Origin: a virus
Length of the DNA stretch: 64,000 nt
Reading direction: 5' to 3' (one strand)
Virus record (IMG/VR): IMGVR_UViG_3300044629_000431
Span: 32,001-96,000 of that record
Both the position numbers and the translations under genes were made by a program. Under the pieces are notes generated by a model. It ran no database searches, was not told where the DNA came from, and was given only the letters and a program-made list of their open reading frames with translations. Of this stretch, positions 1-64,000 are shown piece by piece. How positions within the stretch are numbered: position 1 is the stretch's first letter; the number at the start of each line of letters is the position of its first letter.

Positions 1-1939
1 CATCGCAAACTCCACTTACAGATGGAACACTTGTAAGTGTCATTGAGAAACCATCTGCAGAAACAGAAACAACTTTGTTGAACGTTGCAACGTTTGTAGA
101 AACACCTGCTTTTTGATATCTGATGATGGAATCAGATCTAATTCCTAAGAAAGACTTTCCAGGGCAAGTTACAATACCTGCTGAAGTAATTGTAATTCTA
201 TCGGTAGCATTAAACCCTGCAGGAATTTTCCTAAACAGAGAAGCATCAGCAGAAAATGCTGTTTTAAGTGCTGGAGTAATGCCTACGGCATTTTGATAAA
301 TTGATTTGATATCATCAGTTGAATAAGATCTTAATGATTTTACTGAACGAGCATTCAAGAGTGAATCATTAATTTTGAGTTGTTCGCCAACAATAAATGC
401 ACCAGAAGTCTGTGTTAAAGTAAGACTAGTGCCTGTAGGTGCGGTTGAAACGTATCCAGAGGCACCACTGCTTATACCCTTAACAAAAGAACCTGCAGGG
501 CATTGTGATGAGTTAAGAGACTCATTTAAAACCAATTCGGTATAAGTTTGAATATCATACAGATATAAGTCCCACTCTGTCGAAGAACCTGTATATGGCG
601 CATCACTTACATTGAGTGTATAAACTCTAGCATCTCCAATGTAGGTAGTTCCTGAACCAGTTGCACCCTTTCTCTGGTTAAAGAGTTTTACAGTATTTCC
701 ACTTGTATGTACACCTACAAATGGAGTTCCTACAACGTTATTAACTCTAAGAAGATTCCCCATTTCAAAGGGAACAAGTGCGCTATCGATTGTTTGTGTA
801 TCTCTTGGTTTATCTACATCTAAAATGGTTGATGATGGGATATCAATATCATATCCACGAACATAGGCGGTTCCTGGAGATACCTTATAGCATAAGAGAT
901 CATCTGATGGTTGATTTCCTTGCTCAGTCTTTTGAGTTGATAGGTAAATACCATCATTACCAACTCTATTGTTTAATGAGTTTAATGCGTCTACTGTAAA
1001 GTTTTTAAGAGCATAATTTCCAGACTCATCAAAAGTTCTCTTCGCAAAATAATCCTTTATAATAGAATATACTGATTTGTCTTGAAGTTTTTTAATCTGA
1101 CCATTATCAATTCTTATCAGTTCAACGAAATTTTTATCATCAAAGTCATCAATATCTTTTTTAGATAATACTGTACTTATTTTAAATCTATCGGCACCAG
1201 GTGCTGCATAATTTGAAAACCCTCTTGCATTATCATTTAACGATTCATCATCACTTGAGGTTATAATTTCTTCTAGAATGTTTAAACCAACTCTATATGT
1301 TGGAGTATTTGAATATGGTTCCAGAATAACTAACGAGTTCTGAACATTTACAAACGTTCCACGTATGAAGTAAACACCTGCACTAAGACCAACTGCAGAA
1401 CCAGTCGCGGTAGCAGCAAAATCTACCAGAGTAGCAACTGTATCTCCAGAATTGATGGATGTATTTCCATAGGTCAAACTATCTAAAAGGATTAATAACT
1501 CACCATCTTCAAATACGTTTGTCTCAAAATCAGATCCACTTCTTACATACTTAACATATAAAGTTACATCTTCTACATTTTCACTTGGTGGTAAACTATA
1601 GTTTTTAACTACAGCAGTTACTCCCGAATTTTGACCTTCTACTCTCTTACCAATAAGTTGATTTAGATATAAAGAAACATCAATACCTAAGTGCTCGGCA
1701 TTAATTTTTACTGAGTAATACTTATCATCAAATGTAATGGATCCAGGAATAACCATAGATCCTTCTTTGAAAATATGACTACCAAACGACTCAATTTGAT
1801 TTTGTAGTATTGACTGTAGAGTCGTTAATTCTCTTGCCTGTATTGGATATCCTGGTTTAAACAAAACCCGATAAAAATTATTATCGACATCAAAATCGTC
1901 GAAATATGGGTTAATGTTGAGATTAGTTTTCTGTGGCAT
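1..1939 (-). CDS. Virion structural protein, VrlC/DUF4815-like (partial, runs off the left edge)
   Basis: Not in the ORF track. Manual translation from the ATG at 1939 gives MPQKTNLNINPYFDDFDVDNNFYRVLFKPGYPIQARELTTLQSILQNQIESFG, the typical N-terminus of this cyanomyovirus protein, which follows gp8. Confidence 0.85.
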   Translation of the reverse strand, partial: MPQKTNLNINPYFDDFDVDNNFYRVLFKPGYPIQARELTTLQSILQNQIESFGSHIFKEGSMVIPGSITFDDKYYSVKINAEHLGIDVSLYLNQLIGKRVEGQNSGVTAVVKNYSLPPSENVEDVTLYVKYVRSGSDFETNVFEDGELLILLDSLTYGNTSINSGDTVATLVDFAATATGSAVGLSAGVYFIRGTFVNVQNSLVILEPYSNTPTYRVGLNILEEIITSSDDESLNDNARGFSNYAAPGADRFKISTVLSKKDIDDFDDKNFVELIRIDNGQIKKLQDKSVYSIIKDYFAKRTFDESGNYALKNFTVDALNSLNNRVGNDGIYLSTQKTEQGNQPSDDLLCYKVSPGTAYVRGYDIDIPSSTILDVDKPRDTQTIDSALVPFEMGNLLRVNNVVGTPFVGVHTSGNTVKLFNQRKGATGSGTTYIGDARVYTLNVSDAPYTGSSTEWDLYLYDIQTYTELVLNESLNSSQCPAGSFVKGISSGASGYVSTAPTGTSLTLTQTSGAFIVGEQLKINDSLLNARSVKSLRSYSTDDIKSIYQNAVGITPALKTAFSADASLFRKIPAGFNATDRITITSAGIVTCPGKSFLGIRSDSIIRYQKAGVSTNVATFNKVVSVSADGFSMTLTSVPSVSGVCD

Positions 1940-1942
1940 TTT

Positions 1943-3493
1943 TTAAAATTCCAGGATAATTTTAATATCTTCTTTTTGGCGAGTATTCCTAGAGATCAGA
2001 GGTCTGTTATCTAAGTAAATAATTTCCCCTGAGCCTTTATTTATCTCTGGAGAAGCAAGACCATTTGCAAAATTAACTCCTAAGTTAATAACTTTGCTTC
2101 CGGTTGGATTGGTTGAAATTCCTGTAAACGTTTGATCAATTGAACCAGAGAACCCACTAGGGGCAGTTACTGCATTAGAGGAGGACTCGAAAGATAAAAC
2201 TCTAGAACCAGTAGAAACACCGACATAATCGGTTTGATCTAAAGCACTTTGGTTGTAGTATAGTGATCGATCTTGAATATATTTAAGAACTTTTGTCTCA
2301 GTATCATATGATGCAACATACCCAACTGCCTTTCCATTAGTTACAGTTTGAGTTATTTTTTCACCTATAGTTGGAACCCCATTTGCAGAATTAAACTTCA
2401 GTGCATATAATGAAGAAAATTGACTTTGCGTATATGTTGAGGTTGAACCAATAGATGTTGGGTTTTTAACTATACCAACTTGAGCAAATCTAGTATCTAC
2501 TGGAAAATCTTTCGTGGAGTCATCAAATCTTGCATACAATAAAACTTTATCAGTTCCTAACTCTTTATAAAGATTGTATCCATGACCTCTTGATGGTGGA
2601 ATAATTGGAATTAAACGAGCAGGAGAACTAGTCGCATTGCTATTGATAGAACCTAAGTCAACTACACCATAACTATAACCTTTACCACCAGCAGAAACTG
2701 TTGTATTTGTAATTTTTCCACCAACTACATCAACAATAACTTTTGCACCACTACCGTCACCAAGTATATTAAACTCCTGTCCTAATCCATTAGAATAGTT
2801 ACCACCTTGACTGTCTATGTAAACTTTTTTAATTTGGTTATCATTTACAGTTGAATCGCCATTTTCTCTAACTGCTTGTATTTGAGCATCAGTAGAAGAA
2901 CTCCAATCATTTGGAACTGTTATATATTCTGTAGAGTCAAACTTTACAATGTCACTGGGCGATACACTAAAAAGATATTTCCAAATATAACCATCACCAC
3001 TTGACCCAGCTTTAGATGGTTCTAGATCTGTAAATGTTGGTTCATCCTGAGAAGCATTTCCTGTTGTATTGATTCCAGAAGAACCATTATCTATGCAAAT
3101 ATAAACTTTATAATCAGAATTCAATACATAGTAGTTCGCATCATAAAGTCTACTTGCTTGAGTAATCGGAGATGGATTGTTTACACTATAGTCATGACGG
3201 TACATTTCATATTTTGTACCTTTTGTCCAGTCAATTCTTCTGACAATTCTTTTAATATTTGCAGACGTTACCTTTTTACCAAAAAGCATAGTATCATAAG
3301 TATGCGATTGGTAACTAAAATTATCAGTAGGGTTTGGAACATTTGTATTCCAAGTCGTAGATCTACCAAACCCAACCTGAGTCGGATTTGGTAGACTTAG
3401 AAAAATATAATATGAATTGGAATCACTCCCAGCAGAATCAATAAAGTTATCAGTATTTAAAATTCTAAATTGATCTGTTACAATTGCAGACAT
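1943..3493 (-). CDS. gp8: Baseplate wedge subunit gp8
   Basis: 516 aa with MSAIVTDQFR start, VYICIDNG, DGYIWKYLF and C-terminal SGEIIYLDNR..QKEDIKIILEF; syntenic with gp7/gp6/gp25. Confidence 0.9.
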   Translation of the reverse strand: MSAIVTDQFRILNTDNFIDSAGSDSNSYYIFLSLPNPTQVGFGRSTTWNTNVPNPTDNFSYQSHTYDTMLFGKKVTSANIKRIVRRIDWTKGTKYEMYRHDYSVNNPSPITQASRLYDANYYVLNSDYKVYICIDNGSSGINTTGNASQDEPTFTDLEPSKAGSSGDGYIWKYLFSVSPSDIVKFDSTEYITVPNDWSSSTDAQIQAVRENGDSTVNDNQIKKVYIDSQGGNYSNGLGQEFNILGDGSGAKVIVDVVGGKITNTTVSAGGKGYSYGVVDLGSINSNATSSPARLIPIIPPSRGHGYNLYKELGTDKVLLYARFDDSTKDFPVDTRFAQVGIVKNPTSIGSTSTYTQSQFSSLYALKFNSANGVPTIGEKITQTVTNGKAVGYVASYDTETKVLKYIQDRSLYYNQSALDQTDYVGVSTGSRVLSFESSSNAVTAPSGFSGSIDQTFTGISTNPTGSKVINLGVNFANGLASPEINKGSGEIIYLDNRPLISRNTRQKEDIKIILEF

Positions 3494-3511
3494 ATTATTA
3501 GCTTTTTTCTA

Positions 3512-3519
3512 TATTTATA
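3512..3519 (-). promoter_or_regulatory. T4-type late promoter (TATAAATA)
   Basis: Exact TATAAATA on the minus strand, 18 nt before the gp8 start. Confidence 0.8.
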
Positions 3520-6500
3520 CTACACATTAGATTGCTTTCGCAGTGCTCCAGTATCTCTTAAACCAAATCCTCTTCTTTGAATGGTTGGGAATGTACTCAA
3601 ACCAGAATCAACAGTTAGACCAGATACTCCAATTGCAACTGGTGATGAAGCTCTAGACAACCCAGACAGTTTGCCCCAAGAATATTCTCCACAAGTAGAA
3701 ATTCCAGAAGTTTGTATTCCAGTTATATTAGTATCAGACTTAACATTTACAGTAATTACTGCATTTGTCCCAGAAACAACTAGATTTGATACAAAGTAAA
3801 TATTGTCAAGATAAGACGTGCTAATTGCAACTACTGCGCTGTTAGAATCATAAAGTGAAGTTACTCCATTACCAACTAAAGTGTTCTTAATAAGGAGAGG
3901 ATAACCAGTATTCAAACCTGTAAATGCGCTTGGTCCCTGAACAAAGAAGTTAAGTGCCAATGGATTTCCAGAAGTACCAGTGGTAGTACTAATGCCAGTA
4001 ATAATTCCAGAAAAACCTTCAACAGTAGTAATATTAGTAACTTGCTCAACTTGTATATCAGGATAAGAAACAATTACTTGTGGTGGATTTGTGGTTGTAT
4101 ATCCAAAACCAGGACTTGTGATGTTTGTTGAAGATATTGAACCACCAACAATAGAAACTGTAGCAGTTGCAGTCGATCCAACTCCAACTCCTATTGCTTT
4201 TGGAGCTGCTATTTTAACAGTAGCAGTTCCAGTGTATCCACTACCAGCATTAGTGATGGTTAAAGCAGAAATTGTTCCAGCAGCAGATACTGTCGCTGTG
4301 ATAGCGGCAGAAACTGGATCATTTGCTTGAACGATAATACCATCAACATCAGTTATTGTTATTGCATAGTTATTTTCTTCGTAGTTAAAGAACTGAGCAT
4401 TATCAACGAATATTTCAGTATCAGTAGATTTAATATCTTTAATAATTTTTGATGTTGGATAAATTTGAGTTTCTAATGAATCTCTTGACTTGGATACAAC
4501 ATCACCATTTATAACCTTATCTACTTTTTGCTTAATCCAAGTTAGTGGTTTGAAGAATGTTTCATCAATTCCAGCACCCGTATAAATGTTTGTTTCAATC
4601 TTATCAGATCCAACAATATTTGTTATATCTCTAATTTCTTGAGTAACAGTTGATGGATATTCATTATTTCTGAATATTTGAACAGAATCACCTATTTTAA
4701 GAGTTTCGTTGATGTTGACGGTGAACGAATCTGTTCCTCTAGTTCCTCTATAGAAGAATACGGCAACATTATCTTCAGATCTTGGGGGATCTGCGAAGAC
4801 AAAAGATGTTCCACCTTCAAATACATATGAAGTTCCTGGTTCTTGTGCAACACCATTAATGAATATGAGAAGAACAGCGTTCAAATCAATATTAACAGAT
4901 GATGTGTCACTTGGATCAATTTCAAAACTTAGCAACTGACCATTATAGTAAAGTGGGAATCTCTTTCTTACACCATTTTGAAGATTTTTGATAGAATCGA
5001 TATAATCAAGTTCACCAAACTGCCAGAATGAGAATGAATCTGTAAAGACATCTAATACTGTCAATTCAAAATCCTGTAATGGAGCACTTAAACCTCTGGC
5101 AGTTACAAGACCAACAGGTTTAAACTTGTCGCCAATTCTAAATCCATATCCAGGTCTTGCAATTTTGAAAGAAGAAACTTCAAATAATGTTGAACCAATA
5201 CCTGTAGTTGAAATTGCTCCAACATCTAAAGTTAGTAGTAAGTTGGAACCAGTTACTGTAGTTGAACCAATTCCAGCTCTGTATGTACCAACAACTGATA
5301 AGTTTTCATAAGATGGTTGAGGAACATTAATTTTAACCGTAGATGTATTATATCCAGTTCCACCGCTGTTTACCACAAAACTTAGAGTTCCACCAGCACC
5401 AACAACCGCAGTAATGCTTGCTGCGGTTCCTGTGTGACTTGAATCAGTAATTGCGATAGAAACGGGAGATCTATAACCAGAACCAAATACGTCTAAAGTT
5501 CCAAGTCCAACCGAAACAATGCTTCCACCAGCACCAACAACAGCGGTTACTGCTGCACCAACTAAAGGCGCAAACCCAGCGCCAGAAGTTGAACCAAGAG
5601 AAACTATTACGCCACCTCTTGGTAGTTGATTTTGATTAACATCTGACGAAATAACAATTTGTCCATTTGTAGAAGTTATTCCACTAAATGTTACGCTTGA
5701 AATTCCAGTCCCAAATCCACCAAGAGAGAAATTATTTCCAGCATTATTATCTGTAGTTGGAGTTTGGAAGATATCATTCAAGAATAGAACGCCATTTCCA
5801 GTTTCAATACCAGTTGTGTTAATTCCTCTTACAGTTAATGTGTAAGTTTGTCCAATACCAGTGAAACGATCTGAAATGTCATCATATATTGTATTTGTTG
5901 CATAATCATTTCTAAGATATACTCTTCCAGTAAATGTTGTTTTTGGATATAAAATATTTGATCTATCTCTGATCTGTCTTGGATTTCCTTTTGGTGCTTC
6001 GGTAAACCAAATTTTATTTTTGGTAATATTATAAGCACCTCTATAGATTTCAACAGGACTACCATCGTTATGAGTTGTAGCAGAACTACCAACAAATCCA
6101 CGATTAACTTGAACCAGAGGGAATGTACCTAGTCCAGTTATTGGTCCAGAACTTGTAGTTCCAAATCCAACTTCAACAACATTACAATATTCACTGCTGA
6201 TCTTAAGAACATCTTTTGGTTTGATGGAAGAAATTCCAGAAAGTGCAAAATAAGTTGTAGCAGTGCTAACTTGACCAAAGTTATTGGCAACATTATAAGA
6301 AATTGGGACGAAGGATAGTGGTTTTTGTACCACGCCGTTCAATGAAATAAGACTCTTCTCTAATTTCTTAGACATTTCAAGAGTATGAACGTTACCACTA
6401 CCAACTGCTGTCGTAAACGTTACATAAATTCCAGCATTTGCATACTGCTTTTTAGTTGAAAGTCTGAACTGACTATCATTAATTTTTAAAGCATACACAA

Positions 6501-9500
6501 CTGGGGGTAAAATATTTGTAGTAACCCCAAGATAACTTTCAGTTAAACCTATTCCTATTCCTGTGCCTGCAACTCCAACAAATGAAGAACCTGGTTCATA
6601 ATACAATTCTTCTCCAGTGCTGAAGAAATGATTTGGAATGGTAAATATCCCAGTTTCTGGATTTAATATACTTGTTGTAAATGGATTAAATGTTTTGACA
6701 AAAATTGGAGTTCCACTATATCTTACATCAAAATCTAATCTGTTTGCTCTGTTTCCATTGATTGCATCATATGCTGACAACTGAACTAATGAACTTGCAG
6801 TTCCATAATCCAACTGTTCTGGAGTATTGTCATAATCATTTGTATCATAAAGAACTTCACTAAAACTTTGTACCTCAACATTTGCACCGATAGATGCATC
6901 TGGATAAAACTTAAGATATGCTTTTGAGCCTAGTATTTCTCCACCAAATGTTCCAATTCCAGAAGTGCTTCCAATTGATAAGAATGGATATTGGACTGTA
7001 TAAACATTTGTCTCATCTTGAAGCATCAATACTTGATGAACTGCACTGGTGTTTCCGTATGAAACTCTAACTATTGATTTTAGAGCAGAAACATTTTCCG
7101 TTGATACTCCAATTACACTTGTGGAACCAGAAGAAACTGTATAGTTAGACTCATATCTGGCACTACTTTCAGATCCTTCTGGCTGACCATCTGCTAAAAA
7201 TCTGTATGTTCCAACGCCAACTGCAGTTGTACCAAAACCAACAATATTTGATCTAACTAAAATTTGGTTACTTTCGGTATTATAGTATGTTACGGTTAGA
7301 ATACCTGATTGAATAGAGGAATCAAAGACTCCCATGTAATTTGACGAATTTCCTTCTGTACCAGTACTATCAAAGTAAAAATCAGATTGATATGTGTTTG
7401 TTCCGTCGTGATCTAAGAACAACTCAACATAATTCATTTTGTTGGTAACTGTATTTAAAATTTCAATATTTGCATAAAAACTATCAAAGTTATTTGTACG
7501 GTAAGATACTAATTTTACAGTAGTGCCAACTCCAACTACAGTATTGATACCTGTTAGATTTACAAATCCAACACTTTGAGTACCTATTCCATTGACTATA
7601 GAATTAAATTTATTTTTGATAATTTTGATATCATAATCAGTATCATATGGATCTGCTGGAGTAAATCTTAAAGTTTGCGATTCGCTATCACTTTTTCCAC
7701 TTAACGTTCCTAAAGGAATATCAGTGTTTGTTAAAAATGCTTTTTCTAAAACATAAGCATTTGTATCATCTTTTAAAGCAACAATTTCACTAACTTGTCT
7801 TTCCGATGATGCTGGGTCTAAAATTTGAATCAAATACTTAGAGTAAGTATCATCAAAAGTATCAATATCAACAAAAGGTTCTATTCCAGTTTCTTTATTT
7901 GAGAATCTGGAACTAATATTGTCCATTACCAAAACTCTATTGCTAACACACTTAATATAATCTGTTAATTTTTTGTTTTGGAATTTGATAAACTTAGATT
8001 TAGTTTGATTTGTCGAAGTGTCAACATCTACCGTCAAATCTATGTTATTAATAGCATCGACTCTTTTTTCTTCAGTAACATCTAGAACAATAGTATCATT
8101 GGTCGTTGATGCGTATGAGACGACACTATCAGATTCTGAGACAACTTGAGTGTCTGAGAAATTTTTCAATCCAGAAGTATGGAGAAGTCTGTTAACAGGG
8201 TTTACTAAATCTTGATATTGAATTTTGCTTCTTACGGAGTAAGATAAATTCTGATAATAGTCATTATCTGAAGTTACTTGATAAGTTTCGTCAAGTTTTC
8301 CAGTGTCTGTTGTCCACCCATAATCTTGTCTTGATGCATAAGAAACTTCAAAATAACCAGCATTGTTATCCAAACTTTGAACAGTTGCTTTAACACCAGA
8401 ATTTTTTCCTTTTAGTCTCTCTCCGACTTCTAAAATGTACGAACCAGATATTTTAATATAATTTCTTGTGCTATCAGTAACTGATAAATCTCTTTCAATA
8501 TATCCAGTTCCAGTATCAGTCAATAGTTTTTCATTTTTTTCAAACAATGCAAACTCTTGAGTTGTGTCAAATGTTGGATAGTTTCTCTTGGCGATAATAG
8601 TCGCATATCCTTGATTTGTTTTTGCCAAACCTGCATTAGTTGCTATTCCTGCAAGGTTAAACTCAACAACTGCTGGGTTTGTGTTGTAATATGCGCTAAC
8701 TGTAAAGAAGCGATATCCATAATCTGCAGAATTAAATCCTTGACCACTAGGATTGTCTTTTTCAATCCCTTCTACAAAAATTTCTTCTCCAGCAGAGAAC
8801 ACATTAGTGGTAAATCCTAGAATTGGTGTTGAAATAACACAAGTTACAATACCTGCTGGAGATGAAGTGATTGAACTAATAGAAACTCCGTTATCGTTAT
8901 CAACAGCGACAATTCTTTGTTTTGATGAGTTTAATCCATATGGTTGAGAAATGATATTAACAGAACTAATTGCGCTACCAAATAATGAACAAGAAAGAGA
9001 GTTGGAATCGATCAGTGTTCCAGTATCAGGATCAACAATAACTAAGTTTGGTGCAGAAGAGTAATTTTTTCCACCATATAGTACATCAATATCACTAATT
9101 GTGTTTGAATTTTGAATATAAACAATTGGAGATACTGCTGCTTCAGGTTTTAAAGTCTTATCGGATGAGTATTCGAAACCATAATTTAAAATTCTGGTCT
9201 TGTTAATATTTCCTACTTCTGTTGACTTAGCAACAAGGTTAGCGTTTTCACCACTACTGGATGAGAATCCAACAAACTTTGGAAGTTTTTTGTAGTTATA
9301 TCCACCAAAAATAGTTTTTAACTTGCTTACCCCACCAGAAGCAGTTGGTGAAGATGTTGAATATTTTAAAGTATCACATTGAGATTGTGTAAGTGTGTAT
9401 TTTTCTGGAGTTTTTCTTAGCGCAATATTAAATGTTGTGTTTCCTACACCAGTTACAACATAATTTCCATTGTAAGCACTATCAACAAAAGAGATTTCCG

Positions 9501-12500
9501 AATTAAATTTAACTTCTTTATCTGAAGTGCTGATGTATCCAGAGTTTTCTAAACTATAATACAGTTTAGAAGGAATACCACTAGAATATTTGAGAGTAAA
9601 TGTTGCGGTTGAGGTAATTCCAACAGTTCCTACACCTATGGTGTTGAATGTGTTGGTATTTCCTACCGCAATAAATTCATTATTAAAGTTTTGGTCATAA
9701 AATATCTTTAATTTTTTACCTTGCAGAGAAGAGTGTGAAACATTAAATACTAGATCGGAATTTTTAACTACTGGTATTTGTGGGTTAATTAAACTGAGAC
9801 TATGTTGTGATCCACCAGCACCCACAATACTGACCGTATTCGGATATGCAAGAGTAGTATCCAAATAAGTATCAGTTAATTTAATAGTATTGTCATCAAT
9901 TTTGTAAACAAAATATGTTCCAGTTTCTAATCCAGATGCAATTGAATCACTTGAGTCATAAAATACTTTATCTCCAGTTTTTAAGTTTGATGCGTCTAAT
10001 GTAATTCTTGAACTGGATGTATTAATTCCAGTTGAGTTAAATCCAATTGGATTGACTAAAATTTTATCATACTCTTGGTTATACCTTAGTATAACTGAAC
10101 CAGATGTTCCTATTCCAGTTGTAACATTTGGTTCAACATTAAGTGATATTGTATCACCAATTTTTAATCCATGAGAAGTTGAAACGGAAACTCTAGAATT
10201 AATTTTTTGAACTTTTCCAGTTACTTGTGTCGAAAGACCGGAAATATTATATTCATAATTATCTGAACCATTTGTTAAGAATGAAAGACCCTCAGTATTT
10301 GTAGTAAGACCTACAAGAGTTGCAATTCCAATATAATCTTTTGATTTGTTAATGATATAAACAGTTTGGGAATTTGAAGACGCTGGTAAGTTTACAGTAG
10401 TAGCACCTTGATCTGCTGAGCATATTAATGCAGATGCGCCAGACTGTTTAGCGAAAGAAACTTGCTGACCTGTCTTGAATGGGTGATTTGGAATGTAAAT
10501 GCTCTGATTGGGTACAGAAACATTTTTAGATACACCACCAACAGTGTTTGACACATTCGAAGACAATCCTAATGTTGTTCCAACACCTACACTTTGCCTC
10601 GAATTAAAGTATATAACGTCTCTAACTTTTGAATCAAAGTAAGATGCCTTTACTGGTATTTCTATTTTGTTTGGAAGAACATTGATTGGAGTTGATGATG
10701 TATGTGCTACTCCAGTATCAGATCTTCTTACCCTTAAGATAGATCCTTCATTATAAACATTCAGTACTTTAACAGTCTCAGATCCACCAATTCCTATAGT
10801 GAGAGTGCTTCCTACAGAAACTGATGCTGGAATAGTTGAGACAAAAATGTCCTCAACTGTTCCTGGAGAAACAACAGCACTTATATTCTTAAGTAATACT
10901 AGTGTATTAGTAGTAACACCAACTTTATGAGTTCCTGTAAGTTTGTATATTGTTGTAGATAAACCAGAAACGGTAACATATTCATTATCACTTACGGTAT
11001 GATATGGTGTAATGTATGCTTCGATTGTTTCTTTATCTTTCCAAACAAATATTGAATTTGAATAGGTCTCTACTTCTGTAGAAATTTCTACAATTGGTTT
11101 ACCTTCTACTTCAGATATTTCAAGACTTAAACCACTTCCATTTGTTCCGGAATCATCAAAGACAGTATTTTCTCCAACACGATATCCATCACCCGAATTT
11201 AAGATTGAGACGGATGTTACAGAACCTTTAGTTACAGATTCTATTTTTGTTTGTTGGTTAACTATTTCATTTGATTCTATGAAGAAGTCATTATCGGCAT
11301 ATTTTTCGCCAGCCTTATATGGGAAGGTATTTCTTACTAACCCAGAATTATTGAAGTCAAAAGTTTGATTTAAAATAAAGTTGTCAGTATTGACATTTGA
11401 TCTGTATGAATCTCCCACAAAGTAGGGATATGCTGGTGTTAATGTGCTTGTCGCAGGGTTTGTTGTGACTCCAACAAAGTAGGCATAAGTTCCATTAGGA
11501 AATTCTGGAGTTTTGCAGAATCTTCCATTATGAACATCTAAGTTGCCAGAATTTGTAAATCTATAATCATCGACAAAAAATCCGCTACCAAAAACTGATG
11601 GTCTGTTTACAACATTTGATGTATCTAATACATATCCACTTTGAATTAAACTGATAGGTGAAGATGTATTTTGTGGGTCTGAGTATCCAAAAGGTCCATA
11701 TATTGGGTTTCCATCATATGCCCAACCAATAATTGGAGAGTGGTTTACACCATTATCATTAAACTCAGTTCCTAAAACACTTGTGGAATATCCAACAACT
11801 GAATATTGTAAATTGTTTAGTGTTTCAATTAGTGTATCTTCGGTGTTTCTATACTGTTCATTTAACGTTAAACTTCTTACTGAAGATGTTAGTACTGCTC
11901 CAGAACCAGATGGGATTACATTAATTGTTGTAGTTGCTTGATTATAGTTTACACCAGAATTAATAACAACAACATCAACCAGTTTTTGATTTGAAATTAC
12001 AGGTCTCAGTATAGCACCATACCCATCCCCTATAATTCTTAAATTGGGAACCGAGTAATATTCAGAACCACCAGATAAAACTTGAACATCTATAATTCTA
12101 CCGTTTTTAATGATTGGTGCAACTTCAGCATTTTTGCCAGTTTTAATGGTAATGTTTGGATTTTTACTAAAGTTGATAATATCTGAACCATAACCAGTTC
12201 CCTGTTCATACAGATATGCATCAACTATTTGACCTTTAATTACTGGTGTTGCAGTAATTACTCCAACTACGCTGCTGCCAAATGAAACATTGACTGTTAC
12301 TTCAATATTTGGATATTTGAAAATATGGTATCCAGAACCAGTAGAGGAAAGTTTTACATAGTTTCTTCTCTCATAATTTGATGAGATAGATGCCCCGATA
12401 CCAGCATTTGCAAGTTTAAATGAATTATTGTCTGTCTTTAAAATATAATAAGAATTTGCAGTAGATAAACCAGATATTGGAGTACCAGTTGTTTCATATC

Positions 12501-15429
12501 TGATTACATCACCATCATTAAAATTATGATCATTGAAAATAACAGAGTCAGTTTCGGTAGAAATTCCTGAAGATTTTACATATAAGTTTCTATTCTGATA
12601 TCCACTTCCTGGTTCAATTACTTTGATATCTCTTAATGTATTTTTCTCAAGTGTTCTAAATTTATGAATTCCAGCAGTATTCTCTGTTGTAAATCCAACA
12701 GTATTCAAACCAACATAAAAGTCGTTGACAGTTTGGTATAACTTAATGGTGCTTGGGTTTACAACCTGAACATAATATTCAGAACCACTTACTAAAGTCT
12801 TATTTTGTATTTTATTAAAAACATTATCTGGTGGACCAAACGTTCCTATTCCTAAACTTGAATTGCCATTATTATTATAGATTATTGTTTGACCATTTGT
12901 AAAATTATGATTTGCTAAGAAAGTAATGGTCTCATTTGTGGCATCAATTCCACCACCATAAAGGTTTTCTCTAGCATCAAATTCAACTTCTCTATATCTT
13001 TTTGAAAGGATGGGTTTTAATATAGCACCATTACCATTTCCGCCAGTTATTGTGGCAGATACTACGGTCTCAACATCAAAGTCTTGAGGATCGACCAAAA
13101 CAGATTCTACAGATCCACTAACGACTGGTTTGACGAGTGCTGTAGTAAATCCAGAAGATGGCGAATCAACTACAATCTGAGGTGGATTTAGGACATCATA
13201 TCCTGAACCAGAGTTTACAACTTTTACGCTGGATAGTGGTCCATAATAAACCTTATCGTTTGTTTTTGGACTTAGAATCTCTACACCATTGATTAGAAGA
13301 CCAACTCCTCCAGGAATTGTTTTTTCAGCACTTCCAAGAGATAGGTTTCTTTCGAGAGGAAACTTTCTAAGTATTTTTTGAGGACTAATGAGGAATTTTT
13401 TATGTCTTGACAATACAAACTGGTGATATCCTGTTCCTGCTGCTAATTCACCAAATTCCAAATACTCTGAGGTTCCAACAAAAGATCTAGAAGCGTATAG
13501 TCTAATTTGGTTTGCTGAACTTAAAACCTGAACATAATAAGTATTTCCAGAAATTAAACCAGGCATTGCCGTTTTTTCTGGGAAATAAACAACCTCATCT
13601 CCAGTTATGAATGGTACGTTTGTTGAGAATGATATGATAGAGTAAAGTAACGTAGTTACGTTTAAGTCTTGTAAACGAGAACCATTCGCCTCACTAATTG
13701 TAGACTGAGAAATATTTTTAGAAATAGTATATTTCGGTAAGCAGTTAGAAGCTACGTATGAATATTGGTTATCAGTGTATAAGTTTTGAATATCACTTAT
13801 GAGTTTATTATTTCCATACTGAAGTGCTGCACCAGAACTAGAAGCCTTTTTAATATTTCTTCTAATATCATAACTTAATGAAGATGATGGTGAAAAAGAT
13901 CCCAACCCGTTAAGAATAACCTGTTTTGTTGTGGTATTGATGACAGAAACCGTTGCATTTGCTGCGGCAACAGTTTGAGAACCTCTTACGAGTACATCTA
14001 CAGAGTCCCCTACTTTTAAACTTGATTTATCAATAGGACTCAATACTGTAAATGTAGATCCAGAAATTGATTCAACTTGATATCTTGAACTTGTGTTGTA
14101 AATCCAAGAATTAGCGAAAATTTCTTTAAATGTTTTATTCTCTGATGGGTTTTTAATTGACTGACCAAGATTTCTGACACCAACATACTGACCCTCATCT
14201 ACCAAAGATATTGTTCCTGTCGGAACAAACTCTGAAAGAACACCAGTAAGTCTTAGTTCAACCTTTTTAGTTGTATCTCCACCCTCATAACCAAAGGCAA
14301 TTTCATCAGAACGAATATTTGAAGCAATAGAAATTGCACTTGTGACACCAGAGCAACCAAGAAATTGGTTTACACTTTTATCTGAATAAGATATTTTATT
14401 AGAACCACTTATAAGCGTTCCAGTTTGCCCAAAACCAATTGTAGAGTCTACCGAAATAATTGATGCACCAACAGATACATTTTCTAGTGCTTTTGTATTA
14501 CCCGTAATATTGAAGTTACCCTCTCCACGATCTTGCTCATCATATCCAATGAAGAGAGATAGTTTATAATATGTTTTATTATTTCTTGAAATAATTTCAA
14601 CTTCAGAAACGGAACCTTGTGTTCTTTGATCCGTAGATTTTCTAATAGTCTGTCCAACTAACTTAAGAGGATCGCCAGACAATGCCTCTGCAACTATAAC
14701 TTCTCTTCTGGAAAACTTGGCAGAAGATGGTTTTGAAAGATAGTTTTCAAGATCTATTACACTAACGTTTTCATTATATAAAACTCTAAACAGGATCTTA
14801 AAGGACTCTTCTGTTCCTTTTGACTGATAAAGACTTCTTGCTTCTTTGATGAAGTTACTTACATCAAGGTTTGGAGTAAATGCAACATTCTCTAAACCAG
14901 GAACGAAAGTGTATTTAATTTTATTGTAAAACTCTTGTAAAAAGAGTGAGCTTAGGTTTTTAACTTCTACGCCACTGGTATGGATTCCTGCCTTTGAAGT
15001 TGAGAATTCTAACTCTTCTGGGTTGTTAACCTGACTATAAGTTGTAATTCCACTAAAACCACGAATACAACCAGTAAAACTGTTTGTAGTAATACCTGTG
15101 TAGGTAATGATCTCATTATCAATTTTTAAGAGACCATACTGATCTGGAAATCCTTTTGTAGAACCAACTACAATGGTATCAGATGTTGTTGTGAGAGTGT
15201 TCTGTAGTGTGGTCTTTCCACTTATTACATTTGTAGTTAGATTATCAACCTTTAAATATTGATCTAAGTTCTCAGCAATATCTACAGGACCACCTTGATA
15301 CTCCTGTGAGATGTAGTATTGCTTTAAAAAATCTACTGCTTTTGGAGACTCCGAGAGTAAAAATTCTGGTAGTTGATTTTGTACAATTTGTTGAATCTTT
15401 ACCCTTCTATCAAAACCAGTTTCGATCAT
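3520..15429 (-). CDS. gp7: Baseplate wedge initiator gp7 (3969 aa, with an internal YHYH-like domain)
   Basis: N-terminal QLPEF..FLKQYY and LYQSKGTEESFKILFRVLY, many G.GY repeats, HSPIIGWAYDGNPIYGPFGY segment; lies between gp6 and gp8. Confidence 0.85.
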   Translation of the reverse strand: MIETGFDRRVKIQQIVQNQLPEFLLSESPKAVDFLKQYYISQEYQGGPVDIAENLDQYLKVDNLTTNVISGKTTLQNTLTTTSDTIVVGSTKGFPDQYGLLKIDNEIITYTGITTNSFTGCIRGFSGITTYSQVNNPEELEFSTSKAGIHTSGVEVKNLSSLFLQEFYNKIKYTFVPGLENVAFTPNLDVSNFIKEARSLYQSKGTEESFKILFRVLYNENVSVIDLENYLSKPSSAKFSRREVIVAEALSGDPLKLVGQTIRKSTDQRTQGSVSEVEIISRNNKTYYKLSLFIGYDEQDRGEGNFNITGNTKALENVSVGASIISVDSTIGFGQTGTLISGSNKISYSDKSVNQFLGCSGVTSAISIASNIRSDEIAFGYEGGDTTKKVELRLTGVLSEFVPTGTISLVDEGQYVGVRNLGQSIKNPSENKTFKEIFANSWIYNTSSRYQVESISGSTFTVLSPIDKSSLKVGDSVDVLVRGSQTVAAANATVSVINTTTKQVILNGLGSFSPSSSLSYDIRRNIKKASSSGAALQYGNNKLISDIQNLYTDNQYSYVASNCLPKYTISKNISQSTISEANGSRLQDLNVTTLLYSIISFSTNVPFITGDEVVYFPEKTAMPGLISGNTYYVQVLSSANQIRLYASRSFVGTSEYLEFGELAAGTGYHQFVLSRHKKFLISPQKILRKFPLERNLSLGSAEKTIPGGVGLLINGVEILSPKTNDKVYYGPLSSVKVVNSGSGYDVLNPPQIVVDSPSSGFTTALVKPVVSGSVESVLVDPQDFDVETVVSATITGGNGNGAILKPILSKRYREVEFDARENLYGGGIDATNETITFLANHNFTNGQTIIYNNNGNSSLGIGTFGPPDNVFNKIQNKTLVSGSEYYVQVVNPSTIKLYQTVNDFYVGLNTVGFTTENTAGIHKFRTLEKNTLRDIKVIEPGSGYQNRNLYVKSSGISTETDSVIFNDHNFNDGDVIRYETTGTPISGLSTANSYYILKTDNNSFKLANAGIGASISSNYERRNYVKLSSTGSGYHIFKYPNIEVTVNVSFGSSVVGVITATPVIKGQIVDAYLYEQGTGYGSDIINFSKNPNITIKTGKNAEVAPIIKNGRIIDVQVLSGGSEYYSVPNLRIIGDGYGAILRPVISNQKLVDVVVINSGVNYNQATTTINVIPSGSGAVLTSSVRSLTLNEQYRNTEDTLIETLNNLQYSVVGYSTSVLGTEFNDNGVNHSPIIGWAYDGNPIYGPFGYSDPQNTSSPISLIQSGYVLDTSNVVNRPSVFGSGFFVDDYRFTNSGNLDVHNGRFCKTPEFPNGTYAYFVGVTTNPATSTLTPAYPYFVGDSYRSNVNTDNFILNQTFDFNNSGLVRNTFPYKAGEKYADNDFFIESNEIVNQQTKIESVTKGSVTSVSILNSGDGYRVGENTVFDDSGTNGSGLSLEISEVEGKPIVEISTEVETYSNSIFVWKDKETIEAYITPYHTVSDNEYVTVSGLSTTIYKLTGTHKVGVTTNTLVLLKNISAVVSPGTVEDIFVSTIPASVSVGSTLTIGIGGSETVKVLNVYNEGSILRVRRSDTGVAHTSSTPINVLPNKIEIPVKASYFDSKVRDVIYFNSRQSVGVGTTLGLSSNVSNTVGGVSKNVSVPNQSIYIPNHPFKTGQQVSFAKQSGASALICSADQGATTVNLPASSNSQTVYIINKSKDYIGIATLVGLTTNTEGLSFLTNGSDNYEYNISGLSTQVTGKVQKINSRVSVSTSHGLKIGDTISLNVEPNVTTGIGTSGSVILRYNQEYDKILVNPIGFNSTGINTSSSRITLDASNLKTGDKVFYDSSDSIASGLETGTYFVYKIDDNTIKLTDTYLDTTLAYPNTVSIVGAGGSQHSLSLINPQIPVVKNSDLVFNVSHSSLQGKKLKIFYDQNFNNEFIAVGNTNTFNTIGVGTVGITSTATFTLKYSSGIPSKLYYSLENSGYISTSDKEVKFNSEISFVDSAYNGNYVVTGVGNTTFNIALRKTPEKYTLTQSQCDTLKYSTSSPTASGGVSKLKTIFGGYNYKKLPKFVGFSSSSGENANLVAKSTEVGNINKTRILNYGFEYSSDKTLKPEAAVSPIVYIQNSNTISDIDVLYGGKNYSSAPNLVIVDPDTGTLIDSNSLSCSLFGSAISSVNIISQPYGLNSSKQRIVAVDNDNGVSISSITSSPAGIVTCVISTPILGFTTNVFSAGEEIFVEGIEKDNPSGQGFNSADYGYRFFTVSAYYNTNPAVVEFNLAGIATNAGLAKTNQGYATIIAKRNYPTFDTTQEFALFEKNEKLLTDTGTGYIERDLSVTDSTRNYIKISGSYILEVGERLKGKNSGVKATVQSLDNNAGYFEVSYASRQDYGWTTDTGKLDETYQVTSDNDYYQNLSYSVRSKIQYQDLVNPVNRLLHTSGLKNFSDTQVVSESDSVVSYASTTNDTIVLDVTEEKRVDAINNIDLTVDVDTSTNQTKSKFIKFQNKKLTDYIKCVSNRVLVMDNISSRFSNKETGIEPFVDIDTFDDTYSKYLIQILDPASSERQVSEIVALKDDTNAYVLEKAFLTNTDIPLGTLSGKSDSESQTLRFTPADPYDTDYDIKIIKNKFNSIVNGIGTQSVGFVNLTGINTVVGVGTTVKLVSYRTNNFDSFYANIEILNTVTNKMNYVELFLDHDGTNTYQSDFYFDSTGTEGNSSNYMGVFDSSIQSGILTVTYYNTESNQILVRSNIVGFGTTAVGVGTYRFLADGQPEGSESSARYESNYTVSSGSTSVIGVSTENVSALKSIVRVSYGNTSAVHQVLMLQDETNVYTVQYPFLSIGSTSGIGTFGGEILGSKAYLKFYPDASIGANVEVQSFSEVLYDTNDYDNTPEQLDYGTASSLVQLSAYDAINGNRANRLDFDVRYSGTPIFVKTFNPFTTSILNPETGIFTIPNHFFSTGEELYYEPGSSFVGVAGTGIGIGLTESYLGVTTNILPPVVYALKINDSQFRLSTKKQYANAGIYVTFTTAVGSGNVHTLEMSKKLEKSLISLNGVVQKPLSFVPISYNVANNFGQVSTATTYFALSGISSIKPKDVLKISSEYCNVVEVGFGTTSSGPITGLGTFPLVQVNRGFVGSSATTHNDGSPVEIYRGAYNITKNKIWFTEAPKGNPRQIRDRSNILYPKTTFTGRVYLRNDYATNTIYDDISDRFTGIGQTYTLTVRGINTTGIETGNGVLFLNDIFQTPTTDNNAGNNFSLGGFGTGISSVTFSGITSTNGQIVISSDVNQNQLPRGGVIVSLGSTSGAGFAPLVGAAVTAVVGAGGSIVSVGLGTLDVFGSGYRSPVSIAITDSSHTGTAASITAVVGAGGTLSFVVNSGGTGYNTSTVKINVPQPSYENLSVVGTYRAGIGSTTVTGSNLLLTLDVGAISTTGIGSTLFEVSSFKIARPGYGFRIGDKFKPVGLVTARGLSAPLQDFELTVLDVFTDSFSFWQFGELDYIDSIKNLQNGVRKRFPLYYNGQLLSFEIDPSDTSSVNIDLNAVLLIFINGVAQEPGTSYVFEGGTSFVFADPPRSEDNVAVFFYRGTRGTDSFTVNINETLKIGDSVQIFRNNEYPSTVTQEIRDITNIVGSDKIETNIYTGAGIDETFFKPLTWIKQKVDKVINGDVVSKSRDSLETQIYPTSKIIKDIKSTDTEIFVDNAQFFNYEENNYAITITDVDGIIVQANDPVSAAITATVSAAGTISALTITNAGSGYTGTATVKIAAPKAIGVGVGSTATATVSIVGGSISSTNITSPGFGYTTTNPPQVIVSYPDIQVEQVTNITTVEGFSGIITGISTTTGTSGNPLALNFFVQGPSAFTGLNTGYPLLIKNTLVGNGVTSLYDSNSAVVAISTSYLDNIYFVSNLVVSGTNAVITVNVKSDTNITGIQTSGISTCGEYSWGKLSGLSRASSPVAIGVSGLTVDSGLSTFPTIQRRGFGLRDTGALRKQSNV

Positions 15430-15432
15430 ATT

Positions 15433-17361
15433 TTATTTCCTCTCTAGTTCTCCGTTAGAGTAGCTTGATGTATAGTAATCTCTTGTAAAAGTAACCCCAG
15501 AGATATCCTCTCCAGAAGAAATGACATCCTTAACCATATTTATGGTGCTATCTGAAATACTAAAACTTAAATATAGGTCACTTAAACCAACAACATCATT
15601 TGATTCTGGATATGCTTGAACCTCAATAATATTATTTTCTTTTTCTGTTGATATGATATTAATTGTGTTTATGGTAATTTCACCTTTGGTATAATCAATA
15701 ACCCCAGCAGAAGAAACTAAAACTCGATAACTTCCATCTGCATTTCTTTTAACGACAGATAGAACTCCTTTTCCACTACCATCTAACTCACCAGTTCCTG
15801 GAATTGTGTTTGGTGTATCAGTGAAATGAACCATATCTGGTTCATTGCTAATATAAAAACCAGTACTCTTAATATTATATCCGTCACAATTGATGTGAAA
15901 CTTATTACCAAAGCACAACTCATACTGTGCAAACTGATTTAATAATGCTTTCAGATTTCTACGTACTCTTACCTTCGTGATATTTGAAGTAATTGATCTA
16001 TCTGCATTATCAATAACTTGAAGTATTTTACTATATTTGAATCTTCCACCAAACTTATTCAAGTCAATGGAAGAAGCATAAGTATTCAATGCATTTGTAA
16101 CTGTGGTCTTTAAGTTATCTACGCTTGAAACTTGAGGTGCATTGTAGTAAATTGAGGAGTCAATCTCAACATACAATACTTTCAGATCGACAATTTCTTG
16201 GTTGATACCACTCAAAGAGTATTGCTTGAGTTTTGTTAGTATATTTCCCTTATCAAAGTCTGATAGATAGTCTCCATTTTTTGGTTTGATACTAATCAGA
16301 ACTTTTCCAAACTGTGGTGGATCTAACTCTTCTCCACCGACAACAGAGACAGACTCGGTGTTTGGATATATTTGCTGAATAATTGCCTCATAGTCTCTAG
16401 CAGTTACTGCTCTGTACTGAGCAGAATAGAGTCTTGGTGCAAAATATTTGACAGATGATACAGGTTCAATGTCACCACCATTCATTGCCTTCTGAATAGT
16501 AGTCATTGTTACTGAACTAGAAGGAATCGCAACGTTATTACTTGCGTCTCTTAATGAACCAGAGAAACTAAACTCAGATGGTCCATTACCTTCTTTTCCA
16601 TCAGTCACAATATAAGTGACAGTAACAACAGAACTGTTCTCTAACTTTTTACCAAACAGTCCGTCACCAAATAGAATTTCATACTTTTCGTCCTGAACTT
16701 CCTGAAGAAGATAAATTTCAGAAGTTCTTTCAACTCCAATGATATTATCGACTTTTGAGTATTCTCTTCCAAGACCACTATCGGAAGGTCCCTTTACATA
16801 AACAACAATGGTTGAAGTATCAATGAATGAGTTATCAAGAATAAAACGTTGATCCAGAGAACCATCTACAACAAATTGCTTTGTCAAGAACGTTCCCTGA
16901 TACACTTCAATTGGTGCATCTGTCGTACCAAATGTGGCAACTCCACCACTGATAGTGGTAGAGACGTTTTCTGGTATTGAGAAGGTATATGTGCTCTGTT
17001 CTGCCGTTCCAACACACACCAGACCCGCCTGCAAGGTCAATGTGGGACTTGTTGAGGTAGTTGGTACGTTAATAGTTACGTGCGCTCTTGCCGCTGTTCT
17101 AGAGCGTGGTGTGTAACCAATATTTCTTGCCAGTGAAACAACATTTTCTCTGAGAGTTGCAGAGTCCAGAAAGGACTCATTCACAATCATATTTGAGTTA
17201 AATGCTGTAATATATGTGTTATATGCTAACGTATCGATCAGAACAGAAAAGTTTGAACCCTCAAAGTCAAAGTCTGTAAAGTTGGAGTTCGCACGAAGAT
17301 AATCCTTGATGGATGTCTTGATCTGATCAAAATCGAGGTTGGTAAATTTAGTGAAAGGCAT
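15433..17361 (-). CDS. gp6: Baseplate wedge subunit gp6
   Basis: LDFDQIK..FTDFDFEGS, NESFLDSATLRENVVSLARNIGY, AQYRAVTARDY. Confidence 0.95.
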   Translation of the reverse strand: MPFTKFTNLDFDQIKTSIKDYLRANSNFTDFDFEGSNFSVLIDTLAYNTYITAFNSNMIVNESFLDSATLRENVVSLARNIGYTPRSRTAARAHVTINVPTTSTSPTLTLQAGLVCVGTAEQSTYTFSIPENVSTTISGGVATFGTTDAPIEVYQGTFLTKQFVVDGSLDQRFILDNSFIDTSTIVVYVKGPSDSGLGREYSKVDNIIGVERTSEIYLLQEVQDEKYEILFGDGLFGKKLENSSVVTVTYIVTDGKEGNGPSEFSFSGSLRDASNNVAIPSSSVTMTTIQKAMNGGDIEPVSSVKYFAPRLYSAQYRAVTARDYEAIIQQIYPNTESVSVVGGEELDPPQFGKVLISIKPKNGDYLSDFDKGNILTKLKQYSLSGINQEIVDLKVLYVEIDSSIYYNAPQVSSVDNLKTTVTNALNTYASSIDLNKFGGRFKYSKILQVIDNADRSITSNITKVRVRRNLKALLNQFAQYELCFGNKFHINCDGYNIKSTGFYISNEPDMVHFTDTPNTIPGTGELDGSGKGVLSVVKRNADGSYRVLVSSAGVIDYTKGEITINTINIISTEKENNIIEVQAYPESNDVVGLSDLYLSFSISDSTINMVKDVISSGEDISGVTFTRDYYTSSYSNGELERK

Positions 17362-17362
17362 T

Positions 17363-17764
17363 TTATCTTGTTGCCTCTAATATGAATGTAAACGCTTGTG
17401 TCGGAACATCTTGTCCAATAATATCAAATATTACGGTTACATTGAATGTATTCTCATCGGGTGATGGTTCAACATCCACTCGTGTATTTGTAACACGTGG
17501 TTCAAAGTTTCGAATCGTTGTAAGAATCTGGTCCTCAATAATTGCCGCAGTACCATAGTCAACAAATTCAAACAGACTTGAGCGTACTTCAGAACCCAAC
17601 AGGGAGTTAAAGAATCTCTCTGTTGGGATTGTTTCGACTAAATTTCTGACGGAACGACGAATTGCATTCTCATTCTTAAGAATTGGCAGATCCTTTGTAA
17701 CAGGATGAGGATCGAAGGACAAACTAATGTCCTTGAAGGCTCTTGATACTCTGGTAACTGCCAT
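17363..17764 (-). CDS. gp25: Baseplate wedge protein gp25
   Basis: FKDISLSF..HP, NENAIRRSVRNLV.T...ER.F, FEPRV. Confidence 0.93.
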   Translation of the reverse strand: MAVTRVSRAFKDISLSFDPHPVTKDLPILKNENAIRRSVRNLVETIPTERFFNSLLGSEVRSSLFEFVDYGTAAIIEDQILTTIRNFEPRVTNTRVDVEPSPDENTFNVTVIFDIIGQDVPTQAFTFILEATR

Positions 17765-17786
17765 TTGGACGTGGATTTTCTCTCAT

Positions 17787-17793
17787 TATTTAT
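17787..17793 (-). promoter_or_regulatory. Late promoter (ATAAATA) for the gp25-gp6-gp7 operon
   Basis: ATAAATA 22 nt upstream of the gp25 ATG. Confidence 0.7.
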
Positions 17794-17796
17794 GAG

Positions 17797-18039
17797 TTAT
17801 TTCCAAGGAATCCCATAAGATGGTTCAGTCCCATAGTTCCAATCATCGTAATCTTCATCATTACGAATTTTTTCATGCAACTCTTCTTGTTTTTTCAGAT
17901 CATGGCGTGGTGCAACATCGTGCATGACTTCTTGAATCACTCTTTTTGGTTTAATATCACCATAATCAGTGATTAAATGAGATGTTCCCCACATCTCTCT
18001 CATGTAATTACTGTCTCTATCGACGGGTAAGTTCGACAT
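17797..18039 (-). CDS. Conserved cyanophage hypothetical protein
   Basis: 80-aa ORF with AGGAG Shine-Dalgarno, co-oriented with neighbours. Confidence 0.75.
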   Translation of the reverse strand: MSNLPVDRDSNYMREMWGTSHLITDYGDIKPKRVIQEVMHDVAPRHDLKKQEELHEKIRNDEDYDDWNYGTEPSYGIPWK

Positions 18040-18106
18040 TTTAGCTCCTGTTTTAATGAATAAAACAGAACTTTTATAAAGGAGGTTGCTATCTCCTTAT
18101 TTCTAT

Positions 18107-18448
18107 TTAACGTTCGACTTCACGAAGCGAATATGAGTCAGAATTGAGGTATTTGAGTATTTCTAAGGCAATTAAACGTGGGTTTCCTTCACCACAAGTG
18201 TACACATCGACTGCCAAACACCCATTTTCTGGCCAAGTATGACAAGAAACATGACTTTCTGCCAGTGCAATGACGACTGTGCATCCTTGTGGTAGAAAAC
18301 AATGCGAAAATGTGTTCAAAATTGTCATTTTCGCACGCTCTATGCCCCTAATCATGACGTTCTGTAGAGATTCTACGTCATTAATCAGATCAAACTGAAC
18401 ATCATACACCTCTAAGAGGAGGTGTTTACCCATCGAAAACTGTTCCAA
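18107..18448 (-). CDS. speD: S-adenosylmethionine decarboxylase proenzyme
   Basis: GKHLL, LAESHVSCHTWPE (E|S autocleavage site) and AVDVYTCG; ATAAATA late promoter at 18470-18476. Confidence 0.95.
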   Translation of the reverse strand: MEQFSMGKHLLLEVYDVQFDLINDVESLQNVMIRGIERAKMTILNTFSHCFLPQGCTVVIALAESHVSCHTWPENGCLAVDVYTCGEGNPRLIALEILKYLNSDSYSLREVER

Positions 18449-18472
18449 CTCAATTTTTATGAAAAAATTTAT

Positions 18473-19156
18473 TTATTCTACCTCTTCAACGTAAAATCCA
18501 CGCCGAACATCACTTAAATGACCATTTGCAGAGTAATAACGGAGATCAGATTCGTGATTTGGAGAAAATTTTAAGTGTTTTTTTGCATTTATCCCATCTT
18601 CATCCCATATTGGATACACTTTTGACCCCATAGGAAGATTCCATATCTGATCATTACCAGTTCGAAGATGAATTTCAAACGGTTTTCCACCTTTTGACTC
18701 AACATTCAAGTACTCTACATCAATTTCTTCAATAAAATTGGGTAGTTTAAACTCTGGTATCGCAACTTTTGTCCAAACTTCAAAACGAGTTAGATTATTT
18801 TCTGTTTCATGAGTGCCAATCATCGCACTAAATGGAATCCAACATCCATTTTCACGTTTATAGTCAATACTAAAATGATCTCCCTCTAGATATTCACACC
18901 AGAAATATCCAGGGGAGACGTATTGATGAAGAATCATTTCTTCGGTATGTAATTTTGGATCAAGGAATTGTTTTTTAGCACCAATTCCTTGACCAAATAA
19001 ATTGTAGATTGGTCTTATAATATAAAAACCTTTCTTTTGAATCGGAACACAAGCAGGACCTGCATCATAACCACATCGTAGAGCAATGTCTAATTTATTG
19101 AATACCCAACGATATTGAGGATAAGATCTCCAAGCTTGCACATCGTCATCAATCAT
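18473..19156 (-). CDS. ATP-grasp-like protein
   Basis: IIRP...G.G.G, EYLEG..FSID and LNVE....FEIHLR resemble ATP-grasp motifs. Confidence 0.5.
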   Translation of the reverse strand: MIDDDVQAWRSYPQYRWVFNKLDIALRCGYDAGPACVPIQKKGFYIIRPIYNLFGQGIGAKKQFLDPKLHTEEMILHQYVSPGYFWCEYLEGDHFSIDYKRENGCWIPFSAMIGTHETENNLTRFEVWTKVAIPEFKLPNFIEEIDVEYLNVESKGGKPFEIHLRTGNDQIWNLPMGSKVYPIWDEDGINAKKHLKFSPNHESDLRYYSANGHLSDVRRGFYVEEVE

Positions 19157-19311
19157 CCTTTACCTTGACCCCTATACTTCTTTCGTGCTCCATTGCGAGA
19201 AGACGCGGCATATTTGGTTCCGTTCCCAGTGCCTTGGCGAGATTTCTTAGGAGGTCCAGGAATATAAGACGTGCGCTTATTCAGTCCGCCAGTTTTTGCT
19301 TTTGCAGCCAT
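19153..19311 (-). CDS. Small basic hypothetical protein (52 aa)
   Basis: Manual translation MAAKAKTGGLNKRTSYIPGPPKKSRQGTGNGTKYAASSRNGARKKYRGQGKG; ATGA overlap with the next gene. Confidence 0.75.
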   Translation of the reverse strand: MAAKAKTGGLNKRTSYIPGPPKKSRQGTGNGTKYAASSRNGARKKYRGQGKG

Positions 19312-19478
19312 TGATTATTCTCCAATAAAATTTCAGTTTCAAGATCTTCAGGTCGTGGAGAACCTGTCTGATAAAACTCTATCGACAGATCCTCCATGGT
19401 ATCGAAATATTCTTCCTCTGAAAGCGCAGTATAAATGCGCTTTCCTTTGCACAAAATGTTATAGCGTTCGTTAGCCAT
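19281..19478 (-). CDS. Hypothetical protein (MANERYNILCKG..., 65 aa)
   Basis: Start reassigned to the ATG immediately after the stop of the upstream gene. Confidence 0.7.
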   Translation of the reverse strand: MANERYNILCKGKRIYTALSEEEYFDTMEDLSIEFYQTGSPRPEDLETEILLENNQWLQKQKLAD

Positions 19479-19479
19479 C

Positions 19480-20235
19480 TCAAATGATTCTTGTTTTTTC
19501 GTGACCAACGCGAACGCGAGGATCACACCAGATTTCAAAGCCTGCTTCCTTTGCATCCAAACAGAACGATACGTCTTCTCCACACATGTCCTGTACTTCA
19601 CCAGACTCAAAGACTTGCATCTTCGGTGCAAACCAAGGATACTTCATCTCAGGATGCTCAAAGACTCCTTTCTTAATCAGCAACCATCCAAAACCTGCAT
19701 AGTCAACAGTAAATGGCTTCCGACGCTTTTGAATCGTTTCTACGGTTTCATGATTCATCACACCACCATTGTTACGGAAGTCTTCCTCTTCCATCCAATG
19801 AGCAACAGATGTCGTGACACCATCTTCGGTTGCATACCAACCAGAAGCAATGTCTTGATCCATCAGAACCAGTTGCCAGAACTTTTCAGTATTGAATACA
19901 ATATCACTATCAATCCAAAGTTGCCAGTCATAGTTCAGTTTCCCATCCCAGGGAACCTGATCAGGACCACGCAGAACATTTGCACCCAGACACTTACAAC
20001 GTGCAAAGTTCACCATCGAACTGTAGTCTTGAGAGATCTGAATGCTTGCACCTGCCTGAACAAGATCAAAGCAGAGTTGTACAAAGTTCTTCAGATACGT
20101 GTAAGAAACACCTCTTCCAGGAAGACAGAATACAACTGACTTTCCTCTGACCATTTCTTTTGCCAAGTTGTAGTCCCATTCCTGTTCTTTTGCTACAACT
20201 GGAGTTTTTGCTTTTACGGTAAATCCTTTAGCCAT
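19480..20235 (-). CDS. Glycosyltransferase family 2-like protein
   Basis: LWIDSDI (DxD), GFGWLLIKKGVFE, GEDVSFC, IWCDP...VGH. Confidence 0.75.
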   Translation of the reverse strand: MAKGFTVKAKTPVVAKEQEWDYNLAKEMVRGKSVVFCLPGRGVSYTYLKNFVQLCFDLVQAGASIQISQDYSSMVNFARCKCLGANVLRGPDQVPWDGKLNYDWQLWIDSDIVFNTEKFWQLVLMDQDIASGWYATEDGVTTSVAHWMEEEDFRNNGGVMNHETVETIQKRRKPFTVDYAGFGWLLIKKGVFEHPEMKYPWFAPKMQVFESGEVQDMCGEDVSFCLDAKEAGFEIWCDPRVRVGHEKTRII

Positions 20236-20258
20236 AGAGTTGATAAATTTACATTCAT

Positions 20259-20287
20259 ATCATACAGTATTATCTATGTAAAGTCAA
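20259..20287 (-). promoter_or_regulatory. Sigma70-type promoter TTGACT-17-TATGAT
   Basis: Canonical 17-bp spacing directly upstream of the GT2-like gene. Confidence 0.75.
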
Positions 20288-20445
20288 GCAGAGAGTTCTT
20301 GAAAACTTAAGTCTTCTTTGCGGTAGTTTCCAATCAATTCTACAACGTGATTTAACATATCCCAGGTTTGATGAAAGTCTGTTTCAGTAAGATCTTCATA
20401 GATGCATTTCTCTTGAACGTAAATGCAGTAATGCTTTTCATTCAT
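20284..20445 (-). CDS. Hypothetical protein (53 aa)
   Basis: Manual translation MNEKHYCIYVQEKCIYEDLTETDFHQTWDMLNH...; weakly resembles the 19281-19478 product. Confidence 0.65.
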   Translation of the reverse strand: MNEKHYCIYVQEKCIYEDLTETDFHQTWDMLNHVVELIGNYRKEDLSFQELSA

Positions 20446-20611
20446 CACGTTCACTTAGAACAACCTCATCACCTTCTATTTTAACACATATCTCAGTATC
20501 TTCATACCATGAGAGTTCATTGATGATTGCTTCTGGTATATTAATAAAGTACTCACCAGTAATTGGATCGACTTGTAGGGGTTGAAAAAATTCTCCGGAG
20601 TTTTTCTTCAT
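20438..20611 (-). CDS. AbrB/MazE/SpoVT-like DNA-binding protein (57 aa)
   Basis: YFINIPEAIINELSWYEDTEICVKIEGDEVVL pattern; start trimmed to MKKNSG. Confidence 0.65.
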   Translation of the reverse strand: MKKNSGEFFQPLQVDPITGEYFINIPEAIINELSWYEDTEICVKIEGDEVVLSERDE

Positions 20612-20751
20612 TGAATGTATTATATGATTCGATTTTGTTTTTTTATATAGTACTTTTATACCTTTGATTATATCTCCGGGAAATTTTGAATTCGATGAAT
20701 ATTGATCGCTCGTTTTGGGTCGTTTATAGCTTACAGGGACCCAGAGGATTA

Positions 20752-20834
20752 TAAAACGCCCCCACGCGCCCCGCGCCACGGGGACGCGGCGGGCGGGGGA
20801 ACTGCTGCCCCCCGCACGAACGCACAAGGCGTCA
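20752..20834 (-). terminator. Very GC-rich multi-hairpin followed by a U-tract at the end of the early array
   Basis: Minus-strand stems GCGGGGG/CCCCCGC and CGCGTCCCCG/CGGGGCGCG, closed by ACGCCTT/GGGGCGT, then TTT. Confidence 0.5.
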
Positions 20835-21023
20835 CCAGGACGGCAGCGCCTCCTGTGCCTCCTGGGCGTGGGTCTCTGAATACTGGGCGGCGATGGCGGT
20901 AGCGGGCAACCCCCAGTGAATGTAGGCGGAGGGGCGGGAACCGTTCTTCAGCTGGTCAGCACGGGAGACCCACTTGATCTGACGGGTCTGGAGGTCAGAG
21001 CACATGCAGAGGGGGAAGCGCAT
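20832..21023 (-). CDS. Early hypothetical protein
   Basis: 63-aa ORF with its own promoter module (TAGGAT-ACTCTCAGTTCAAC). Confidence 0.65.
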   Translation of the reverse strand: MRFPLCMCSDLQTRQIKWVSRADQLKNGSRPSAYIHWGLPATAIAAQYSETHAQEAQEALPSW

Positions 21024-21064
21024 CGGGTGTCGGTTGAACTGAGAGTATCCTACAGGGTCAGGGG

Positions 21065-21436
21065 TCAGATGGCAAGGGCATCATCGATCCGATCCATCAG
21101 GCGGTCACGGGCAGCGGCGCGACGGTCGGCAGCATACTGGGCAGCAGCGGCGGCAGCGTTGGCATCCTTATCCCCGACCCACTGGCGACCCAGAGAGTTG
21201 ACGGGGTTGAGCGTCCCCATGCGACCAGCACCGATAGCAATGTCACCCGACCCGACGTAAGAACCCTTACCAGCGTCGTGAGTCCCCAGAGCAGAGCGAC
21301 CCGAAGAATTGGTTTTGGTCAGAGCAGAGCGGCGGGTCTTACGGGCGGCAGACTTGAGCACCTTCACCTTAGGGGTCAGACCGTTGGCAGCGAGGTCAGC
21401 AGCGATGGCGGTCAGGTTGGCGGTCGAGCGGGTCAT
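21065..21436 (-). CDS. Early hypothetical protein, basic and Ala-rich (MTRSTANL..., 123 aa)
   Basis: Start set after the promoter-leader TACAATACTTTCAGTTCAAACAAACGACCCATG. Confidence 0.75.
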   Translation of the reverse strand: MTRSTANLTAIAADLAANGLTPKVKVLKSAARKTRRSALTKTNSSGRSALGTHDAGKGSYVGSGDIAIGAGRMGTLNPVNSLGRQWVGDKDANAAAAAAQYAADRRAAARDRLMDRIDDALAI

Positions 21437-21480
21437 GGGTCGTTTGTTTGAACTGAAAGTATTGTAGCAGGGGGGTCGGG

Positions 21481-21660
21481 TCAGTCGCGGTCGCTGATGT
21501 GCCAGATGCCCCACTGTCCATCCTGCTGGTTGCGAACCCTGATCGCTTCCTGCCGTTGCTGCCAATCATAGGTCTGCCATGCGTCAACCGTAGCGGCAAC
21601 GTCCGAAGGGTCGGAACCGTAGCAGGCATTCCAGATCAGGTTCGCTTCGTCAAGGGTCAT
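21481..21660 (-). CDS. Early hypothetical protein (MTLDEANL..., 59 aa)
   Basis: TACAAT promoter and AAACGACCCATG leader. Confidence 0.7.
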   Translation of the reverse strand: MTLDEANLIWNACYGSDPSDVAATVDAWQTYDWQQRQEAIRVRNQQDGQWGIWHISDRD

Positions 21661-21691
21661 GGGTCGTTTGCTTTGGGAGTATTGTAGCAGA

Positions 21692-21865
21692 TCAGAGGGC
21701 ATTCAGTTGGGAGGCGATCCGTTCCGCTTCGGCAGGGGTAGCGCAGTGGGCGGCATCATACCAGACCCCAGGCATCAGGCGGCGGCGGATTCGGGCGCCG
21801 TCCGTTCTATAGGTGCCAGGCGCCTTAAGGATCTTATCCAGCAGGGGGAGGCGGGGCAGGAGCAT
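21692..21865 (-). CDS. Early hypothetical protein (MLLPRLPLL..., 57 aa)
   Basis: Manual translation; TATACT promoter with palindrome half-site at 21926. Confidence 0.55.
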   Translation of the reverse strand: MLLPRLPLLDKILKAPGTYRTDGARIRRRLMPGVWYDAAHCATPAEAERIASQLNAL

Positions 21866-21935
21866 CGGAGGTCGTCTGAACTGGAATCAGTATAGAAGCA
21901 AAAGGGAGGGGGGATGCCCCTCCGTTGTGCCACTA

Positions 21936-22103
21936 TCAGAATTGGATGGGTTCGGCAGTCGGTGCGCTGATGGCAGCATAGTGGGCGGCGGCATCAGCGA
22001 TGTTTGCGTCTGCCACGTCGTCAGCGATGGAGTCCAGCACCTGCAGGAGTTCGGCACCGTTGGCGGCGCGGTTCAGAAGAGCGGTAGCAAGGTCAGCGGT
22101 CAT
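21936..22103 (-). CDS. Early hypothetical protein (MTADLATALL..., 55 aa)
   Basis: ORF-track entry trimmed to an internal ATG. Confidence 0.65.
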   Translation of the reverse strand: MTADLATALLNRAANGAELLQVLDSIADDVADANIADAAAHYAAISAPTAEPIQF

Positions 22104-22140
22104 GATGGAAGGAAGGTAAAGGGTCAAAGGGTAGGAAGGG

Positions 22141-22317
22141 TCAGGCAGCGATCAGCAGGTCATTCTCCCAGCGGGCAGCGGTCAGGATCTCATCGTAGAT
22201 CCGATCGGCAACCTGGTCAACGTAGCGGCGCTCATCCGCTTTCAGGATGGCAGCGCGGCACTGAGCGGCGATCTCATCAATGTTCAGAGCGCGGTCGGTG
22301 CGGGGGTTGTAGCGCAT
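22141..22317 (-). CDS. Early hypothetical protein (MRYNPRTDRA..., 58 aa)
   Basis: Manual translation; promoter module and AAACGACCCATG leader. Confidence 0.7.
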   Translation of the reverse strand: MRYNPRTDRALNIDEIAAQCRAAILKADERRYVDQVADRIYDEILTAARWENDLLIAA

Positions 22318-22389
22318 GGGTCGTTTGCGGTTGACTTGTTAAGTGTAAGGGGTCAGGTGGGGGGTTGGTGCCCCCCTTGTGCCAGTTGA

Positions 22390-22566
22390 TCAATCGGCAT
22401 AGAGGCGCTGGAAGTCGTCCACAAACTCCCGTGCCTCATCGCCTGACATACGGGAGATCATCTCAGTGGCGATGGTCTCCCAGGAGTAGAGGTCTGCCAG
22501 ATCATAGATGGCGGACCGTGCCTGAGAGGCGGTCAGTTCGGAGGCGGTGATCTGAGCGTAGGTCAT
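22390..22566 (-). CDS. Early hypothetical protein (MTYAQITAS..., 58 aa)
   Basis: Manual translation; promoter module CCTGACCCCTTACAATACTTTCAGTTCAACC. Confidence 0.7.
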   Translation of the reverse strand: MTYAQITASELTASQARSAIYDLADLYSWETIATEMISRMSGDEAREFVDDFQRLYAD

Positions 22567-22608
22567 GGGGTTTCGGTTGAACTGAAAGTATTGTAAGGGG
22601 TCAGGGGG

Positions 22609-22809
22609 TCAGGCGGCGGTGCTTTGTGCCACTTCCTCATCTGGCACACCGTGAAGAATGTCGATCATCTGCTGGTGGTAAGCATCAGCTTTGACCACTA
22701 CATTGTGAGACTCAGTTACATCCTCAATGTCATACTTTGTGAGTTCCAAAGTATTAATCACAGTGGAGAGGAGATCAGTCAGTGCCTCAATCTTTTGAGC
22801 GTCAGTCAT
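22609..22809 (-). CDS. Early hypothetical protein
   Basis: 66-aa ORF with its own TACAAT promoter. Confidence 0.7.
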   Translation of the reverse strand: MTDAQKIEALTDLLSTVINTLELTKYDIEDVTESHNVVVKADAYHQQMIDILHGVPDEEVAQSTAA

Positions 22810-22852
22810 CAGATCCCTTTGCGGTTGATCCTATTGTAGGGGGTGGCGCCCC

Positions 22853-23104
22853 TCAGAACGCCACCAACTGATCCAGATCCCATTGTGGCACACGGGCGAC
22901 CTCATCGATCACGTAGTTGCCGCGATGCTTGCGAATCCAGGCGTTAACGTGCTTCGTGGTGGTGGCGCTCCACTGGTAAGCGGTGCGGATCCAACCCTTG
23001 CCAGGGACGATGGCGGCGACGGGTTGATCATAGGAGAACAGGATGCAGGTCCCGTCTGCCAGGGTCACCTCGGTTTGGTTGCTGCCGACTTGCTGGACTT
23101 TCAT
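22853..23104 (-). CDS. Conserved phage early protein (MKVQQVGSNQTEV..., 83 aa)
   Basis: FSY..PVA and WSATTTKHVNAW motifs seen in many phage early proteins; own promoter. Confidence 0.75.
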   Translation of the reverse strand: MKVQQVGSNQTEVTLADGTCILFSYDQPVAAIVPGKGWIRTAYQWSATTTKHVNAWIRKHRGNYVIDEVARVPQWDLDQLVAF

Positions 23105-23303
23105 GTGGTTCGCTTGTGAACTGAGAGTATTGTAAGGGGTCAGCGGGCGATCAGGTCGCCTGCAGTGTACAGTGCCTGAGCTGTCACATGGCGGACGGGG
23201 CGAATCGGTTCCCAGAGCAACCACAGCAGCAGAGCACCAACGGTCAGGCGGAGCATGGTAGCACGGTGGAAGTCTGCGGAGCGGGAACGGGTCAGGGCTT
23301 TGA

Positions 23304-23450
23304 TCATGGTGCCAGGTGAGCGGGGGAACCACAGGAGCGGTAGAATTCTACCATGCGTTCCGCTTCGTCAAGGGTGGGGAACCATTGCGACCGCCACTCA
23401 CAATTGTTGTAGGGGACCTGGTAGCGGACTTCGTAGCGGGTCAGTGCCAT
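23304..23450 (-). CDS. Early hypothetical protein (MALTRYEVRYQVPY...)
   Basis: Manual translation; CGACCCATG leader behind a hairpin-rich 5' UTR. Confidence 0.6.
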   Translation of the reverse strand: MALTRYEVRYQVPYNNCEWRSQWFPTLDEAERMVEFYRSCGSPAHLAP

Positions 23451-23641
23451 GGGTCGATTGAAATGCTTTGGGGTGGGCAGTCCTCACCTCTGCCCTTGGG
23501 GGGTCCTCTTTCCTCCCCCCTGGTGAACATAGTATGGCACGGGCTGGGGGTCAGATCAACGGGGTCTGTGCCAGTTCAAAAAGTGGCACAGGGTGGCTGG
23601 TCAGGGGGTGCTGGGGCTCTATGATAAGGTCACAAGCGAAG

Positions 23642-23700
23642 GAGGGGCGGGGTATCCCTGAGGATGAAAAAGGTCGCCACGGGAGCAGCCTTAAATTATA
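23642..23700 (+). repeat. Conserved non-coding element, copy A
   Basis: GAGGGG.G.GGTATCCCTG..GA.GAAAA...TCGCCAC.......GCC.TAAA.TAT, shared with 26680-26738. Confidence 0.7.
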
Positions 23701-23726
23701 AAAAGCATCGCAAAAAAGGGAGGGCG

Positions 23727-23903
23727 TCACCGCCACCCCAGAAAGGTGGCAGGGTTGCCATAGTCTGCGATCACAATCCCATTGCAACGGATCTCACAGT
23801 AACCGTAATCCTCAGACAGACTGTAGCACAGATCGTAGGCGCGATCCTCATCAGTGGTCGTGTTCTCCCAGGGAGCGGAGGGGCAGATCACATCGTAACG
23901 CAT
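23727..23903 (-). CDS. Early hypothetical protein (MRYDVICPS..., 58 aa)
   Basis: Own TATACT promoter; followed by a hairpin and T6 terminator. Confidence 0.7.
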   Translation of the reverse strand: MRYDVICPSAPWENTTTDEDRAYDLCYSLSEDYGYCEIRCNGIVIADYGNPATFLGWR

Positions 23904-23979
23904 TCGGTTTGGTTCGTTTGGTATGAAACCAGTATAAGGGGTCAGGCGGCAGGATCGGGGGTGGCAGTGTGCCACCTAT

Positions 23980-24876
23980 TCAACTGGCACACTGAAAGCG
24001 TCCGCTGTTGAAGTTATGATAAGCGAAGACCTCACGATTGACCAGTTTGAACATACCAAACTCATTGGTCATGACATAACCTTCGGCATCAATTCGGTTG
24101 CCGTTAATGTAAGCGGCAGGACCATCATTGCGGCAGAGGAACAAACAATCATCTTTGATAGACTTCACCAATGCCCACAGACGCAGCAGGTTAATGTCAC
24201 AATCAAAGTCTTTGGGGTTGACTTCTTCACCAGCACGAATGCAGGCATTGATCTGTTGTTTGATCTTTGTCGCTTCCTTATCACTCACAAAGGTGGCAGT
24301 GGTTGCCATTTGACGGGCAAAGTTGCAGACCTCTTCAACATCAGCGAACGACTCCTGATTGTGCAGGATGTATGCATTCGGTTTCACGAACTTCACGTGC
24401 TCAGTATCATTCCAGATAGCACGGTCAGGGAATGCAACAGCGTCACGAAGATCGCTCTCAGCATAATAGCAAGTGTGCGGAGCGATGATGATGCTTTGCG
24501 TTACAATGTCACCGAACTGATAGGTAATGGTGTTGGAAGTGTACTCATTCAGTCCACCAAACCCGATGAAGTCTGCCTGATAGATTGTCTCAGTACGGGG
24601 CAGACTATCAAAGCAACAGTGCAGAATCTGTGCAACGTTGCCATCATAAAATGCATCTACCTCTTCGTGAGAGTGAGCAATACGAATCTTTTTCTTGTTA
24701 AAGACTGCTTTGGTGCCCACGAAAAATGTACCCGTGGCAGGGTCAATACCCCACACGATAGCAGGAGCACCATCAATCTTCACAGAAAGATGACCCTTTG
24801 CAGTGAACCAATCAAGAACCGAAAGGTCACCCGTCAGGATGGTATCTTCGGGGTGTTCGAGGTGTGTGTTTTTCAT
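23980..24876 (-). CDS. DUF6267-like protein, ATP-dependent ligase/nucleotidyltransferase fold
   Basis: HLEHPED, SVKIDG (motif I KxDG), QADFI, EGYV (motif IV), FKLV (motif V). Confidence 0.7.
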   Translation of the reverse strand: MKNTHLEHPEDTILTGDLSVLDWFTAKGHLSVKIDGAPAIVWGIDPATGTFFVGTKAVFNKKKIRIAHSHEEVDAFYDGNVAQILHCCFDSLPRTETIYQADFIGFGGLNEYTSNTITYQFGDIVTQSIIIAPHTCYYAESDLRDAVAFPDRAIWNDTEHVKFVKPNAYILHNQESFADVEEVCNFARQMATTATFVSDKEATKIKQQINACIRAGEEVNPKDFDCDINLLRLWALVKSIKDDCLFLCRNDGPAAYINGNRIDAEGYVMTNEFGMFKLVNREVFAYHNFNSGRFQCAS

Positions 24877-24937
24877 ACTGTTAGTATTGCACGAAAAAAG
24901 GAGGTCTGCAAGGGGGTGTGTGACAGTTCCTCAACTG

Positions 24938-25297
24938 TCACAAGTCATCCAGATTTACATTTTCCCAACCACTAAAATCAGGTTCTACATCACCCAGAAG
25001 TTGCTGAGCATAATATAACGTGCCACGTTCAAAGTTTCTATCACGAAAATCATCAGTTTGCCCACGATGCTTATACCAACTGAGAACACCGTGACCAACA
25101 TCAGAACGACTCACAATCGCCATATAATGATCATCACACCACACTTCATTCTCTTCTGCCATCTCACGCAATGCGGTGAGAGTTGCACAACACCAGTTGC
25201 GTTCTAGAAAGTTACCATTCTCATCAAAACCACATTTAGGATCATCACCTTCCCAATCTTTCACGAATGTGGAACAACGGGGGCATTTGTAAGTCAT
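24938..25297 (-). CDS. Cys-rich hypothetical protein
   Basis: 119 aa with CxxC..C..CC; bounded by near-identical promoter modules. Confidence 0.75.
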   Translation of the reverse strand: MTYKCPRCSTFVKDWEGDDPKCGFDENGNFLERNWCCATLTALREMAEENEVWCDDHYMAIVSRSDVGHGVLSWYKHRGQTDDFRDRNFERGTLYYAQQLLGDVEPDFSGWENVNLDDL

Positions 25298-25364
25298 CAG
25301 ATCCCTTTGTTTGTGATCTTAGTATTGCACGAAAAAAGGGGGGACGCAACCCCCCTTGTGCCAC

Positions 25365-25580
25365 TTATTCAACTGTCACACTCTCAATCAGTTCTTGAAT
25401 CACATCTTCATCATACACATACGAAATCTCAGTGAGAACATCCTCCTCAGATTTACCTGCGAAGTTCTCAACAATCGTATCATACGCAAACTGAATCAAA
25501 CACTTAACGTCCATCTCATCAACAATACGCTCAGCGTAGTTTTCAATGAGTTGGTCAAGTTGTTGGGAAGTGAGAGTCAT
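25365..25580 (-). CDS. Acidic hypothetical protein
   Basis: 71-aa ORF, D/E-rich. Confidence 0.7.
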   Translation of the reverse strand: MTLTSQQLDQLIENYAERIVDEMDVKCLIQFAYDTIVENFAGKSEEDVLTEISYVYDEDVIQELIESVTVE

Positions 25581-25589
25581 GAGTTTGTA

Positions 25590-25769
25590 TCAGTTAGAAG
25601 GAAAGTTACGGCAGACAGCATCACATAGCGTCTTCACCAGTTCCTGTTGTTCTTCATTGTATTCATCACCCCAAGTGTCATAAAAAAAACTTTCGATGAT
25701 ACAATCAATGTCCTCCATGAGTTGTTCACGAGCAGACAACATTTCCAGTTTAGGATTCAATTCAGGCAT
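25590..25769 (-). CDS. Acidic hypothetical protein (59 aa)
   Basis: Manual translation MPELNPKLEMLSAREQLMEDIDCIIE... Confidence 0.6.
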   Translation of the reverse strand: MPELNPKLEMLSAREQLMEDIDCIIESFFYDTWGDEYNEEQQELVKTLCDAVCRNFPSN

Positions 25770-25894
25770 CAGTAATCGTAGTTAGCGTTCAGGTACTCAT
25801 TGACATCGAACTTCTCATCACGAAGTTCAGGAATGTCAAGGTCAAAAATCTCACCGGGCATGTCTTGGATTTCAGACCAGAGTTCATCAAACAT
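25769..25894 (-). CDS. Acidic hypothetical protein (41 aa)
   Basis: Manual translation MFDELWSEIQDMPGEIFDLDIPELRDEKFDVNEYLNANYDY. Confidence 0.6.
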   Translation of the reverse strand: MFDELWSEIQDMPGEIFDLDIPELRDEKFDVNEYLNANYDY

Positions 25895-25973
25895 GGTTTG
25901 TCTCTCAGGGACGAATGTAATGTATCAGGGTCTGGGGGGCATTGCAACCCCCCTTGTGCCACTTGTCAGACTG

Positions 25974-26267
25974 TCACACCAAACAGAATGCGTGGTTTTG
26001 AACAACATTTACCATGACACATTCCTGACGAAACTGTTTCTTATACTCGTCTGCAATGATCAACACTTCATCCAACATTTCCTCAGAGATAACAGTGAGA
26101 ATACGAACCTTTTCGTATTCACCATTCCAACAACCATAACCCTCAGTGAGTGTAAACCCCGTCAGGTTTTCTTGAATGATTTCTTTCAAAAACGAAGAGA
26201 ACATTACTGCATTCACTTCACCTGCATCAGGAATGTTTGCACCGAAGTAAACAGTGGTGGTGAACAT
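25974..26267 (-). CDS. Putative SAM lyase (SAMase / DUF3574-like)
   Basis: 97 aa with GFT..EG.G.W.G..E and YKKQFRQECV, the pattern of phage SAM lyases and DUF3574. Confidence 0.6.
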   Translation of the reverse strand: MFTTTVYFGANIPDAGEVNAVMFSSFLKEIIQENLTGFTLTEGYGCWNGEYEKVRILTVISEEMLDEVLIIADEYKKQFRQECVMVNVVQNHAFCLV

Positions 26268-26335
26268 TGAAGTTTCTCAACTGTGGTTAGAATACACGAA
26301 ACCAGGGACCTTGCAACATACCCTGTGACACTTTC

Positions 26336-26551
26336 TCAACTGGCACTCTTCATGTAGATACGGTCCATAATGCACAATGAAAGGTCAAAACGAATGTCAT
26401 CATCAACATCACCCATCTTTGCCTGAATAGCATCAGGAATGATCTCTTGCATAAAGTCTACCCAACGTTCATCAGCAAAAATATAATCAACCACTTCAGG
26501 GGTCAAAGCATCAGCGAGTTTCTGAATAGTTTGGTTGGAGAGAGTCATCAA
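26336..26551 (-). CDS. Acidic hypothetical protein
   Basis: 71-aa ORF between promoter modules. Confidence 0.7.
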   Translation of the reverse strand: MMTLSNQTIQKLADALTPEVVDYIFADERWVDFMQEIIPDAIQAKMGDVDDDIRFDLSLCIMDRIYMKSAS

Positions 26552-26679
26552 AACCTCACGAACAAATGTACACTAACCCATCACCTGGTAGGTTGCAACC
26601 ACCCTTGTGCCACTAGACAAACTGGCACAAGACCCCTTGATCGGGACCATCTGCCGTGATATCTTATAACAAATTCAAT

Positions 26680-26738
26680 GAGGGGAGAGGTATCCCTGTA
26701 GACGAAAATACATCGCCACCGCTCCTGCCATAAAATAT
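26680..26738 (+). repeat. Conserved non-coding element, copy B
   Basis: Matches 23642-23700. Confidence 0.7.
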
Positions 26739-26740
26739 TC

Positions 26741-26770
26741 ATTCTCAATAAGGCGCGCCTTATTGAGAAT
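26741..26770. repeat. Perfect 30-bp palindrome ATTCTCAATAA-GGCGCGCC-TTATTGAGAAT
   Basis: Read directly from the sequence. Confidence 0.9.
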
Positions 26771-26801
26771 TATATCATGTGCCAATATTTAAACTGGCAC
26801 A

Positions 26802-26954
26802 TTACTCGAACGGATCGAACTCTTGTACCCTACAATGGATATCTTCACCTGGTTCGAGTTCGAGTAAGTCACGCCAATTAATATTATCTAGATCTAGATC
26901 ATCATAACACATGATGTCTAGTGTTACCTGTATGATGCGTTTTTGTGCTAGCAT
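26802..26954 (-). CDS. Acidic hypothetical protein (50 aa)
   Basis: Manual translation MLAQKRIIQVTLDIMCYDDLDLDNINWRDLLELEPGEDIH... Confidence 0.5.
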   Translation of the reverse strand: MLAQKRIIQVTLDIMCYDDLDLDNINWRDLLELEPGEDIHCRVQEFDPFE

Positions 26955-26960
26955 AGGTGT

Positions 26961-27301
26961 CTCGTCTAGATGTATGTGTCTAGTCTAGATTGTATCATGC
27001 ATAATGACGATATGCAAGACTTTCGTAATCTTGCCCATCTCGTGCATAATCCTCGTCGAGATCTAGTGCATCTTGTGCATAATACTCGTCGAGATCGTAT
27101 GAATGATCGTTACAGTATGTGTAGTCGAGATCGTAGTCGTCGTACATAAGCTCGTCGAGATCTTTGAAACGCATGTGTATTGTAGCATAAAGCTCGACGA
27201 GATGCAAGATATACTAGATGTAGATCTCGACGAGATTCATAACAATATATATGTGTTCTCGTCTAGAATTGTGTGCTTCTCGACACATGTTCTCGACTAG
27301 A
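26961..27301. repeat. Phased CTCG(T/A)C(G/T)AGA repeats (8 copies)
   Basis: Copies at 26961, 27052, 27085, 27151, 27193, 27226, 27258 and 27292. Confidence 0.8.
26995..27147 (-). CDS. Asp/Tyr-rich peptide (MYDDYDLDY..., 50 aa) overlapping the repeats
   Basis: Open frame downstream of a minus-strand promoter; the DLDE words are the repeat itself, so the ORF may be incidental. Confidence 0.4.
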   Translation of the reverse strand: MYDDYDLDYTYCNDHSYDLDEYYAQDALDLDEDYARDGQDYESLAYRHYA

Positions 27302-27329
27302 TTCTATCACGAACTCATAAGAATGTCAA
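27301..27329 (-). promoter_or_regulatory. Sigma70 promoter TTGACA-17-TAGAAT
   Basis: Near-consensus with exact spacing. Confidence 0.75.
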
Positions 27330-27380
27330 GTCCTTATAAGTCTTGTGTGGGTCTCGGAGCATTTTCGCGGGGGGGCGGAC

Positions 27381-27409
27381 TTGACAAACTCCGCGTCTTA
27401 TGATACGCT
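27381..27409 (+). promoter_or_regulatory. Divergent sigma70 promoter TTGACA-17-TACGCT (extended TGn)
   Basis: Perfect -35; faces the GIY-YIG gene. Confidence 0.55.
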
Positions 27410-27466
27410 CGCTTAGGTCACAAGACCCAGACACATTTATAAGTATTAAACACATAAGGTCTGGGT

Positions 27467-27496
27467 ATTCTCAATAATATCAACTTTATTGAGAAT
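27467..27496. repeat. Second 11-8-11 site ATTCTCAATAA-TATCAACT-TTATTGAGAAT
   Basis: Arms and spacer length identical to 26741-26770. Confidence 0.9.
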
Positions 27497-27636
27497 ATTA
27501 TAAAAAACACAAATATATTTCTGTTAATAATAGGTTAAATCTTCATTGTATACTATACGACACAAAATCTGTCATACCATACAATAAATCATATATACCA
27601 TACAATATATTATGGTGTAACACCTTACAATATAAA

Positions 27637-28413
27637 ATGGAAAGAGGCATCATCTATCTCATTCTCAACAAGCAAACAGGTGAAAAATACGTCGGAAACA
27701 CCACACTTGCGATGAATAAAGAATGGGTACACCACATCGACCGTTCTAAAAGAATGTCATCTGAACCTTTACATAAGGCATTCAGACAATATGGTGTGCA
27801 TAACTTTATGATCAAAGAGTTAGATGAATACGATGATACCTGTTTAGAGAACAAACTCAATGAATGGATAGACAAATATAAACCTGAATACAATCTTATT
27901 GTTACTAATGTAGAAAAAACGGTAATCTCAATGCAGGAAAAGCGGGAACCCGTAGGGTTGAGCGATAGCGAGATACCTAAACCTAAAAAAGAAAGAACAT
28001 ATAAGTCATCACCACACCTTATACAATGGAATGAAGAGAATAGAGGAGATGGTAAACACTTTGGTATTAAAATAAGAGGTAAGAACTTAGATACTGGTTT
28101 ATGTACTGACTATGAAAATGCAAGAGTCGCAGCAGAACAAGTGACAGGTAATCCGCGAAACAATTCTAACATTCTACTTGCTGCCAAAACTGGTAGAACT
28201 GCATACGGATACAAATGGCAATTATTAGAAGAGAAGAAGAATAAAAGATCGGTATTTGGTGTCCATAAAAAAACGGGGTTGATTGGTCCCCGTTATGAAA
28301 GTATTAACGCTGCTGTTCGTGCCTTTGAATGTACTGATAAACACAGCATTCTCAAAAGTCTGAAGAACCCTGGTAAGTACAGTTGGAAGGGTTACTTTTG
28401 GTTCTTTGGTTGA
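27637..28413 (+). CDS. GIY-YIG (Seg-like) domain with two NUMOD1/IENR1-like repeats, probably nuclease-dead
   Basis: IIYLILNKQTGEKYVG..YG..NF..YN; C-terminal YENA..AA..YGYKW and YESI..A..KGYFW repeats. Confidence 0.8.
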   Translation: MERGIIYLILNKQTGEKYVGNTTLAMNKEWVHHIDRSKRMSSEPLHKAFRQYGVHNFMIKELDEYDDTCLENKLNEWIDKYKPEYNLIVTNVEKTVISMQEKREPVGLSDSEIPKPKKERTYKSSPHLIQWNEENRGDGKHFGIKIRGKNLDTGLCTDYENARVAAEQVTGNPRNNSNILLAAKTGRTAYGYKWQLLEEKKNKRSVFGVHKKTGLIGPRYESINAAVRAFECTDKHSILKSLKNPGKYSWKGYFWFFG

Positions 28414-28652
28414 ACTGTTGCCTTATACGGAACTTTACCAGTCTCGGTATACATCAGAATATCATACTTGAACTTGCATTCTAATGGACGTTCATTGCAC
28501 AACTTGAGTGTTTGATTGACCGTTGACTGATGTGTCACTGCACCAGAGAGTGAATATCCAATAAGTGTTGAAAGAATACAATAAACAGGTATCAGAAAAC
28601 TGGTACGATTTCTGAGTCTGTGTACCCTTGTTTCTTCACGTGTTGTTCCCAT
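28392..28652 (-). CDS. Hypothetical membrane protein
   Basis: 86 aa with a hydrophobic segment. Confidence 0.6.
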   Translation of the reverse strand: MGTTREETRVHRLRNRTSFLIPVYCILSTLIGYSLSGAVTHQSTVNQTLKLCNERPLECKFKYDILMYTETGKVPYKATVQPKNQK

Positions 28653-28670
28653 AATGATGCATCCTCAATG

Positions 28671-28913
28671 TTATAGAAAATTGCGGTTTGTTTGGTGATT
28701 TTGTTCTTCTTCAATTTGTAGTATACAACTTGGTATTTCATTGTCATTCCAATGTCGAATTACGCCTGCAATAATAAAAAGATTAGTGAGAAGATAAGTG
28801 CCGAATATAATAGTCCGTATATGAGCAACGTGGTCTGATTCTCTGTCATTCTTTGATGCCTTTTCGCCTAATGCCTTTGCCCAGAATCTCCATAATGTTT
28901 TTCTCTTCTTCAT
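28671..28913 (-). CDS. Conserved cyanophage membrane protein
   Basis: WRFWAKALGEKA...IRT...TNLFIIAGVIRHW. Confidence 0.7.
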   Translation of the reverse strand: MKKRKTLWRFWAKALGEKASKNDRESDHVAHIRTIIFGTYLLTNLFIIAGVIRHWNDNEIPSCILQIEEEQNHQTNRNFL

Positions 28914-29575
28914 GGAACTTTATAACGTTTGCCGATGTCAGGGTTGTATGGAAGTAGGTCTGCTTCAATCTTTATTTCCTTTTGCTTTTCTTTTGTGGTT
29001 CTTGTATCCAGAACATTGGTATTCATTAACTTTGGAGCAGTCATTTGTTCTGGTACATAAGAGTCTGCCAGACCAACACCAGTTGATGTTCTCATTCCTG
29101 GTCGATACTTGAGTTGAGCAGTGAGTGGAATCTTATCCTGGTTGCGGTCATAGGCAGCAGCCATTCTTGCAGATAATGTTGCTTTGACTGGTGTTGCTTT
29201 TTCTTTTGCCTGTTGAATCTTTGCTAGAAAGTCTTTGAATGTTGTTTGTGTTCCAGTTCTTAATGCTTGACCTGATGAATACCGTTCTCTTTCGGAGGCA
29301 GAAGATTCAGATGGTTTTGGTTGTGCAACTGGTTTTGCTTGTGGTGCCTGAGCAACTGGTTTTGGTGTCACACCAAACTGTGAAAGACGTGACTTTAACT
29401 CTGCCTGAAAGTTCTTGAATGATCTCCAGTCACTTGTTGTTTTTGGTGATGTGATCTGTGCTCCAGAAGAGTGCTTCCAAATGTTGTGCTTTCCCGTATC
29501 ACGCACAAGTTCAAATCCTTTCTCAAGGGCATGTTTTGCAAACGGGTCTTTTCTGCCTTCTTGTATGTCGTTCAC
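28910..29575 (-). CDS. HicA-like domain protein with a long low-complexity tail
   Basis: GFELVRDTGKHNIWKH..G..I..PKTTSD; ATAAATA late promoter near 29603. Confidence 0.6.
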   Translation of the reverse strand: MNDIQEGRKDPFAKHALEKGFELVRDTGKHNIWKHSSGAQITSPKTTSDWRSFKNFQAELKSRLSQFGVTPKPVAQAPQAKPVAQPKPSESSASERERYSSGQALRTGTQTTFKDFLAKIQQAKEKATPVKATLSARMAAAYDRNQDKIPLTAQLKYRPGMRTSTGVGLADSYVPEQMTAPKLMNTNVLDTRTTKEKQKEIKIEADLLPYNPDIGKRYKVP

Positions 29576-29826
29576 TACTTCTCTGAAAGAATCTCTTCTG
29601 AATATTTATCAGTACGGTATCCGACATACTCTAATTGACTCCACTGTTCTTTGTAACAAAGCACAAGCACTCTGTTGTTTTTGTGCAGTGAACATGCTTG
29701 AATGTTTTGTTCATCTTTTGGAAACACATTGGTCTCAATGGTGATGTACTCCTTATCGGCAAAGTATACCCACCCCTCAACACCTTTGGTCCATGAAACA
29801 TAGTCATTCAAACTGGGTTTATACAT
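29575..29826 (-). CDS. Conserved cyanophage hypothetical protein
   Basis: YKPSLNDYV.W...EGWVYF; start at MYKP. Confidence 0.7.
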   Translation of the reverse strand: MYKPSLNDYVSWTKGVEGWVYFADKEYITIETNVFPKDEQNIQACSLHKNNRVLVLCYKEQWSQLEYVGYRTDKYSEEILSEK

Positions 29827-30148
29827 ACGCTGCTTCAAGTGGAGTTTGCTTTGGAATCATTGCAGAATACGGTGTTGTGTTTCCTATATCCACCGACTGT
29901 CCAATGGTTTTGGAGTTGATGGGGGAATAATAGGTTCTTGTTTTTGTGTTGTAGAACCCCCAGATACAACGGACGGGATCACCAAGATTGTAGTCAAACC
30001 GACGCTGATAATGAATCCAGATAGCAATAACATTGCGTTTAAACTCTGTTTGCTCATAATACATTCTTTTGGGTGCCTTATGGGGAAACTCAAGCATCGA
30101 CAACGGCACGGAGACGGTTTGGATTGTATCCTTCGGCAATGAGGTCAT
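29819..30148 (-). CDS. Conserved cyanophage hypothetical protein
   Basis: FPHKAP...IWGFYNTK...TTPYSAM. Confidence 0.75.
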   Translation of the reverse strand: MTSLPKDTIQTVSVPLSMLEFPHKAPKRMYYEQTEFKRNVIAIWIHYQRRFDYNLGDPVRCIWGFYNTKTRTYYSPINSKTIGQSVDIGNTTPYSAMIPKQTPLEAAYV

Positions 30149-30256
30149 TTAACTTTGCACTTGCTTGTTCTTTGGTCAGTTGAACAGTATCAACATCCAC
30201 CAGTTCCCAACCGCTGGTGGTCAGTTCTTCAAGACGATAAAGTTTTTCCATGGTTA

Positions 30257-30487
30257 TCAGGTCGTAAATGCATCAATGATACCAGATTCATACTCATCCA
30301 CAAGAGCAAACTTTTGTGCCTTGACAACGTTTGGCATAATCAGATTCTGATAACGTTCATCAAAACCTTCTTCTTCTGCAAGAAGTTCAAATGCTTCCGT
30401 GTCATTCTCAGCAATCAGTGAAACGACTCCACCATACTCAGAAGATGGAAACGGAACCCAGTAGTCAACAATGTAAAGAGATTTCAT
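30257..30487 (-). CDS. Conserved cyanophage hypothetical protein
   Basis: YIVDYWVPFPSSEYGG motif. Confidence 0.75.
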   Translation of the reverse strand: MKSLYIVDYWVPFPSSEYGGVVSLIAENDTEAFELLAEEEGFDERYQNLIMPNVVKAQKFALVDEYESGIIDAFTT

Positions 30488-30500
30488 TGGTATGTGTAAA

Positions 30501-30683
30501 TTACTCCTTTATTTTAGTATGACGCTCAGTGTTTGTCAAGTTTGCAAGTTGTCTTTGAATCTCAAACTTGACGGGAAACAAATGTGATGAAAAGAAACCA
30601 GCATACTGCCCATCCTTGAGAAGATTGTAAATGTTCTCAACCTGCATCTGTGCCAGAATGAGTTTTGTCTTCTGGTCCATCAA
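30501..30683 (-). CDS. Hypothetical protein
   Basis: 60-aa ORF overlapping its neighbour. Confidence 0.6.
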   Translation of the reverse strand: MMDQKTKLILAQMQVENIYNLLKDGQYAGFFSSHLFPVKFEIQRQLANLTNTERHTKIKE

Positions 30684-30862
30684 ACAAACTCCTGAATGTA
30701 GTAGTCTACGGTGACTTCCAGTTCTGCTGCTTTTTGTTCATAAAAGTTGTCAGTGTACTGCTGGGCAGCGACCCATGCTTGATGGTTAAACTGTTCGACC
30801 TCAGCATGTTTCATAAAGTCTTCAAATGCGTTCATAAACTGTTTAATGTCCTCGTCGTTCAT
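30680..30862 (-). CDS. Hypothetical protein
   Basis: YEQKAAELEVTVDYYIQEF motif common in cyanophages. Confidence 0.7.
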   Translation of the reverse strand: MNDEDIKQFMNAFEDFMKHAEVEQFNHQAWVAAQQYTDNFYEQKAAELEVTVDYYIQEFV

Positions 30863-31007
30863 TTTGCGTAGCGGCAGTTAGGGTGAGGTGCAGGAAGTTC
30901 GGCACATGCTTTATCATATGCCTTGAACAGTTCTTGGTCACGTTTGATGAGAACACCGTTCCACATCAAAATAGCAATGAAAGCGAGAAAGATGTAAGAG
31001 GTCTTCA

Positions 31008-31268
31008 TCAGCAGGCACCGTAGAAAGGATTGCCAAGTTGAGGCAGGTTGGAGTTGTCACGGGTCTCAGTGTAACCAAGTGCCACACGCTCACGGATGTC
31101 CAGCAGCATCTCCACACGGTTCAGAAACTTCTTCGACACTTGACCGTGAGGAGCAAAGGTAACAGCACGGAGAAACCACTCTTTGCTGATGTCACCGTAG
31201 GGGGTCTTGACGGGGTAGAAGTCAACAACCATGTTACCGTCCTTGCTGGTCAGTTGAGGCGTTTGCAT
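31008..31268 (-). CDS. Early hypothetical protein
   Basis: 86 aa behind a TATAAT promoter. Confidence 0.7.
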   Translation of the reverse strand: MQTPQLTSKDGNMVVDFYPVKTPYGDISKEWFLRAVTFAPHGQVSKKFLNRVEMLLDIRERVALGYTETRDNSNLPQLGNPFYGAC

Positions 31269-31277
31269 CGGGTCTTC

Positions 31278-31302
31278 CCCTTGACTACCTTAGTATTATA
31301 GG
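31278..31302. repeat. 25-bp exact direct repeat (promoter -10 and leader), second copy at 32748-32772
   Basis: CCCTTGACTACCTTAGTATTATAGG occurs twice. Confidence 0.9.
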
Positions 31303-31506
31303 TCAGAAGGACGGCACCACGTCGTTCCGTAGACCAGTTTGCGAAGTGTCCATCTGCTCAAACACCGTGTAAAGTTTGTTATACAGTGCTGGCACACTTC
31401 CATATTCTCTTGCGATTTGATGTTCTTCCCTGACTCCAAGTAACTGCAGTGCAGATAGAATCACACCAATTTCATGAACATTCAGTTGTACAGTTGTTTC
31501 AGTCAT
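31303..31506 (-). CDS. Hypothetical protein
   Basis: ORF track, start trimmed to MTETT. Confidence 0.65.
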   Translation of the reverse strand: MTETTVQLNVHEIGVILSALQLLGVREEHQIAREYGSVPALYNKLYTVFEQMDTSQTGLRNDVVPSF

Positions 31507-31511
31507 TGTTA

Positions 31512-31892
31512 TCAGTCCCAAGATACGTTTTGAAGTAAGAAACCAGGCATTACCATTGACCAGGCACCCTGCTCACCAGTACCACTAATTTTATATTCCC
31601 ATTTATAGGCAAACTTATTATGACTGTCCCAAGTCATAAAACCTTTCTCCTTATCAAACCAGGATTTGATGGTCAGACCAAACCGATTGGAGTAAATGTT
31701 ACGGGTTCGCAGTGCTCCACCAGTCTCACGGGTTTCTACAACCTTACAGGTATCAAACTGAGCCTGAAGACCTGCATCCAGGGCACAAGGAGTTTCATAC
31801 ACAAATGGACGATAGACTTTCGGTTTTTGTGTAGTCTGTGCCAGTGCTGGAGAAGTCAGCAACAAAGTAGCGGCAAGTGCAAGCAGTTTCAT
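31512..31892 (-). CDS. Exported protein with a signal peptide
   Basis: MKLLALAATLLLTSPALA|Q classic signal peptide. Confidence 0.75.
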   Translation of the reverse strand: MKLLALAATLLLTSPALAQTTQKPKVYRPFVYETPCALDAGLQAQFDTCKVVETRETGGALRTRNIYSNRFGLTIKSWFDKEKGFMTWDSHNKFAYKWEYKISGTGEQGAWSMVMPGFLLQNVSWD

Positions 31893-32116
31893 TCAAACTC
31901 TCCAGTGCGATTATGTGGTTTAGAGTTTTTGAGTGAATAAACTTCTGTGCTCAATGTTTGAACGGCACTATACAGATTGCTTTCGACTTGATTCACTTTA
32001 TACTCAAGGTTTCCCATCTGACGATACAGATTCAAACAAAGTAAAAGGTTACCTGTGATGCCAATGACGATTGACCATCCGATAAGTTGCTCAAGTCGTT
32101 CTTCACTCAGTTTCAT
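31889..32116 (-). CDS. Membrane-anchored coiled-coil hypothetical protein
   Basis: ORF track, start trimmed to MKLSEE. Confidence 0.55.
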   Translation of the reverse strand: MKLSEERLEQLIGWSIVIGITGNLLLCLNLYRQMGNLEYKVNQVESNLYSAVQTLSTEVYSLKNSKPHNRTGEFE

Positions 32117-32765
32117 ATGACTCCTCTTTGACAAGTTCCAGATAATTATAACCAATCAATTGACGCCCTGCGTGGGTGCTGGTATTAACCTTCACACCTT
32201 CACTCTCCAGTTTCTCAATGCGACGGTTAGTGGCATTATTCAGTTTGGGTGTCCAAAAGTTACTCATAGTTTTCCTCCTGTTTTGTTATATTCTATCATA
32301 TATCTGCGGGCAGCGTAAGCCTCAAACTCAGATGGAAATGATGCGATGGTCCTGTTGGTATCAGTCCAGACAAGATACCATCGCTTTGCAAACTGTTTGA
32401 TGTAAATGGGTTTCATACAGAAGCAGTCACGGTGATTTCTTTAACGTTCAACCCACAAAGTTGAGAATAGACACGGTTGCAGATGATTGTAGATGCTTTC
32501 TTTGCTCTGGATTTCTCATACCAGACGGTCACACAACCGTCGTAGGTTTCAACTTGAACGCGATACTTGCTCATTGTTCAGTCCTCAGGGTAGAGTTTCC
32601 AACCATCAGGGCGAATGCCCAGTTCTTCACAACGCACCTCATAAACAATGCGCTTCAGAAGTTGAAGAGGCATTTCATTCTCAATCGTTTTCTGAATGGT
32701 GCGGCGGAGTTGGGCGTCTGTGGTGGTGTCGGTGACCATTGTGGTTTCCCTTGACTACCTTAGTA

Positions 32766-33638
32766 TTATAGGGCACCCAGAGCGGTCTCAAGAGGGTTCT
32801 GTGCCACTTGTCCAGCTGGCACAAAGTTGGTCACCAGCACTTCCGCTACATCTAGCGTAGAAGTCCCTCTACCTGCGGTATACTTAGCGGTCATATCGTA
32901 AATGTTACATCCAGGAAAATGTTTCTCATAGAAACCATCATGAATGTCTTTGTTGGAGTATGCGAAATGACCATTATGTGAGGTCAGTAGGTTACACAAT
33001 TGAATTTGATGGTCTTCGGTGAACCCACCCTGATACAGAACCACACTGTCCCGATACGGAGGGTCTGCATACACAAAATCTCCATCTTGTAACGGAACGT
33101 TCTCAAATGACTCATTTAGCATCTCACAACGCTGAAATAGTTTTGCCACTTCACGGATGTTAGTTTCATTGAAGAAACCCTCTTTCTGCAGACAAGTTCC
33201 AGGTGGAGTAGAATATCTGTGATTGCATTTGATGTATGCTTTCCACATTCCGTTGAAGTTTACCTGCAGCATAAACAGCAGCAGACCAGAATAGGTAATA
33301 TCATCCTGCTCAGTCATGCAATACTTCTCACGCAGTTCGTAATAGTATTCCTTACGCTCTTCTGGTGTTTTGGTCAACCATACCTGCACACATTCATTCC
33401 AGACGCTGATAACATCATTCGTATTGGTCTTGATGTTGCGATACATCAGAATGAGTTCACTGTTGAAATCATTGATGACCAGTTCTGCATTTGGATAACG
33501 TTCTGCGACCCACAGCAAGTTAGTGAGACCACCACAGAACAGGTCAACATAACGGGTGACTTTTTCGGGGTAAAACAAGTCAGCATATTGCTTTGCCATA
33601 CGCTGTTTGCTGCCTGTCCATTTGAAGAGTGGTTTCAT
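32766..33638 (-). CDS. DNA adenine methyltransferase, D12/Dam family
   Basis: KWTGSK, YVDLFCGG (motif I), INDFN, VYADPPY (motif IV); own TTGATG-17-TATAAT promoter at 33662-33690. Confidence 0.92.
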   Translation of the reverse strand: MKPLFKWTGSKQRMAKQYADLFYPEKVTRYVDLFCGGLTNLLWVAERYPNAELVINDFNSELILMYRNIKTNTNDVISVWNECVQVWLTKTPEERKEYYYELREKYCMTEQDDITYSGLLLFMLQVNFNGMWKAYIKCNHRYSTPPGTCLQKEGFFNETNIREVAKLFQRCEMLNESFENVPLQDGDFVYADPPYRDSVVLYQGGFTEDHQIQLCNLLTSHNGHFAYSNKDIHDGFYEKHFPGCNIYDMTAKYTAGRGTSTLDVAEVLVTNFVPAGQVAQNPLETALGAL

Positions 33639-33673
33639 AGTAATAGCAAGATAATTGATCTATTATAGCAGAA

Positions 33674-34534
33674 TTAAATCTTTACATCAACATATCCATC
33701 AGCGACTGCTTGAGTGCAGTTGAGTCGAACAAGTTTCGGATAAAACCTCAAACCAAGTCCATTCAAGTTATTTACGTCAACAATGTTAACGACTTTTTTA
33801 GTTTCTGGGTTAAAGTAAAAAATATTATACCAACCATCAATCTCTTTGTAACGCTTAAGTGCAAACTTACCGATAACATTATTAAATTCTTCTTTATTGG
33901 TATAGCACTCTGCCAGGTCTTCAGCAAGTTGAGTTACATCAACACCAGGATAAAGTTCAGTAAAATAATCAAGATATTGTTTTTGAGGATTTGATACTGA
34001 TGCAACATGTGCAAGAAAATCTTTTTTCAAATATGCACCAGGTTTATTACCATCAAAATATTTGCGATTCAGTTCATCAACCAAACCTTTGTCCGTTATG
34101 CCAGTTTTGATAACTTTAAGACTTGAATTACTTTTTTTAACTTCAGTTTTACCTTTTTTGTGAAGACCATCATTATCGCCATGACTAAAAGAATAATCCT
34201 TAAGAATAAAGGCAAGAGCATACTCACCAATACCAATAGATCTTGTAGTAATATTAACTATAACTTCAAACAAATGGGGAAAAATAGGATCATTTTTCAA
34301 ATTATCCGAAATGATATCGTTAATATCTTTACGGAAATTCTCATCAAAAATAGAAATATCAGTCAAATTTGAATCATCTTCCATCAGAGTAAGAGTGTTC
34401 TCTGGATCACCACCAAATTCTTCCTTGAAGAGCATCATAAATGCCAAAATAGTTTCTGGCAGTTCTTTACTATCAATACCCTTCTTCTTACAGAGAGCAC
34501 AAATTCTTGCACGAAGTTCTTGAACAGTAGTCAT
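33674..34534 (-). CDS. Putative PD-(D/E)XK restriction-endonuclease-like protein (286 aa)
   Basis: IGIGEYAL...GDND......EVKK; AT-rich; immediately upstream of the methyltransferase. Confidence 0.6.
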   Translation of the reverse strand: MTTVQELRARICALCKKKGIDSKELPETILAFMMLFKEEFGGDPENTLTLMEDDSNLTDISIFDENFRKDINDIISDNLKNDPIFPHLFEVIVNITTRSIGIGEYALAFILKDYSFSHGDNDGLHKKGKTEVKKSNSSLKVIKTGITDKGLVDELNRKYFDGNKPGAYLKKDFLAHVASVSNPQKQYLDYFTELYPGVDVTQLAEDLAECYTNKEEFNNVIGKFALKRYKEIDGWYNIFYFNPETKKVVNIVDVNNLNGLGLRFYPKLVRLNCTQAVADGYVDVKI

Positions 34535-34557
34535 GGTAATTTTTGAGTATCTCAATA

Positions 34558-35034
34558 TTATACACCAACCATCAGGCGGTTGGGGAAGAACTGTGCCACT
34601 TGATGATCCGTCCACCCATTCTTCTCAAACAGGTACTCAAGATATAGGGTTTCTTCTTGCTCTCGTGCCTCAATTTCGTGTGGTTGATGCCAATAGTCGT
34701 AATTTTCGACGGGTTCTTTACCATAATACATTTTTCCACGCTTGGACCGCAGCGAACCCACTACCCACTGCCGCAGATGGACCAGTTCGTGCAAAAGAGT
34801 TTTTATATACAACTCCTCCTCCATATGGGTCTGAAGTTCAATAAGAAACTCACGGGGACGATAGGATTCACCCACATAGTCACAGTAACCATAAACTTCC
34901 TCACGTTTCAGACCACGATGAAGAATCTCTACCTCAATTTTATGACGGGGCAGAAACTTATTCAGAAACCAAGTGGTAACGTCCTCACAGAGGAGTTTAG
35001 AATAACCGTATCCAGAATACGTGATGTAAGACAT
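34558..35034 (-). CDS. Zn metallopeptidase-like protein (HEXXH)
   Basis: TLLHELVHLRQW and Y..QPHEIEA. Confidence 0.8.
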   Translation of the reverse strand: MSYITYSGYGYSKLLCEDVTTWFLNKFLPRHKIEVEILHRGLKREEVYGYCDYVGESYRPREFLIELQTHMEEELYIKTLLHELVHLRQWVVGSLRSKRGKMYYGKEPVENYDYWHQPHEIEAREQEETLYLEYLFEKNGWTDHQVAQFFPNRLMVGV

Positions 35035-35168
35035 TGACCCCAGTGCAAAAACCAAACGAAGGATGAAACAAAAAGAAGTTTTTCTTTAGCAGTCATCGGG
35101 TGTTTCAATTAATTTTCCAACGATTACTGCAACAGGAATAGAAAGTAAAATCCATAAAAGTATCCAAG

Positions 35169-35405
35169 TCATCGGGCAATAATATCCAGAGACTCCAGCA
35201 GCATCATAGCAAGTTCCACTTGGTTGTCCTCATCAACCACAGGAATGTTGGCATCCACAAATTCACTTGCCAGTTCGTGAAGCAACTCACACATTCTCTC
35301 ATCAGCGTGTGCAAAGGTAGCAAACTCACTCTTGAAACCGTTGCACAGAAGGCGCAGAGACTTGGTGACAGTCAGTTCGTTGATTTCTTTAGCAGCGTCA
35401 AACAT
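35169..35405 (-). CDS. Hypothetical protein
   Basis: ORF-track entry trimmed to follow the promoter at 35433. Confidence 0.65.
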   Translation of the reverse strand: MFDAAKEINELTVTKSLRLLCNGFKSEFATFAHADERMCELLHELASEFVDANIPVVDEDNQVELAMMLLESLDIIAR

Positions 35406-35487
35406 TTGAGGAGTGGTGTTGAACATGATGTTATTATAGGGCATCTGGGGTGCCGTGAAGCACCCACTGTGCCAGTTTTCCAAGTGG

Positions 35488-35928
35488 TCAGCGAGCATAC
35501 AAATAAGAACCTGCCCAGTCAGCATGTTGAAGCAACCATTCACGCTGCTCGATGATACGAAGGTCGAATCGAACACCTTTGGCAGGTGCTTTCCAACTAG
35601 CAGACTTATACACTTGACCAGTCTTCTTATCTACAAAAGCGTGGACAGAACGCGAACCATTCGCATTCATAATGATCTTGTGATACTTACGACCAGTCTC
35701 AGGAAAAAAGTCATAATCACAAGTGCCCTGCTTCAGTTTATCAATTTGCTTCTGGTGATACTCATGAGTATCAGCGTCATCAATAAACTTTTGATGAGAC
35801 TTGATGCTGTAATCAATGTAGTTCTGCCGCAGTGCCTCACAGAGAGCATAGGTATGCCCCAGAACAGCAGCAGCAATGTCTTTCCGTGCCTCAGCAGCAG
35901 CGGCGTAGTCAGCGAAGGTGGTGGTCAT
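35488..35928 (-). CDS. Conserved T4-like early protein
   Basis: GRKYHKII...SVHAFVDKKTG.VYK.ASWKAPAKGVRF. Confidence 0.8.
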   Translation of the reverse strand: MTTTFADYAAAAEARKDIAAAVLGHTYALCEALRQNYIDYSIKSHQKFIDDADTHEYHQKQIDKLKQGTCDYDFFPETGRKYHKIIMNANGSRSVHAFVDKKTGQVYKSASWKAPAKGVRFDLRIIEQREWLLQHADWAGSYLYAR

Positions 35929-36147
35929 TGCTTGGTTGCGTATGAACGTATTATAGCGGCACCTAGGCACCGCTGAGGGGGTCAGTATGCCAGTTCAGGA
36001 TCTGGCACCCAGTAGTCGTCTTCTCCTAAGTATCCCATCCAATCTTGGGGGTCAGAATCATACATTGCGATTTCACGCAGTTCATCCATCAGTTCAGACA
36101 GGTCCATAATGATCCTCAACTACTTGGGTATTATAGCAGAAAGCGGA

Positions 36148-36561
36148 CTAAACCGCCAGTGCTCCAGAAGGAATCTCTACAACTTCAGGCAGTTTGCTAT
36201 CATCAAACTGGTGCATATTGTAGCAGACCCATTCACCACTACGGAAGACATATGCAAACTCTTCGCTGTTGTCGGGCAGAAGATATTCACACAGGTCAGC
36301 ATCAAGGCGAGGAGGAGTATCTTCGCCACGATAAGAGTAGTAGTTAGCACCATATTGGGTTTTCTGATCGGACCCAAACACTTCATCAGTCCAGGCACAG
36401 GACATATCACCACCGTCAATCAGTTCGGCAGCAAGTTCTTTGCTATTGTAGTGCGTCTTCAGGATGCGACCCAACCAAGCTTCATAACCATCCCAGTGGT
36501 GATAGGCAGACAGGATAGAACCATCAGCAAGTTCAAGACCGATGCGAGCGCGAGTTGCCAT
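36148..36561 (-). CDS. Conserved phage early protein
   Basis: MATRARIG...YHHWDGY...GDMS...EEFAYVF. Confidence 0.8.
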   Translation of the reverse strand: MATRARIGLELADGSILSAYHHWDGYEAWLGRILKTHYNSKELAAELIDGGDMSCAWTDEVFGSDQKTQYGANYYSYRGEDTPPRLDADLCEYLLPDNSEEFAYVFRSGEWVCYNMHQFDDSKLPEVVEIPSGALAV

Positions 36562-36587
36562 TGGGGGCGTTTGTTGATTACCCATAT

Positions 36588-36647
36588 ATTATAAGGGGTC
36601 TCCCAGCGAACCAGGAGACCCCTTGTGCCAGTTTTTCAACTGTCCTC
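36588..36647 (-). promoter_or_regulatory. Representative early promoter module: palindrome, stem-loop, TATAAT
   Basis: TGTGCCAG..CTGTCC at 36624; hairpin AAGGGGTCTCC/GGAGACCCCTT; -10 at 36588-36593. Confidence 0.8.
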
Positions 36648-36858
36648 AGTCATCATAAACTCTACACTCTAATGCATCAGGATTGGCATCACAATAAAGC
36701 TCCAATGGCGTAGGGTCATGGTCATCATCAGGATGTTTTGCTTTGTATGCTTCTAGTGCCTCAAGTTCCTCTTCAGTATGTCTCCGTGCCTGAGGTGATG
36801 TTTGTGGATCATTCAGAATACTAATATCTTTCTGAATATGTTGATCGATATTGTCCAT
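36646..36858 (-). CDS. cp12: Calvin cycle inhibitor CP12
   Basis: C-terminal LELYCDANPDALECRVYDD; ATAAATA motif upstream. Confidence 0.93.
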   Translation of the reverse strand: MDNIDQHIQKDISILNDPQTSPQARRHTEEELEALEAYKAKHPDDDHDPTPLELYCDANPDALECRVYDD

Positions 36859-36888
36859 AGTTTTGTATCTTGTTGATATATTTATTTT

Positions 36889-37095
36889 TTATTCGCTTAA
36901 AGAAGAACCTCTCCAGTTCTTAGGAGGGGGAGGATCACACTTACCTTCAAGTGAGCGAACCATTAGTTCGGTGAACTTTTCCATTTTTTCCGCAGAAACT
37001 GTTTGTGGAGCATATGTAATTGCGTCTTTAAGTGCCACAAGTTCATCCCATTCTTCTTTTGTAAGAACTTCTGTGCCAGTTTTTGCGAGAGTCAT
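36889..37095 (-). CDS. Hypothetical protein
   Basis: 68-aa ORF. Confidence 0.7.
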   Translation of the reverse strand: MTLAKTGTEVLTKEEWDELVALKDAITYAPQTVSAEKMEKFTELMVRSLEGKCDPPPPKNWRGSSLSE

Positions 37096-37179
37096 AAGTT
37101 TCTTGCGGTGTTTCTCAATATTAGCATTTCAATACAATACTATCTAGAAACTTAATGTTTTCTTTGGGATCAAGTCATA

Positions 37180-37947
37180 TTACTTAATGAAATTGTCAAG
37201 TCTATCAAGATCGTTTAGTAGTTCTTTTTCTTTCTTTTTATCGTGATAATAAGACCACAAGGCATTATGAACATCCATAAGTTCAGTCACCCAGAAACCA
37301 GTAGGATAAACTCCTAGTGCATCTTGAAGACCACGATGACTCGTTCCTTCACTTTCCGCCTTACACATAATATAGCATATTGCTTGGAGCATATCAAGTT
37401 TATCAGACTCGGAAAGCATAAAATACTTTCCCACTGCCCTTTCTAGACTTTCTTGGTGAGACTTCTGCATTTCTTTGAATGAATCAGAGTTCCACCAGTC
37501 TTCAAATGCGTTTTTTCTTTCTTCAGTCATCTTTTCCAAAGATAGTTCCAAAAAAACCAGAGTCACCTGGTTTACGGTTTTCCAGTTTATCTAGCAAACT
37601 ATCAGTTGTTTGCAATGACTCAATTCGGGTAATAAGGTCTGCTATTACTGAACAAACCATCGGGCGTTCTTGACGTGCTGCATATGCTAGTGCATTACGC
37701 AGTGCTCCTTCTGCTTCTTTCAGCGATTCTTCAACAGATTGTGATAGTGCCATTAAAATTCACTCCGTCGTCTTGGTGTAAAAGGTTTATCATTCCATTT
37801 GCAATAATCTGGAAGTTCTGATTTTTGATCCTCAAAGTATTGGCAAAGTTGAGCAACATCTGGGGGATATTTTGGTCTCATATATTCACTTTTAATATTA
37901 TCAATATGGCAAAAAAGATTGTATCCACATATAAGAGCACCAATCAT
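37180..37947 (-). other. Three small hypothetical genes (37180-37530, 37523-37753, 37753-37947)
   Basis: Tightly packed minus-strand ORFs. Confidence 0.65.
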
Positions 37948-38678
37948 TAGAATCTATACCTTTCAACGTGTTTTTTCAAAAGATAAGATCCATCACCCTG
38001 ATCTACCCATTCAATAACATCATTTTCCTTCAAATTTGCTGCTTCTAGCAGATCATCAGGGAATGTTATACAGTATTCATCTTTATCAGTGTCTTCATCT
38101 CTGACTTCTTCAACGGGCAGAACCCACGTCTTTTTCTTTTCTGGAGGAATCCAAAAACCATCATCAGTCATCGTCCAACCAGCGGCAATTGCCTCACTGT
38201 ATGATAGAGTTTTACCTTTTTCCTCATCAATAGGACCTGACTTTTTATTTTGTTTTGCTTCATATTCATCAACAATTTTTTGGTAGTATTGTTGAGTCCA
38301 ACCATCATTCCAAGCAGAGTTTGCTTCAATCTTTGCTTTTGTATACTCCAGACTACTTACTGTTGAACCAGTATGTTGTTCTGGAAGAGGACACTCAAAG
38401 TCATCATAACCCTCATAATACTTCTTTTCTGCAATTGCTGCTTCAAAAAGTTCTTTATCTTTTACAGGACGATGACCACTCAACAGTTCCAAAAGTCCAG
38501 AAGCACGACTCAAACGATCCTTATGATAATAATAATCTTCACGAACTACTTCACGAATCGCAGAATAGATTTCATGCGGTGAAGCATCCCCGTCTATTGC
38601 ATCATGAACCCATTCTTGCAACTTTTCGAGTGAATAGTCTTTATAATCAAAGTTAGCATTATTTGGATTGGAGGTCAT
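37947..38678 (-). CDS. Hypothetical protein with a C-terminal AbrB-like domain
   Basis: YCITFPDDLLEAANLKENDVIEWVDQGDGSYLLKK. Confidence 0.7.
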   Translation of the reverse strand: MTSNPNNANFDYKDYSLEKLQEWVHDAIDGDASPHEIYSAIREVVREDYYYHKDRLSRASGLLELLSGHRPVKDKELFEAAIAEKKYYEGYDDFECPLPEQHTGSTVSSLEYTKAKIEANSAWNDGWTQQYYQKIVDEYEAKQNKKSGPIDEEKGKTLSYSEAIAAGWTMTDDGFWIPPEKKKTWVLPVEEVRDEDTDKDEYCITFPDDLLEAANLKENDVIEWVDQGDGSYLLKKHVERYRF

Positions 38679-38818
38679 TGATGTAGTCTTTGATTGCTTG
38701 TTCCATAATAACCTGGATTTCTTTGCTTGTCAACCCATTTAACCATTTCCAATTTGGGTCTTGTGGGTCCCAATCCATTGAGAAAGACCCATCTTCATTT
38801 TGTGTTATCTTAAGACTA

Positions 38819-40059
38819 TCAACATTCATCGCAGTCAGTGTCCTTGTGTTTCTTACGAATCTTTTTAAGTTGTTTCAGTTCTTCCTTGATCATTTTATAT
38901 GCTTCATCGCTACCAATTTTATCACCCATCTCAAGAGCAATAATAATATCTACTCGGGTTCCAAAATGTGCGAGTGCTTTTTCAAAGCAGTCTAAGTCAT
39001 ACATCTTGTTCAGACCAAAAACGTTCGGCAAGAATATCTATGCGAGCGTCCAAAGAATTTTCCACACGATAGAGTTCATTTGTCGTTTCAACGTTCTCTT
39101 CTTCCAGACGCTTTACATCAAGAAGAAGAGCGTTATACTTTTCTTCAAGAGCAGAAAGTCTTTCATACAGTTCATCCATAGGAGTCTCTTGTTTCAGACC
39201 CCACTTTCTATGAAACCAATACTGTTCACTCATAATACACCAACCTCTTTCAAATAGTTTCTATACCTCATAAAACGATTCCAGTTTGGTTGTCCTGGAA
39301 CATTTAACTGATAACATATTTCACAATAACACAACCACTCATACCAAGGAGTGGTAGGATCTAATACGTGATATGGATAATCAGAGTTTTCCACCTACTT
39401 CAGACTCATAAGTTTTGGATTCAGCGAAACCTTCCTGCCGTCCTTTAAGATAAAAATGTGTCGCTGAGATACACTGCTGTTCAGTGAGAGACGTGATAAG
39501 TCCGTTGCCATCCTTATCAGTGGAATACCAGAGTCCATACTTTTTTTGCTCAACGTAGAAAACATCATCAATTAGTTTCTTTTCCATGCTTTATCTCAGG
39601 ATGAGGAGCGTAAAGAGGACCATCATAGTCCTTATGAATTTCTTTGAGTGCTTTAATCACTTCAGGAGTTTCTTCCCAACTCCATTCGTTTCCATTTTTA
39701 TCAGTAAAGGTGCGTGCTGTCATTTCACTCCTCAAATTTGTAACTTAGTTTGATGTCTTTCTTTTTTAGTTTGTAGCGATCAATGTGCTTTTGGCGGTTG
39801 TGTTCACTATCGAAGTAACACTTACGAGTTTCATTTCCATCTTTGTAAACCAACTTCCAGGGAAACTGGTCAAAAGGAAATTCTTCGGTGTAGTCCATCA
39901 GGTAGGTTGTTCAACACGTTGAGTATACACGGAATCAAACAGTTCGTCAAGTATCTCACCACACTCGTGATACTCTTTGCTATCAAGGATGGTTTTCTCA
40001 AACTGATAGCGACGCACAGCAGTAAAGATGAGTTTATATTGTTCAGAGGTAAAGTTCAT
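38819..40059 (-). other. Run of small hypothetical genes (e.g. 38819-39004, 38997-39233, 39381-39587)
   Basis: Overlapping short minus-strand ORFs. Confidence 0.6.
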
Positions 40060-40535
40060 CACATTTCTCCAAGTGTATGAATGACTGGTTTTTCGTGTGC
40101 TAGGATGCGGTAAAGGTCTTCATTCTGTGCTGCTGATATGGGAATGAACTCCGTCTTATCATCAAACTCATCATCACGAATTGCTTGGTTAATTACAATA
40201 GATCCTTCTTCTCCTGACCAAGAACGATGGTATGTTCTCTGAGGAATGACCAGAGCACCAGAGCTACGATTAAGATGAACGATGTGATAAGGATACCTCC
40301 ATTCAGGATTTACAAGTTCAAATGTACGAATGCCAGACAGAACACGATTGTGGTCAATCTGATGGTAATGAATGTAAAACTGCTTTGCTCCTACAATATC
40401 ATCAGGAGGAGAGATAGCAGGTCCTTCATGAACTACAAGGTCGGATGCGTTAGAACCTTCTACTGAAATATCGTAGAAGATGACTGACTGGGTTTCACGG
40501 AATACTCTATGCTTCTTAAAAGTTACTTCGCTCAT
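40059..40535 (-). CDS. Cupin-fold protein (RmlC-like)
   Basis: YIHYHQID.N.V..G.R.FEL and L.IP..TYH cupin motifs. Confidence 0.7.
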   Translation of the reverse strand: MSEVTFKKHRVFRETQSVIFYDISVEGSNASDLVVHEGPAISPPDDIVGAKQFYIHYHQIDHNRVLSGIRTFELVNPEWRYPYHIVHLNRSSGALVIPQRTYHRSWSGEEGSIVINQAIRDDEFDDKTEFIPISAAQNEDLYRILAHEKPVIHTLGEM

Positions 40536-43500
40536 TAGTCGTAGGTGTTTTGCTCCTGATTCAATCTATCTATGTGATGATAAATGGTTGCTTGTGAATA
40601 CTGAAATTCTTTAAACCTTTGAGGTTTATTCTTCTGCATCTTGGTCAGCATATTGATCCATTGATAGCGACTATCCACTACCCAACCATAACGACGCTCA
40701 TCATGCATCAAATCAAAAATTGAGATCATTTGAACCCCTTGCTTTTCTTTTTGTCCAAAACCTCAATATGACTCAAAAAGTGTCCGCCATTTTGAAACCA
40801 AGTGAGTTGAACATCTTCATAGTTATCGAAGATAATCTCTTTACCATCTTCAAAAACAACCTTATAATCATGACGATCATAAGGTTTATCACAAGTTTGT
40901 TTAAACGTTTGAGTCATTTTAGGTATTGTGGTTTTTCTGTGTCAAACTGTGTCCACCTTGCTATTTTAAGGCACATCAGCAAAGTTTGGTGTTCACGGTT
41001 ATACAGTTCCCAATCTTGTTTGAGTTTCGCAGCATATCTACGACGATAGGCACAAGACCAAACATTAAAAAAGATTTTATCCTTTTCACTCAAGGACATA
41101 TCTGTTCTCCGTATACCCAACCAGTATCAGTTTTAATAAGTTCCCAATAAGAATCCCCATCAAGTCTCCTGAAGAGATAACGTGTCCCATCCTCACGCTC
41201 ACACATAAAATCACACTTGTGGGGAGAATACAAGCGAACCTCAAGTACTTTGTCGTTTTTGTTGTGCATAGGTAATTACATACTTTTTGTGTTCGGTATG
41301 AAGGTCAGAACAAATATAGTGTTCCAACTTTCCACCAAGTTCTTCTGCGATTTTTTCTAATTGTTTTTCAATTTCAGTCATTGTTCATCATCCCAAGGTG
41401 CTTTACGATTCATAATCTCTTTAATTCGTTCTACCACAGCAGGGTCTTGTGGTTCATTGATTCGTCGCACAAGTTCATCATAATCCTCTACCGATAGAGT
41501 AATCTTTGGTAGTTCTTGTGCTAACCTCAACTTACGTTCTGGACTGATAGTTAGGTTGTATGGGTCATCATAAGGAAAGATATACTCTCGATACCAACCT
41601 ATACTCAAACTCTCCCAGAACTCACCATATCCCCATTCATCACCGTCATTATAACAGTCAAGAATATACAAGACATTACGAAATCCATCAAGGAAGAGTT
41701 CCCATTTTGTTGGGTTTTCAAATCTCACGGCGTTTCATCGCTCCAGTAGTATCTCAGTTTATCACCATCGGCGTGAATATTCAAGTGGTAAATCTTTTTG
41801 TCTTGTGTGTAAATGCCCACCCACAGACTCCGTTCGTTCATACTTTCCAAGTGAAACATTTCCACCTCTTCCAGCACAATTTCGTCAGGATTTTCTTCCC
41901 ATCTTACTAGTTTAGTCATCGTATTCAAGGTAAAAACTATCTTTTTCTAGGAAATGAATCTTATCGTGGATTGCTTGAAGTGCCGTCTGTTTGATTGCCC
42001 ATAAGTCATCATCATCGTCAACCAAAATATTCACTTTGGTTGTTACATTCACTCGGAGCGACTTCATTTTGCCTCCCAGAACCTACCATCAGGACCACAA
42101 GAATAATCAAGTTCTTTCCAACGACTTGACCTCAGCATATCACAAAATCTTTTATCATATCCAGTTACAGGATTTGTGGTAGTGTTTGGTGAGGCACAAG
42201 TATCGTGTCGGAATCCCATTCCAAATAAATGAGTCAACCAATCCTTACGATAATACTTACAATCTTTACACAGTTTCATTGTTCTTTCTCACTCGTTCAA
42301 GAAACTCATCACTCTGTTGATACAATCGTGCAATCAAATCTTTGATGTCATCAATCGCAATCACATTATACTCCACATTCATATTTTCGCAAATGAGAGC
42401 ATCAATCATACATTCCAGTGTGAGTGCTTGCATATGTTCTGGTGTAATTGGTGTCCCATGAGGAAGACCAGAACATTCTTCATTATAGAAGTGATTATAG
42501 CGTCGCAGAACAGTATCACTTCGTTCTTTGCGTTCCCATTCTTCCTTCTCAATCTCCGCAAGTTGTTTTAGATCATCACCATTCTCTTTGTAGAGTTTAT
42601 CAACAGCATCAAGTGCTTTACGCTCTGCTTCACGACGCTCTGCCTCCTCAAACATTGCATCAGGATATGGTTCCTGATTATTCATAAGTTCCACAATCTT
42701 ATTGTAATCGTGTGTGGATACTTTTGCATTGATGGGTTGCTTACTCATAAGTTTCCGGAGTTGTTCTCTACCGTATTCAGTCAATTCGTGCTTTTTGTTG
42801 CGGAGTTCTTCTATTTCTTCTTGGGTGAGATTGACCCACACCATATCATCAGGCACAGGGAGATTATGTTCAGTCATCACACTTCTCATAAGGTTGCAAT
42901 TTTACCCAGTATAGATGACCACCCATATCTTTGTAAAGGAACTTGGATGGATTATCACCACCTTGAGGAAGTTCTGCCAGTTCACCTCTTTGAATGGCAT
43001 CAAGTTCTTTTTGAGATGGTTCTACTGATTTACTCCATCTTCTCATAGGTTTGAACACAATACTCATCGTAACATCTCCTTCATTTTACGCAAACAATCA
43101 TTAAATCCATCCACAAGTAATTCAGTATCTACATTTTGACTTCCTGCTGCTGATTGTTCTTTCGGCAACCATTCTGCAACTGCCTCTACAATATCACCAC
43201 AAGCATCTTCAGAAAACCCCCATTTGTCTTTTAAGATGTTCCAGAGTTTTTGAGATTGATATTTTTCCATCAACCTATTCACAACCTCATCGGTAATGTA
43301 TGAAGTAGGATTATCCTTCTCATCCCATTCTACTTCATCATACCAATCAGGTTCATCAACTACATCAAAGACACCATCTTTCTTTGCTTGTTTCATAACA
43401 TCACGAAGACCTTGTGCAACTTGTTCTGGTGTTTGTGGAGTTGGTTGATATTCAGTCATTGTCTTGGAGCATCTCCCAGTATTATAACCCGTCAAGAAGG

Positions 43501-46500
43501 CTGAATGCAACCACTTGGTCATCAAGTCCTTACGAGTATTCACATCCTCAACTTCACAATCACCAAAGAAGTGCTCACTACGAAGTGAAAAACCACCATA
43601 AAGGTCGTTAAACCATTCCTGAAATGCGACTTCGGCAGTGTCTTCCCACTCCCATTCTGATGTAGGATGTTTAGTCATTTTCCAAATACTCCTGATAAAT
43701 TGGTTGTAGAAACATATCTTTGATTTCTTCTACTGTCTTATTATGTTTTTTTGCGTCTGCTTCAAGAACTTCATCAGGCACCCAAGTTGCCGTCATTTCG
43801 TTAGAGTTTTTCCAGTCTTCAAAAGATAGTTTAGTCATAGGTCTAATGGTTGTTGTGGGTCTTGATACCAGAACTCTTTATATGTGATCCACTTTTCTAC
43901 ATCAGTCTCCATCTGTGCCATCCAGTGAATACCATTTGCATCAATCGCATCAAGATAATGAATGCGTGTCTTCGGATCAATTGTACGGGTGATCGTTACG
44001 AATTTAACTCGTTCAGTCATTTGTCTTTCCAAGTAAAGTCCAGAAGCAGTTTTGAAAAATATCTCACAATACGATTTGGTTTCTTTTCCAGATACACTTT
44101 GATGTTTGGTTTAATGTCCCAGTATCCTACCTCATTTGTACCAATTCTATACTCTGTGTTCCAAGATACAGTATTATTGGCAACAAGATAAGAACCGTCT
44201 GCTCCTACTGTAAGTGTGACTGGGAAACTACCATATTTTTTTGCGGATTCAAAGTTCTGAATAATACGATCAAACTTTTGATTATAACGATGCTCTTGAT
44301 AGTATTTGAGTTGTGCGAACTTGTACTCTACATCCTCAATCTGGTTATCAATCTTCTCTTCAAACTCTTGTGAGATTTCTTCTAATGACTTGCGTGGTAA
44401 TTGAAATGAACCTTTGATTTCAGGATGCTTATAAGGAATAGTGAAGTATTCCTTTGCGACTTCATATTGTTCATTATCTTCACCCATAGAAGCAATCAAA
44501 CCCATAGTATCAAAGACATTTTTTATATCTTTGATGGTTTTGAGTTTGCTTGTATCAAGTTTATGATTTAGTCGTTCATTCATTTGACATTCTCATTAAT
44601 AGGGGGGTCAATCAATCCTGGTGGAATTACATACCAGATAATGTTGTTTGTTTTGCGAATATCTGTTAGAGCATACATAAACTCATCAATAGTATTGAAA
44701 GATAATACTTCAAAGTCCTCTTCTTGATGAAGAGAAATCTTTTTATTTTGAATATCTACCACATATCTTATTGGAGTTTTAAGAAGTTCAGTCATTTCAG
44801 TTACTCTCCTTTTTCCAATTCTTGAAGGTGCCAGCAAGCATAATCGTGTGCTGCCATAAGTTTGGTTACATCATTCCCCGCAGAATTTGCAGCAGCATCT
44901 ACACTATCAGCAGCATTTTTCCATCCAGCATCAGTAAGTTGCTGCCAGATTTGATTGATTTCAAGAAGCAACTGGTCTTGGTAGTTCATCGGTTTGTTGT
45001 GTATGAAGTCATTATACAACGAAAAAGAGCACCTGTGGAGATGCCCTGTGCCAGTTTCTCAAGTGTCCTTCAGTCCAATCAGTTTAGCAAAATCAGGAGT
45101 GATAGTAAGGTTTTGTTCTTTTACAAGATTACGAACTTCTTTACGAAGATGAAGATACTTGTCTCGGTATTCTGTGAGATACTTTTGTGCTTTGTTCTTT
45201 TCATCAAAGTCGCACTGGTGTTCATAGGTTCTATTATATCTCATTTTTTTAAGTCATCCAAACAAGCAATAAGTTTTACGATGTGATAGTTTTCTTTGAA
45301 ATGCTCTGTGTTATTCAATTCCTCATAGGCATCTTCTATTGTAAGGTAAATGACTTGATTGGTCTTGTGTAAATCAGCATAGACCTTACCATCCTGCCTC
45401 TTCAACATAATCACATAGAATTCAGTCATTTCAGTTCCTCTTCTACTTTTTCAATCTCAAAGATTTCATTTAGAAACTCCAGACCATACTTACCCACAAC
45501 CCAAGCATCTTTATCCTCAAAGAACCTATCACCTATGGTTCTCATATCATAAGACTCTTTGCCTTTATCAAAGAAAGCAATCACATAACAATACTCTTTC
45601 TTTTCTCTTGGACATTCATACCACCTGACGAGTTCATATTTGTTGTTGAATTTACACCAACGAAACTCTATGTTTCTGAACCTCATTCTTCTTCCTCTTC
45701 ATAGGGAAACATAGCATCATACTCTTCATCAGTCAGAGTCAGATACTGAACATCAGCATCTTTGTGCTCTTCAGCATACACCAACTGATAGTGAGCAAAG
45801 TCACTTTCAGAAGTGCTGGCATACTCTATAAGTCCATCAACAAGGCACAGGTAGTTCATTTGGTTTCCTCCAACTCATCAAGTTTCTCATTCACAAAATC
45901 AGTAATATCAATCTTATTCACATCCACGCCTTCATCCTGGCAGTCAAGAATAAACTCCATAAAAGCACCAAGAATCAGACAAGCACGTTTCTTATCGTGC
46001 TCTACAATTGTAGTATGAGGGTGAGCAACGTAATGAGTAATGTTCTCGTAGAGTTGGTCGTAGGTCATTGTTGTTCCAAGATAGTCTTGATTTGTTTGAG
46101 GTCTTCTACTCTTTGTTTGGCAATGTCATACTCTTCACAATACCAGTCAAGATCATTTACTTCGTGATTGGTTTGCTCCCTAATGTCCCATTCAAGACAT
46201 TGTAGGTGCCCTTCTTGGTCTTTTATAAAGTATTCTAAAGTATCAATCATAGACATTAGAGCACCTCCCAATCACATTCCCAGAAATCGTTGATATTCAC
46301 CCAGAAGAAGTATTTCTGGTTCTCTGATGCGAGAAACAGCATACCATCACCCTTGTCCTGCTCAACAATACAGATAGGGTTGTTGTCCATCATATTCACA
46401 AGGCGGTTCTTAGCCTTCTTGCTTTTGGGTCTGACTGTTACTCTTCTCATTTTGAATCTCCAGTTTTAGTTTGCGAATACCAGTAATAAAGTAAGCAAAG

Positions 46501-47697
46501 TCACGGGATTCAGTCACCCGTTTCTCTTCACCACACACACCACACTTACCATTCCAGACAGATGAACAACCTACAGAATATACTCCATACTTTTGTCCAC
46601 AATCCATACAGGTTGTGCCTGTCTGTTCAAGTCGTTTGAGGAGTGCCTTCTTCTCTTTGAGAGTCATAGGGGCGTTTCAGATATGAATATTATAGGTCAT
46701 CAAGACTCTTCAGTGTCTTCTGGTGTGCCAGTTTCTAAAGTGTCTACATCTTCTACCAGGTCTTCCAACCTTTTCTTAAAGTTTTCATCAAAAGGAATAA
46801 GTTTCTCTTCACCTCTATCAATTCTATCACACATTTCCATCAGATATTCTAGAAACTCTTTGGGATATGTTTCATCCATATTGATGCTGCACCAGAACCA
46901 CTGATAACATTCTTCATATGGATCGTCGTTTTTCAGCAGAGCATAATCAGCATAGTTTCCACTGATAAGGTCTCTCCACATTTTGAAGTTGTTCCACATT
47001 TCTCTCCAACCAGTCTGGAAACAATGTCCAAAATAATACTCAAACCAGTTTAATTTTGTCTTCATCAACACTCATCCATTCCAAGATAATCAGTCTCTTT
47101 TTCATCTACTTCCTCTAAATGGTCCCATCTCCAAGTGCGGGAAAGCAAATCAATATCAAACCCAAACTTATATGCCCAGAAGAGAACACTTAGTCCACAA
47201 CCATTACCAGAACTTATTTGAATATAGGGCCAAGAAGGATAGTCATTCCAACTTACAGACGCTTGAAGCAAACTTCTACGCTTAACATTTAAAATTTGAA
47301 CATACCATTCGTGCCCGAAGTCTTCACGATGTTTGAATTTAATTAGGTTCATTGCTCTTTAATAACACAAGATGTAGTGCATTTAAGGTCACCAGAAGAT
47401 CCAGAGACCGTAGATGTATGGTGTGGTGTTTTTTCTGGTGTCAAATTATATGATACAATAGCGGATACAAAAAACGCAAGTGCAGGGATTGCGACATATT
47501 GTAGATAAGTTTTACTGCTCATTATTGTTTTCCTCAAAGTCAAACCATTCATACAGAGAGTTCATCGCACCATCAACCACACAATCAACCACAGCATCTT
47601 CGTGTGGGTTCTCTACGTGTTTATGGGCACGATTGTATCCATAACGAACACCTTCTTCCAGTGCCATCTCCAATACCTTACGAAAGTTGGGTTTCAT
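40535..47697 (-). other. Dense block of about 25 small hypothetical genes (e.g. 41378-41728, 42266-42889, 43064-43678, 44017-44583, 46700-47071, 47065-47352)
   Basis: Co-oriented ORFs, often ATGA-overlapping, with interspersed early promoter modules at 45011-45070 and 46689-46747. Confidence 0.65.
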
Positions 47698-47719
47698 CAG
47701 TCTGGTAGTAAGTAAACAT

Positions 47720-47753
47720 ACTATAAGACCCCTGACTCAAAAAGTCAAGGGTC
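47720..47753 (-). promoter_or_regulatory. TTGACT-17-TATAGT promoter embedded in a hairpin
   Basis: GACCCCTGACT/AGTCAAGGGTC inverted repeat overlaps the -35 and spacer. Confidence 0.7.
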
Positions 47754-47760
47754 ATAAGGA

Positions 47761-47964
47761 TTATATTTGTGTTTCCTGTTCTCTTCGCATTCTATCTTGA
47801 TCTTCCCTTCTATTTTTTGCTTCTATTTCATGATAGGCGTGTCTTCTCTGCCAAGCAGCATTACGAATATTTTGCCTTGCTGCAGAAGTAAGAGTTGCTA
47901 TTTTAATTTCTTTCCTATCAGCAGCAGATAACATTTGCTCCTGAAATTCCTGAAAGGTTTTCAT
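47761..47964 (-). CDS. Putative internal head protein
   Basis: MKTFQEFQE N-terminus resembles the T4 capsid-targeting sequence; ATAAATA at 47981-47987. Confidence 0.6.
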   Translation of the reverse strand: MKTFQEFQEQMLSAADRKEIKIATLTSAARQNIRNAAWQRRHAYHEIEAKNRREDQDRMRREQETQI

Positions 47965-47979
47965 TCTTAAACTTTTTAG

Positions 47980-48541
47980 TTATTTATGTAAAGACTTTAC
48001 ACCATTCAGAACTTCTTGAAAACGTTCGGCACGACTCTTGTGGTGCTCTACATTCTCCTCAAGCACACTCACAATATCGTCCAGGACAACATCCAGAGAC
48101 GCATCAGTATCAAAGTATTGTTGGATTGCTTCGGCAAGATACCGCCGCCGACTCCATTCCATACTATAGGGTTTGTAGTCCATAATCATAGTGTATATGC
48201 GGGTATTATAAAGTATTTACTCTTGGTTGTCAAGTTCTGCTAGGTAATCTGTCCACCATTGTGGATCTTTTTTCATTTTCCAGTTGGGAACTTCTTTACC
48301 GTGTTCAAAATACCATCTCCATATTGCTTCATCTATTACTTCAGCAATCTCAATCCTTCTCTGCCTCTTCATCAACGTCTCCATATGCATTTTCCACATA
48401 GGGTCCGTGTTCTCGTTTTGCATCTTCTCGGACATAATTGACTTCGGATACGCTAGAGGACAACCAGACAGATACTTTCATTATAAGATATATAACCGCC
48501 AGTGGAAGAAAACAAAGTGAAAGTATGACGGCGTGTTTCAT
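47980..48541 (-). other. Small hypothetical genes (47980-48189, 48217-48435, 48350-48541)
   Basis: ORF track. Confidence 0.55.
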
Positions 48542-48738
48542 CGATTTTTTCGATCATATTGATGCCATTTACACCAACCATCAGGTGAAATCTTGCCTTT
48601 CACAGCAGTACAGGCATTAGGTTCTCTCCACATATTGCAATTAGTACACTTTTGGTTACCTTTTGGTTCGTTCTGATACTTTGCAGTTGCTTTTGATGCC
48701 TTTTCTTCTTCCGATAGAAACTCTTGAAATGATTTCAT
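48538..48738 (-). CDS. High-potential iron-sulfur protein (HiPIP)-like, 66 aa
   Basis: AKYQNEPKGNQKCTNC..W.EP..C..VKG.ISP.GWC.W: all four HiPIP Cys ligands plus YQ and GWC. Confidence 0.8.
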   Translation of the reverse strand: MKSFQEFLSEEEKASKATAKYQNEPKGNQKCTNCNMWREPNACTAVKGKISPDGWCKWHQYDRKNR

Positions 48739-48935
48739 TATTCTTTCTCCAAGCACTTTTCAAACTTATCTCTCAACTCATTCAGTTTAACTTGATGTTG
48801 AAACTCCATAATATGATCTTTTATTTCTTTCTCCTCTTCAGTAAAGTTCATGCGATATTTGAGTTTAGTATCAACAAGACGCACCATTTCCATATAGAAC
48901 TCAGTGCCTTTATGAATAAACTCTTCGTAGGTCAA
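48738..48935 (-). CDS. Hypothetical protein
   Basis: 65-aa ORF. Confidence 0.65.
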   Translation of the reverse strand: MTYEEFIHKGTEFYMEMVRLVDTKLKYRMNFTEEEKEIKDHIMEFQHQVKLNELRDKFEKCLEKE

Positions 48936-49249
48936 TCCCTAGTCCTCCAATCGGTTTCGTCTTCATCACGTTTAAACCAATCAAGAAGTTCATCAGGACT
49001 GTCAAAACCTCTTCTACCAAATCTTTCGTGCCCTAAACCACCAATGTCCATTGAGTTTAGGAAGTCATCCATTTCATCCATATTGGGATTTTCTGCTTTA
49101 CGTCTTGCCTGACGGAGCATTGTTCCAGCAGAACGATTTGCTTTTGCAAGTTTCTCTGCCCAAATCATATCTTCTAAACTCACCTCTTCGTGAAGAACAA
49201 TCTTTTCACAGATTGCTTCAAGTCTCAACCGATACTGCGTAGAGAGCAT
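48932..49249 (-). CDS. Conserved cyanophage hypothetical protein
   Basis: MLSTQYRLRLE.IC..I...V.L.DMIWA.KL; ATAAATA at 49271-49277. Confidence 0.75.
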   Translation of the reverse strand: MLSTQYRLRLEAICEKIVLHEEVSLEDMIWAEKLAKANRSAGTMLRQARRKAENPNMDEMDDFLNSMDIGGLGHERFGRRGFDSPDELLDWFKRDEDETDWRTRD

Positions 49250-49269
49250 AAGAATTACCAGATATAGGT

Positions 49270-50076
49270 CTATTTATTTTCATATTCGTCCATCAACTCT
49301 TTTGCAAGTTTCATAGAACGACGATGCATCATATATTTTACCACAGGATTTCTTGGATTGTGTAACAACCACCACTTTTGCTTCTCATAGTTAGCTTTTG
49401 CTAACTTAAGCACATAATAAAAAGCAGCAGCGACACTATCATCAGTTACGATGAAGTATGCCACTACTGTGAATACGATAAACCAAGCGTAATAAGTCAT
49501 CGTCTGATAGTTTTTAGATAGTCTAACACGTGCTCACGCACTGCCATCAATTCATGATAGCATTTCTGATTATGAGCACATTGACGAAGTTCGTGGTCTG
49601 GTTTATGAACACTTTCAATGAACAGATCAAGACCACGGTTCCATTTGACTTCAGGAGTTTCTTCCATAATGTGCCTTATAGTTACACTATTTAACCAAGA
49701 AATTGATCCAGACTGGAGACCGATGCGCCTTTTGCGGACTTTTGAATGTAGGTTTTTGCGGACTTGTAGTTGTTGGCAACGTGAACCTGTTGCCCATTGT
49801 GAATAATCATAAACTTTTTACCAAATGGAACTGCTGCCCACATACCATCTTTGGTCACATAACCTTGAGGATCTCCTGGTTTTGCATCAAGAATACCAGG
49901 ACGGTTGATGAAAGGTTTTTGAAAATGTTCCGTCATCCGAATACTGCAGTGACGCCAATGACTTTAGCACTTGGGTTACGAGCAAGTGCAGTTCGCTTTG
50001 CATCATTGTAGTCTTTTGCTTCAACGATCTCATCAAAGACCTTACCAGCAATGTAGAGTTGGACTTTGCAGCGCAT
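49270..50076 (-). other. Four small conserved genes (49270-49500, 49497-49667, 49691-49936, 49933-50076)
   Basis: ORF track plus manual translation (MEETPEVKWNRGLDLFIESV..., MRCKVQLYIAGKVF...). Confidence 0.65.
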
Positions 50077-50115
50077 TGGAGTTTCTCCTGATGTGTGGAT
50101 AGTATAGCAGAAAAA

Positions 50116-51351
50116 TCAGCGTTTGACAACGCTGATGGCAGGAAGACCCTGCTGAAACACGGTGTCCACCACCGCTTGGACCTTCTTAGCGGTGCTGATG
50201 CCCACAGAAGAGTAGACAGGGATACAGACCAACCCAAAGGACTTGGTGTAGTCCTGAAGGGCACCAGGGGCGATCCTGCCGCTGCTGAGACCCTCTGCAT
50301 CGTCCTTGTGCAGGCGGATCACCCGTCCGATGGTCTGGGAGATGCCGATGTAGTCCATGGACCGCATAAACAGCACTGCCTCCAGACCAGACACGTTGAT
50401 GCCCTCGCTCAGAATGCTGTGGTGCAGAACCACAAACTTCTTAGAGTCATCCTTGCCCCAGGCACTCAGAGTGTCGAAGAACACCTCACGGTTGACCTTC
50501 TGACCGTCGATGATAGCACCAGTCTTGGACGTGATATACATCCAAGAGAAACCACGCTCCTCCAGTTGAGTGCAGAAGTCAGTCTGAGAAACCAGAGAAA
50601 CGATCTGCTTGGTTGCTTTAGAGCAGATCAGAACCTTGCCAACCTCTTGAGCATCAATAGTCTGAATGAGGTTCTCACAGTCAACGTCAGCGACGATCTG
50701 ACCCTTGCTGAGCATCTCAAACTGCTGCACCACAACCTTAGGAGGAACGATGAAACCACCGTCCACCAGTTCAGGAGCAGGAACATTGCAGATCACGTTG
50801 CCATAAACGGCAGCGTCATTCATACCAGGTTTGGAAATAGTAGCAGAATGCTTAGGAGTAGCAGTGAAGAAATAGCAGCGGTCAGCATTAGCAGAGAAGT
50901 GCTCCGTAGCAGGGAAAAAGTGACGCTGAACGCTGTTGTGTGCCTCATCAAAGTAAATGGTATCAACGTGAATATCTGCCTGCTGAAGACGCTGCAGGGA
51001 GTTATAGGTGGTAAAAATGAGTTTGTGACCCTTCGCTTGCTCATACCAGGCACGAATCACATTGGGGCGAGTGCTGCTGAAGTGGTGCGTCTCACCAGAA
51101 TGGACGTGCAGAACCTGAGCATTTGTGATAAACTCAAGGAACTCGCTGGACAACTGCTCTGCCAGGAGGATGCGCGGAGCACAGACTACAATAGTCTGAG
51201 GAGTATTTTTCAGAAACTCACGAATAGCATCAAAGATAGCGATGTTGGTCTTGCCGCCGCCAGTCGGGATAATCACCTGACCCTTGCGGTGTTGCAGCAG
51301 GGCATCCAGAGCACGTTGCTGGTGGGGACGGAGTTGAATCACTGACCTCAT
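50116..51351 (-). CDS. Superfamily 2 DEAH helicase (type III Res-like)
   Basis: LRPHQ, PTGGGKT, DEAH, TATP, SEGINV, QTIGRVIR; early promoter module at 51365-51420. Confidence 0.9.
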   Translation of the reverse strand: MRSVIQLRPHQQRALDALLQHRKGQVIIPTGGGKTNIAIFDAIREFLKNTPQTIVVCAPRILLAEQLSSEFLEFITNAQVLHVHSGETHHFSSTRPNVIRAWYEQAKGHKLIFTTYNSLQRLQQADIHVDTIYFDEAHNSVQRHFFPATEHFSANADRCYFFTATPKHSATISKPGMNDAAVYGNVICNVPAPELVDGGFIVPPKVVVQQFEMLSKGQIVADVDCENLIQTIDAQEVGKVLICSKATKQIVSLVSQTDFCTQLEERGFSWMYITSKTGAIIDGQKVNREVFFDTLSAWGKDDSKKFVVLHHSILSEGINVSGLEAVLFMRSMDYIGISQTIGRVIRLHKDDAEGLSSGRIAPGALQDYTKSFGLVCIPVYSSVGISTAKKVQAVVDTVFQQGLPAISVVKR

Positions 51352-51421
51352 TGCGTATAGGACTATTATAGCACTAAAAAAGGGGGTCGGAACCCCCTTG
51401 TGCCAGTTGTAAAACTGTCTA

Positions 51422-53896
51422 TTAGAACAATGTGAAACTTGTAGAACCTACACCAGGAACAGTGAACACTAACTGATTGCCCACCGTTGTAATTTGAACA
51501 GCAGTTCCAATACCACTTAAGAAACCATTGGTTGCTGTTACTATACCAGCACTTACCGTAACACCAGTTCCAACTCTAAGAGATGATGTTGTTGTAACAC
51601 CAGATACATTAAGTTGATCCAACTCAGTGTGTCCCAATACATCAAGTCCACCATTTGCATCAATAAATCCTTCAATTATGGTGTCACCGGTATTGGCGAC
51701 AACAAAGAATTTATCACCACCTGAGGGATTTCTAACAGCAAAGTCGTCATCAACATCGACCGTACCATTAAATTCAGAATTACCATTAATAGTAAGGTTT
51801 CCAAATGTAGAAACACCAGATACATTCAATTGTTTAGTAAAGAATGTAGGACCAGTAACTGTTGTAATGCCACTGAAAGTAGAAATACCTCCGCCTGCGC
51901 CAGGGAAAACATTCAATGAGGTGCAAGTTACAATACCACCAATTACATTGGAAGCATCAGTTGCGAAACCAGTAAAGTTAGCATAAGTTGCAATACCAGA
52001 TCTTTCAGCATAAGAAATTGTTCCGCTTGCCGCCATTTGAACCCAAGCGGAACCAGTATAATACTCAGGAACTGCAGTGGTGGTATTAAATACGACTGCT
52101 CCTCTGATATTATCAGTCGAAGTATCTAAGTTATTTCTCTGAGTTGTATTCAGACGAGGAAGTATCATAAAGCGATACGCATCGCTGAAATATCCAACTC
52201 CTGCTTCAGAGAAATCGACAGCAGCCTTTGGTCGTGTGGTTCCAACACCAACAGATCTTATAAGAACTCTCTTGCCAATAGCATTAATATCAATTTGTGG
52301 ATATGATGCTGTACTACCAACACCAATAAATGATGAAGAAGCAACTAAACCTAAACCACCAACTAGATCTTGATTAGTACCCAGTTGAAGAGAATAGTTG
52401 GTAGTATCAGTTCCGATAGCTACATTTGACAAACTTGCAAGATTAGTTACATCAATATCATAAAATGTTGATACCCCAATAGTATTATTGAGATTTGCAC
52501 TAATGCCACCAAGAACATTTAAATTATTTGTGGTAAAGTTTCCACTAACACCTAAGTCTCCATATAAAGTTGAGTCTCCAACAACAAATAAGTCATCACC
52601 AATGTAAAGATCTTGAGTAATTGTTGAAGTTCCAACAACGTGCAACTCATGGTCTGGATTTGTTTTTGCAATACCCAGTCTACCACCATAAGTCAGAGTC
52701 ATTTTTGCACTCTGATCTTGACCATAAACCCAGTTGAAGTTACCGGTTCCAAGACCAGCAGCACCACGATGAATATAATAGTTTACGCTTCCTCTATCGT
52801 AATTGACAAGATCTAACGATGTTTGCCCACTAAAGGTATCTGCTAAGTTACCAAAACGAATCTCACCACCCTGTTGACCTCTAGTTAAAGTTCTAGCAAC
52901 ACCAACATAAGATTCTTGAGTGCTGGTTAACTGAACTCCACCAACACCATTCTTTACAACATGTATTTCTGCAGTTGGAGAATGAGTATTCAGACCAATG
53001 TTATTTTCAACATAGAGTCTATTTGAAACAGAAGCAATTCCTGTTGTTGAGTTATTTGATACAGTTATGTTTGATGCTGTTACAAAACCCACAATAATAT
53101 CAGGGGTTCCTGTTAATGAACGAGCAGTAGATGCTATTCCAGTTACGTTTCCAGTTACATCACCAGTTACATTACCAATTAAGTTTCCTACAAAACCACC
53201 ACTAGATGTCGTGACTCCAGTTACAACAAGATTATTAGTTCTTACAAATGGGGAAGTTAAAATGCCACTAATATTAATATTTGATGCAAGGCGAGCATTG
53301 TCTAATGTTCCTGCAGAAATATTAGATGCATTTAATGCTGTAACTCCAGCTCCAGAACCAACATAACTTTGAGCAGTAACAATACCTGTCGAGTAGATAT
53401 TACCAGTCGAGTCAATTCCAACACCTGTTGCACCAACATTTGCAAAGATTCTGCTTTGGTCAGAACCACCAACTTGGAAAGGATAGAATGGAGATACTGT
53501 GCTGACTCCAACAAATCCTTGTGCATAAATGCTCGTAAAACCTAGACCAATATCTACATCTAACCATTGAGATGTTGGTAGGTTAAGAAGTCTTCCACCA
53601 TCACCATAATAAGTTACGATTCCAGCGACACCAGTAACAATTCCAGACTGACTAACTGAAACTATACCTGCTCTGATACCACCACTAAACGTAGAAACAC
53701 CCGATGCTCTAATATTTGCAGCAAAAACTTCCGTAGCAGTGACTAGCCCGACTACCTTTGCAGTTCCTCTTACATCAAGAAGTTCGGTTGGAACTGATGT
53801 ACCGATTCCAACCAAACCATTAGGGTTTACGATTAAATTGTCATCATCTACCTGTACACCATTACGAAAGTTAAAAGTTTTTCTAATATTAGCCAT
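51422..53896 (-). CDS. Tail fibre-like structural protein
   Basis: 824 aa with many VGIGT..P..L.V.G and GVST/GIVT repeats; ATAAATA late promoter at 53916-53922. Confidence 0.8.
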   Translation of the reverse strand: MANIRKTFNFRNGVQVDDDNLIVNPNGLVGIGTSVPTELLDVRGTAKVVGLVTATEVFAANIRASGVSTFSGGIRAGIVSVSQSGIVTGVAGIVTYYGDGGRLLNLPTSQWLDVDIGLGFTSIYAQGFVGVSTVSPFYPFQVGGSDQSRIFANVGATGVGIDSTGNIYSTGIVTAQSYVGSGAGVTALNASNISAGTLDNARLASNINISGILTSPFVRTNNLVVTGVTTSSGGFVGNLIGNVTGDVTGNVTGIASTARSLTGTPDIIVGFVTASNITVSNNSTTGIASVSNRLYVENNIGLNTHSPTAEIHVVKNGVGGVQLTSTQESYVGVARTLTRGQQGGEIRFGNLADTFSGQTSLDLVNYDRGSVNYYIHRGAAGLGTGNFNWVYGQDQSAKMTLTYGGRLGIAKTNPDHELHVVGTSTITQDLYIGDDLFVVGDSTLYGDLGVSGNFTTNNLNVLGGISANLNNTIGVSTFYDIDVTNLASLSNVAIGTDTTNYSLQLGTNQDLVGGLGLVASSSFIGVGSTASYPQIDINAIGKRVLIRSVGVGTTRPKAAVDFSEAGVGYFSDAYRFMILPRLNTTQRNNLDTSTDNIRGAVVFNTTTAVPEYYTGSAWVQMAASGTISYAERSGIATYANFTGFATDASNVIGGIVTCTSLNVFPGAGGGISTFSGITTVTGPTFFTKQLNVSGVSTFGNLTINGNSEFNGTVDVDDDFAVRNPSGGDKFFVVANTGDTIIEGFIDANGGLDVLGHTELDQLNVSGVTTTSSLRVGTGVTVSAGIVTATNGFLSGIGTAVQITTVGNQLVFTVPGVGSTSFTLF

Positions 53897-53923
53897 CGTG
53901 TATGGTATTTTTAGTTATTTATC

Positions 53924-55099
53924 CTATTTCTTAATTGCTTTAAAAATAATGCAGGGCGACGCTGCATCTTGTCTAGTAGATGCACCACTAACATATTCAT
54001 CGTTTACGTCTTCTTTCATTGGAAAAACATTGTAAAACAAGAAATCAATTAAATCACGATGTCTTCTACCAAGTGGTGTCAAAATATCATACATTTGCAC
54101 ATTATTTCCCATTTTTTCAATAACTTTTTCCCAGAAATTAATGGAGGTCCCATCTTTAAATCTCAAAGTCAGGTTTCCATTGTTACCCTTTTTATTGACA
54201 AAAAATTCATGCACTTCATTAATAAAAAATGTTTTTAAGTGAATTGTAGAATCCGTTTGTGGAATAATATGACCATCAGGAACTGAAAAATTATACTGTT
54301 CAAGTCTACGAATAAATGCTGGGACGTTCATTAACATTCCTAGACTTTGATCAGAGTATCCATATTCCCTGGATATTGGTGACATCACATTAAATGGGTT
54401 ACGTTGGTTTTTAAACCTATCCCAATGCCTTTGCTCCTCTTCAGTCCAATAGTTCACAGTATATTTTTTCTCACCAGTTCGTAAATCGTAAGTTTTTTCT
54501 GCTGTAGATTCAATCATATACTCGGTATATCTATCAACATCGGACATAATTTTACTTTCCTGAGATATGGTCATTACCTTTTCAAAATCAACTGTTAAAT
54601 CAAATTCAGATATTACGCCAGGCATTGCAGAACCTGGATGCTTGCTAAACAAAGTTCCACCTGGTTTTAATACCCTATAGCATTCTTTTATCATTTGCTC
54701 AACATCTTCAGCATAACCTATTGTTTCTAAAAACAATAACGTGTCAAAATAGTTGTCTTCAAATGGAAGTTTGTCCCAACTTGCTATTTTAAATCTTGAT
54801 TCATATCCTGGATTTCTTTCTTTAGCACATTTTATTTGCTCTTCAGAAATGTCAATACCATAATATTTGACAGATTTTTTCTTTTTAATAAGTCTTTTAA
54901 AAAAATATCCTCCACCACATCCACACTCCAGTACATATTGTCCCATTTTGGACATTTTAATAATATTATCTACATCTTGATCAATAAATGTACTAGGATC
55001 AGAGTCTAGATCAACTAAAAGTGCTCCATTGTAATAGTTACCTTCATCATTACTCAATAAAGGTGCAATAGCATTATAGTATTCAAGAGTATTGTCCAT
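53924..55099 (-). CDS. Class I SAM-dependent methyltransferase
   Basis: VLECGCGGG, GIDIS..QI, LPFEDNYFD, RVLKPGG; ATAAATA at 55111-55117. Confidence 0.9.
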   Translation of the reverse strand: MDNTLEYYNAIAPLLSNDEGNYYNGALLVDLDSDPSTFIDQDVDNIIKMSKMGQYVLECGCGGGYFFKRLIKKKKSVKYYGIDISEEQIKCAKERNPGYESRFKIASWDKLPFEDNYFDTLLFLETIGYAEDVEQMIKECYRVLKPGGTLFSKHPGSAMPGVISEFDLTVDFEKVMTISQESKIMSDVDRYTEYMIESTAEKTYDLRTGEKKYTVNYWTEEEQRHWDRFKNQRNPFNVMSPISREYGYSDQSLGMLMNVPAFIRRLEQYNFSVPDGHIIPQTDSTIHLKTFFINEVHEFFVNKKGNNGNLTLRFKDGTSINFWEKVIEKMGNNVQMYDILTPLGRRHRDLIDFLFYNVFPMKEDVNDEYVSGASTRQDAASPCIIFKAIKK

Positions 55100-55113
55100 T
55101 TTTTTATTTTTAT

Positions 55114-55854
55114 TTATTGAATATATGGATTGGTGGAGTTATATGTTCTATAGAATTTGATAGTTGGTTTTTGATCTTTATAGAGCTTTACTTTGAAATG
55201 AAAATGGAACTTATTTGGAGTGTATCCATCAAAAATACGTTCATACTTATTAAAAATAGTTTTATTGATATTTGGAAAACACTCAAGCAATATATTTTTT
55301 GTATTTAAAAAAGTATCAACTGAATAGTTTGGTAGTAGTTCTACATTGATATTATCATGAATTACATTTCCATTTTTATCAAAGTCAAAAGCATATAAAA
55401 CATTATATGTGCCACCACCAAGAACTCTTGCTAGGTCTACAGCATCACTTTTCATCTTATGATCTATATTATTAAACTCACCAAGCAAAAACCCACATTT
55501 AAAATCTGTGTCTTTACCAATATTATCAATTAATTTGGTAAAATAACTGTATCTATATTTTGTATTAAGTCCAAATGACTTATTAATTAAATCATATTCT
55601 TTTTCGGTGACACCATTTACAGATAAATGAAAATATGGAGACTCAATAAACTTATTCTGTGGTGTTATTGCTTTGTGAAATGTTCTCAGACCTTGAACTT
55701 CATTTAGTTCATTTGTCAGAATATTGTAGATATAGTTGTAGTCATTTTTTATTTTCGACTTTTCTTTAAAAGAAACTTCACTATAGTCTAAAAAACAATA
55801 ATGATATGAAACATGGTCAGAGGTCAAGTCCCTCTCAAAAAGATAATAAGTCAT
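55114..55854 (-). CDS. Unknown protein, paralog of 58772-59491
   Basis: Shared ER..S...SYHY, FD..G...D....EL.P and H.K.K......IK.YR motifs. Confidence 0.75.
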   Translation of the reverse strand: MTYYLFERDLTSDHVSYHYCFLDYSEVSFKEKSKIKNDYNYIYNILTNELNEVQGLRTFHKAITPQNKFIESPYFHLSVNGVTEKEYDLINKSFGLNTKYRYSYFTKLIDNIGKDTDFKCGFLLGEFNNIDHKMKSDAVDLARVLGGGTYNVLYAFDFDKNGNVIHDNINVELLPNYSVDTFLNTKNILLECFPNINKTIFNKYERIFDGYTPNKFHFHFKVKLYKDQKPTIKFYRTYNSTNPYIQ

Positions 55855-56540
55855 AATTGATTGTTATGAATACCAAGCCAGAATACAATTGTATATCTAT
55901 TTCCAGAAGTAATAGGAGTTACTCCATGATAGTACATCCAGTTACTGGGGAAAACAATAACATCACCAGTTTTAAAACCAAATGTTTTTCCTATTGATGG
56001 AAAATCTAAATATCCCCCCTCATAGTTCTCATTTAAGTAAACACATACTGTCAGTAACCTAGAGAAGTTTAGTGACTCTGCATAATGATCATGATGTATT
56101 CTAAAAAAGTCATCTTTAGAATAGTCTAAAATGTGGGAATCGCTGATATTTAATCTATCACCATAGGCATAATAAAATGGTCTAACATCTCTTACATATC
56201 TTCTACCAACTTCTGCAGATATGTCACGAATAATTTTATTTGAAAATGTTTTGAACTCATCATCAACAGCAAAAAGATTGACATATTCACCTGTCCTTAA
56301 CAGGTCTGTCATTGGACTATCAAACTCATTCTTGTGCTTCTCATTATGAATTTTTTGAGAAAATTCCTCACAAATTTCTTTTTTTACCAAATTTGTATAA
56401 ACTTTCACATAATCATCCATGTTTAAATTAAATTTGTTATCTTTAACTTCGGATAACATTTCAAGGTATTCCTTATTAAATCCATTCCTATACTCTTGAT
56501 TATTAAATCTAGAATATAAATTTGTAAAAGTATTATGCAT
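55851..56540 (-). CDS. 2OG-Fe(II) oxygenase, prolyl 4-hydroxylase-like
   Basis: HHD, RLLTVCVYLN..YEGG, VFPS...Y.HGV.P.TSG.RY. Confidence 0.9.
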   Translation of the reverse strand: MHNTFTNLYSRFNNQEYRNGFNKEYLEMLSEVKDNKFNLNMDDYVKVYTNLVKKEICEEFSQKIHNEKHKNEFDSPMTDLLRTGEYVNLFAVDDEFKTFSNKIIRDISAEVGRRYVRDVRPFYYAYGDRLNISDSHILDYSKDDFFRIHHDHYAESLNFSRLLTVCVYLNENYEGGYLDFPSIGKTFGFKTGDVIVFPSNWMYYHGVTPITSGNRYTIVFWLGIHNNQL

Positions 56541-57039
56541 CTTCTACACAAATATCAATACTAATAAATTCGAAATCTTTATCTGAGTTATTTTTTGCAG
56601 AATGTTTTATATGTCTTACATCAAAGAAGTATAGTTCTCCTTTTTTCCAATTAATTTCTTCATCGCCATAGTAAAACATTGCCTCAGTATCCATTAAAGG
56701 AATGTGTGCTCTAAAGAATTCTTTATGCCAATAGCAAGTATCAACATGCTCTCCAACATGCTGACCTGATGGAACTGTTATTTTTGAGAATGCCAGGATA
56801 CGATCATCATTAGCAAACTTTTCAATTGTTTCTGTAGAATACTTATCTTTTGGAATGGTTGCTTCTTCTCTTGGAATCTTCTTGAATGCATAAAGAACGC
56901 ATCCACTGTCATCATCAATATTCCAAGAAATTTTCATATTTGTTTTTGGACTAAAGTATTCATCCAAAATCAACGGTTTTAACTCATTAATTTTATTATA
57001 AAAGTCAACATAATAAGGTCTAGAAAAATCAATAGTCAT
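56533..57039 (-). CDS. Aspartyl/asparaginyl beta-hydroxylase-like oxygenase
   Basis: HVD, RAHIPL, W..G....FD....HSA.N. Confidence 0.8.
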   Translation of the reverse strand: MTIDFSRPYYVDFYNKINELKPLILDEYFSPKTNMKISWNIDDDSGCVLYAFKKIPREEATIPKDKYSTETIEKFANDDRILAFSKITVPSGQHVGEHVDTCYWHKEFFRAHIPLMDTEAMFYYGDEEINWKKGELYFFDVRHIKHSAKNNSDKDFEFISIDICVEDA

Positions 57040-57647
57040 AATTTCTCATAAGCTCCCATATCAATATTTAGAACCTTCAAGTAAAGGGGGTCATTTGTAA
57101 AGTGTGAACCTAGATATTCTCTATCATTCTCATAAAGAATGTCAAAACAAAGGAAACAAAGATCTACGTCTTTTGACTTGTTCGTTCCACTATGAGAGTC
57201 GTAAACAAAATCAAGTATAAAGGGTTTTCCTACTTCAACTTTAATAGTTCCAAAACTTTCAGCAGTAATATAACTTTCATCAGCGGTAATAGGAACTAAA
57301 ATTCTCCAAAGGTTTTTGCCATAATAAGGAGGGTCTACATGCTCCTTAATGTCAGAACTTGCTGCAAAAGTATTCAAACTCACAGTTGGAATATTCTCAT
57401 CTAGAATAATATCCTTAAGTTTATCACTATAAAAGTTTTTAAGTTGAAGTCCATCCGTTGGAGACTTGATAACTCTAAATCTCCAGTCTCCATATTCATA
57501 TTTTGATGGAACTTTATATTCAGGAACTTCTGTGAAGTCTTGTTTTAAAACATCTGGAGTTACATCAAGAATTTTTTGAAAGTAACTCTTTACATACTTA
57601 GACTCTAGATCTAAAAAGGGCTTATTCTGGGGAGTCGTCGATTTCAT
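57036..57647 (-). CDS. Aspartyl/asparaginyl beta-hydroxylase-like oxygenase
   Basis: HVD, RILVPI, G....LD....HSG.N. Confidence 0.75.
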   Translation of the reverse strand: MKSTTPQNKPFLDLESKYVKSYFQKILDVTPDVLKQDFTEVPEYKVPSKYEYGDWRFRVIKSPTDGLQLKNFYSDKLKDIILDENIPTVSLNTFAASSDIKEHVDPPYYGKNLWRILVPITADESYITAESFGTIKVEVGKPFILDFVYDSHSGTNKSKDVDLCFLCFDILYENDREYLGSHFTNDPLYLKVLNIDMGAYEKL

Positions 57648-58779
57648 AACTTACATCTAGATTAACAACACGTGATTCTGAAGTATCTTCTGCTACAGCA
57701 TCACTTGAGAATGATGTTGAGTATGAAAGTGTAGTAGAAGAATCTGTAGTTGATGTCACACCAACACCATCATAAGATATTTTTTCTTCACAAGGAACTT
57801 GAACAAATTCAGCTTGTTCTGGGTGTTGTGAAATATAGTTTTCTCTATACTCAGAATATCTCTGCATGTATGGAGCATTTGGATGCGTAGGATCAATTTG
57901 AGACTTTTCAATACCTTCGTTATATGTCTTATTGATATGAGGAAGTTCGGAAATATGATTGATAGCATCGGCAACTTTTTTGAACACAAATATCATACAC
58001 TCATGATATCTGTTTGGGGCATAATTTTGAGTCTCATTCTTTCTAATATGTTCAATATAAGATGGATGTGCTTCACAAAATTCATCAGATGAACAGAAAG
58101 TTTCATTATAAGTCATTACATCATATTCTGGGACTTCAATTTTTTCAACTTCAAAACCATTCTCAAGAAAACTTTCTTCTATGAGACTTTTGTTTGGAAG
58201 CATACCAAGAGATGCCTCACTATATCCATATTCTTTTTCTATGTCAGCAAACTTTTCTTGATATTTTGAATCAAGTTCTTCATCATGAACTACTTTAATT
58301 GGGTTTTTAATAATTACTCTACCACCAATTTTAAGTCCTGTTGATATAGTCTTAATAAGAGTATCAAGATTTGTTGTGTAACCAATACTTTCAATAAAGT
58401 AAACCGCATCAAAATACGGTTCAGCCATTACAAGTTCATTCATATCTTTACAGAAAAAAGATGATGCATAACTTTCTGCAGATTTTGATGCGTTATCAAT
58501 TTGCTTTTCACAGCAATCTACACCAAGATATCTACAATTTTTGTAGTTTGGATGAGTTTTTAAGAACTTATGAAACTGACCATTACCGCAACCAACATCG
58601 GCAATGAATGAATCGTGATTAAGTTCCCCCAAGTCTGCTAAGTACTGATAGTTTTGTTCCCTAAGACCTAAAGATCCATACTTTTCACTTTTAATCAAAG
58701 CAACTTGATATCCCTGAGGATACTTTTCGTTGATTACATCAGCAAGAGAATCATAATAAGATACGGTTGTTTCATCCAT
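57622..58779 (-). CDS. Class I SAM-dependent methyltransferase, paralog of 53924-55099
   Basis: IADVGCGNG, GVD, FIESIGY, shared EYGYS..SLGML.N. Confidence 0.88.
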   Translation of the reverse strand: MDETTVSYYDSLADVINEKYPQGYQVALIKSEKYGSLGLREQNYQYLADLGELNHDSFIADVGCGNGQFHKFLKTHPNYKNCRYLGVDCCEKQIDNASKSAESYASSFFCKDMNELVMAEPYFDAVYFIESIGYTTNLDTLIKTISTGLKIGGRVIIKNPIKVVHDEELDSKYQEKFADIEKEYGYSEASLGMLPNKSLIEESFLENGFEVEKIEVPEYDVMTYNETFCSSDEFCEAHPSYIEHIRKNETQNYAPNRYHECMIFVFKKVADAINHISELPHINKTYNEGIEKSQIDPTHPNAPYMQRYSEYRENYISQHPEQAEFVQVPCEEKISYDGVGVTSTTDSSTTLSYSTSFSSDAVAEDTSESRVVNLDVSYEIDDSPE

Positions 58780-59491
58780 AGTAAAATTCTGGAATGTTTA
58801 CGTTGATTGATCTGTAATACTTTATGTTTTTAATTTCCCCGTTTTCAATTTTAAACTTAACGTGGGAAAACTTTTTGAAGTTTAAAAAATATCTTTCAAA
58901 TGGATCTGTATTGATACCATAAATCTTCAAAATATTTATAAAGCCCTTTGAACCATCAATAGTATTTTGTGGATATAACTCTAAATGAACTGTGTCGTAA
59001 TTGAGTTTTCCTCCACATCCATCAAAACCCAAACAATAAAAAATTGGATTGAACTTAGATATAATTTCTCTGGTCATATCTAGAGTATTAGTTCCCATAT
59101 CAAATTCATCTAAATTTGCTTTGGGAAATATTTCTCGATGAGGAATATCATCTCCAATATCATCTAGATTAAAAGTAAAAGAGTTTTGATTTCTAATAGG
59201 GATAATTCCTAGTTTATTCACCTCATCGTATTTACTCTGGTCCTTCAGAGTAAAGTTTACAAAAGTTCCCCTGCGAGAAATATTCAAAAATAGAATATGA
59301 AAATTTATATTCTCAAACTTTTCTTTGATAGTTGCCTCTATTTTAAATAATTTTGAACTATTTTCACGTTCTGGTATTTGAGATAAACTCTTATAACCAT
59401 AATGATATGAAAAATATGGTTGAGAGTAAATCTCCCGTTCTATTCCAATACCAAAATCAGAATGTAACTGTACTACCTGCTGTTGTTCCAC
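58772..59491 (-). CDS. Unknown protein, paralog of 55114-55854
   Basis: Motifs shared with the paralog. The track start overlaps the upstream adhesin gene by 35 nt, so the exact start is uncertain. Confidence 0.7.
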   Translation of the reverse strand: MEQQQVVQLHSDFGIGIEREIYSQPYFSYHYGYKSLSQIPERENSSKLFKIEATIKEKFENINFHILFLNISRRGTFVNFTLKDQSKYDEVNKLGIIPIRNQNSFTFNLDDIGDDIPHREIFPKANLDEFDMGTNTLDMTREIISKFNPIFYCLGFDGCGGKLNYDTVHLELYPQNTIDGSKGFINILKIYGINTDPFERYFLNFKKFSHVKFKIENGEIKNIKYYRSINVNIPEFYYG

Positions 59492-60461
59492 TTGTCAATA
59501 CCACATAATAAGCACTACTTCTACGACGAATTGCATCTCCACCAGAACCTCCACTACCTCCACCACTCGCGCCCCATCCTCCACCTGGTGATCCAGAATT
59601 AGAGCAAATAGTTCCTTGAGGATATCCTCCACAACGTCCACCACCGCCGCCGCCAGAACCAGGAACGGTGCTTGTGTCCTCATCACCATCTCCACCAGAT
59701 CCACCACCACCTGCCGGGAAGTTTGATGGTGGTGCGCCGCTGCCCCCGCCGCCTGCACCACCACCTTTTCCACCACCTCCACCAGATCCACCAATAGAAG
59801 TATTACTTACGTTACAGCAATAACATTCATTAAATGATTGTGTTTTGCCGCCACTACCGCCTCCACCACCTCCACCACCAAGAATACGGTTATTATTTTT
59901 AAGATAGATATTTGAAGCAACAGAAAAAGCCGTTCCACCTGGAGATCCAGATCCTCCACCATCTCCACCCTTTCCACCTTTTCCATAAATTGCATAGTCA
60001 TTAGTCAAATAGCAAGTTGTATTTGATCTAGAACCTTGTGGAATTGTCAAACCATAGTTTGATGTTAGAGTTGCTCTACAATTACCAGTTGTTTCTGCAT
60101 CAAAAAATACCGTATTGTTGCTATTAGATTTTAATGCTTCATTTTCAATCGTATTAACATCAATTGAAGCATTATTTCCACTTAACTGGACTACCGCTTG
60201 TCTAGCATAATAGTATACTTTATTGTAAAAATTAGTAAGAGCAATAGTTGTCCCAGCTCCAGCAACAGGAACATTATCAAAATGAGATGCTTTTGTTGGA
60301 TGACTTGAATCAGTTCTTGCTTGATCAGTGCATTTATTTTTCTTCAAATATGTAGAACCATAATAAAACTCATTCATTGCAACCTGACCCTGTGGACCTA
60401 AGTTTGTATACTCTGTTCTTAGATCCGATAAAGCAATTTGTCCGCTTGATTGTAAGGTCAT
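59457..60461 (-). CDS. Gly-rich tail-tip adhesin (T-even gp38-like)
   Basis: MTLQSSGQIALSDL N-terminus, then N...I.G.GG.GG poly-Gly blocks separated by variable loops. Confidence 0.7.
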   Translation of the reverse strand: MTLQSSGQIALSDLRTEYTNLGPQGQVAMNEFYYGSTYLKKNKCTDQARTDSSHPTKASHFDNVPVAGAGTTIALTNFYNKVYYYARQAVVQLSGNNASIDVNTIENEALKSNSNNTVFFDAETTGNCRATLTSNYGLTIPQGSRSNTTCYLTNDYAIYGKGGKGGDGGGSGSPGGTAFSVASNIYLKNNNRILGGGGGGGGSGGKTQSFNECYCCNVSNTSIGGSGGGGGKGGGAGGGGSGAPPSNFPAGGGGSGGDGDEDTSTVPGSGGGGGGRCGGYPQGTICSNSGSPGGGWGASGGGSGGSGGDAIRRRSSAYYVVLTSGTTAGSTVTF

Positions 60462-61111
60462 TTTTGTATTGAAAATGTATATGGTCCTGATTTGAATTTT
60501 GATGGAACAAAATTCATAGAGATAGAGACTCTTCCATTACCGATATTTATATCATACCCATGATCTAAATGAGATGACCAAAGAACCAAATCACCTTCTT
60601 CAATAAAGTCACAAACTATTTCTTTTTGATTGAATGCTGTTGTTTCCGCGATGTTCAAATCAAAAAATGGTTCTACGTGAAGATTAAGAAATGGATTCAA
60701 GAATATAAGTGTAGAATGAATAGATGGAATATAGTTTACATAATAAGTTGCAGATACAAATGAGTTTCCGTGACTATGAAATCTTTGAAACCCATTTTTA
60801 TAGCAAGTGTTTATCCAGCAGTCAGTAATAATCAAATCATCCTCAAGGTCATATCCCATCACCCCCCTCACAAATCCATATGAAGACTCAAGCAAAAACT
60901 CTTTAAAGTCTTCATCATTGATATAATCAAAGAAACCTTTTTCTAGTTCGGAAGAATTAAAGAAATGTTTAAGTTCTGGAGAAGTAATACCATCAACTTC
61001 TAGTTCTTTATTTTCTTTAATAAAGTCTAGAATTTTATCTTTAAACTCATTACGCTTTGGATATTGTACCTTTGCAATAGGAACTGGAAATAAAGGATAT
61101 ACGCCTAGCAT
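60458..61111 (-). CDS. 2OG-Fe(II) oxygenase (TIGR02466-like)
   Basis: LFP.PI, CWIN, HSH.NS..S..YY, EGDL.L.S..L.H, R.SIS.N. Confidence 0.88.
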   Translation of the reverse strand: MLGVYPLFPVPIAKVQYPKRNEFKDKILDFIKENKELEVDGITSPELKHFFNSSELEKGFFDYINDEDFKEFLLESSYGFVRGVMGYDLEDDLIITDCWINTCYKNGFQRFHSHGNSFVSATYYVNYIPSIHSTLIFLNPFLNLHVEPFFDLNIAETTAFNQKEIVCDFIEEGDLVLWSSHLDHGYDINIGNGRVSISMNFVPSKFKSGPYTFSIQK

Positions 61112-61124
61112 ACTTTAAAAAGAT

Positions 61125-61162
61125 AATACCAGTACTATAAACTAGCACTGGTATTTTGTCAA
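61125..61162 (-). promoter_or_regulatory. TTGACA-17-TATAGT promoter overlapped by a 9-bp inverted repeat
   Basis: AATACCAGT (61125) and ACTGGTATT (61147) flank the -10 box. Confidence 0.7.
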
Positions 61163-64000
61163 CCTATTTTCTTTTCCAGAGCATCTACCTTAGCAGAGAG
61201 TTCCTTGATAGCTTCGATAAGCAGAGGAACAATCTTCTCATACTGAACAGTGATGTAGTCTCCACTTACAGGTGCTGGTTTGACTGCCTCAGGAAGAACT
61301 GCCTGAACTTGTTGTGCAGAAACACCAACGTGAGTTTCTTCAGTATTAAAACCAAGTGAACCAGCGGTTTCATTGAATGTATAAGTGAAACCACTTAACT
61401 GAAGAACTTTATCGAGTGCATTCTCAAGAGGTTGAATGTTTGTCTTGAGTCTTTCGTCAGAAACGAAAGCAATGACATCACCAGTTGCACTGAACTCACC
61501 AGTGACTCTAGCACCATCAGAACGGGTATTGATTCTAACTGTGTTGTCATGATAGAGGTTGATTGCACCATCAGCGACGGCATCAATCATGCTTTCGCCA
61601 GTATACTTCTGAATGTATACTCCACCATTTCCACGAATGAATAGTGAACCAGTTCCTCTATCATCAATATAACTGTTCGAACCATCATGGAATAGATCAA
61701 GGTCATCACTATCACCAAGATACAGGTGATCGTTATCACCAAATCTTATGGTTCCATTAGCAGTAATATTTCCAGTAATCGTTGCAACTCCAGCAACGTT
61801 GAGGTTTCCACAGATATTCAGATTCTTAGCAATACCTGCACCACCAGCAACAACTAAGGCACCAGTCGTGCAACTGGTAGACTCGGTGGTTCCAGCAATA
61901 GTTTGAACGCCACCAATGTTCAGGTTCTTCTCAACACCTAGACCACCTTCAAGAACCAGAGAACCAGTATCCTTGCTTGTTGATTGTGTTGTTCCATTTA
62001 CTGTGACATCACCACCAACATTCAGGTTCTTTTCAATACCAACACCACCATCAACAATCAGAGCTCCAGTGTCTTTGTTTGTTGATTGAGTTGTATTTGT
62101 AATTTCTACAGTATTGTTAACTTTCAGAGCACCATTGATTTGAACATCATCATTCATCTTCAACTCTTGGTTGAAGGTGACAGGACCATCAAACTGTGAA
62201 AGAATCTGACCAGAGTTTCCACCTTCAACAAGAATTCTTTCCTTGACAATAACTTCATCAAATACAACAGAAAGACGTGAAGGATCTTGTCCAGTTATGG
62301 TTGGAACTGGAATATCAAAAGTAATTTGCTCACCAGACTGTGCAGAATACTTGGTATTTCCAATAAAGAAGTCGCCATCGCTGTTCATACCAGTGTAAAT
62401 AACAGAACCGCAAGAACTTTCTTGAGACTGAGCAAGGAAGTCTTCTCTTTCAGTCAGAGTTCTGTTCTGAACCTGTGGTAGACCAGTTGAGTAGTTACCT
62501 GGTCCATATCCCATATATTCAAAAGTATGACCAGATGCACGAACAATCGATGGTCTACGAAGTTCAATAGGTACGGGTTTGATCTTGCGAATCATAGACC
62601 CTGAAGTATGGTTCTCTTTCAGAGTACCCATCGCTCCACGAATGACCTGGATTTCATCGTTTCCAGAACCAGACAGCGTGCTGCTGGTGATTCTCATAAT
62701 CTCATTATTGATTTGAATATAAGAACCAAGTGGGAATCTTCTTGTGGTTCCAATACCAGCATTTGGTACGCTTACCTTGAACTGAGTATCATTTGTAATA
62801 GTTTGTCCAAGAGTCAGAACTTCATTCTGATAGAGAGAAACACCTCTAGTTCCAAGATTTTCACCAAGTGAATCTGATGTTGCTTCGTTTGCAGAAAGTG
62901 CGTGCTTTAAGAGTTTTACTGAAGCAGGAATACTCTTTCTCGTTTTGGATGTGAATGATGTTGGTGAAATAAGTTCATTAACAACAAAGTCTCCAAGATT
63001 ATTATGAGAAGAGTCAAGAACTCTAAACTTATTACCTGCTACAAGACCGTGAGGAGTTCCACAAACAAAAGTCGAAATACCCGTTGCTGAATCGTAAGAT
63101 GGAGCAGAGCTAACATTGATTGAAGGGGCAATGTTAACGAAGTACTGACCTACAACAATACTTGGATCTCCAGAAGTTTGACCAACGGCAATTTGATTCT
63201 TAGCAGGAATATCAAGAACTCTATAGTATCCATCTGTGACTGTACCAAGTCCAGTAAACTGAACTGAGTTTCCAATAGATGTTGAAATACCAGAAGTTGC
63301 AATGGTAATAGCAGCACTTGGAGAACCACCAATTTGGTTGCTATCAAGATATAGTGTTTCACCAGTGGTGTATCCGGAACCACCAGTAATAATATCTAAG
63401 GAAGTAACTGAACCACCAGCAGATACAACTACCTTTGCAGTTGCACCATCCCAGTTTGTAAGAGTATTTTCATTATAAAGTTTGACGTTATAGTAGGTTC
63501 CTGGATTATGACCAGTTCCAGCAGTCAATGCATTGTAAGTTACAACACCATTCAGTTGATGCTCTCTGTTAAAGGTAACAGTGGTAATACCAGAAGAGGA
63601 GGTTGTGATGCCAGTTACAATTGGACTTAAACCAAAGTAATGGAAGAACTTATCAACTGTTTCTCTAGTGATACTCTTTCTCAGATCGTTAGTTACGGTC
63701 TTACCAAGAGGATCTCTGTAGGCAAAAGTGACCGATGCCGCAGGGTTCTCATTTACATTATCCTTATCCAACTGAGGATAAAGATCGACAACACTCTGAG
63801 AATACTTAAGGTTGGTAAACTCAGTTTGAATTGCATTAGAAGAGTTTAACAGATAAACGTGATATACACCATCTTGTGTATTGTAGATGTATGGTGTGAT
63901 AACCTCACTTCTGTAAACAAAGAAGTTTCCTTTCAGGTCGTTTCTTTCAAAGCGAGGAAGTGAAACCGTTCTGTTATTTGTATTATTAGTAAATGCACCT
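61159..64000 (-). CDS. Long tail fibre with a C-terminal peptidase S74 intramolecular chaperone (5' end beyond the window)
   Basis: Frame stays open to 64000; three TQST..TGAL.V.GG.GI.KNL repeats; SDERLK..GVSAQ.V..VLPEAV..Y..IVPLLIEAIKEL. Confidence 0.9.
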   Translation of the reverse strand, partial: GAFTNNTNNRTVSLPRFERNDLKGNFFVYRSEVITPYIYNTQDGVYHVYLLNSSNAIQTEFTNLKYSQSVVDLYPQLDKDNVNENPAASVTFAYRDPLGKTVTNDLRKSITRETVDKFFHYFGLSPIVTGITTSSSGITTVTFNREHQLNGVVTYNALTAGTGHNPGTYYNVKLYNENTLTNWDGATAKVVVSAGGSVTSLDIITGGSGYTTGETLYLDSNQIGGSPSAAITIATSGISTSIGNSVQFTGLGTVTDGYYRVLDIPAKNQIAVGQTSGDPSIVVGQYFVNIAPSINVSSAPSYDSATGISTFVCGTPHGLVAGNKFRVLDSSHNNLGDFVVNELISPTSFTSKTRKSIPASVKLLKHALSANEATSDSLGENLGTRGVSLYQNEVLTLGQTITNDTQFKVSVPNAGIGTTRRFPLGSYIQINNEIMRITSSTLSGSGNDEIQVIRGAMGTLKENHTSGSMIRKIKPVPIELRRPSIVRASGHTFEYMGYGPGNYSTGLPQVQNRTLTEREDFLAQSQESSCGSVIYTGMNSDGDFFIGNTKYSAQSGEQITFDIPVPTITGQDPSRLSVVFDEVIVKERILVEGGNSGQILSQFDGPVTFNQELKMNDDVQINGALKVNNTVEITNTTQSTNKDTGALIVDGGVGIEKNLNVGGDVTVNGTTQSTSKDTGSLVLEGGLGVEKNLNIGGVQTIAGTTESTSCTTGALVVAGGAGIAKNLNICGNLNVAGVATITGNITANGTIRFGDNDHLYLGDSDDLDLFHDGSNSYIDDRGTGSLFIRGNGGVYIQKYTGESMIDAVADGAINLYHDNTVRINTRSDGARVTGEFSATGDVIAFVSDERLKTNIQPLENALDKVLQLSGFTYTFNETAGSLGFNTEETHVGVSAQQVQAVLPEAVKPAPVSGDYITVQYEKIVPLLIEAIKELSAKVDALEKKIG

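Follow-up and report, generated by a model that had tools for sequence, protein, structure and literature searches.

A PioC-like HiPIP domain behind a T4 capsid-targeting-like leader in a T4-related lake cyanophage: a candidate iron-sulfur cargo of the phage head

Introduction

The proteins that phage T4 injects together with its DNA are counter-defence factors and the first phage activities to meet the host. The function of their capsid-targeting sequence (CTS) has, to our knowledge, been demonstrated experimentally in T4 only. Members of the T4 internal protein (IP) class share only this sequence (PMC3012670), and mutagenesis shows its residues 4 and 7 to be mainly responsible for targeting and its residues 8 and 10 for processing (PMC9026906). 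In the T4 record, the leaders of IPII and IPIII read MKTYQEFIAE/A and that of IPI reads MKTFKEFTSTTTPVSTITE/A, the slash marking the cut. The copy numbers reported per T4 head are 20-200 for CTS fusions and about 1000 for all internal proteins together (PMC9026906, PMC3012670).

Small redox carriers, namely plastocyanin (petE) and ferredoxin (petF), are encoded by T4-like cyanophages, and these are host homologues with host targeting that work in photosynthetic electron flow during infection. The MuF domain is a mark of head-internal proteins. InPase is mainly found in phage polyvalent proteins, for which packaging into the virion and subsequent injection are likely (PMC5512222), and the HiPIP domain is absent from the catalogue of polyvalent-protein domains compiled by Iyer et al. 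2017 (PMC5512222). The closest characterised relative of the domain described here is PioC of Rhodopseudomonas palustris TIE-1, a minimal HiPIP of 54 residues; this periplasmic product of the pio operon donates electrons to the photosynthetic reaction centre (PMC10304953).

Here, we describe a gene for a 66-residue protein in a viral stretch of 64,000 nucleotides (the window; Table 1). The protein resembles PioC in its C-x2-C-x8-C-x12-C spacing, its Tyr-Gln and Gly-Trp-Cys motifs and its predicted fold but, unlike PioC and most bacterial relatives, it comes from a cyanobacterial virus, has no signal peptide and starts with a different decapeptide. As in T4 IPI, IPII and IPIII, the N-terminus reads MK[ST][FY][QK]EF followed by [IL]-x-E and the protein is small and basic; also as in T4, a gp21-type protease is present in the genome and there are several leader genes per genome with unrelated bodies. 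It differs from the T4 IPs in its cyanobacterial host, in a cargo that is predicted to be a metal-cluster redox domain, in targeting and cleavage that are predicted from sequence, and in having Glu, not Ala, after the cut. In sequence, its mature part resembles none of the IPs, and such a resemblance is not to be expected in a class that shares only the CTS. Close HiPIP-like domains also stand beside MuF, InPase, lysozyme, Zeta toxin, ParB and prohead protease, as in polyvalent and other head-internal proteins (MuF, InPase, DarB-type; PMC5512222); unlike those large, covalently packaged fusions, the phage HiPIP stands alone and would be loaded via a cleavable 10-residue tag. Unlike petE and petF, it has no counterpart in a Synechococcus elongatus control genome and carries a head-targeting-like leader.

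We propose, with a probability of roughly 0.55, that this gene of a T4-like cyanophage codes for an internal protein of the head, which would be packaged and injected with a PioC-like [4Fe-4S] HiPIP as its cargo. T4-type internal proteins are known and the HiPIP cargo class is what is new; injection of an iron-sulfur protein with the DNA from a phage head, which the sequence evidence makes probable, has not been described before.

Results

The gene and its source

The source record is an IMG/VR contig of 146 kb with an estimated completeness of 69%. It encodes T4-type gp21, gp22 and gp23, and the virus is a T4-related lake cyanophage. The open reading frame (ORF) translates into MKSFQEFLSEEEKASKATAKYQNEPKGNQKCTNCNMWREPNACTAVKGKISPDGWCKWHQYDRKNR, with the N-terminal part MKSFQEFLSEEEK. 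A related-locus search retrieved orthologues from 86 viral contigs at 80-100% identity, and pairwise Nei-Gojobori comparison of 52 distinct orthologous sequences gave a pN/pS of 0.115 at a pS of 0.63, which means that synonymous sites are near saturation. The ORF is a real, conserved gene, and the option that it is not a gene was discarded on these two results.

All 49 distinct upstream contexts of the orthologous loci contain the ATG of MKSF, and it is the one start codon that they have in common. Many of these contexts lack any in-frame start codon 5' of it, and in most of them a GGAG-type site lies 12-16 nt 5' of this ATG. This ATG is the true start of the gene; an upstream GTG start, which would give a 72-residue product, was ruled out by the same survey.

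Table 1 Features in and around the HiPIP gene, in coordinates of the window
Feature	Position	Strand	Basis or remark
66-residue gene: CTS-like 10-residue leader and PioC-like minimal HiPIP domain	48538..48738	minus	ORF translation, orthologues
Capsid-targeting-like leader MKSFQEFLSE, codons 1-10, predicted gp21 cleavage after FLSE	48709..48738	minus	T4 IP leaders, orthologue conservation
Cluster-binding segment Cys31-x2-Cys34-x8-Cys43-x12-Cys56, with W37 and G54-W55	48571..48648	minus	Alignment of relatives
GGAG Shine-Dalgarno-like site	48747..48750	minus	12 nt 5' of the HiPIP ATG, within the end of the upstream ORF
65-residue ORF, TTG start	48738..48935	minus	Stop overlaps the HiPIP ATG (TAATG); in only some orthologous loci
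First operon gene, 105 residues, phrog_507 / 'T4-like GC 49'	48932..49249	minus	Near-core in T4-like cyanophages
ATAAATA late-promoter motif	49271..49277	minus	21 nt 5' of the ATG (49249) of the first operon gene; two genes upstream of the HiPIP gene
63-residue downstream ORF, phrog_2832, hydrophobic N-terminus	48350..48541	minus	Start overlaps the HiPIP stop (ATGA)
ATAAATA late-promoter motif in canonical ATAAATAACTAAAAA context	47981..47987	minus	16 nt 5' of the second leader-bearing ORF
Second ORF with the same leader type, MKTFQEFQEQ..., 67 residues, basic, unrelated body	47761..47964	minus	Leader-pattern search
Sigma-70-like site, 10/12 with TG	50101..50129	minus	Upstream of the small-gene run; consensus match only

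The HiPIP domain

The first-pass annotation had reported a complete minimal HiPIP directly after the leader, and this was borne out. The Pfam HIPIP profile (PF01355) matches with 25.0 bits against a cut-off of 22 (E 2.3e-5; 23.9 bits in a six-frame search of the genome), the elements YQ, C-x2-C, C and GWC are all present, and residues 12-59 make up the minimal HiPIP. Across 141 relatives, YQ (Y21), C31, C34, C43 and G54-W55-C56 are invariant or more than 90% conserved, Y21 being invariant. Among the close orthologues, W37, G54 and W55 each reach a conservation of at least 90%, as the latter two also do across the 141 relatives. The spacing of the four cysteines fits the family pattern C-x2-C-x(8-16)-C-x(12-13)-C. 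By alignment, C31, C34, C43 and C56 are in register with Cys22, Cys25, Cys34 and Cys47 of PioC (PMC10304953).

PioC is also the closest solved structure (PDB 6xyv; E 1.3e-9, 39% identity over 49 aligned columns), and a profile of the 141 relatives matches it at E 1.6e-20 and additionally matches the classical HiPIPs of Rhodocyclus, Thermochromatium and Allochromatium. An AF2 model built on the alignment of relatives has a mean pLDDT of 88, with blocks of 91-97 for residues 11-60, and a Foldseek search of the PDB with this model returned HiPIPs at all of ranks 1-17. The model fits PioC with a target-normalised TM of 0.79 and an rmsd of 1.4 Å over 49 columns, and the HiPIP of Rhodocyclus tenuis with an rmsd of 1.1 Å. 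We are thus highly confident that the protein belongs to the HiPIP family and is of the PioC-like minimal type, for which a high-potential couple is predicted. Since Y21, W37 and W55 are conserved as strongly as the cysteines, a real [4Fe-4S] site is argued for.

The N-terminal leader

F4, F7, L8 and E10 of MKSFQEFLSE match IPII and IPIII at four of the four experimentally defined CTS positions. These are also the positions that are conserved among 44 unique orthologues (F4 in 89%, F7 in 98%, L or I at position 8 in 100% and E10 in 100%), with variation at positions 3, 5, 6 and 9. The leader has a pN/pS of 0.17 at a pS of 0.64, a synonymous divergence as high as in the rest of the gene, and the constraint therefore acts on the peptide and not on the DNA; a DNA recombination motif as the cause of leader conservation in the clade was ruled out on the same grounds. 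The window contains the leader pattern two times, as does the whole 146-kb contig, compared with no occurrence in 100 shuffles.

It had also been noted at first reading that the export signal of HiPIPs is replaced here, and the comparison with relatives agrees. A Tat signal and a periplasmic location typify HiPIPs but do not define the family. In the first 30 residues of the phage protein there is neither an RR motif nor a hydrophobic stretch (top 9-residue hydropathy -0.13). An exhaustive HMMER search with the HiPIP gave 1120 representatives at E up to 1e-3, and the N-termini of 149 from the top of these comprised 76 with a Tat-like leader, 49 without a long extension and 22 with another extension. 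Residue 3 of PioC aligns to residue 12 of the phage protein, so that the first ten residues come in addition to what the PioC chain has and occupy the place of the relatives' signal peptide, and a product cut after E10 would begin approximately at the start of the PioC chain. There are leaderless relatives of 56-73 residues that begin at the domain itself (MAKSSKATARYQ... and similar), which makes the decapeptide an add-on and not a part of the fold. In the AF2 model, residues 1-10 have the lowest confidence (pLDDT about 62), with a helix at residues 4-11. As a description, a CTS-type leader in place of an export signal is firm.

Prohead protease and predicted cleavage site

The contig encodes an S77 (gp21-type) prohead protease (G000:C1:9111-9761) that is 47% identical to T4 gp21. 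The sequence SFLSE/AP of the phage gp23 aligns to the maturation site GSFLTE/AEI of T4 gp23, and its FLSE tetrapeptide is identical to leader residues 7-10. The residue after the predicted cut at E10 (P1') is Glu where the T4 IPs have Ala, a difference that speaks against packaging. The mature part predicted from this cut has 56 residues, a pI of 9.4 and a charge of about +6, and its basic character is like that of the T4 internal proteins, which lie amid the DNA (PMC3012670).

The leader on other proteins

IMG/VR was scanned for the leader with a pattern that covered residues 1-7 only and left residues 8-11 unsearched. There were at least 121 matches in at least 118 stretches, nearly all of them at true ORF starts, and the leader-bearing ORFs among the matches listed encode very diverse proteins, including true IPIII homologues. 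For the 95 leader ORFs of at least 50 residues among the matches listed, position 8 was I, L, M or V in 69%, position 10 was E in 53% and position 11 was A or S in 42%; the residues that were not searched for thus follow the cleavage consensus of T4 gp21. An ATAAATA motif within 60 nt upstream was found for 20% of the leader ORFs listed versus 6% of other ORFs (odds ratio 3.9, p 7e-6). Among the cargos that were identified are a protein of the S-adenosylmethionine lyase family and a nucleotidyltransferase of the poly(A)-polymerase type. At one orthologous locus (L078), four more leader ORFs with unrelated bodies lie in two late operons (MKTFKEFLEEA, MKTFQEFLEEA, MKSYQEFISEA and MKTYKEFISEH).

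Complete T4-like genomes carry 2-4 leader-bearing genes each (reversed-pattern control, 0), and the S77 protease was present in 8/8 complete leader-bearing genomes tested. No ORF with the leader was found in Syn9, S-PM2, P-SSM2 or S-CRM01, which rules out the leader as a general cyanophage feature. The fourth match in T4 itself is gp61.1, a hypothetical protein encoded in the early-gene region with the leader MKTFKEFIKE/D. We know of no report that gp61.1 is packaged, and this counts against packaging as the meaning of the leader. The scan shows that this T4-type tag is common among environmental T4-like phages, where it heads cargos of great diversity, and if it acts as in T4, its pattern is a simple means of searching metagenome sequences for injected effectors.

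HiPIP domains in other phages

The nearest relatives of the HiPIP domain without a Tat leader are viral, and the ESM Atlas holds 14 clusters of HiPIP-domain proteins of about 65 residues, all assigned to viruses. In other phages, HiPIP-like domains with 45-66% identity over about 50 residues are fused to Phage_Mu_F, to InPase, to DUF2213, to Phage tail lysozyme, to LysM plus GH19 and, in BFVD, to Zeta toxin, XkdF, ParB, an SppA/ClpP-type protease, a prohead protease and a large helicase. Fusions to head-internal modules imply the same destination, the inside of the head, and judging from these architectures different phage lineages appear to place the HiPIP domain there by different means. Placement inside the head is also what reading the leader as a CTS predicts for the T4-like lineage. 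In a maximum-likelihood tree of the 48-column domain, the forms without Tat leader fall into one weakly supported subtree (64 rows, SH-aLRT 80), at a resolution too poor to show one viral origin.

Operon, promoters and timing

The 105-, 65- and 63-residue ORFs and the HiPIP gene overlap at their stops and starts, and one transcript is therefore likely. The late promoter that had been placed two genes upstream was found again, reading from 49277 to 49271 on the minus strand, 21 nt 5' of the ATG at 49249. The contig has 43 ATAAATA motifs, 41 of them on the coding strand, and as this total equals the compositional expectation (41 vs 40.8) only placement is informative: 27/43 lie within 40 nt upstream of a called start as against about 2.4 expected, and many copies before structural genes share the context ATAAATAC[CT]TAAAAA. 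In most orthologous loci, ATAAATA is kept either about 345-351 or 536-544 nt 5' of the HiPIP ATG, depending on the presence of the 65-residue ORF, and at locus L078 it lies 16 nt 5' of the HiPIP ATG itself. It is found 27 nt before gp060 in S-SRM01, and the one-off variant CTAAATA occurs in the 70 nt before the homologues in S-PM2 and DSL-LC03.

This placement is suggestive of late expression of the HiPIP gene from ATAAATA. Because the gene belongs to a series of small ORFs and has sigma-70-like sites in its vicinity, early expression is also possible. The site at 50101-50129 may possibly be an additional early read-through promoter, and sigma-70-like sites in the region are no more numerous than in shuffles.

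Discussion

Packaging and injection

The route that we consider for the protein follows that of the T4-type internal proteins. The HiPIP would be made in the cytoplasm, mainly late, and would receive its cluster there; given that HiPIPs exported by Tat also get theirs in the cytoplasm beforehand, such maturation would be natural. Residues 1-10 would attach it to the prohead's scaffolding core, and the prohead protease would cut after F-L-S-E10, the tetrapeptide at which gp23 is also predicted to be cut. The 56-residue, basic and very compact holo-protein would remain among the packaged DNA and would enter the host together with it. Their small size and their stability in air make HiPIPs well suited to being stored in a virion and passed through a tail. 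In the host, the protein might help in takeover or counter-defence as soon as infection begins, as do other T4-type internal proteins. The leader is T4-CTS-like, as had been claimed at first reading, and several independent in-silico indications point to head targeting: the gp21-type protease, the FLSE shared with gp23, the late promoter, purifying selection on the leader, its presence on many other cargos and the HiPIP fusions in other phages.

With regard to function, our best guess is an early effector, in the form either of a small air-stable high-potential one-electron carrier or of a cluster-stabilised basic binding module. The roles that the first-pass annotation had offered are not supported. 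At tens to hundreds of copies per head, an iron cargo or a redox buffer would by our estimate be stoichiometrically negligible in relation to the pools of the cell. An action on photosynthetic electron flow meets the difficulty that the donor (oxidising) sides of the cyanobacterial photosystems are lumenal and hence inaccessible to a protein delivered into the cytoplasm along with the DNA. Furthermore, neither psbA nor a plastocyanin gene was found on the 69%-complete contig, and no HiPIP (PF01355) was found in the Synechococcus elongatus control genome. Taken together, these points favour an early-acting effector.

In a wider form, to which we give slightly less than an even chance, the proposal is that virions carry a functional iron-sulfur redox protein and that the HiPIP is a recurrent capsid-delivered effector module across unrelated phage lineages. 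Loading in this wider form would be by the CTS tag in T4-like phages and by fusion to MuF, InPase or prohead protease elsewhere, which we put forward just as tentatively.

Alternative explanations

The main alternative, unlikely albeit of some weight, is a protein that is never packaged. Here the HiPIP would be a cytoplasmic accessory redox protein similar to the product of an auxiliary metabolic gene, which might exchange single electrons with phage enzymes such as the 2OG/Fe(II) oxygenases about 7 kb away, or might help in Fe-S or iron handling, and the N-terminus would only be a short helix or the well-translated A/T-rich start that is common to many phage ORFs. The absence of a signal peptide, the location within a run of small accessory ORFs, the oxygenase cassette nearby, the leaderless forms of 56-73 residues that start directly at the domain and the leader motif of T4 gp61.1, outside the known IP genes, are all in line with such a protein. 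However, it leaves unexplained why conservation falls on exactly the four CTS determinant positions, why unrelated leader ORFs follow the gp21 consensus at residues 8-11, why FLSE recurs at the gp23 site and why other phages have HiPIP domains joined to head-internal modules. There is also no conserved redox partner adjoining the gene, with the upstream neighbour being near-core in cyanophages that have no HiPIP, and a carrier of about +350 to +450 mV would, as we infer, stay reduced and idle in the cytoplasm.

The two remaining alternatives concern where the cargo acts and how. Delivery to the periplasm or the thylakoid lumen, with a PioC-like role in host electron transport in place of plastocyanin or cytochrome c6, would be in keeping with PioC, the closest characterised relative, being a periplasmic donor to the photosynthetic reaction centre (PMC10304953), and with the fusion of some viral HiPIP domains to peptidoglycan hydrolases that act in the periplasm. 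We nevertheless judge it highly improbable, as the protein has neither a Tat nor a Sec signal, T4-type internal proteins go with the DNA into the cytoplasm, the 69%-complete contig gave no plastocyanin or psbA gene that would suggest a photosynthesis module, and the Synechococcus elongatus control, having no HiPIP of its own, offers no known docking partner. A HiPIP-like fold that plays no part in redox reactions could equally be packaged, the sole difference being what the cargo does: a cluster or zinc would stabilise a basic 6.5-kDa knob that binds DNA or protein inside the head, in the manner of the small metal-binding linker domains of phage polyvalent proteins. The basic mature part (pI 9.4), which is similar to the lysine-rich, DNA-contacting T4 internal proteins (PMC3012670), and the use of the domain as one module among many in large multidomain proteins of other phages would both suit such a knob. 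Against it stands the conservation of the cubane-shielding aromatics Y21, W37 and W55, which equals that of the cysteines, and we consider this alternative rather improbable.

Significance

If packaging and injection of the HiPIP are confirmed, this would be the first iron-sulfur protein known to us inside the head of a tailed phage, and an injected Fe-S electron carrier would constitute a new class of injected cargo. With a packaged HiPIP, the virion would contain additional protein-bound iron, a point of relevance to ideas on phage-associated iron in natural waters, and recurrent delivery of the domain would point to a so far unknown redox-based step at the very start of infection. The packaging claim is directly testable in a cultured relative, S-SRM01, through its gp061.

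Occurrence and annotation in public records

S-SRM01, a freshwater Synechococcus myovirus, is the nearest cultured relative with respect to the HiPIP gene. Its orthologue gp061 (YP_010670036.1; UniProt A0A879R316) is 86% identical and has the same leader and the same place downstream of the phrog_507 gene. GenBank labels it 'hypothetical protein', the automatic name in UniProt is taken from the HiPIP profile, and the genome paper does not mention the gp061 HiPIP (PMC8557907). Full-text literature searches for cyanophages or phages together with HiPIP gave nothing relevant, and PHROGs has no family for the 66-residue ORF. The combination of CTS and HiPIP occurs in 50,697 deposited phage records only in S-SRM01 and one uncultured phage of 484 kb, and in 185,579 prokaryotic species genomes on only one scaffold, of 8.4 kb, in a lake metagenome-assembled genome; this scaffold is probably a mis-binned phage contig. 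On some orthologues of the HiPIP gene, one source lists PF28414.

Capsid-targeting-like leaders in related viral DNA

The leader seen on the HiPIP protein recurs in other viral DNA, as on the IMG/VR contig L078, where the HiPIP orthologue is 80% identical and is one of five genes with leaders resembling the T4 capsid-targeting sequence (CTS), the other four beginning MKTFKEFLEEA, MKTFQEFLEEA, MKSYQEFISEA and MKTYKEFISEH. Their arrangement in two operons closely resembles the T4 internal-protein loci. The same leader opens ORFs on three environmental viral stretches (L150, L145 and L087) whose domains are one of the S-adenosylmethionine lyase family (PF23780), a nucleotidyltransferase of the poly(A)-polymerase type and DUF5661, and these proteins are candidate injected enzymes.

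The window itself holds a second leader-bearing ORF, and in L038, a related stretch, its homologue stands directly after the HiPIP gene. Because [IL]-x-E is missing at positions 8-10, the protein may be targeted but left uncut there. In T4, the N-terminus of gp61.1 (MKTFKEFIKE/DMVAG, slash at the predicted cleavage site) fully matches the CTS plus cleavage site at the sequence level. This match falls outside the three known internal-protein genes.

Features of the window and of related DNA
Feature	Position	Strand	Remarks
Leader-bearing genes of L078	L078:1792-3905 and 6001-6440		two operons, ATAAATA at head of each
Environmental viral ORFs with same leader	L150:11564-12109; L145:1529-3025; L087:8035-9123	- (all)	
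T4 gp61.1	NC_000866 18966-19130 (L303:667-831)	-	54-aa hypothetical protein upstream of primase gene
65-aa ORF	window 48738-48935	-	between phrog_507 gene and HiPIP gene
Perfect sigma-70 consensus	window 48205-48233	-	TTGACA-17-TATAAT; just downstream of HiPIP operon, directed into next small ORFs
Canonical late-promoter motif	window 47981-47987	-	context ATAAATAACTAAAAA; 16 nt upstream of 67-aa ORF
67-aa ORF	window 47761-47964	-	small, basic; second leader-bearing ORF of the window, start MKTFQEF; unrelated body

Promoters and gene content around the HiPIP gene

Across the whole contig (the window and its flanks), ATAAATA appears to mark late promoters. Of its 43 copies, 27 precede a called start by 11-36 nt, and many have the context ATAAATAC[CT]TAAAAA in common in front of structural genes, so that the late promoters of this phage can be mapped from the motif. 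Given the perfect sigma-70 consensus just past the HiPIP operon, a stretch of about 1.3 kb thus holds predicted promoters of the early and the late type in alternation. The 65-aa ORF behaves as a small indel gene, being present in some orthologous loci and missing from others (promoter-to-HiPIP spacing of 536-544 versus 345-351 nt).

HiPIP-like domains elsewhere

Among 185,579 prokaryotic species genomes there was a single match, an 84%-identical HiPIP copy on a short 8.4-kb scaffold (L302, JBIPMW010000269.1) binned into a lake Crocinitomicaceae MAG, which is most likely a mis-binned phage contig. The HiPIP-like domain is absent from the polyvalent-protein catalogue of PMC5512222. In uncultured phages, the fusion partners of such domains are MuF, InPase, DUF2213/XkdF, prohead or ClpP-type protease, and also tail lysozyme, LysM-GH19, NUDIX, Zeta toxin, ParB and helicase domains (proteins P0094, P0087, P0144, P0131, P0100, P0111, P0038, P0048 and P0053, plus matches in BFVD).

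Follow-up and report, generated by a model that had tools for sequence, protein, structure and literature searches.

The inter-glycine loops of gp38, the adhesin at the tip of the tail fibre, are hypervariable in the enterobacterial gp38 proteins. In the gp37-gp38 tip of the T2/S16/PP01 type (6F45, 9V85; PF05268) the adhesin gene directly follows the long fibre gene and its product combines a docking part at the N-terminus with a polyglycine-rich domain; an HHpred search had earlier revealed a gp38-like ORF in S-SRM01, a freshwater cyanomyovirus (PMC8557907). Cyanomyoviruses also carry arrays of 2OG-Fe(II) dioxygenases (gp41-gp54 of Syn9, PMC2938197; S-SCSM1), in which several unrelated families follow one another in the region of the fibres and uvsW; the vicinity of uvsW is a known hotspot of 2OG oxygenase genes (PMC9146016), and in the literature these arrays have been read as secondary metabolism or DNA repair and not as modification of the virion (PMC2938197, PMC9146016). 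In bacterial beta-hydroxylase/phytanoyl-CoA-hydroxylase/sulfotransferase operons, AspH-type hydroxylases accompany a Gly-rich or tail-collar (fibre-like) protein proposed, by prediction only, to be their substrate, with sulfation after hydroxylation (PMC2938197). The cyanobactin F-family ABBA prenyltransferases (PagF, LynF, TruF1, LimF, KgpF) act on Tyr, Ser/Thr, Trp, Arg or peptide termini, the O-prenylation of Tyr in peptides proceeding via an open barrel base, and AgeMTPT, a fused methyltransferase-prenyltransferase, couples methylation with prenylation (PMC10496146). Finally, for one phage tail protein required for binding, modification by a methyltransferase of the host has been described (PMC13445384).

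In a window of 64,000 nucleotides from a T4-like cyanophage (positions 32,001 to 96,000 of IMGVR_UViG_3300044629_000431), we found an adhesin gene surrounded by eight enzyme genes, two for prenyltransferase-fold proteins, two for methyltransferases and four for oxygenases, all on the minus strand, as are the other genes and promoter motifs located below. The initial annotation had described an eight-gene block, which holds for the enzymes; with the adhesin, nine ORFs (g1 to g9) filled positions 53924-61111. The gene order that it gave, between two tail-fibre genes, was the same in the ORF listing. Upstream lay a self-cleaving long tail fibre of 1871 aa, whose C-terminal 946 aa were encoded at 61159..63999 (the ORF extends past the window to window coordinate 66774), with a self-cleaving chaperone domain (Peptidase_S74; aa 847-907 of this fragment); its homologues had 1869-2401 aa and PF13884. 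On the other side was a tail/fibre protein of 824 aa (51422..53896; phrog_3269 'tail protein', E 6e-91), with a strong terminator-like hairpin (51399-51380) 3' of its gene. As had been noticed, most neighbours overlapped: the successive junctions from g1 on showed seven overlaps (4, 35, 8, 26, 4, 8 and 4 nt), followed by two gaps, of 14 nt between g8 and g9 and of 27 nt between g9 and the downstream fibre gene. The cassette was also more AT-rich than the fibres (GC 0.28-0.34 vs 0.37-0.43), with the exception of the Gly-codon stretch of the adhesin (0.51). Such a low GC is consistent with horizontal acquisition of the block as an island in the hotspot near uvsW (PMC9146016).

The adhesin gene, g2 (59457..60461), coded for 334 aa with a docking region at the N-terminus and a polyglycine-rich domain. 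Pfam's own gp38 model (PF05268), carried by relatives of g2, gave no score with the g2 of the window itself; a g2 profile matched the gp38 of 9V85 in the PDB (E 5e-6), and the sole Foldseek matches of the AF2 model (pLDDT 83) were the gp38 proteins of PP01 and S16 (9V85, 6F45). The profile match and the modelled fold indicate that g2 is a gp38-type tip adhesin, in line with the Gly-rich tail-tip adhesin proposed from the sequence. As in the T2/S16/PP01-type tip, its gene follows that of the long fibre, here with one oxygenase gene in between. Unlike that tip, the fibre has a terminal self-cleaving S74 chaperone domain, the adhesin gene is wrapped by eight enzyme genes, and one inter-glycine loop is an invariant Cys-rich ECYCC (aa 212-216, 59814..59828), a candidate modification or recognition site. 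ECYCC was invariant in the gp38 of 12 cassette-bearing lineages and replaced by QCWFC in the cassette-less lineage L021, whose gp38 showed four differences at 53 otherwise invariant positions, three of them within this loop (permutation p 0.005). Two more ECYCC-bearing gp38s were examined as a prediction, and A (see below) adjoined gp38 in both. The loop (Glu212, Tyr214 and Cys213/215/216) is the leading candidate for the modification site. It had been suggested that enzyme content might co-vary with the adhesin loops; ECYCC did accompany the enzymes, in a thin contrast whose enzyme-less side consisted of one close and one distant lineage; a gp38 tree did not resolve how the lineages branch, and plain inheritance could also account for the association.

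The products of g3 (A; 58772..59491, 239 aa) and g8 (A'; 55114..55854, 246 aa) were paralogous (26% identity, BLASTP E 2e-8), and the start of A overlapped the end of the adhesin gene by 35 nt. Sequence searches with A and A' detected no relatives beyond their own phage group and no match to the prenyltransferase families. The model of A (pLDDT 90.7) had only ABBA prenyltransferases among the Foldseek PDB matches listed at E<=1e-4, and the best 50 VIA-align matches all belonged to this class (Z 10-11.7 over 194-229 residues). The best were the indole prenyltransferases IptA, MpnD and DMATS, and the peptide-prenylating PagF, LimF, KgpF, DciF and PatF were also among them. ABBA enzymes mostly act on small aromatic molecules, and we know of none that acts on a folded protein. 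Nine polar residues, E18, S28, H30, E171, H210, K212, K224, Y226 and R227, did not vary among the A and A' sequences, even at identities as low as 20%. According to the predicted structure of A, this protein and its paralogue A' have the PT-barrel (ABBA prenyltransferase) fold, so the prenylation mentioned as possible in the initial annotation is upheld at the level of fold only. A shares this fold with the cyanobactin F family, its pairing with a class I methyltransferase recalls AgeMTPT, and in both cases the substrate is ribosomally made, as is proposed here. However, A and A' have no sequence similarity to the F family, and their barrels of 239-246 aa have a single helix per repeat and are shorter than its members (~290-300 aa). 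Moreover, unlike in AgeMTPT, methyltransferase and PT-barrel are encoded by separate genes, and unlike in cyanobactin systems a cyanobactin protease, precursor and heterocyclase are all lacking here, a virion protein of 334 aa is the proposed substrate and the activity of A and A' is predicted only.

The four oxygenases were of the PF13759, AspH and P4H types. The product of g1 (O5; 60458..61111, 217 aa) was a 2OG-Fe(II) oxygenase of the PF13759 2OG-FeII_Oxy_5/TIGR02466 type with H112, H114 and H184 invariant across lineages; this gene was absent from the P0044 contig, L051 and L054, all of them cassette-bearing. That of g6 (Hb; 56533..57039, 168 aa) was assigned to the Asp/Asn beta-hydroxylase family (PF05118 Asp_Arg_Hydrox, 30 bits, cut-off 22.6), with the invariant motif H98-x-D100...H146. 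Its paralogue g5 (Ha; 57036..57647, 203 aa; BLASTP E 1e-8), an AspH-like cupin oxygenase without a Pfam match, fell in the same PHROG (phrog_25655) and kept H103-x-D105...H152, and the prolyl-hydroxylase-type 2OG-Fe(II) oxygenase g7 (P4H; 55851..56540, 229 aa; PF13640) kept H149-x-D151...H205...R215. Family matches identified g4 (MT; 57622..58779, 385 aa) and g9 (MT'; 53924..55099, 391 aa) as class I SAM methyltransferases; g4 had a conserved extension to ~aa 306 and then a variable Ser/Thr/acidic tail. Catalytic motifs were kept, invariant across lineages, in these six enzymes, oxygenases and methyltransferases alike. Cyanophages such as P-HM1 also have single homologues of the oxygenases at other places in the genome. 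The cassette resembles the cyanomyovirus arrays, of the same virus family, in its row of several unrelated oxygenase families and in its region, but it has no halogenases, contains in addition two PT-barrel proteins and two methyltransferases, and is built round the gp38 gene in strict adjacency. The bacterial hydroxylase/sulfotransferase operons, unlike the phage cassette, have no prenyltransferase-fold protein (PMC2938197).

The sigma70 promoter that had been proposed at 61134-61162 was corroborated: TTGACA-17-TATAGT (61162-61134) matched at 11 of 12 positions, scored highest in the region and, within the 47-nt gap before g1, overlapped a hairpin of 13 pairs with a T-run (promoter and hairpin together, 61125..61162). 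Both were kept in L002, L009 and L010, where one stem pair had changed in a compensatory manner. Such a conserved promoter in front of the whole block suggests that expression precedes the synthesis of the structural proteins. Three late-promoter-like ATAAATA motifs were also located. The one inside g1 (60544..60550) lies 89 nt before the adhesin start, a spacing found in nine sampled relatives (94 nt in L050), although it overlaps conserved D-I-N codons and its conservation may partly reflect coding constraint. The second (55111..55117), 16-18 nt before MT', was kept with its A-rich leader in both gene orders regardless of the gene upstream; the internal late promoter claimed at 55111 is therefore supported as a conserved ATAAATA match and not as the full TATAAATA. 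The third (53916..53922), 24-26 nt before the downstream fibre gene, was also present in the cassette-less L021.

The enzyme set was found in at least 12 lineages, down to ~30% identity and in three gene orders, always at the same locus. In every relative found it was linked to the adhesin gene, as had been supposed. gp38 immediately preceded A in each of the 21 distinct contigs that could be assessed, and MT immediately followed A in 20 of 20; two additional contigs had the same gp38-A-MT arrangement. A overlapped gp38 or started within 38 nt of it, including in lineages with the rest of the cassette reordered, and the cassette consisted of two separately recombining modules, with O5, gp38, A and MT in the proximal and Ha, Hb, P4H, A' and MT' in the distal module. 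All cassette-bearing contigs belonged to one phage group, so that the conserved position may be partly inherited synteny. The related L021 had the fibre-gp38-fibre-helicase backbone with zero cassette enzymes, which indicates that the enzymes are dispensable for a gp38-type tip.

The explanation predicted from the genes, that the cassette is a late-expressed system for tailoring the adhesin or fibre tip, has about an even chance and is to be weighed against other readings. The eight enzymes could act on a small molecule supplied by the host, such as an indole or aromatic amino acid, and prenylate, N-/O-methylate and hydroxylate it, the adjacency to gp38 being that of a hypervariable fibre-region hotspot. 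Ergot alkaloid synthesis starts in this way with a prenyltransferase and then a methyltransferase, and A was structurally closest to indole prenyltransferases. The low GC, the early-type promoter and an L021 locus that functions without the enzymes are also compatible with such a pathway, as are the oxygenase runs among the fibre genes of S-SCSM1, where no gp38 or PT-barrel is annotated, and the secondary-metabolite reading of cyanophage dioxygenase arrays by Iyer et al. (PMC2938197). However, scaffold, transport and resistance genes were all absent, A always directly followed gp38 despite reordering elsewhere, one oxygenase gene sat between fibre and adhesin, the enzyme genes had late-promoter motifs and ECYCC accompanied the enzymes; we rate a small-molecule product below tip tailoring, but as a serious competitor.

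With gp38 as a mere neighbour, the target could be another virion protein (the 1871-aa fibre, the 824-aa tail protein, baseplate parts) or a component of the host envelope, as a superinfection block or release aid. The cassette does lie between two fibre genes, each with its own late motif, proteins are the general substrates of AspH- and P4H-type enzymes, and an early promoter would be in keeping with a host target; this is nevertheless unlikely, because gp38-A-MT was the tightest and most constant linkage, whereas both fibres diverged among cassette-bearing lineages (identities of 32-85% upstream and 44-74% downstream). T4-type fibres require dedicated chaperones, T4 gp38 itself being one, and A and A', which had no sequence match to active prenyltransferases, might be non-catalytic barrels acting as assembly chaperones or adaptors of the adhesin beside unrelated oxygenases, the usual cyanophage set, in another role such as nucleic-acid repair, as was once considered for those near uvsW (PMC9146016). 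We regard this as improbable, since the invariant Glu, His, Lys, Arg and Tyr of A and A' are what one expects of a ligand or catalytic site and not of a scaffold, the oxygenases were of AspH, P4H and PF13759 types and not AlkB, the full set stayed together despite rearrangements, and L021 gets by without such a chaperone.

If the fibre tip is tailored, the enzymes would be co-expressed with the adhesin, from the late promoters as well as from the early-type promoter in front of g1, and their target would be the adhesin or the fibre tip capped by it. A and A' would prenylate the target with DMAPP or GPP of the host as donor and their partners MT and MT' would methylate it; hydroxylation of side chains would fall to the AspH-like, P4H-like and PF13759 oxygenases. 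In favour of such tailoring, the cassette contained no scaffold-building or precursor gene, for which its tight packing leaves no space. The proposal of a RiPP-like pathway was not sustained: leader/core precursor, protease and recognition element are all absent, the cassette is no RiPP system in the strict sense, and any substrate would be a full-size structural protein. Since the enzymes surround the adhesin gene and related phages keep the set together, the phage probably modifies its own host-binding tip chemically, and the absence of this optional cassette from some relatives fits better with a tuning of adsorption, stability or host range than with basic fibre assembly.

The window belongs to a single contig of 146.5 kb with a GC content of 38.8%, and the virus, judged by its UvsW-type helicase, is a T4-like cyanomyovirus. 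Its closest cultured phages were Synechococcus phages S-SCSM1 and S-SKS1, with protein identities of 66-68% (68% to S-SCSM1 for the helicase). Positions 53924-61111 of the minus strand were filled by nine ORFs, one adhesin gene and eight enzyme genes, whose junctions in gene order were overlaps of 4, 35, 8, 26, 4, 8 and 4 nt and then two gaps, of 14 and 27 nt. The GC content of this block was 0.28-0.34 versus 0.37-0.43 outside it, with the exception of the Gly-codon stretch of the adhesin. Upstream lay a fibre gene of 1871 aa with a Peptidase_S74 self-cleaving chaperone domain at its end, and downstream a tail protein gene of 824 aa (phrog_3269, E 6e-91), followed by a strong terminator-like hairpin and then by the helicase gene. 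The initial annotation had described the block as nine mostly overlapping, AT-rich genes between fibre genes, and both this description and the gene order that it gave proved to be accurate. The helicase gene itself (50000-51500) had a GC content of 0.49-0.53 versus 0.39 for the genome, and a 416-aa ORF antisense across the whole of it is probably a by-product of this composition.

Pfam scores above the cut-off assigned g1 (O5) to the 2OG oxygenases of PF13759, g6 (Hb) to the Asp/Asn beta-hydroxylase family PF05118 and g7 (P4H) to the P4H-type proteins of PF13640; g5 (Ha) is AspH-like and was placed only via its paralogy to g6 (E 1e-8). The g4 (MT) and g9 (MT') products are class I SAM methyltransferases (Methyltransf_11/25/31 above cut-off) and paralogues with 27% identity. 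Alignments across the relatives showed that in all four oxygenases the metal triad was invariant (H149, D151 and H205, together with R215 as the expected 2OG-binding Arg, in P4H; H103, D105 and H152 in Ha; H98, D100 and H146 in Hb; H112, H114 and H184 in O5), as were the motif I glycine-rich SAM loops of MT (D61-x-G63-x-G65-x-G67) and MT' (E58-x-G60-x-G62-x-G64). Because of this invariance, all eight genes look like working enzymes, apparently under purifying selection. Neither MT nor MT' matched a substrate-specific family or equivalog in PDB profile, Pfam and NCBIfam searches. No substrate class could be assigned to them: the lanthipeptide methyltransferase LahSB, top PDB match of MT', aligned over the generic Rossmann core only and stood among methyltransferases of sterols, lipids and small molecules. 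A protein-atlas search with the C-terminal half of MT' retrieved nothing. Beyond about aa 306, where a conserved extension ends, the C-terminal tail of MT (57622-57900) is of Ser/Thr/acidic low complexity and differs in length among the relatives, being about 50 aa longer in one locus (L006) and giving no alignment past aa 296 in another (L009).

The A (g3) and A' (g8) proteins share 26% identity (E 2e-8). At the sequence level, both gave only chance-level matches against PDB, Pfam and NCBIfam, and the family of A had no membership in PF11468, PF11991 or PF19156, its profile retrieving no PDB prenyltransferase. In a large protein collection A had 45 close clusters, none of them named, and its profile found only 17 representatives among 1.84 billion proteins; all of those with readable context sit in this cassette, and they have no sequence tie to known prenyltransferase families. 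The AlphaFold model of A (pLDDT 90.7, pTM 0.87) contained ten strands forming five hairpins with helices between them according to DSSP, that is, an antiparallel barrel of five alpha-beta-beta repeats. When this model was compared with the PDB, the Foldseek matches listed at E<=1e-4 were ABBA prenyltransferases without exception. VIA-align gave Z values of 10-11.7 over 194-229 residues against indole, cyanobactin and Orf2-type enzymes, and the best 50 of the 131 chains at Z>=8 were all prenyltransferases. Language-model features in the protein atlas provided weak leads to ABBA prenyltransferase families (scores <0.9). The PT-barrel fold of A is considered established on the predicted model, with prenyl transfer as its putative activity. 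The initial annotation had listed prenylation as a possibility, and this was a good guess as far as the fold found with Foldseek and VIA-align is concerned.

Nine polar residues were invariant in both A and A' at identities as low as 20%: S28 and, located on strands of A in an alternating pattern, E18, H30, E171, H210, K212, K224, Y226 and R227. This set suits a ligand or catalytic site, as far as can be judged from the alignment. The H-x-K and K-x-Y alternation on adjacent strands is reminiscent of the diphosphate sites of ABBA enzymes, whose barrels are lined with basic and Tyr residues and also have a catalytic Glu. A DDIGD segment of A, considered as a DDxxD-like motif, was dropped because it is not conserved in the family. 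The PT-barrel model was also matched (Foldseek E 1.7e-4 to 4e-2, TM 0.44-0.51) by uncharacterised BFVD proteins from Cyanophage S-RIM44 (A0A1D7SG87), Synechococcus phage ACG-2014e (A0A0E3HAV3), S-CAM3 (A0A1D8KJE1), S-CAM1 (A0A1D8KGK9) and Agrobacterium phage Atu_ph07 (A0A2L0UZE7). Since these are cultured marine cyanomyoviruses and one Agrobacterium phage, the prenyltransferase fold may reach beyond this cassette in phages. A profile search for such a protein in the ACG-2014e genome returned nothing, and no CDS of fitting size was listed in two feature tables of 50 kb each.

The only Foldseek matches in the PDB (E<=0.001) of the AF2 model of the g2 product (pLDDT 83) were the gp38 adhesins of PP01 (9V85, E 5e-8) and S16 (6F45_D, E 1.6e-6), and the family profile also retrieved PP01 gp38 (9V85) in the PDB with an E value of 5e-6. 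The Pfam model PF05268 did not match the adhesin of the window even at E<=5, and relatives of it have precomputed PF05268 matches. According to these structural predictions, the Gly-rich protein is a gp38-type tip adhesin with a polyglycine-rich receptor-binding domain. Its gene is separated from the long-fibre gene by one oxygenase gene in the window, and lies directly downstream of a fibre gene in the P0044 contig and in three further loci (L021, L051 and L054). HHpred had already pointed to a gp38-like ORF in a freshwater cyanomyovirus in culture (PMC8557907), so that the adhesin by itself is not new.

When the gp38s of 12 cassette-bearing loci were compared, 53 positions were invariant, 35 of them Gly, and the sole contiguous non-Gly invariant run was E212-C213-Y214-C215-C216 (59814-59828), referred to here as the ECYCC loop. 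In the enzyme-less gp38, four of the 53 positions were changed and three of these fell inside the loop, which reads QCWFC (permutation p 0.005), and in a distant siphovirus gp38 without enzymes the loop was wholly absent. Two more ECYCC-bearing gp38s were looked up as a prediction, and A adjoined both of them. The co-variation of adhesin loop and enzyme content proposed in the initial annotation thus received partial support: the loop appears to be tied to the presence of the enzymes, but with one close enzyme-less lineage compared this is a lead, not proof. The gp38 tree gave no resolved placement of that lineage relative to the cassette-bearing ones, and therefore secondary loss of the enzymes is not claimed. 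In enterobacterial gp38 the loops between the glycines contact the receptor and are hypervariable. A Cys/Tyr loop without variation at such a position would be unusual, as expected of an enzyme recognition or modification site. A collagen-type P4H site in gp38 is unlikely, because the Pro of its X-Pro-Gly contexts is not conserved.

Loci drawn from IMG/VR, JGI metagenomes and other assemblies carried the enzyme set in at least 12 lineages, with identities down to about 30%. The content of the cassette was constant while the gene order shifted, from O5-gp38-A-MT-Ha-Hb-P4H-A'-MT' (as in the window) to O5-gp38-A-MT-Ha-P4H-(O5')-MT'-A'-Hb and to a third order found in L050; O5 was absent from three lineages. 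The proximal module (O5-gp38-A-MT) recombines independently of the distal one, and two loci (L042 and L043) have the proximal part in common and unlike distal types. Among the distinct assessable contigs, gp38 was directly upstream of A in 21 of 21 and MT directly downstream of A in 20 of 20. The initial annotation had held that enzyme sets occurring away from fibre and adhesin loci would speak against it, and no such case was found for the whole set among the contigs assessed. Of all cassettes, that of L050 (Ga0194115_10003064, 8800-17400) diverges most (29-44% identity); it contains two Hb-like genes, and its gp38 is extended at the C-terminus.

A related lineage of four loci (L014-L016 and L021) had the same backbone and no enzyme gene: a small ORF was followed by a fibre of 2283 aa, gp38, a second fibre of 1095 aa and the helicase. 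The enzymes are therefore an optional insertion around gp38, outside basic tip assembly. In the cultured-phage collection neither the whole block nor gp38 or A had a match at the DNA or protein level; for gp38 the low-complexity filter may be responsible. Marine phages have single AspH-like homologues in metabolic regions. Among cultured phages, the nearest homologue of g5, in Prochlorococcus phage P-HM1 (GU071101.1, 159037-159537), has nrd, purM and hli genes around it and is remote from the fibres, indicating that single oxygenases of this type are not bound to fibre loci.

Oxygenase arrays in cyanomyoviruses are already known (PMC2938197), and the cassette resembles them in its four oxygenases of three families, located two genes from a UvsW-type helicase. 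In S-SCSM1, the phage with the 68% identical helicase, oxygenase runs likewise flank fibre genes: beside the helicase (MK867354.2, 193205-226443) there are four consecutive annotated 2OG-Fe(II) oxygenase genes, then two tail-fibre genes and then three more oxygenase genes. The oxygenase-fibre pairing is therefore present in a cultured marine relative without an annotated gp38 or PT-barrel gene there. What this cassette adds is the pairing of PT-barrel proteins with methyltransferases, the strict adjacency of gp38, A and MT, and a candidate site, the ECYCC loop.

The ATAAATA motif had 13 matches in the window, all of them on the coding (minus) strand, suggesting that they are a usable late-promoter map for the whole of it. 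Their total count was no higher than chance and neither was the frequency of the full TATAAATA consensus in the window, so that the case for late promoters is made by positional conservation and not by counts. Copies recurred in the relatives 89 nt before gp38 (within O5), 16-18 nt before MT', irrespective of the upstream gene, and 24-26 nt before the downstream fibre. Of these, the copy nearest gp38 falls in conserved codons and is thus weaker evidence; the other two, being in otherwise unrelated contexts, look functional. These positions suggest that the enzymes are probably made late, alongside the fibres. The gap before O5 (61125-61162) contained an early-type promoter, TTGACA-17-TATAGT, with a 13-pair hairpin between and over the hexamers; both were conserved in three relatives (L002, L009 and L010), with one compensatory stem change, in L010. 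Early expression of the enzymes may possibly occur in addition.

The reading that we consider most likely, at about even odds, is that the phage-encoded set chemically tailors its own tip: prenyl, methyl and hydroxyl groups would be added to the gp38 adhesin or to the end of the fibre. A more precise version, tip lipidation, is put forward tentatively and with some doubt: the two virus-specific minimal PT-barrel enzymes, A and A', would prenylate gp38, most likely at the invariant ECYCC loop, and the partner methyltransferases and hydroxylases would then complete the decoration. The nearest working analogies are three. The F-type prenyltransferases of cyanobactin synthesis attach prenyl groups to the oxygen of Tyr in peptides, via a barrel that is open at its base, and AgeMTPT combines prenylation with methylation (PMC10496146). 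In 2010 bacterial beta-hydroxylases were proposed to act on co-encoded tail-collar or Gly-rich proteins (PMC2938197), and more recently a host methyltransferase was reported to modify a phage tail protein required for binding (PMC13445384). The initial annotation had called the pathway RiPP-like, a term that we abandon: no leader/core precursor, recognition element or leader protease was found in the block, the tightly packed operon has no room for a small precursor ORF, no cassette protein matched PqqD-like or protease families in Pfam and NCBIfam, and the MT tail, variable in length, is not a conserved core. Strictly speaking, the set is consequently no RiPP system.

The main rival to adhesin tailoring, which we regard as the less likely of the two, is a small-molecule pathway located in an insertion hotspot. 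This is the published view of cyanophage dioxygenase arrays (PMC2938197), and it is consistent with the low GC content of the block, with the early promoter and with indole prenyltransferases being the top structural matches of A. Were it correct, the cassette would encode a compact viral prenylation pathway, likewise undescribed in the literature searched. Action on another macromolecular target and non-catalytic barrels are lesser alternatives.

A literature search found no paper joining prenyltransferases to phage fibres or gp38, and none on a viral ABBA prenyltransferase. If gp38 is lipidated at the tip, A and A' would be without precedent as viral ABBA-type prenyltransferases and as ABBA enzymes with a folded protein as substrate, no phage virion protein would have been known to be prenylated before gp38, and the long-unexplained oxygenase arrays of cyanophages would have a substrate. 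Cyanomyoviruses carry many 2OG oxygenase genes, and the question of their substrate dates from at least 2010. Here the oxygenases are tied to a defined adhesin gene and accompanied by two proteins of prenyltransferase fold and two methyltransferases, with a named candidate site, so that the old question can be put to experiment directly. Should the adhesin be modified, the minimal PT-barrel proteins would be a new enzyme family that may act on whole proteins, and host recognition by abundant aquatic phages would hinge on chemistry that enzymes install and that the sequence of the receptor-binding protein does not reveal, which would affect the prediction of host range.
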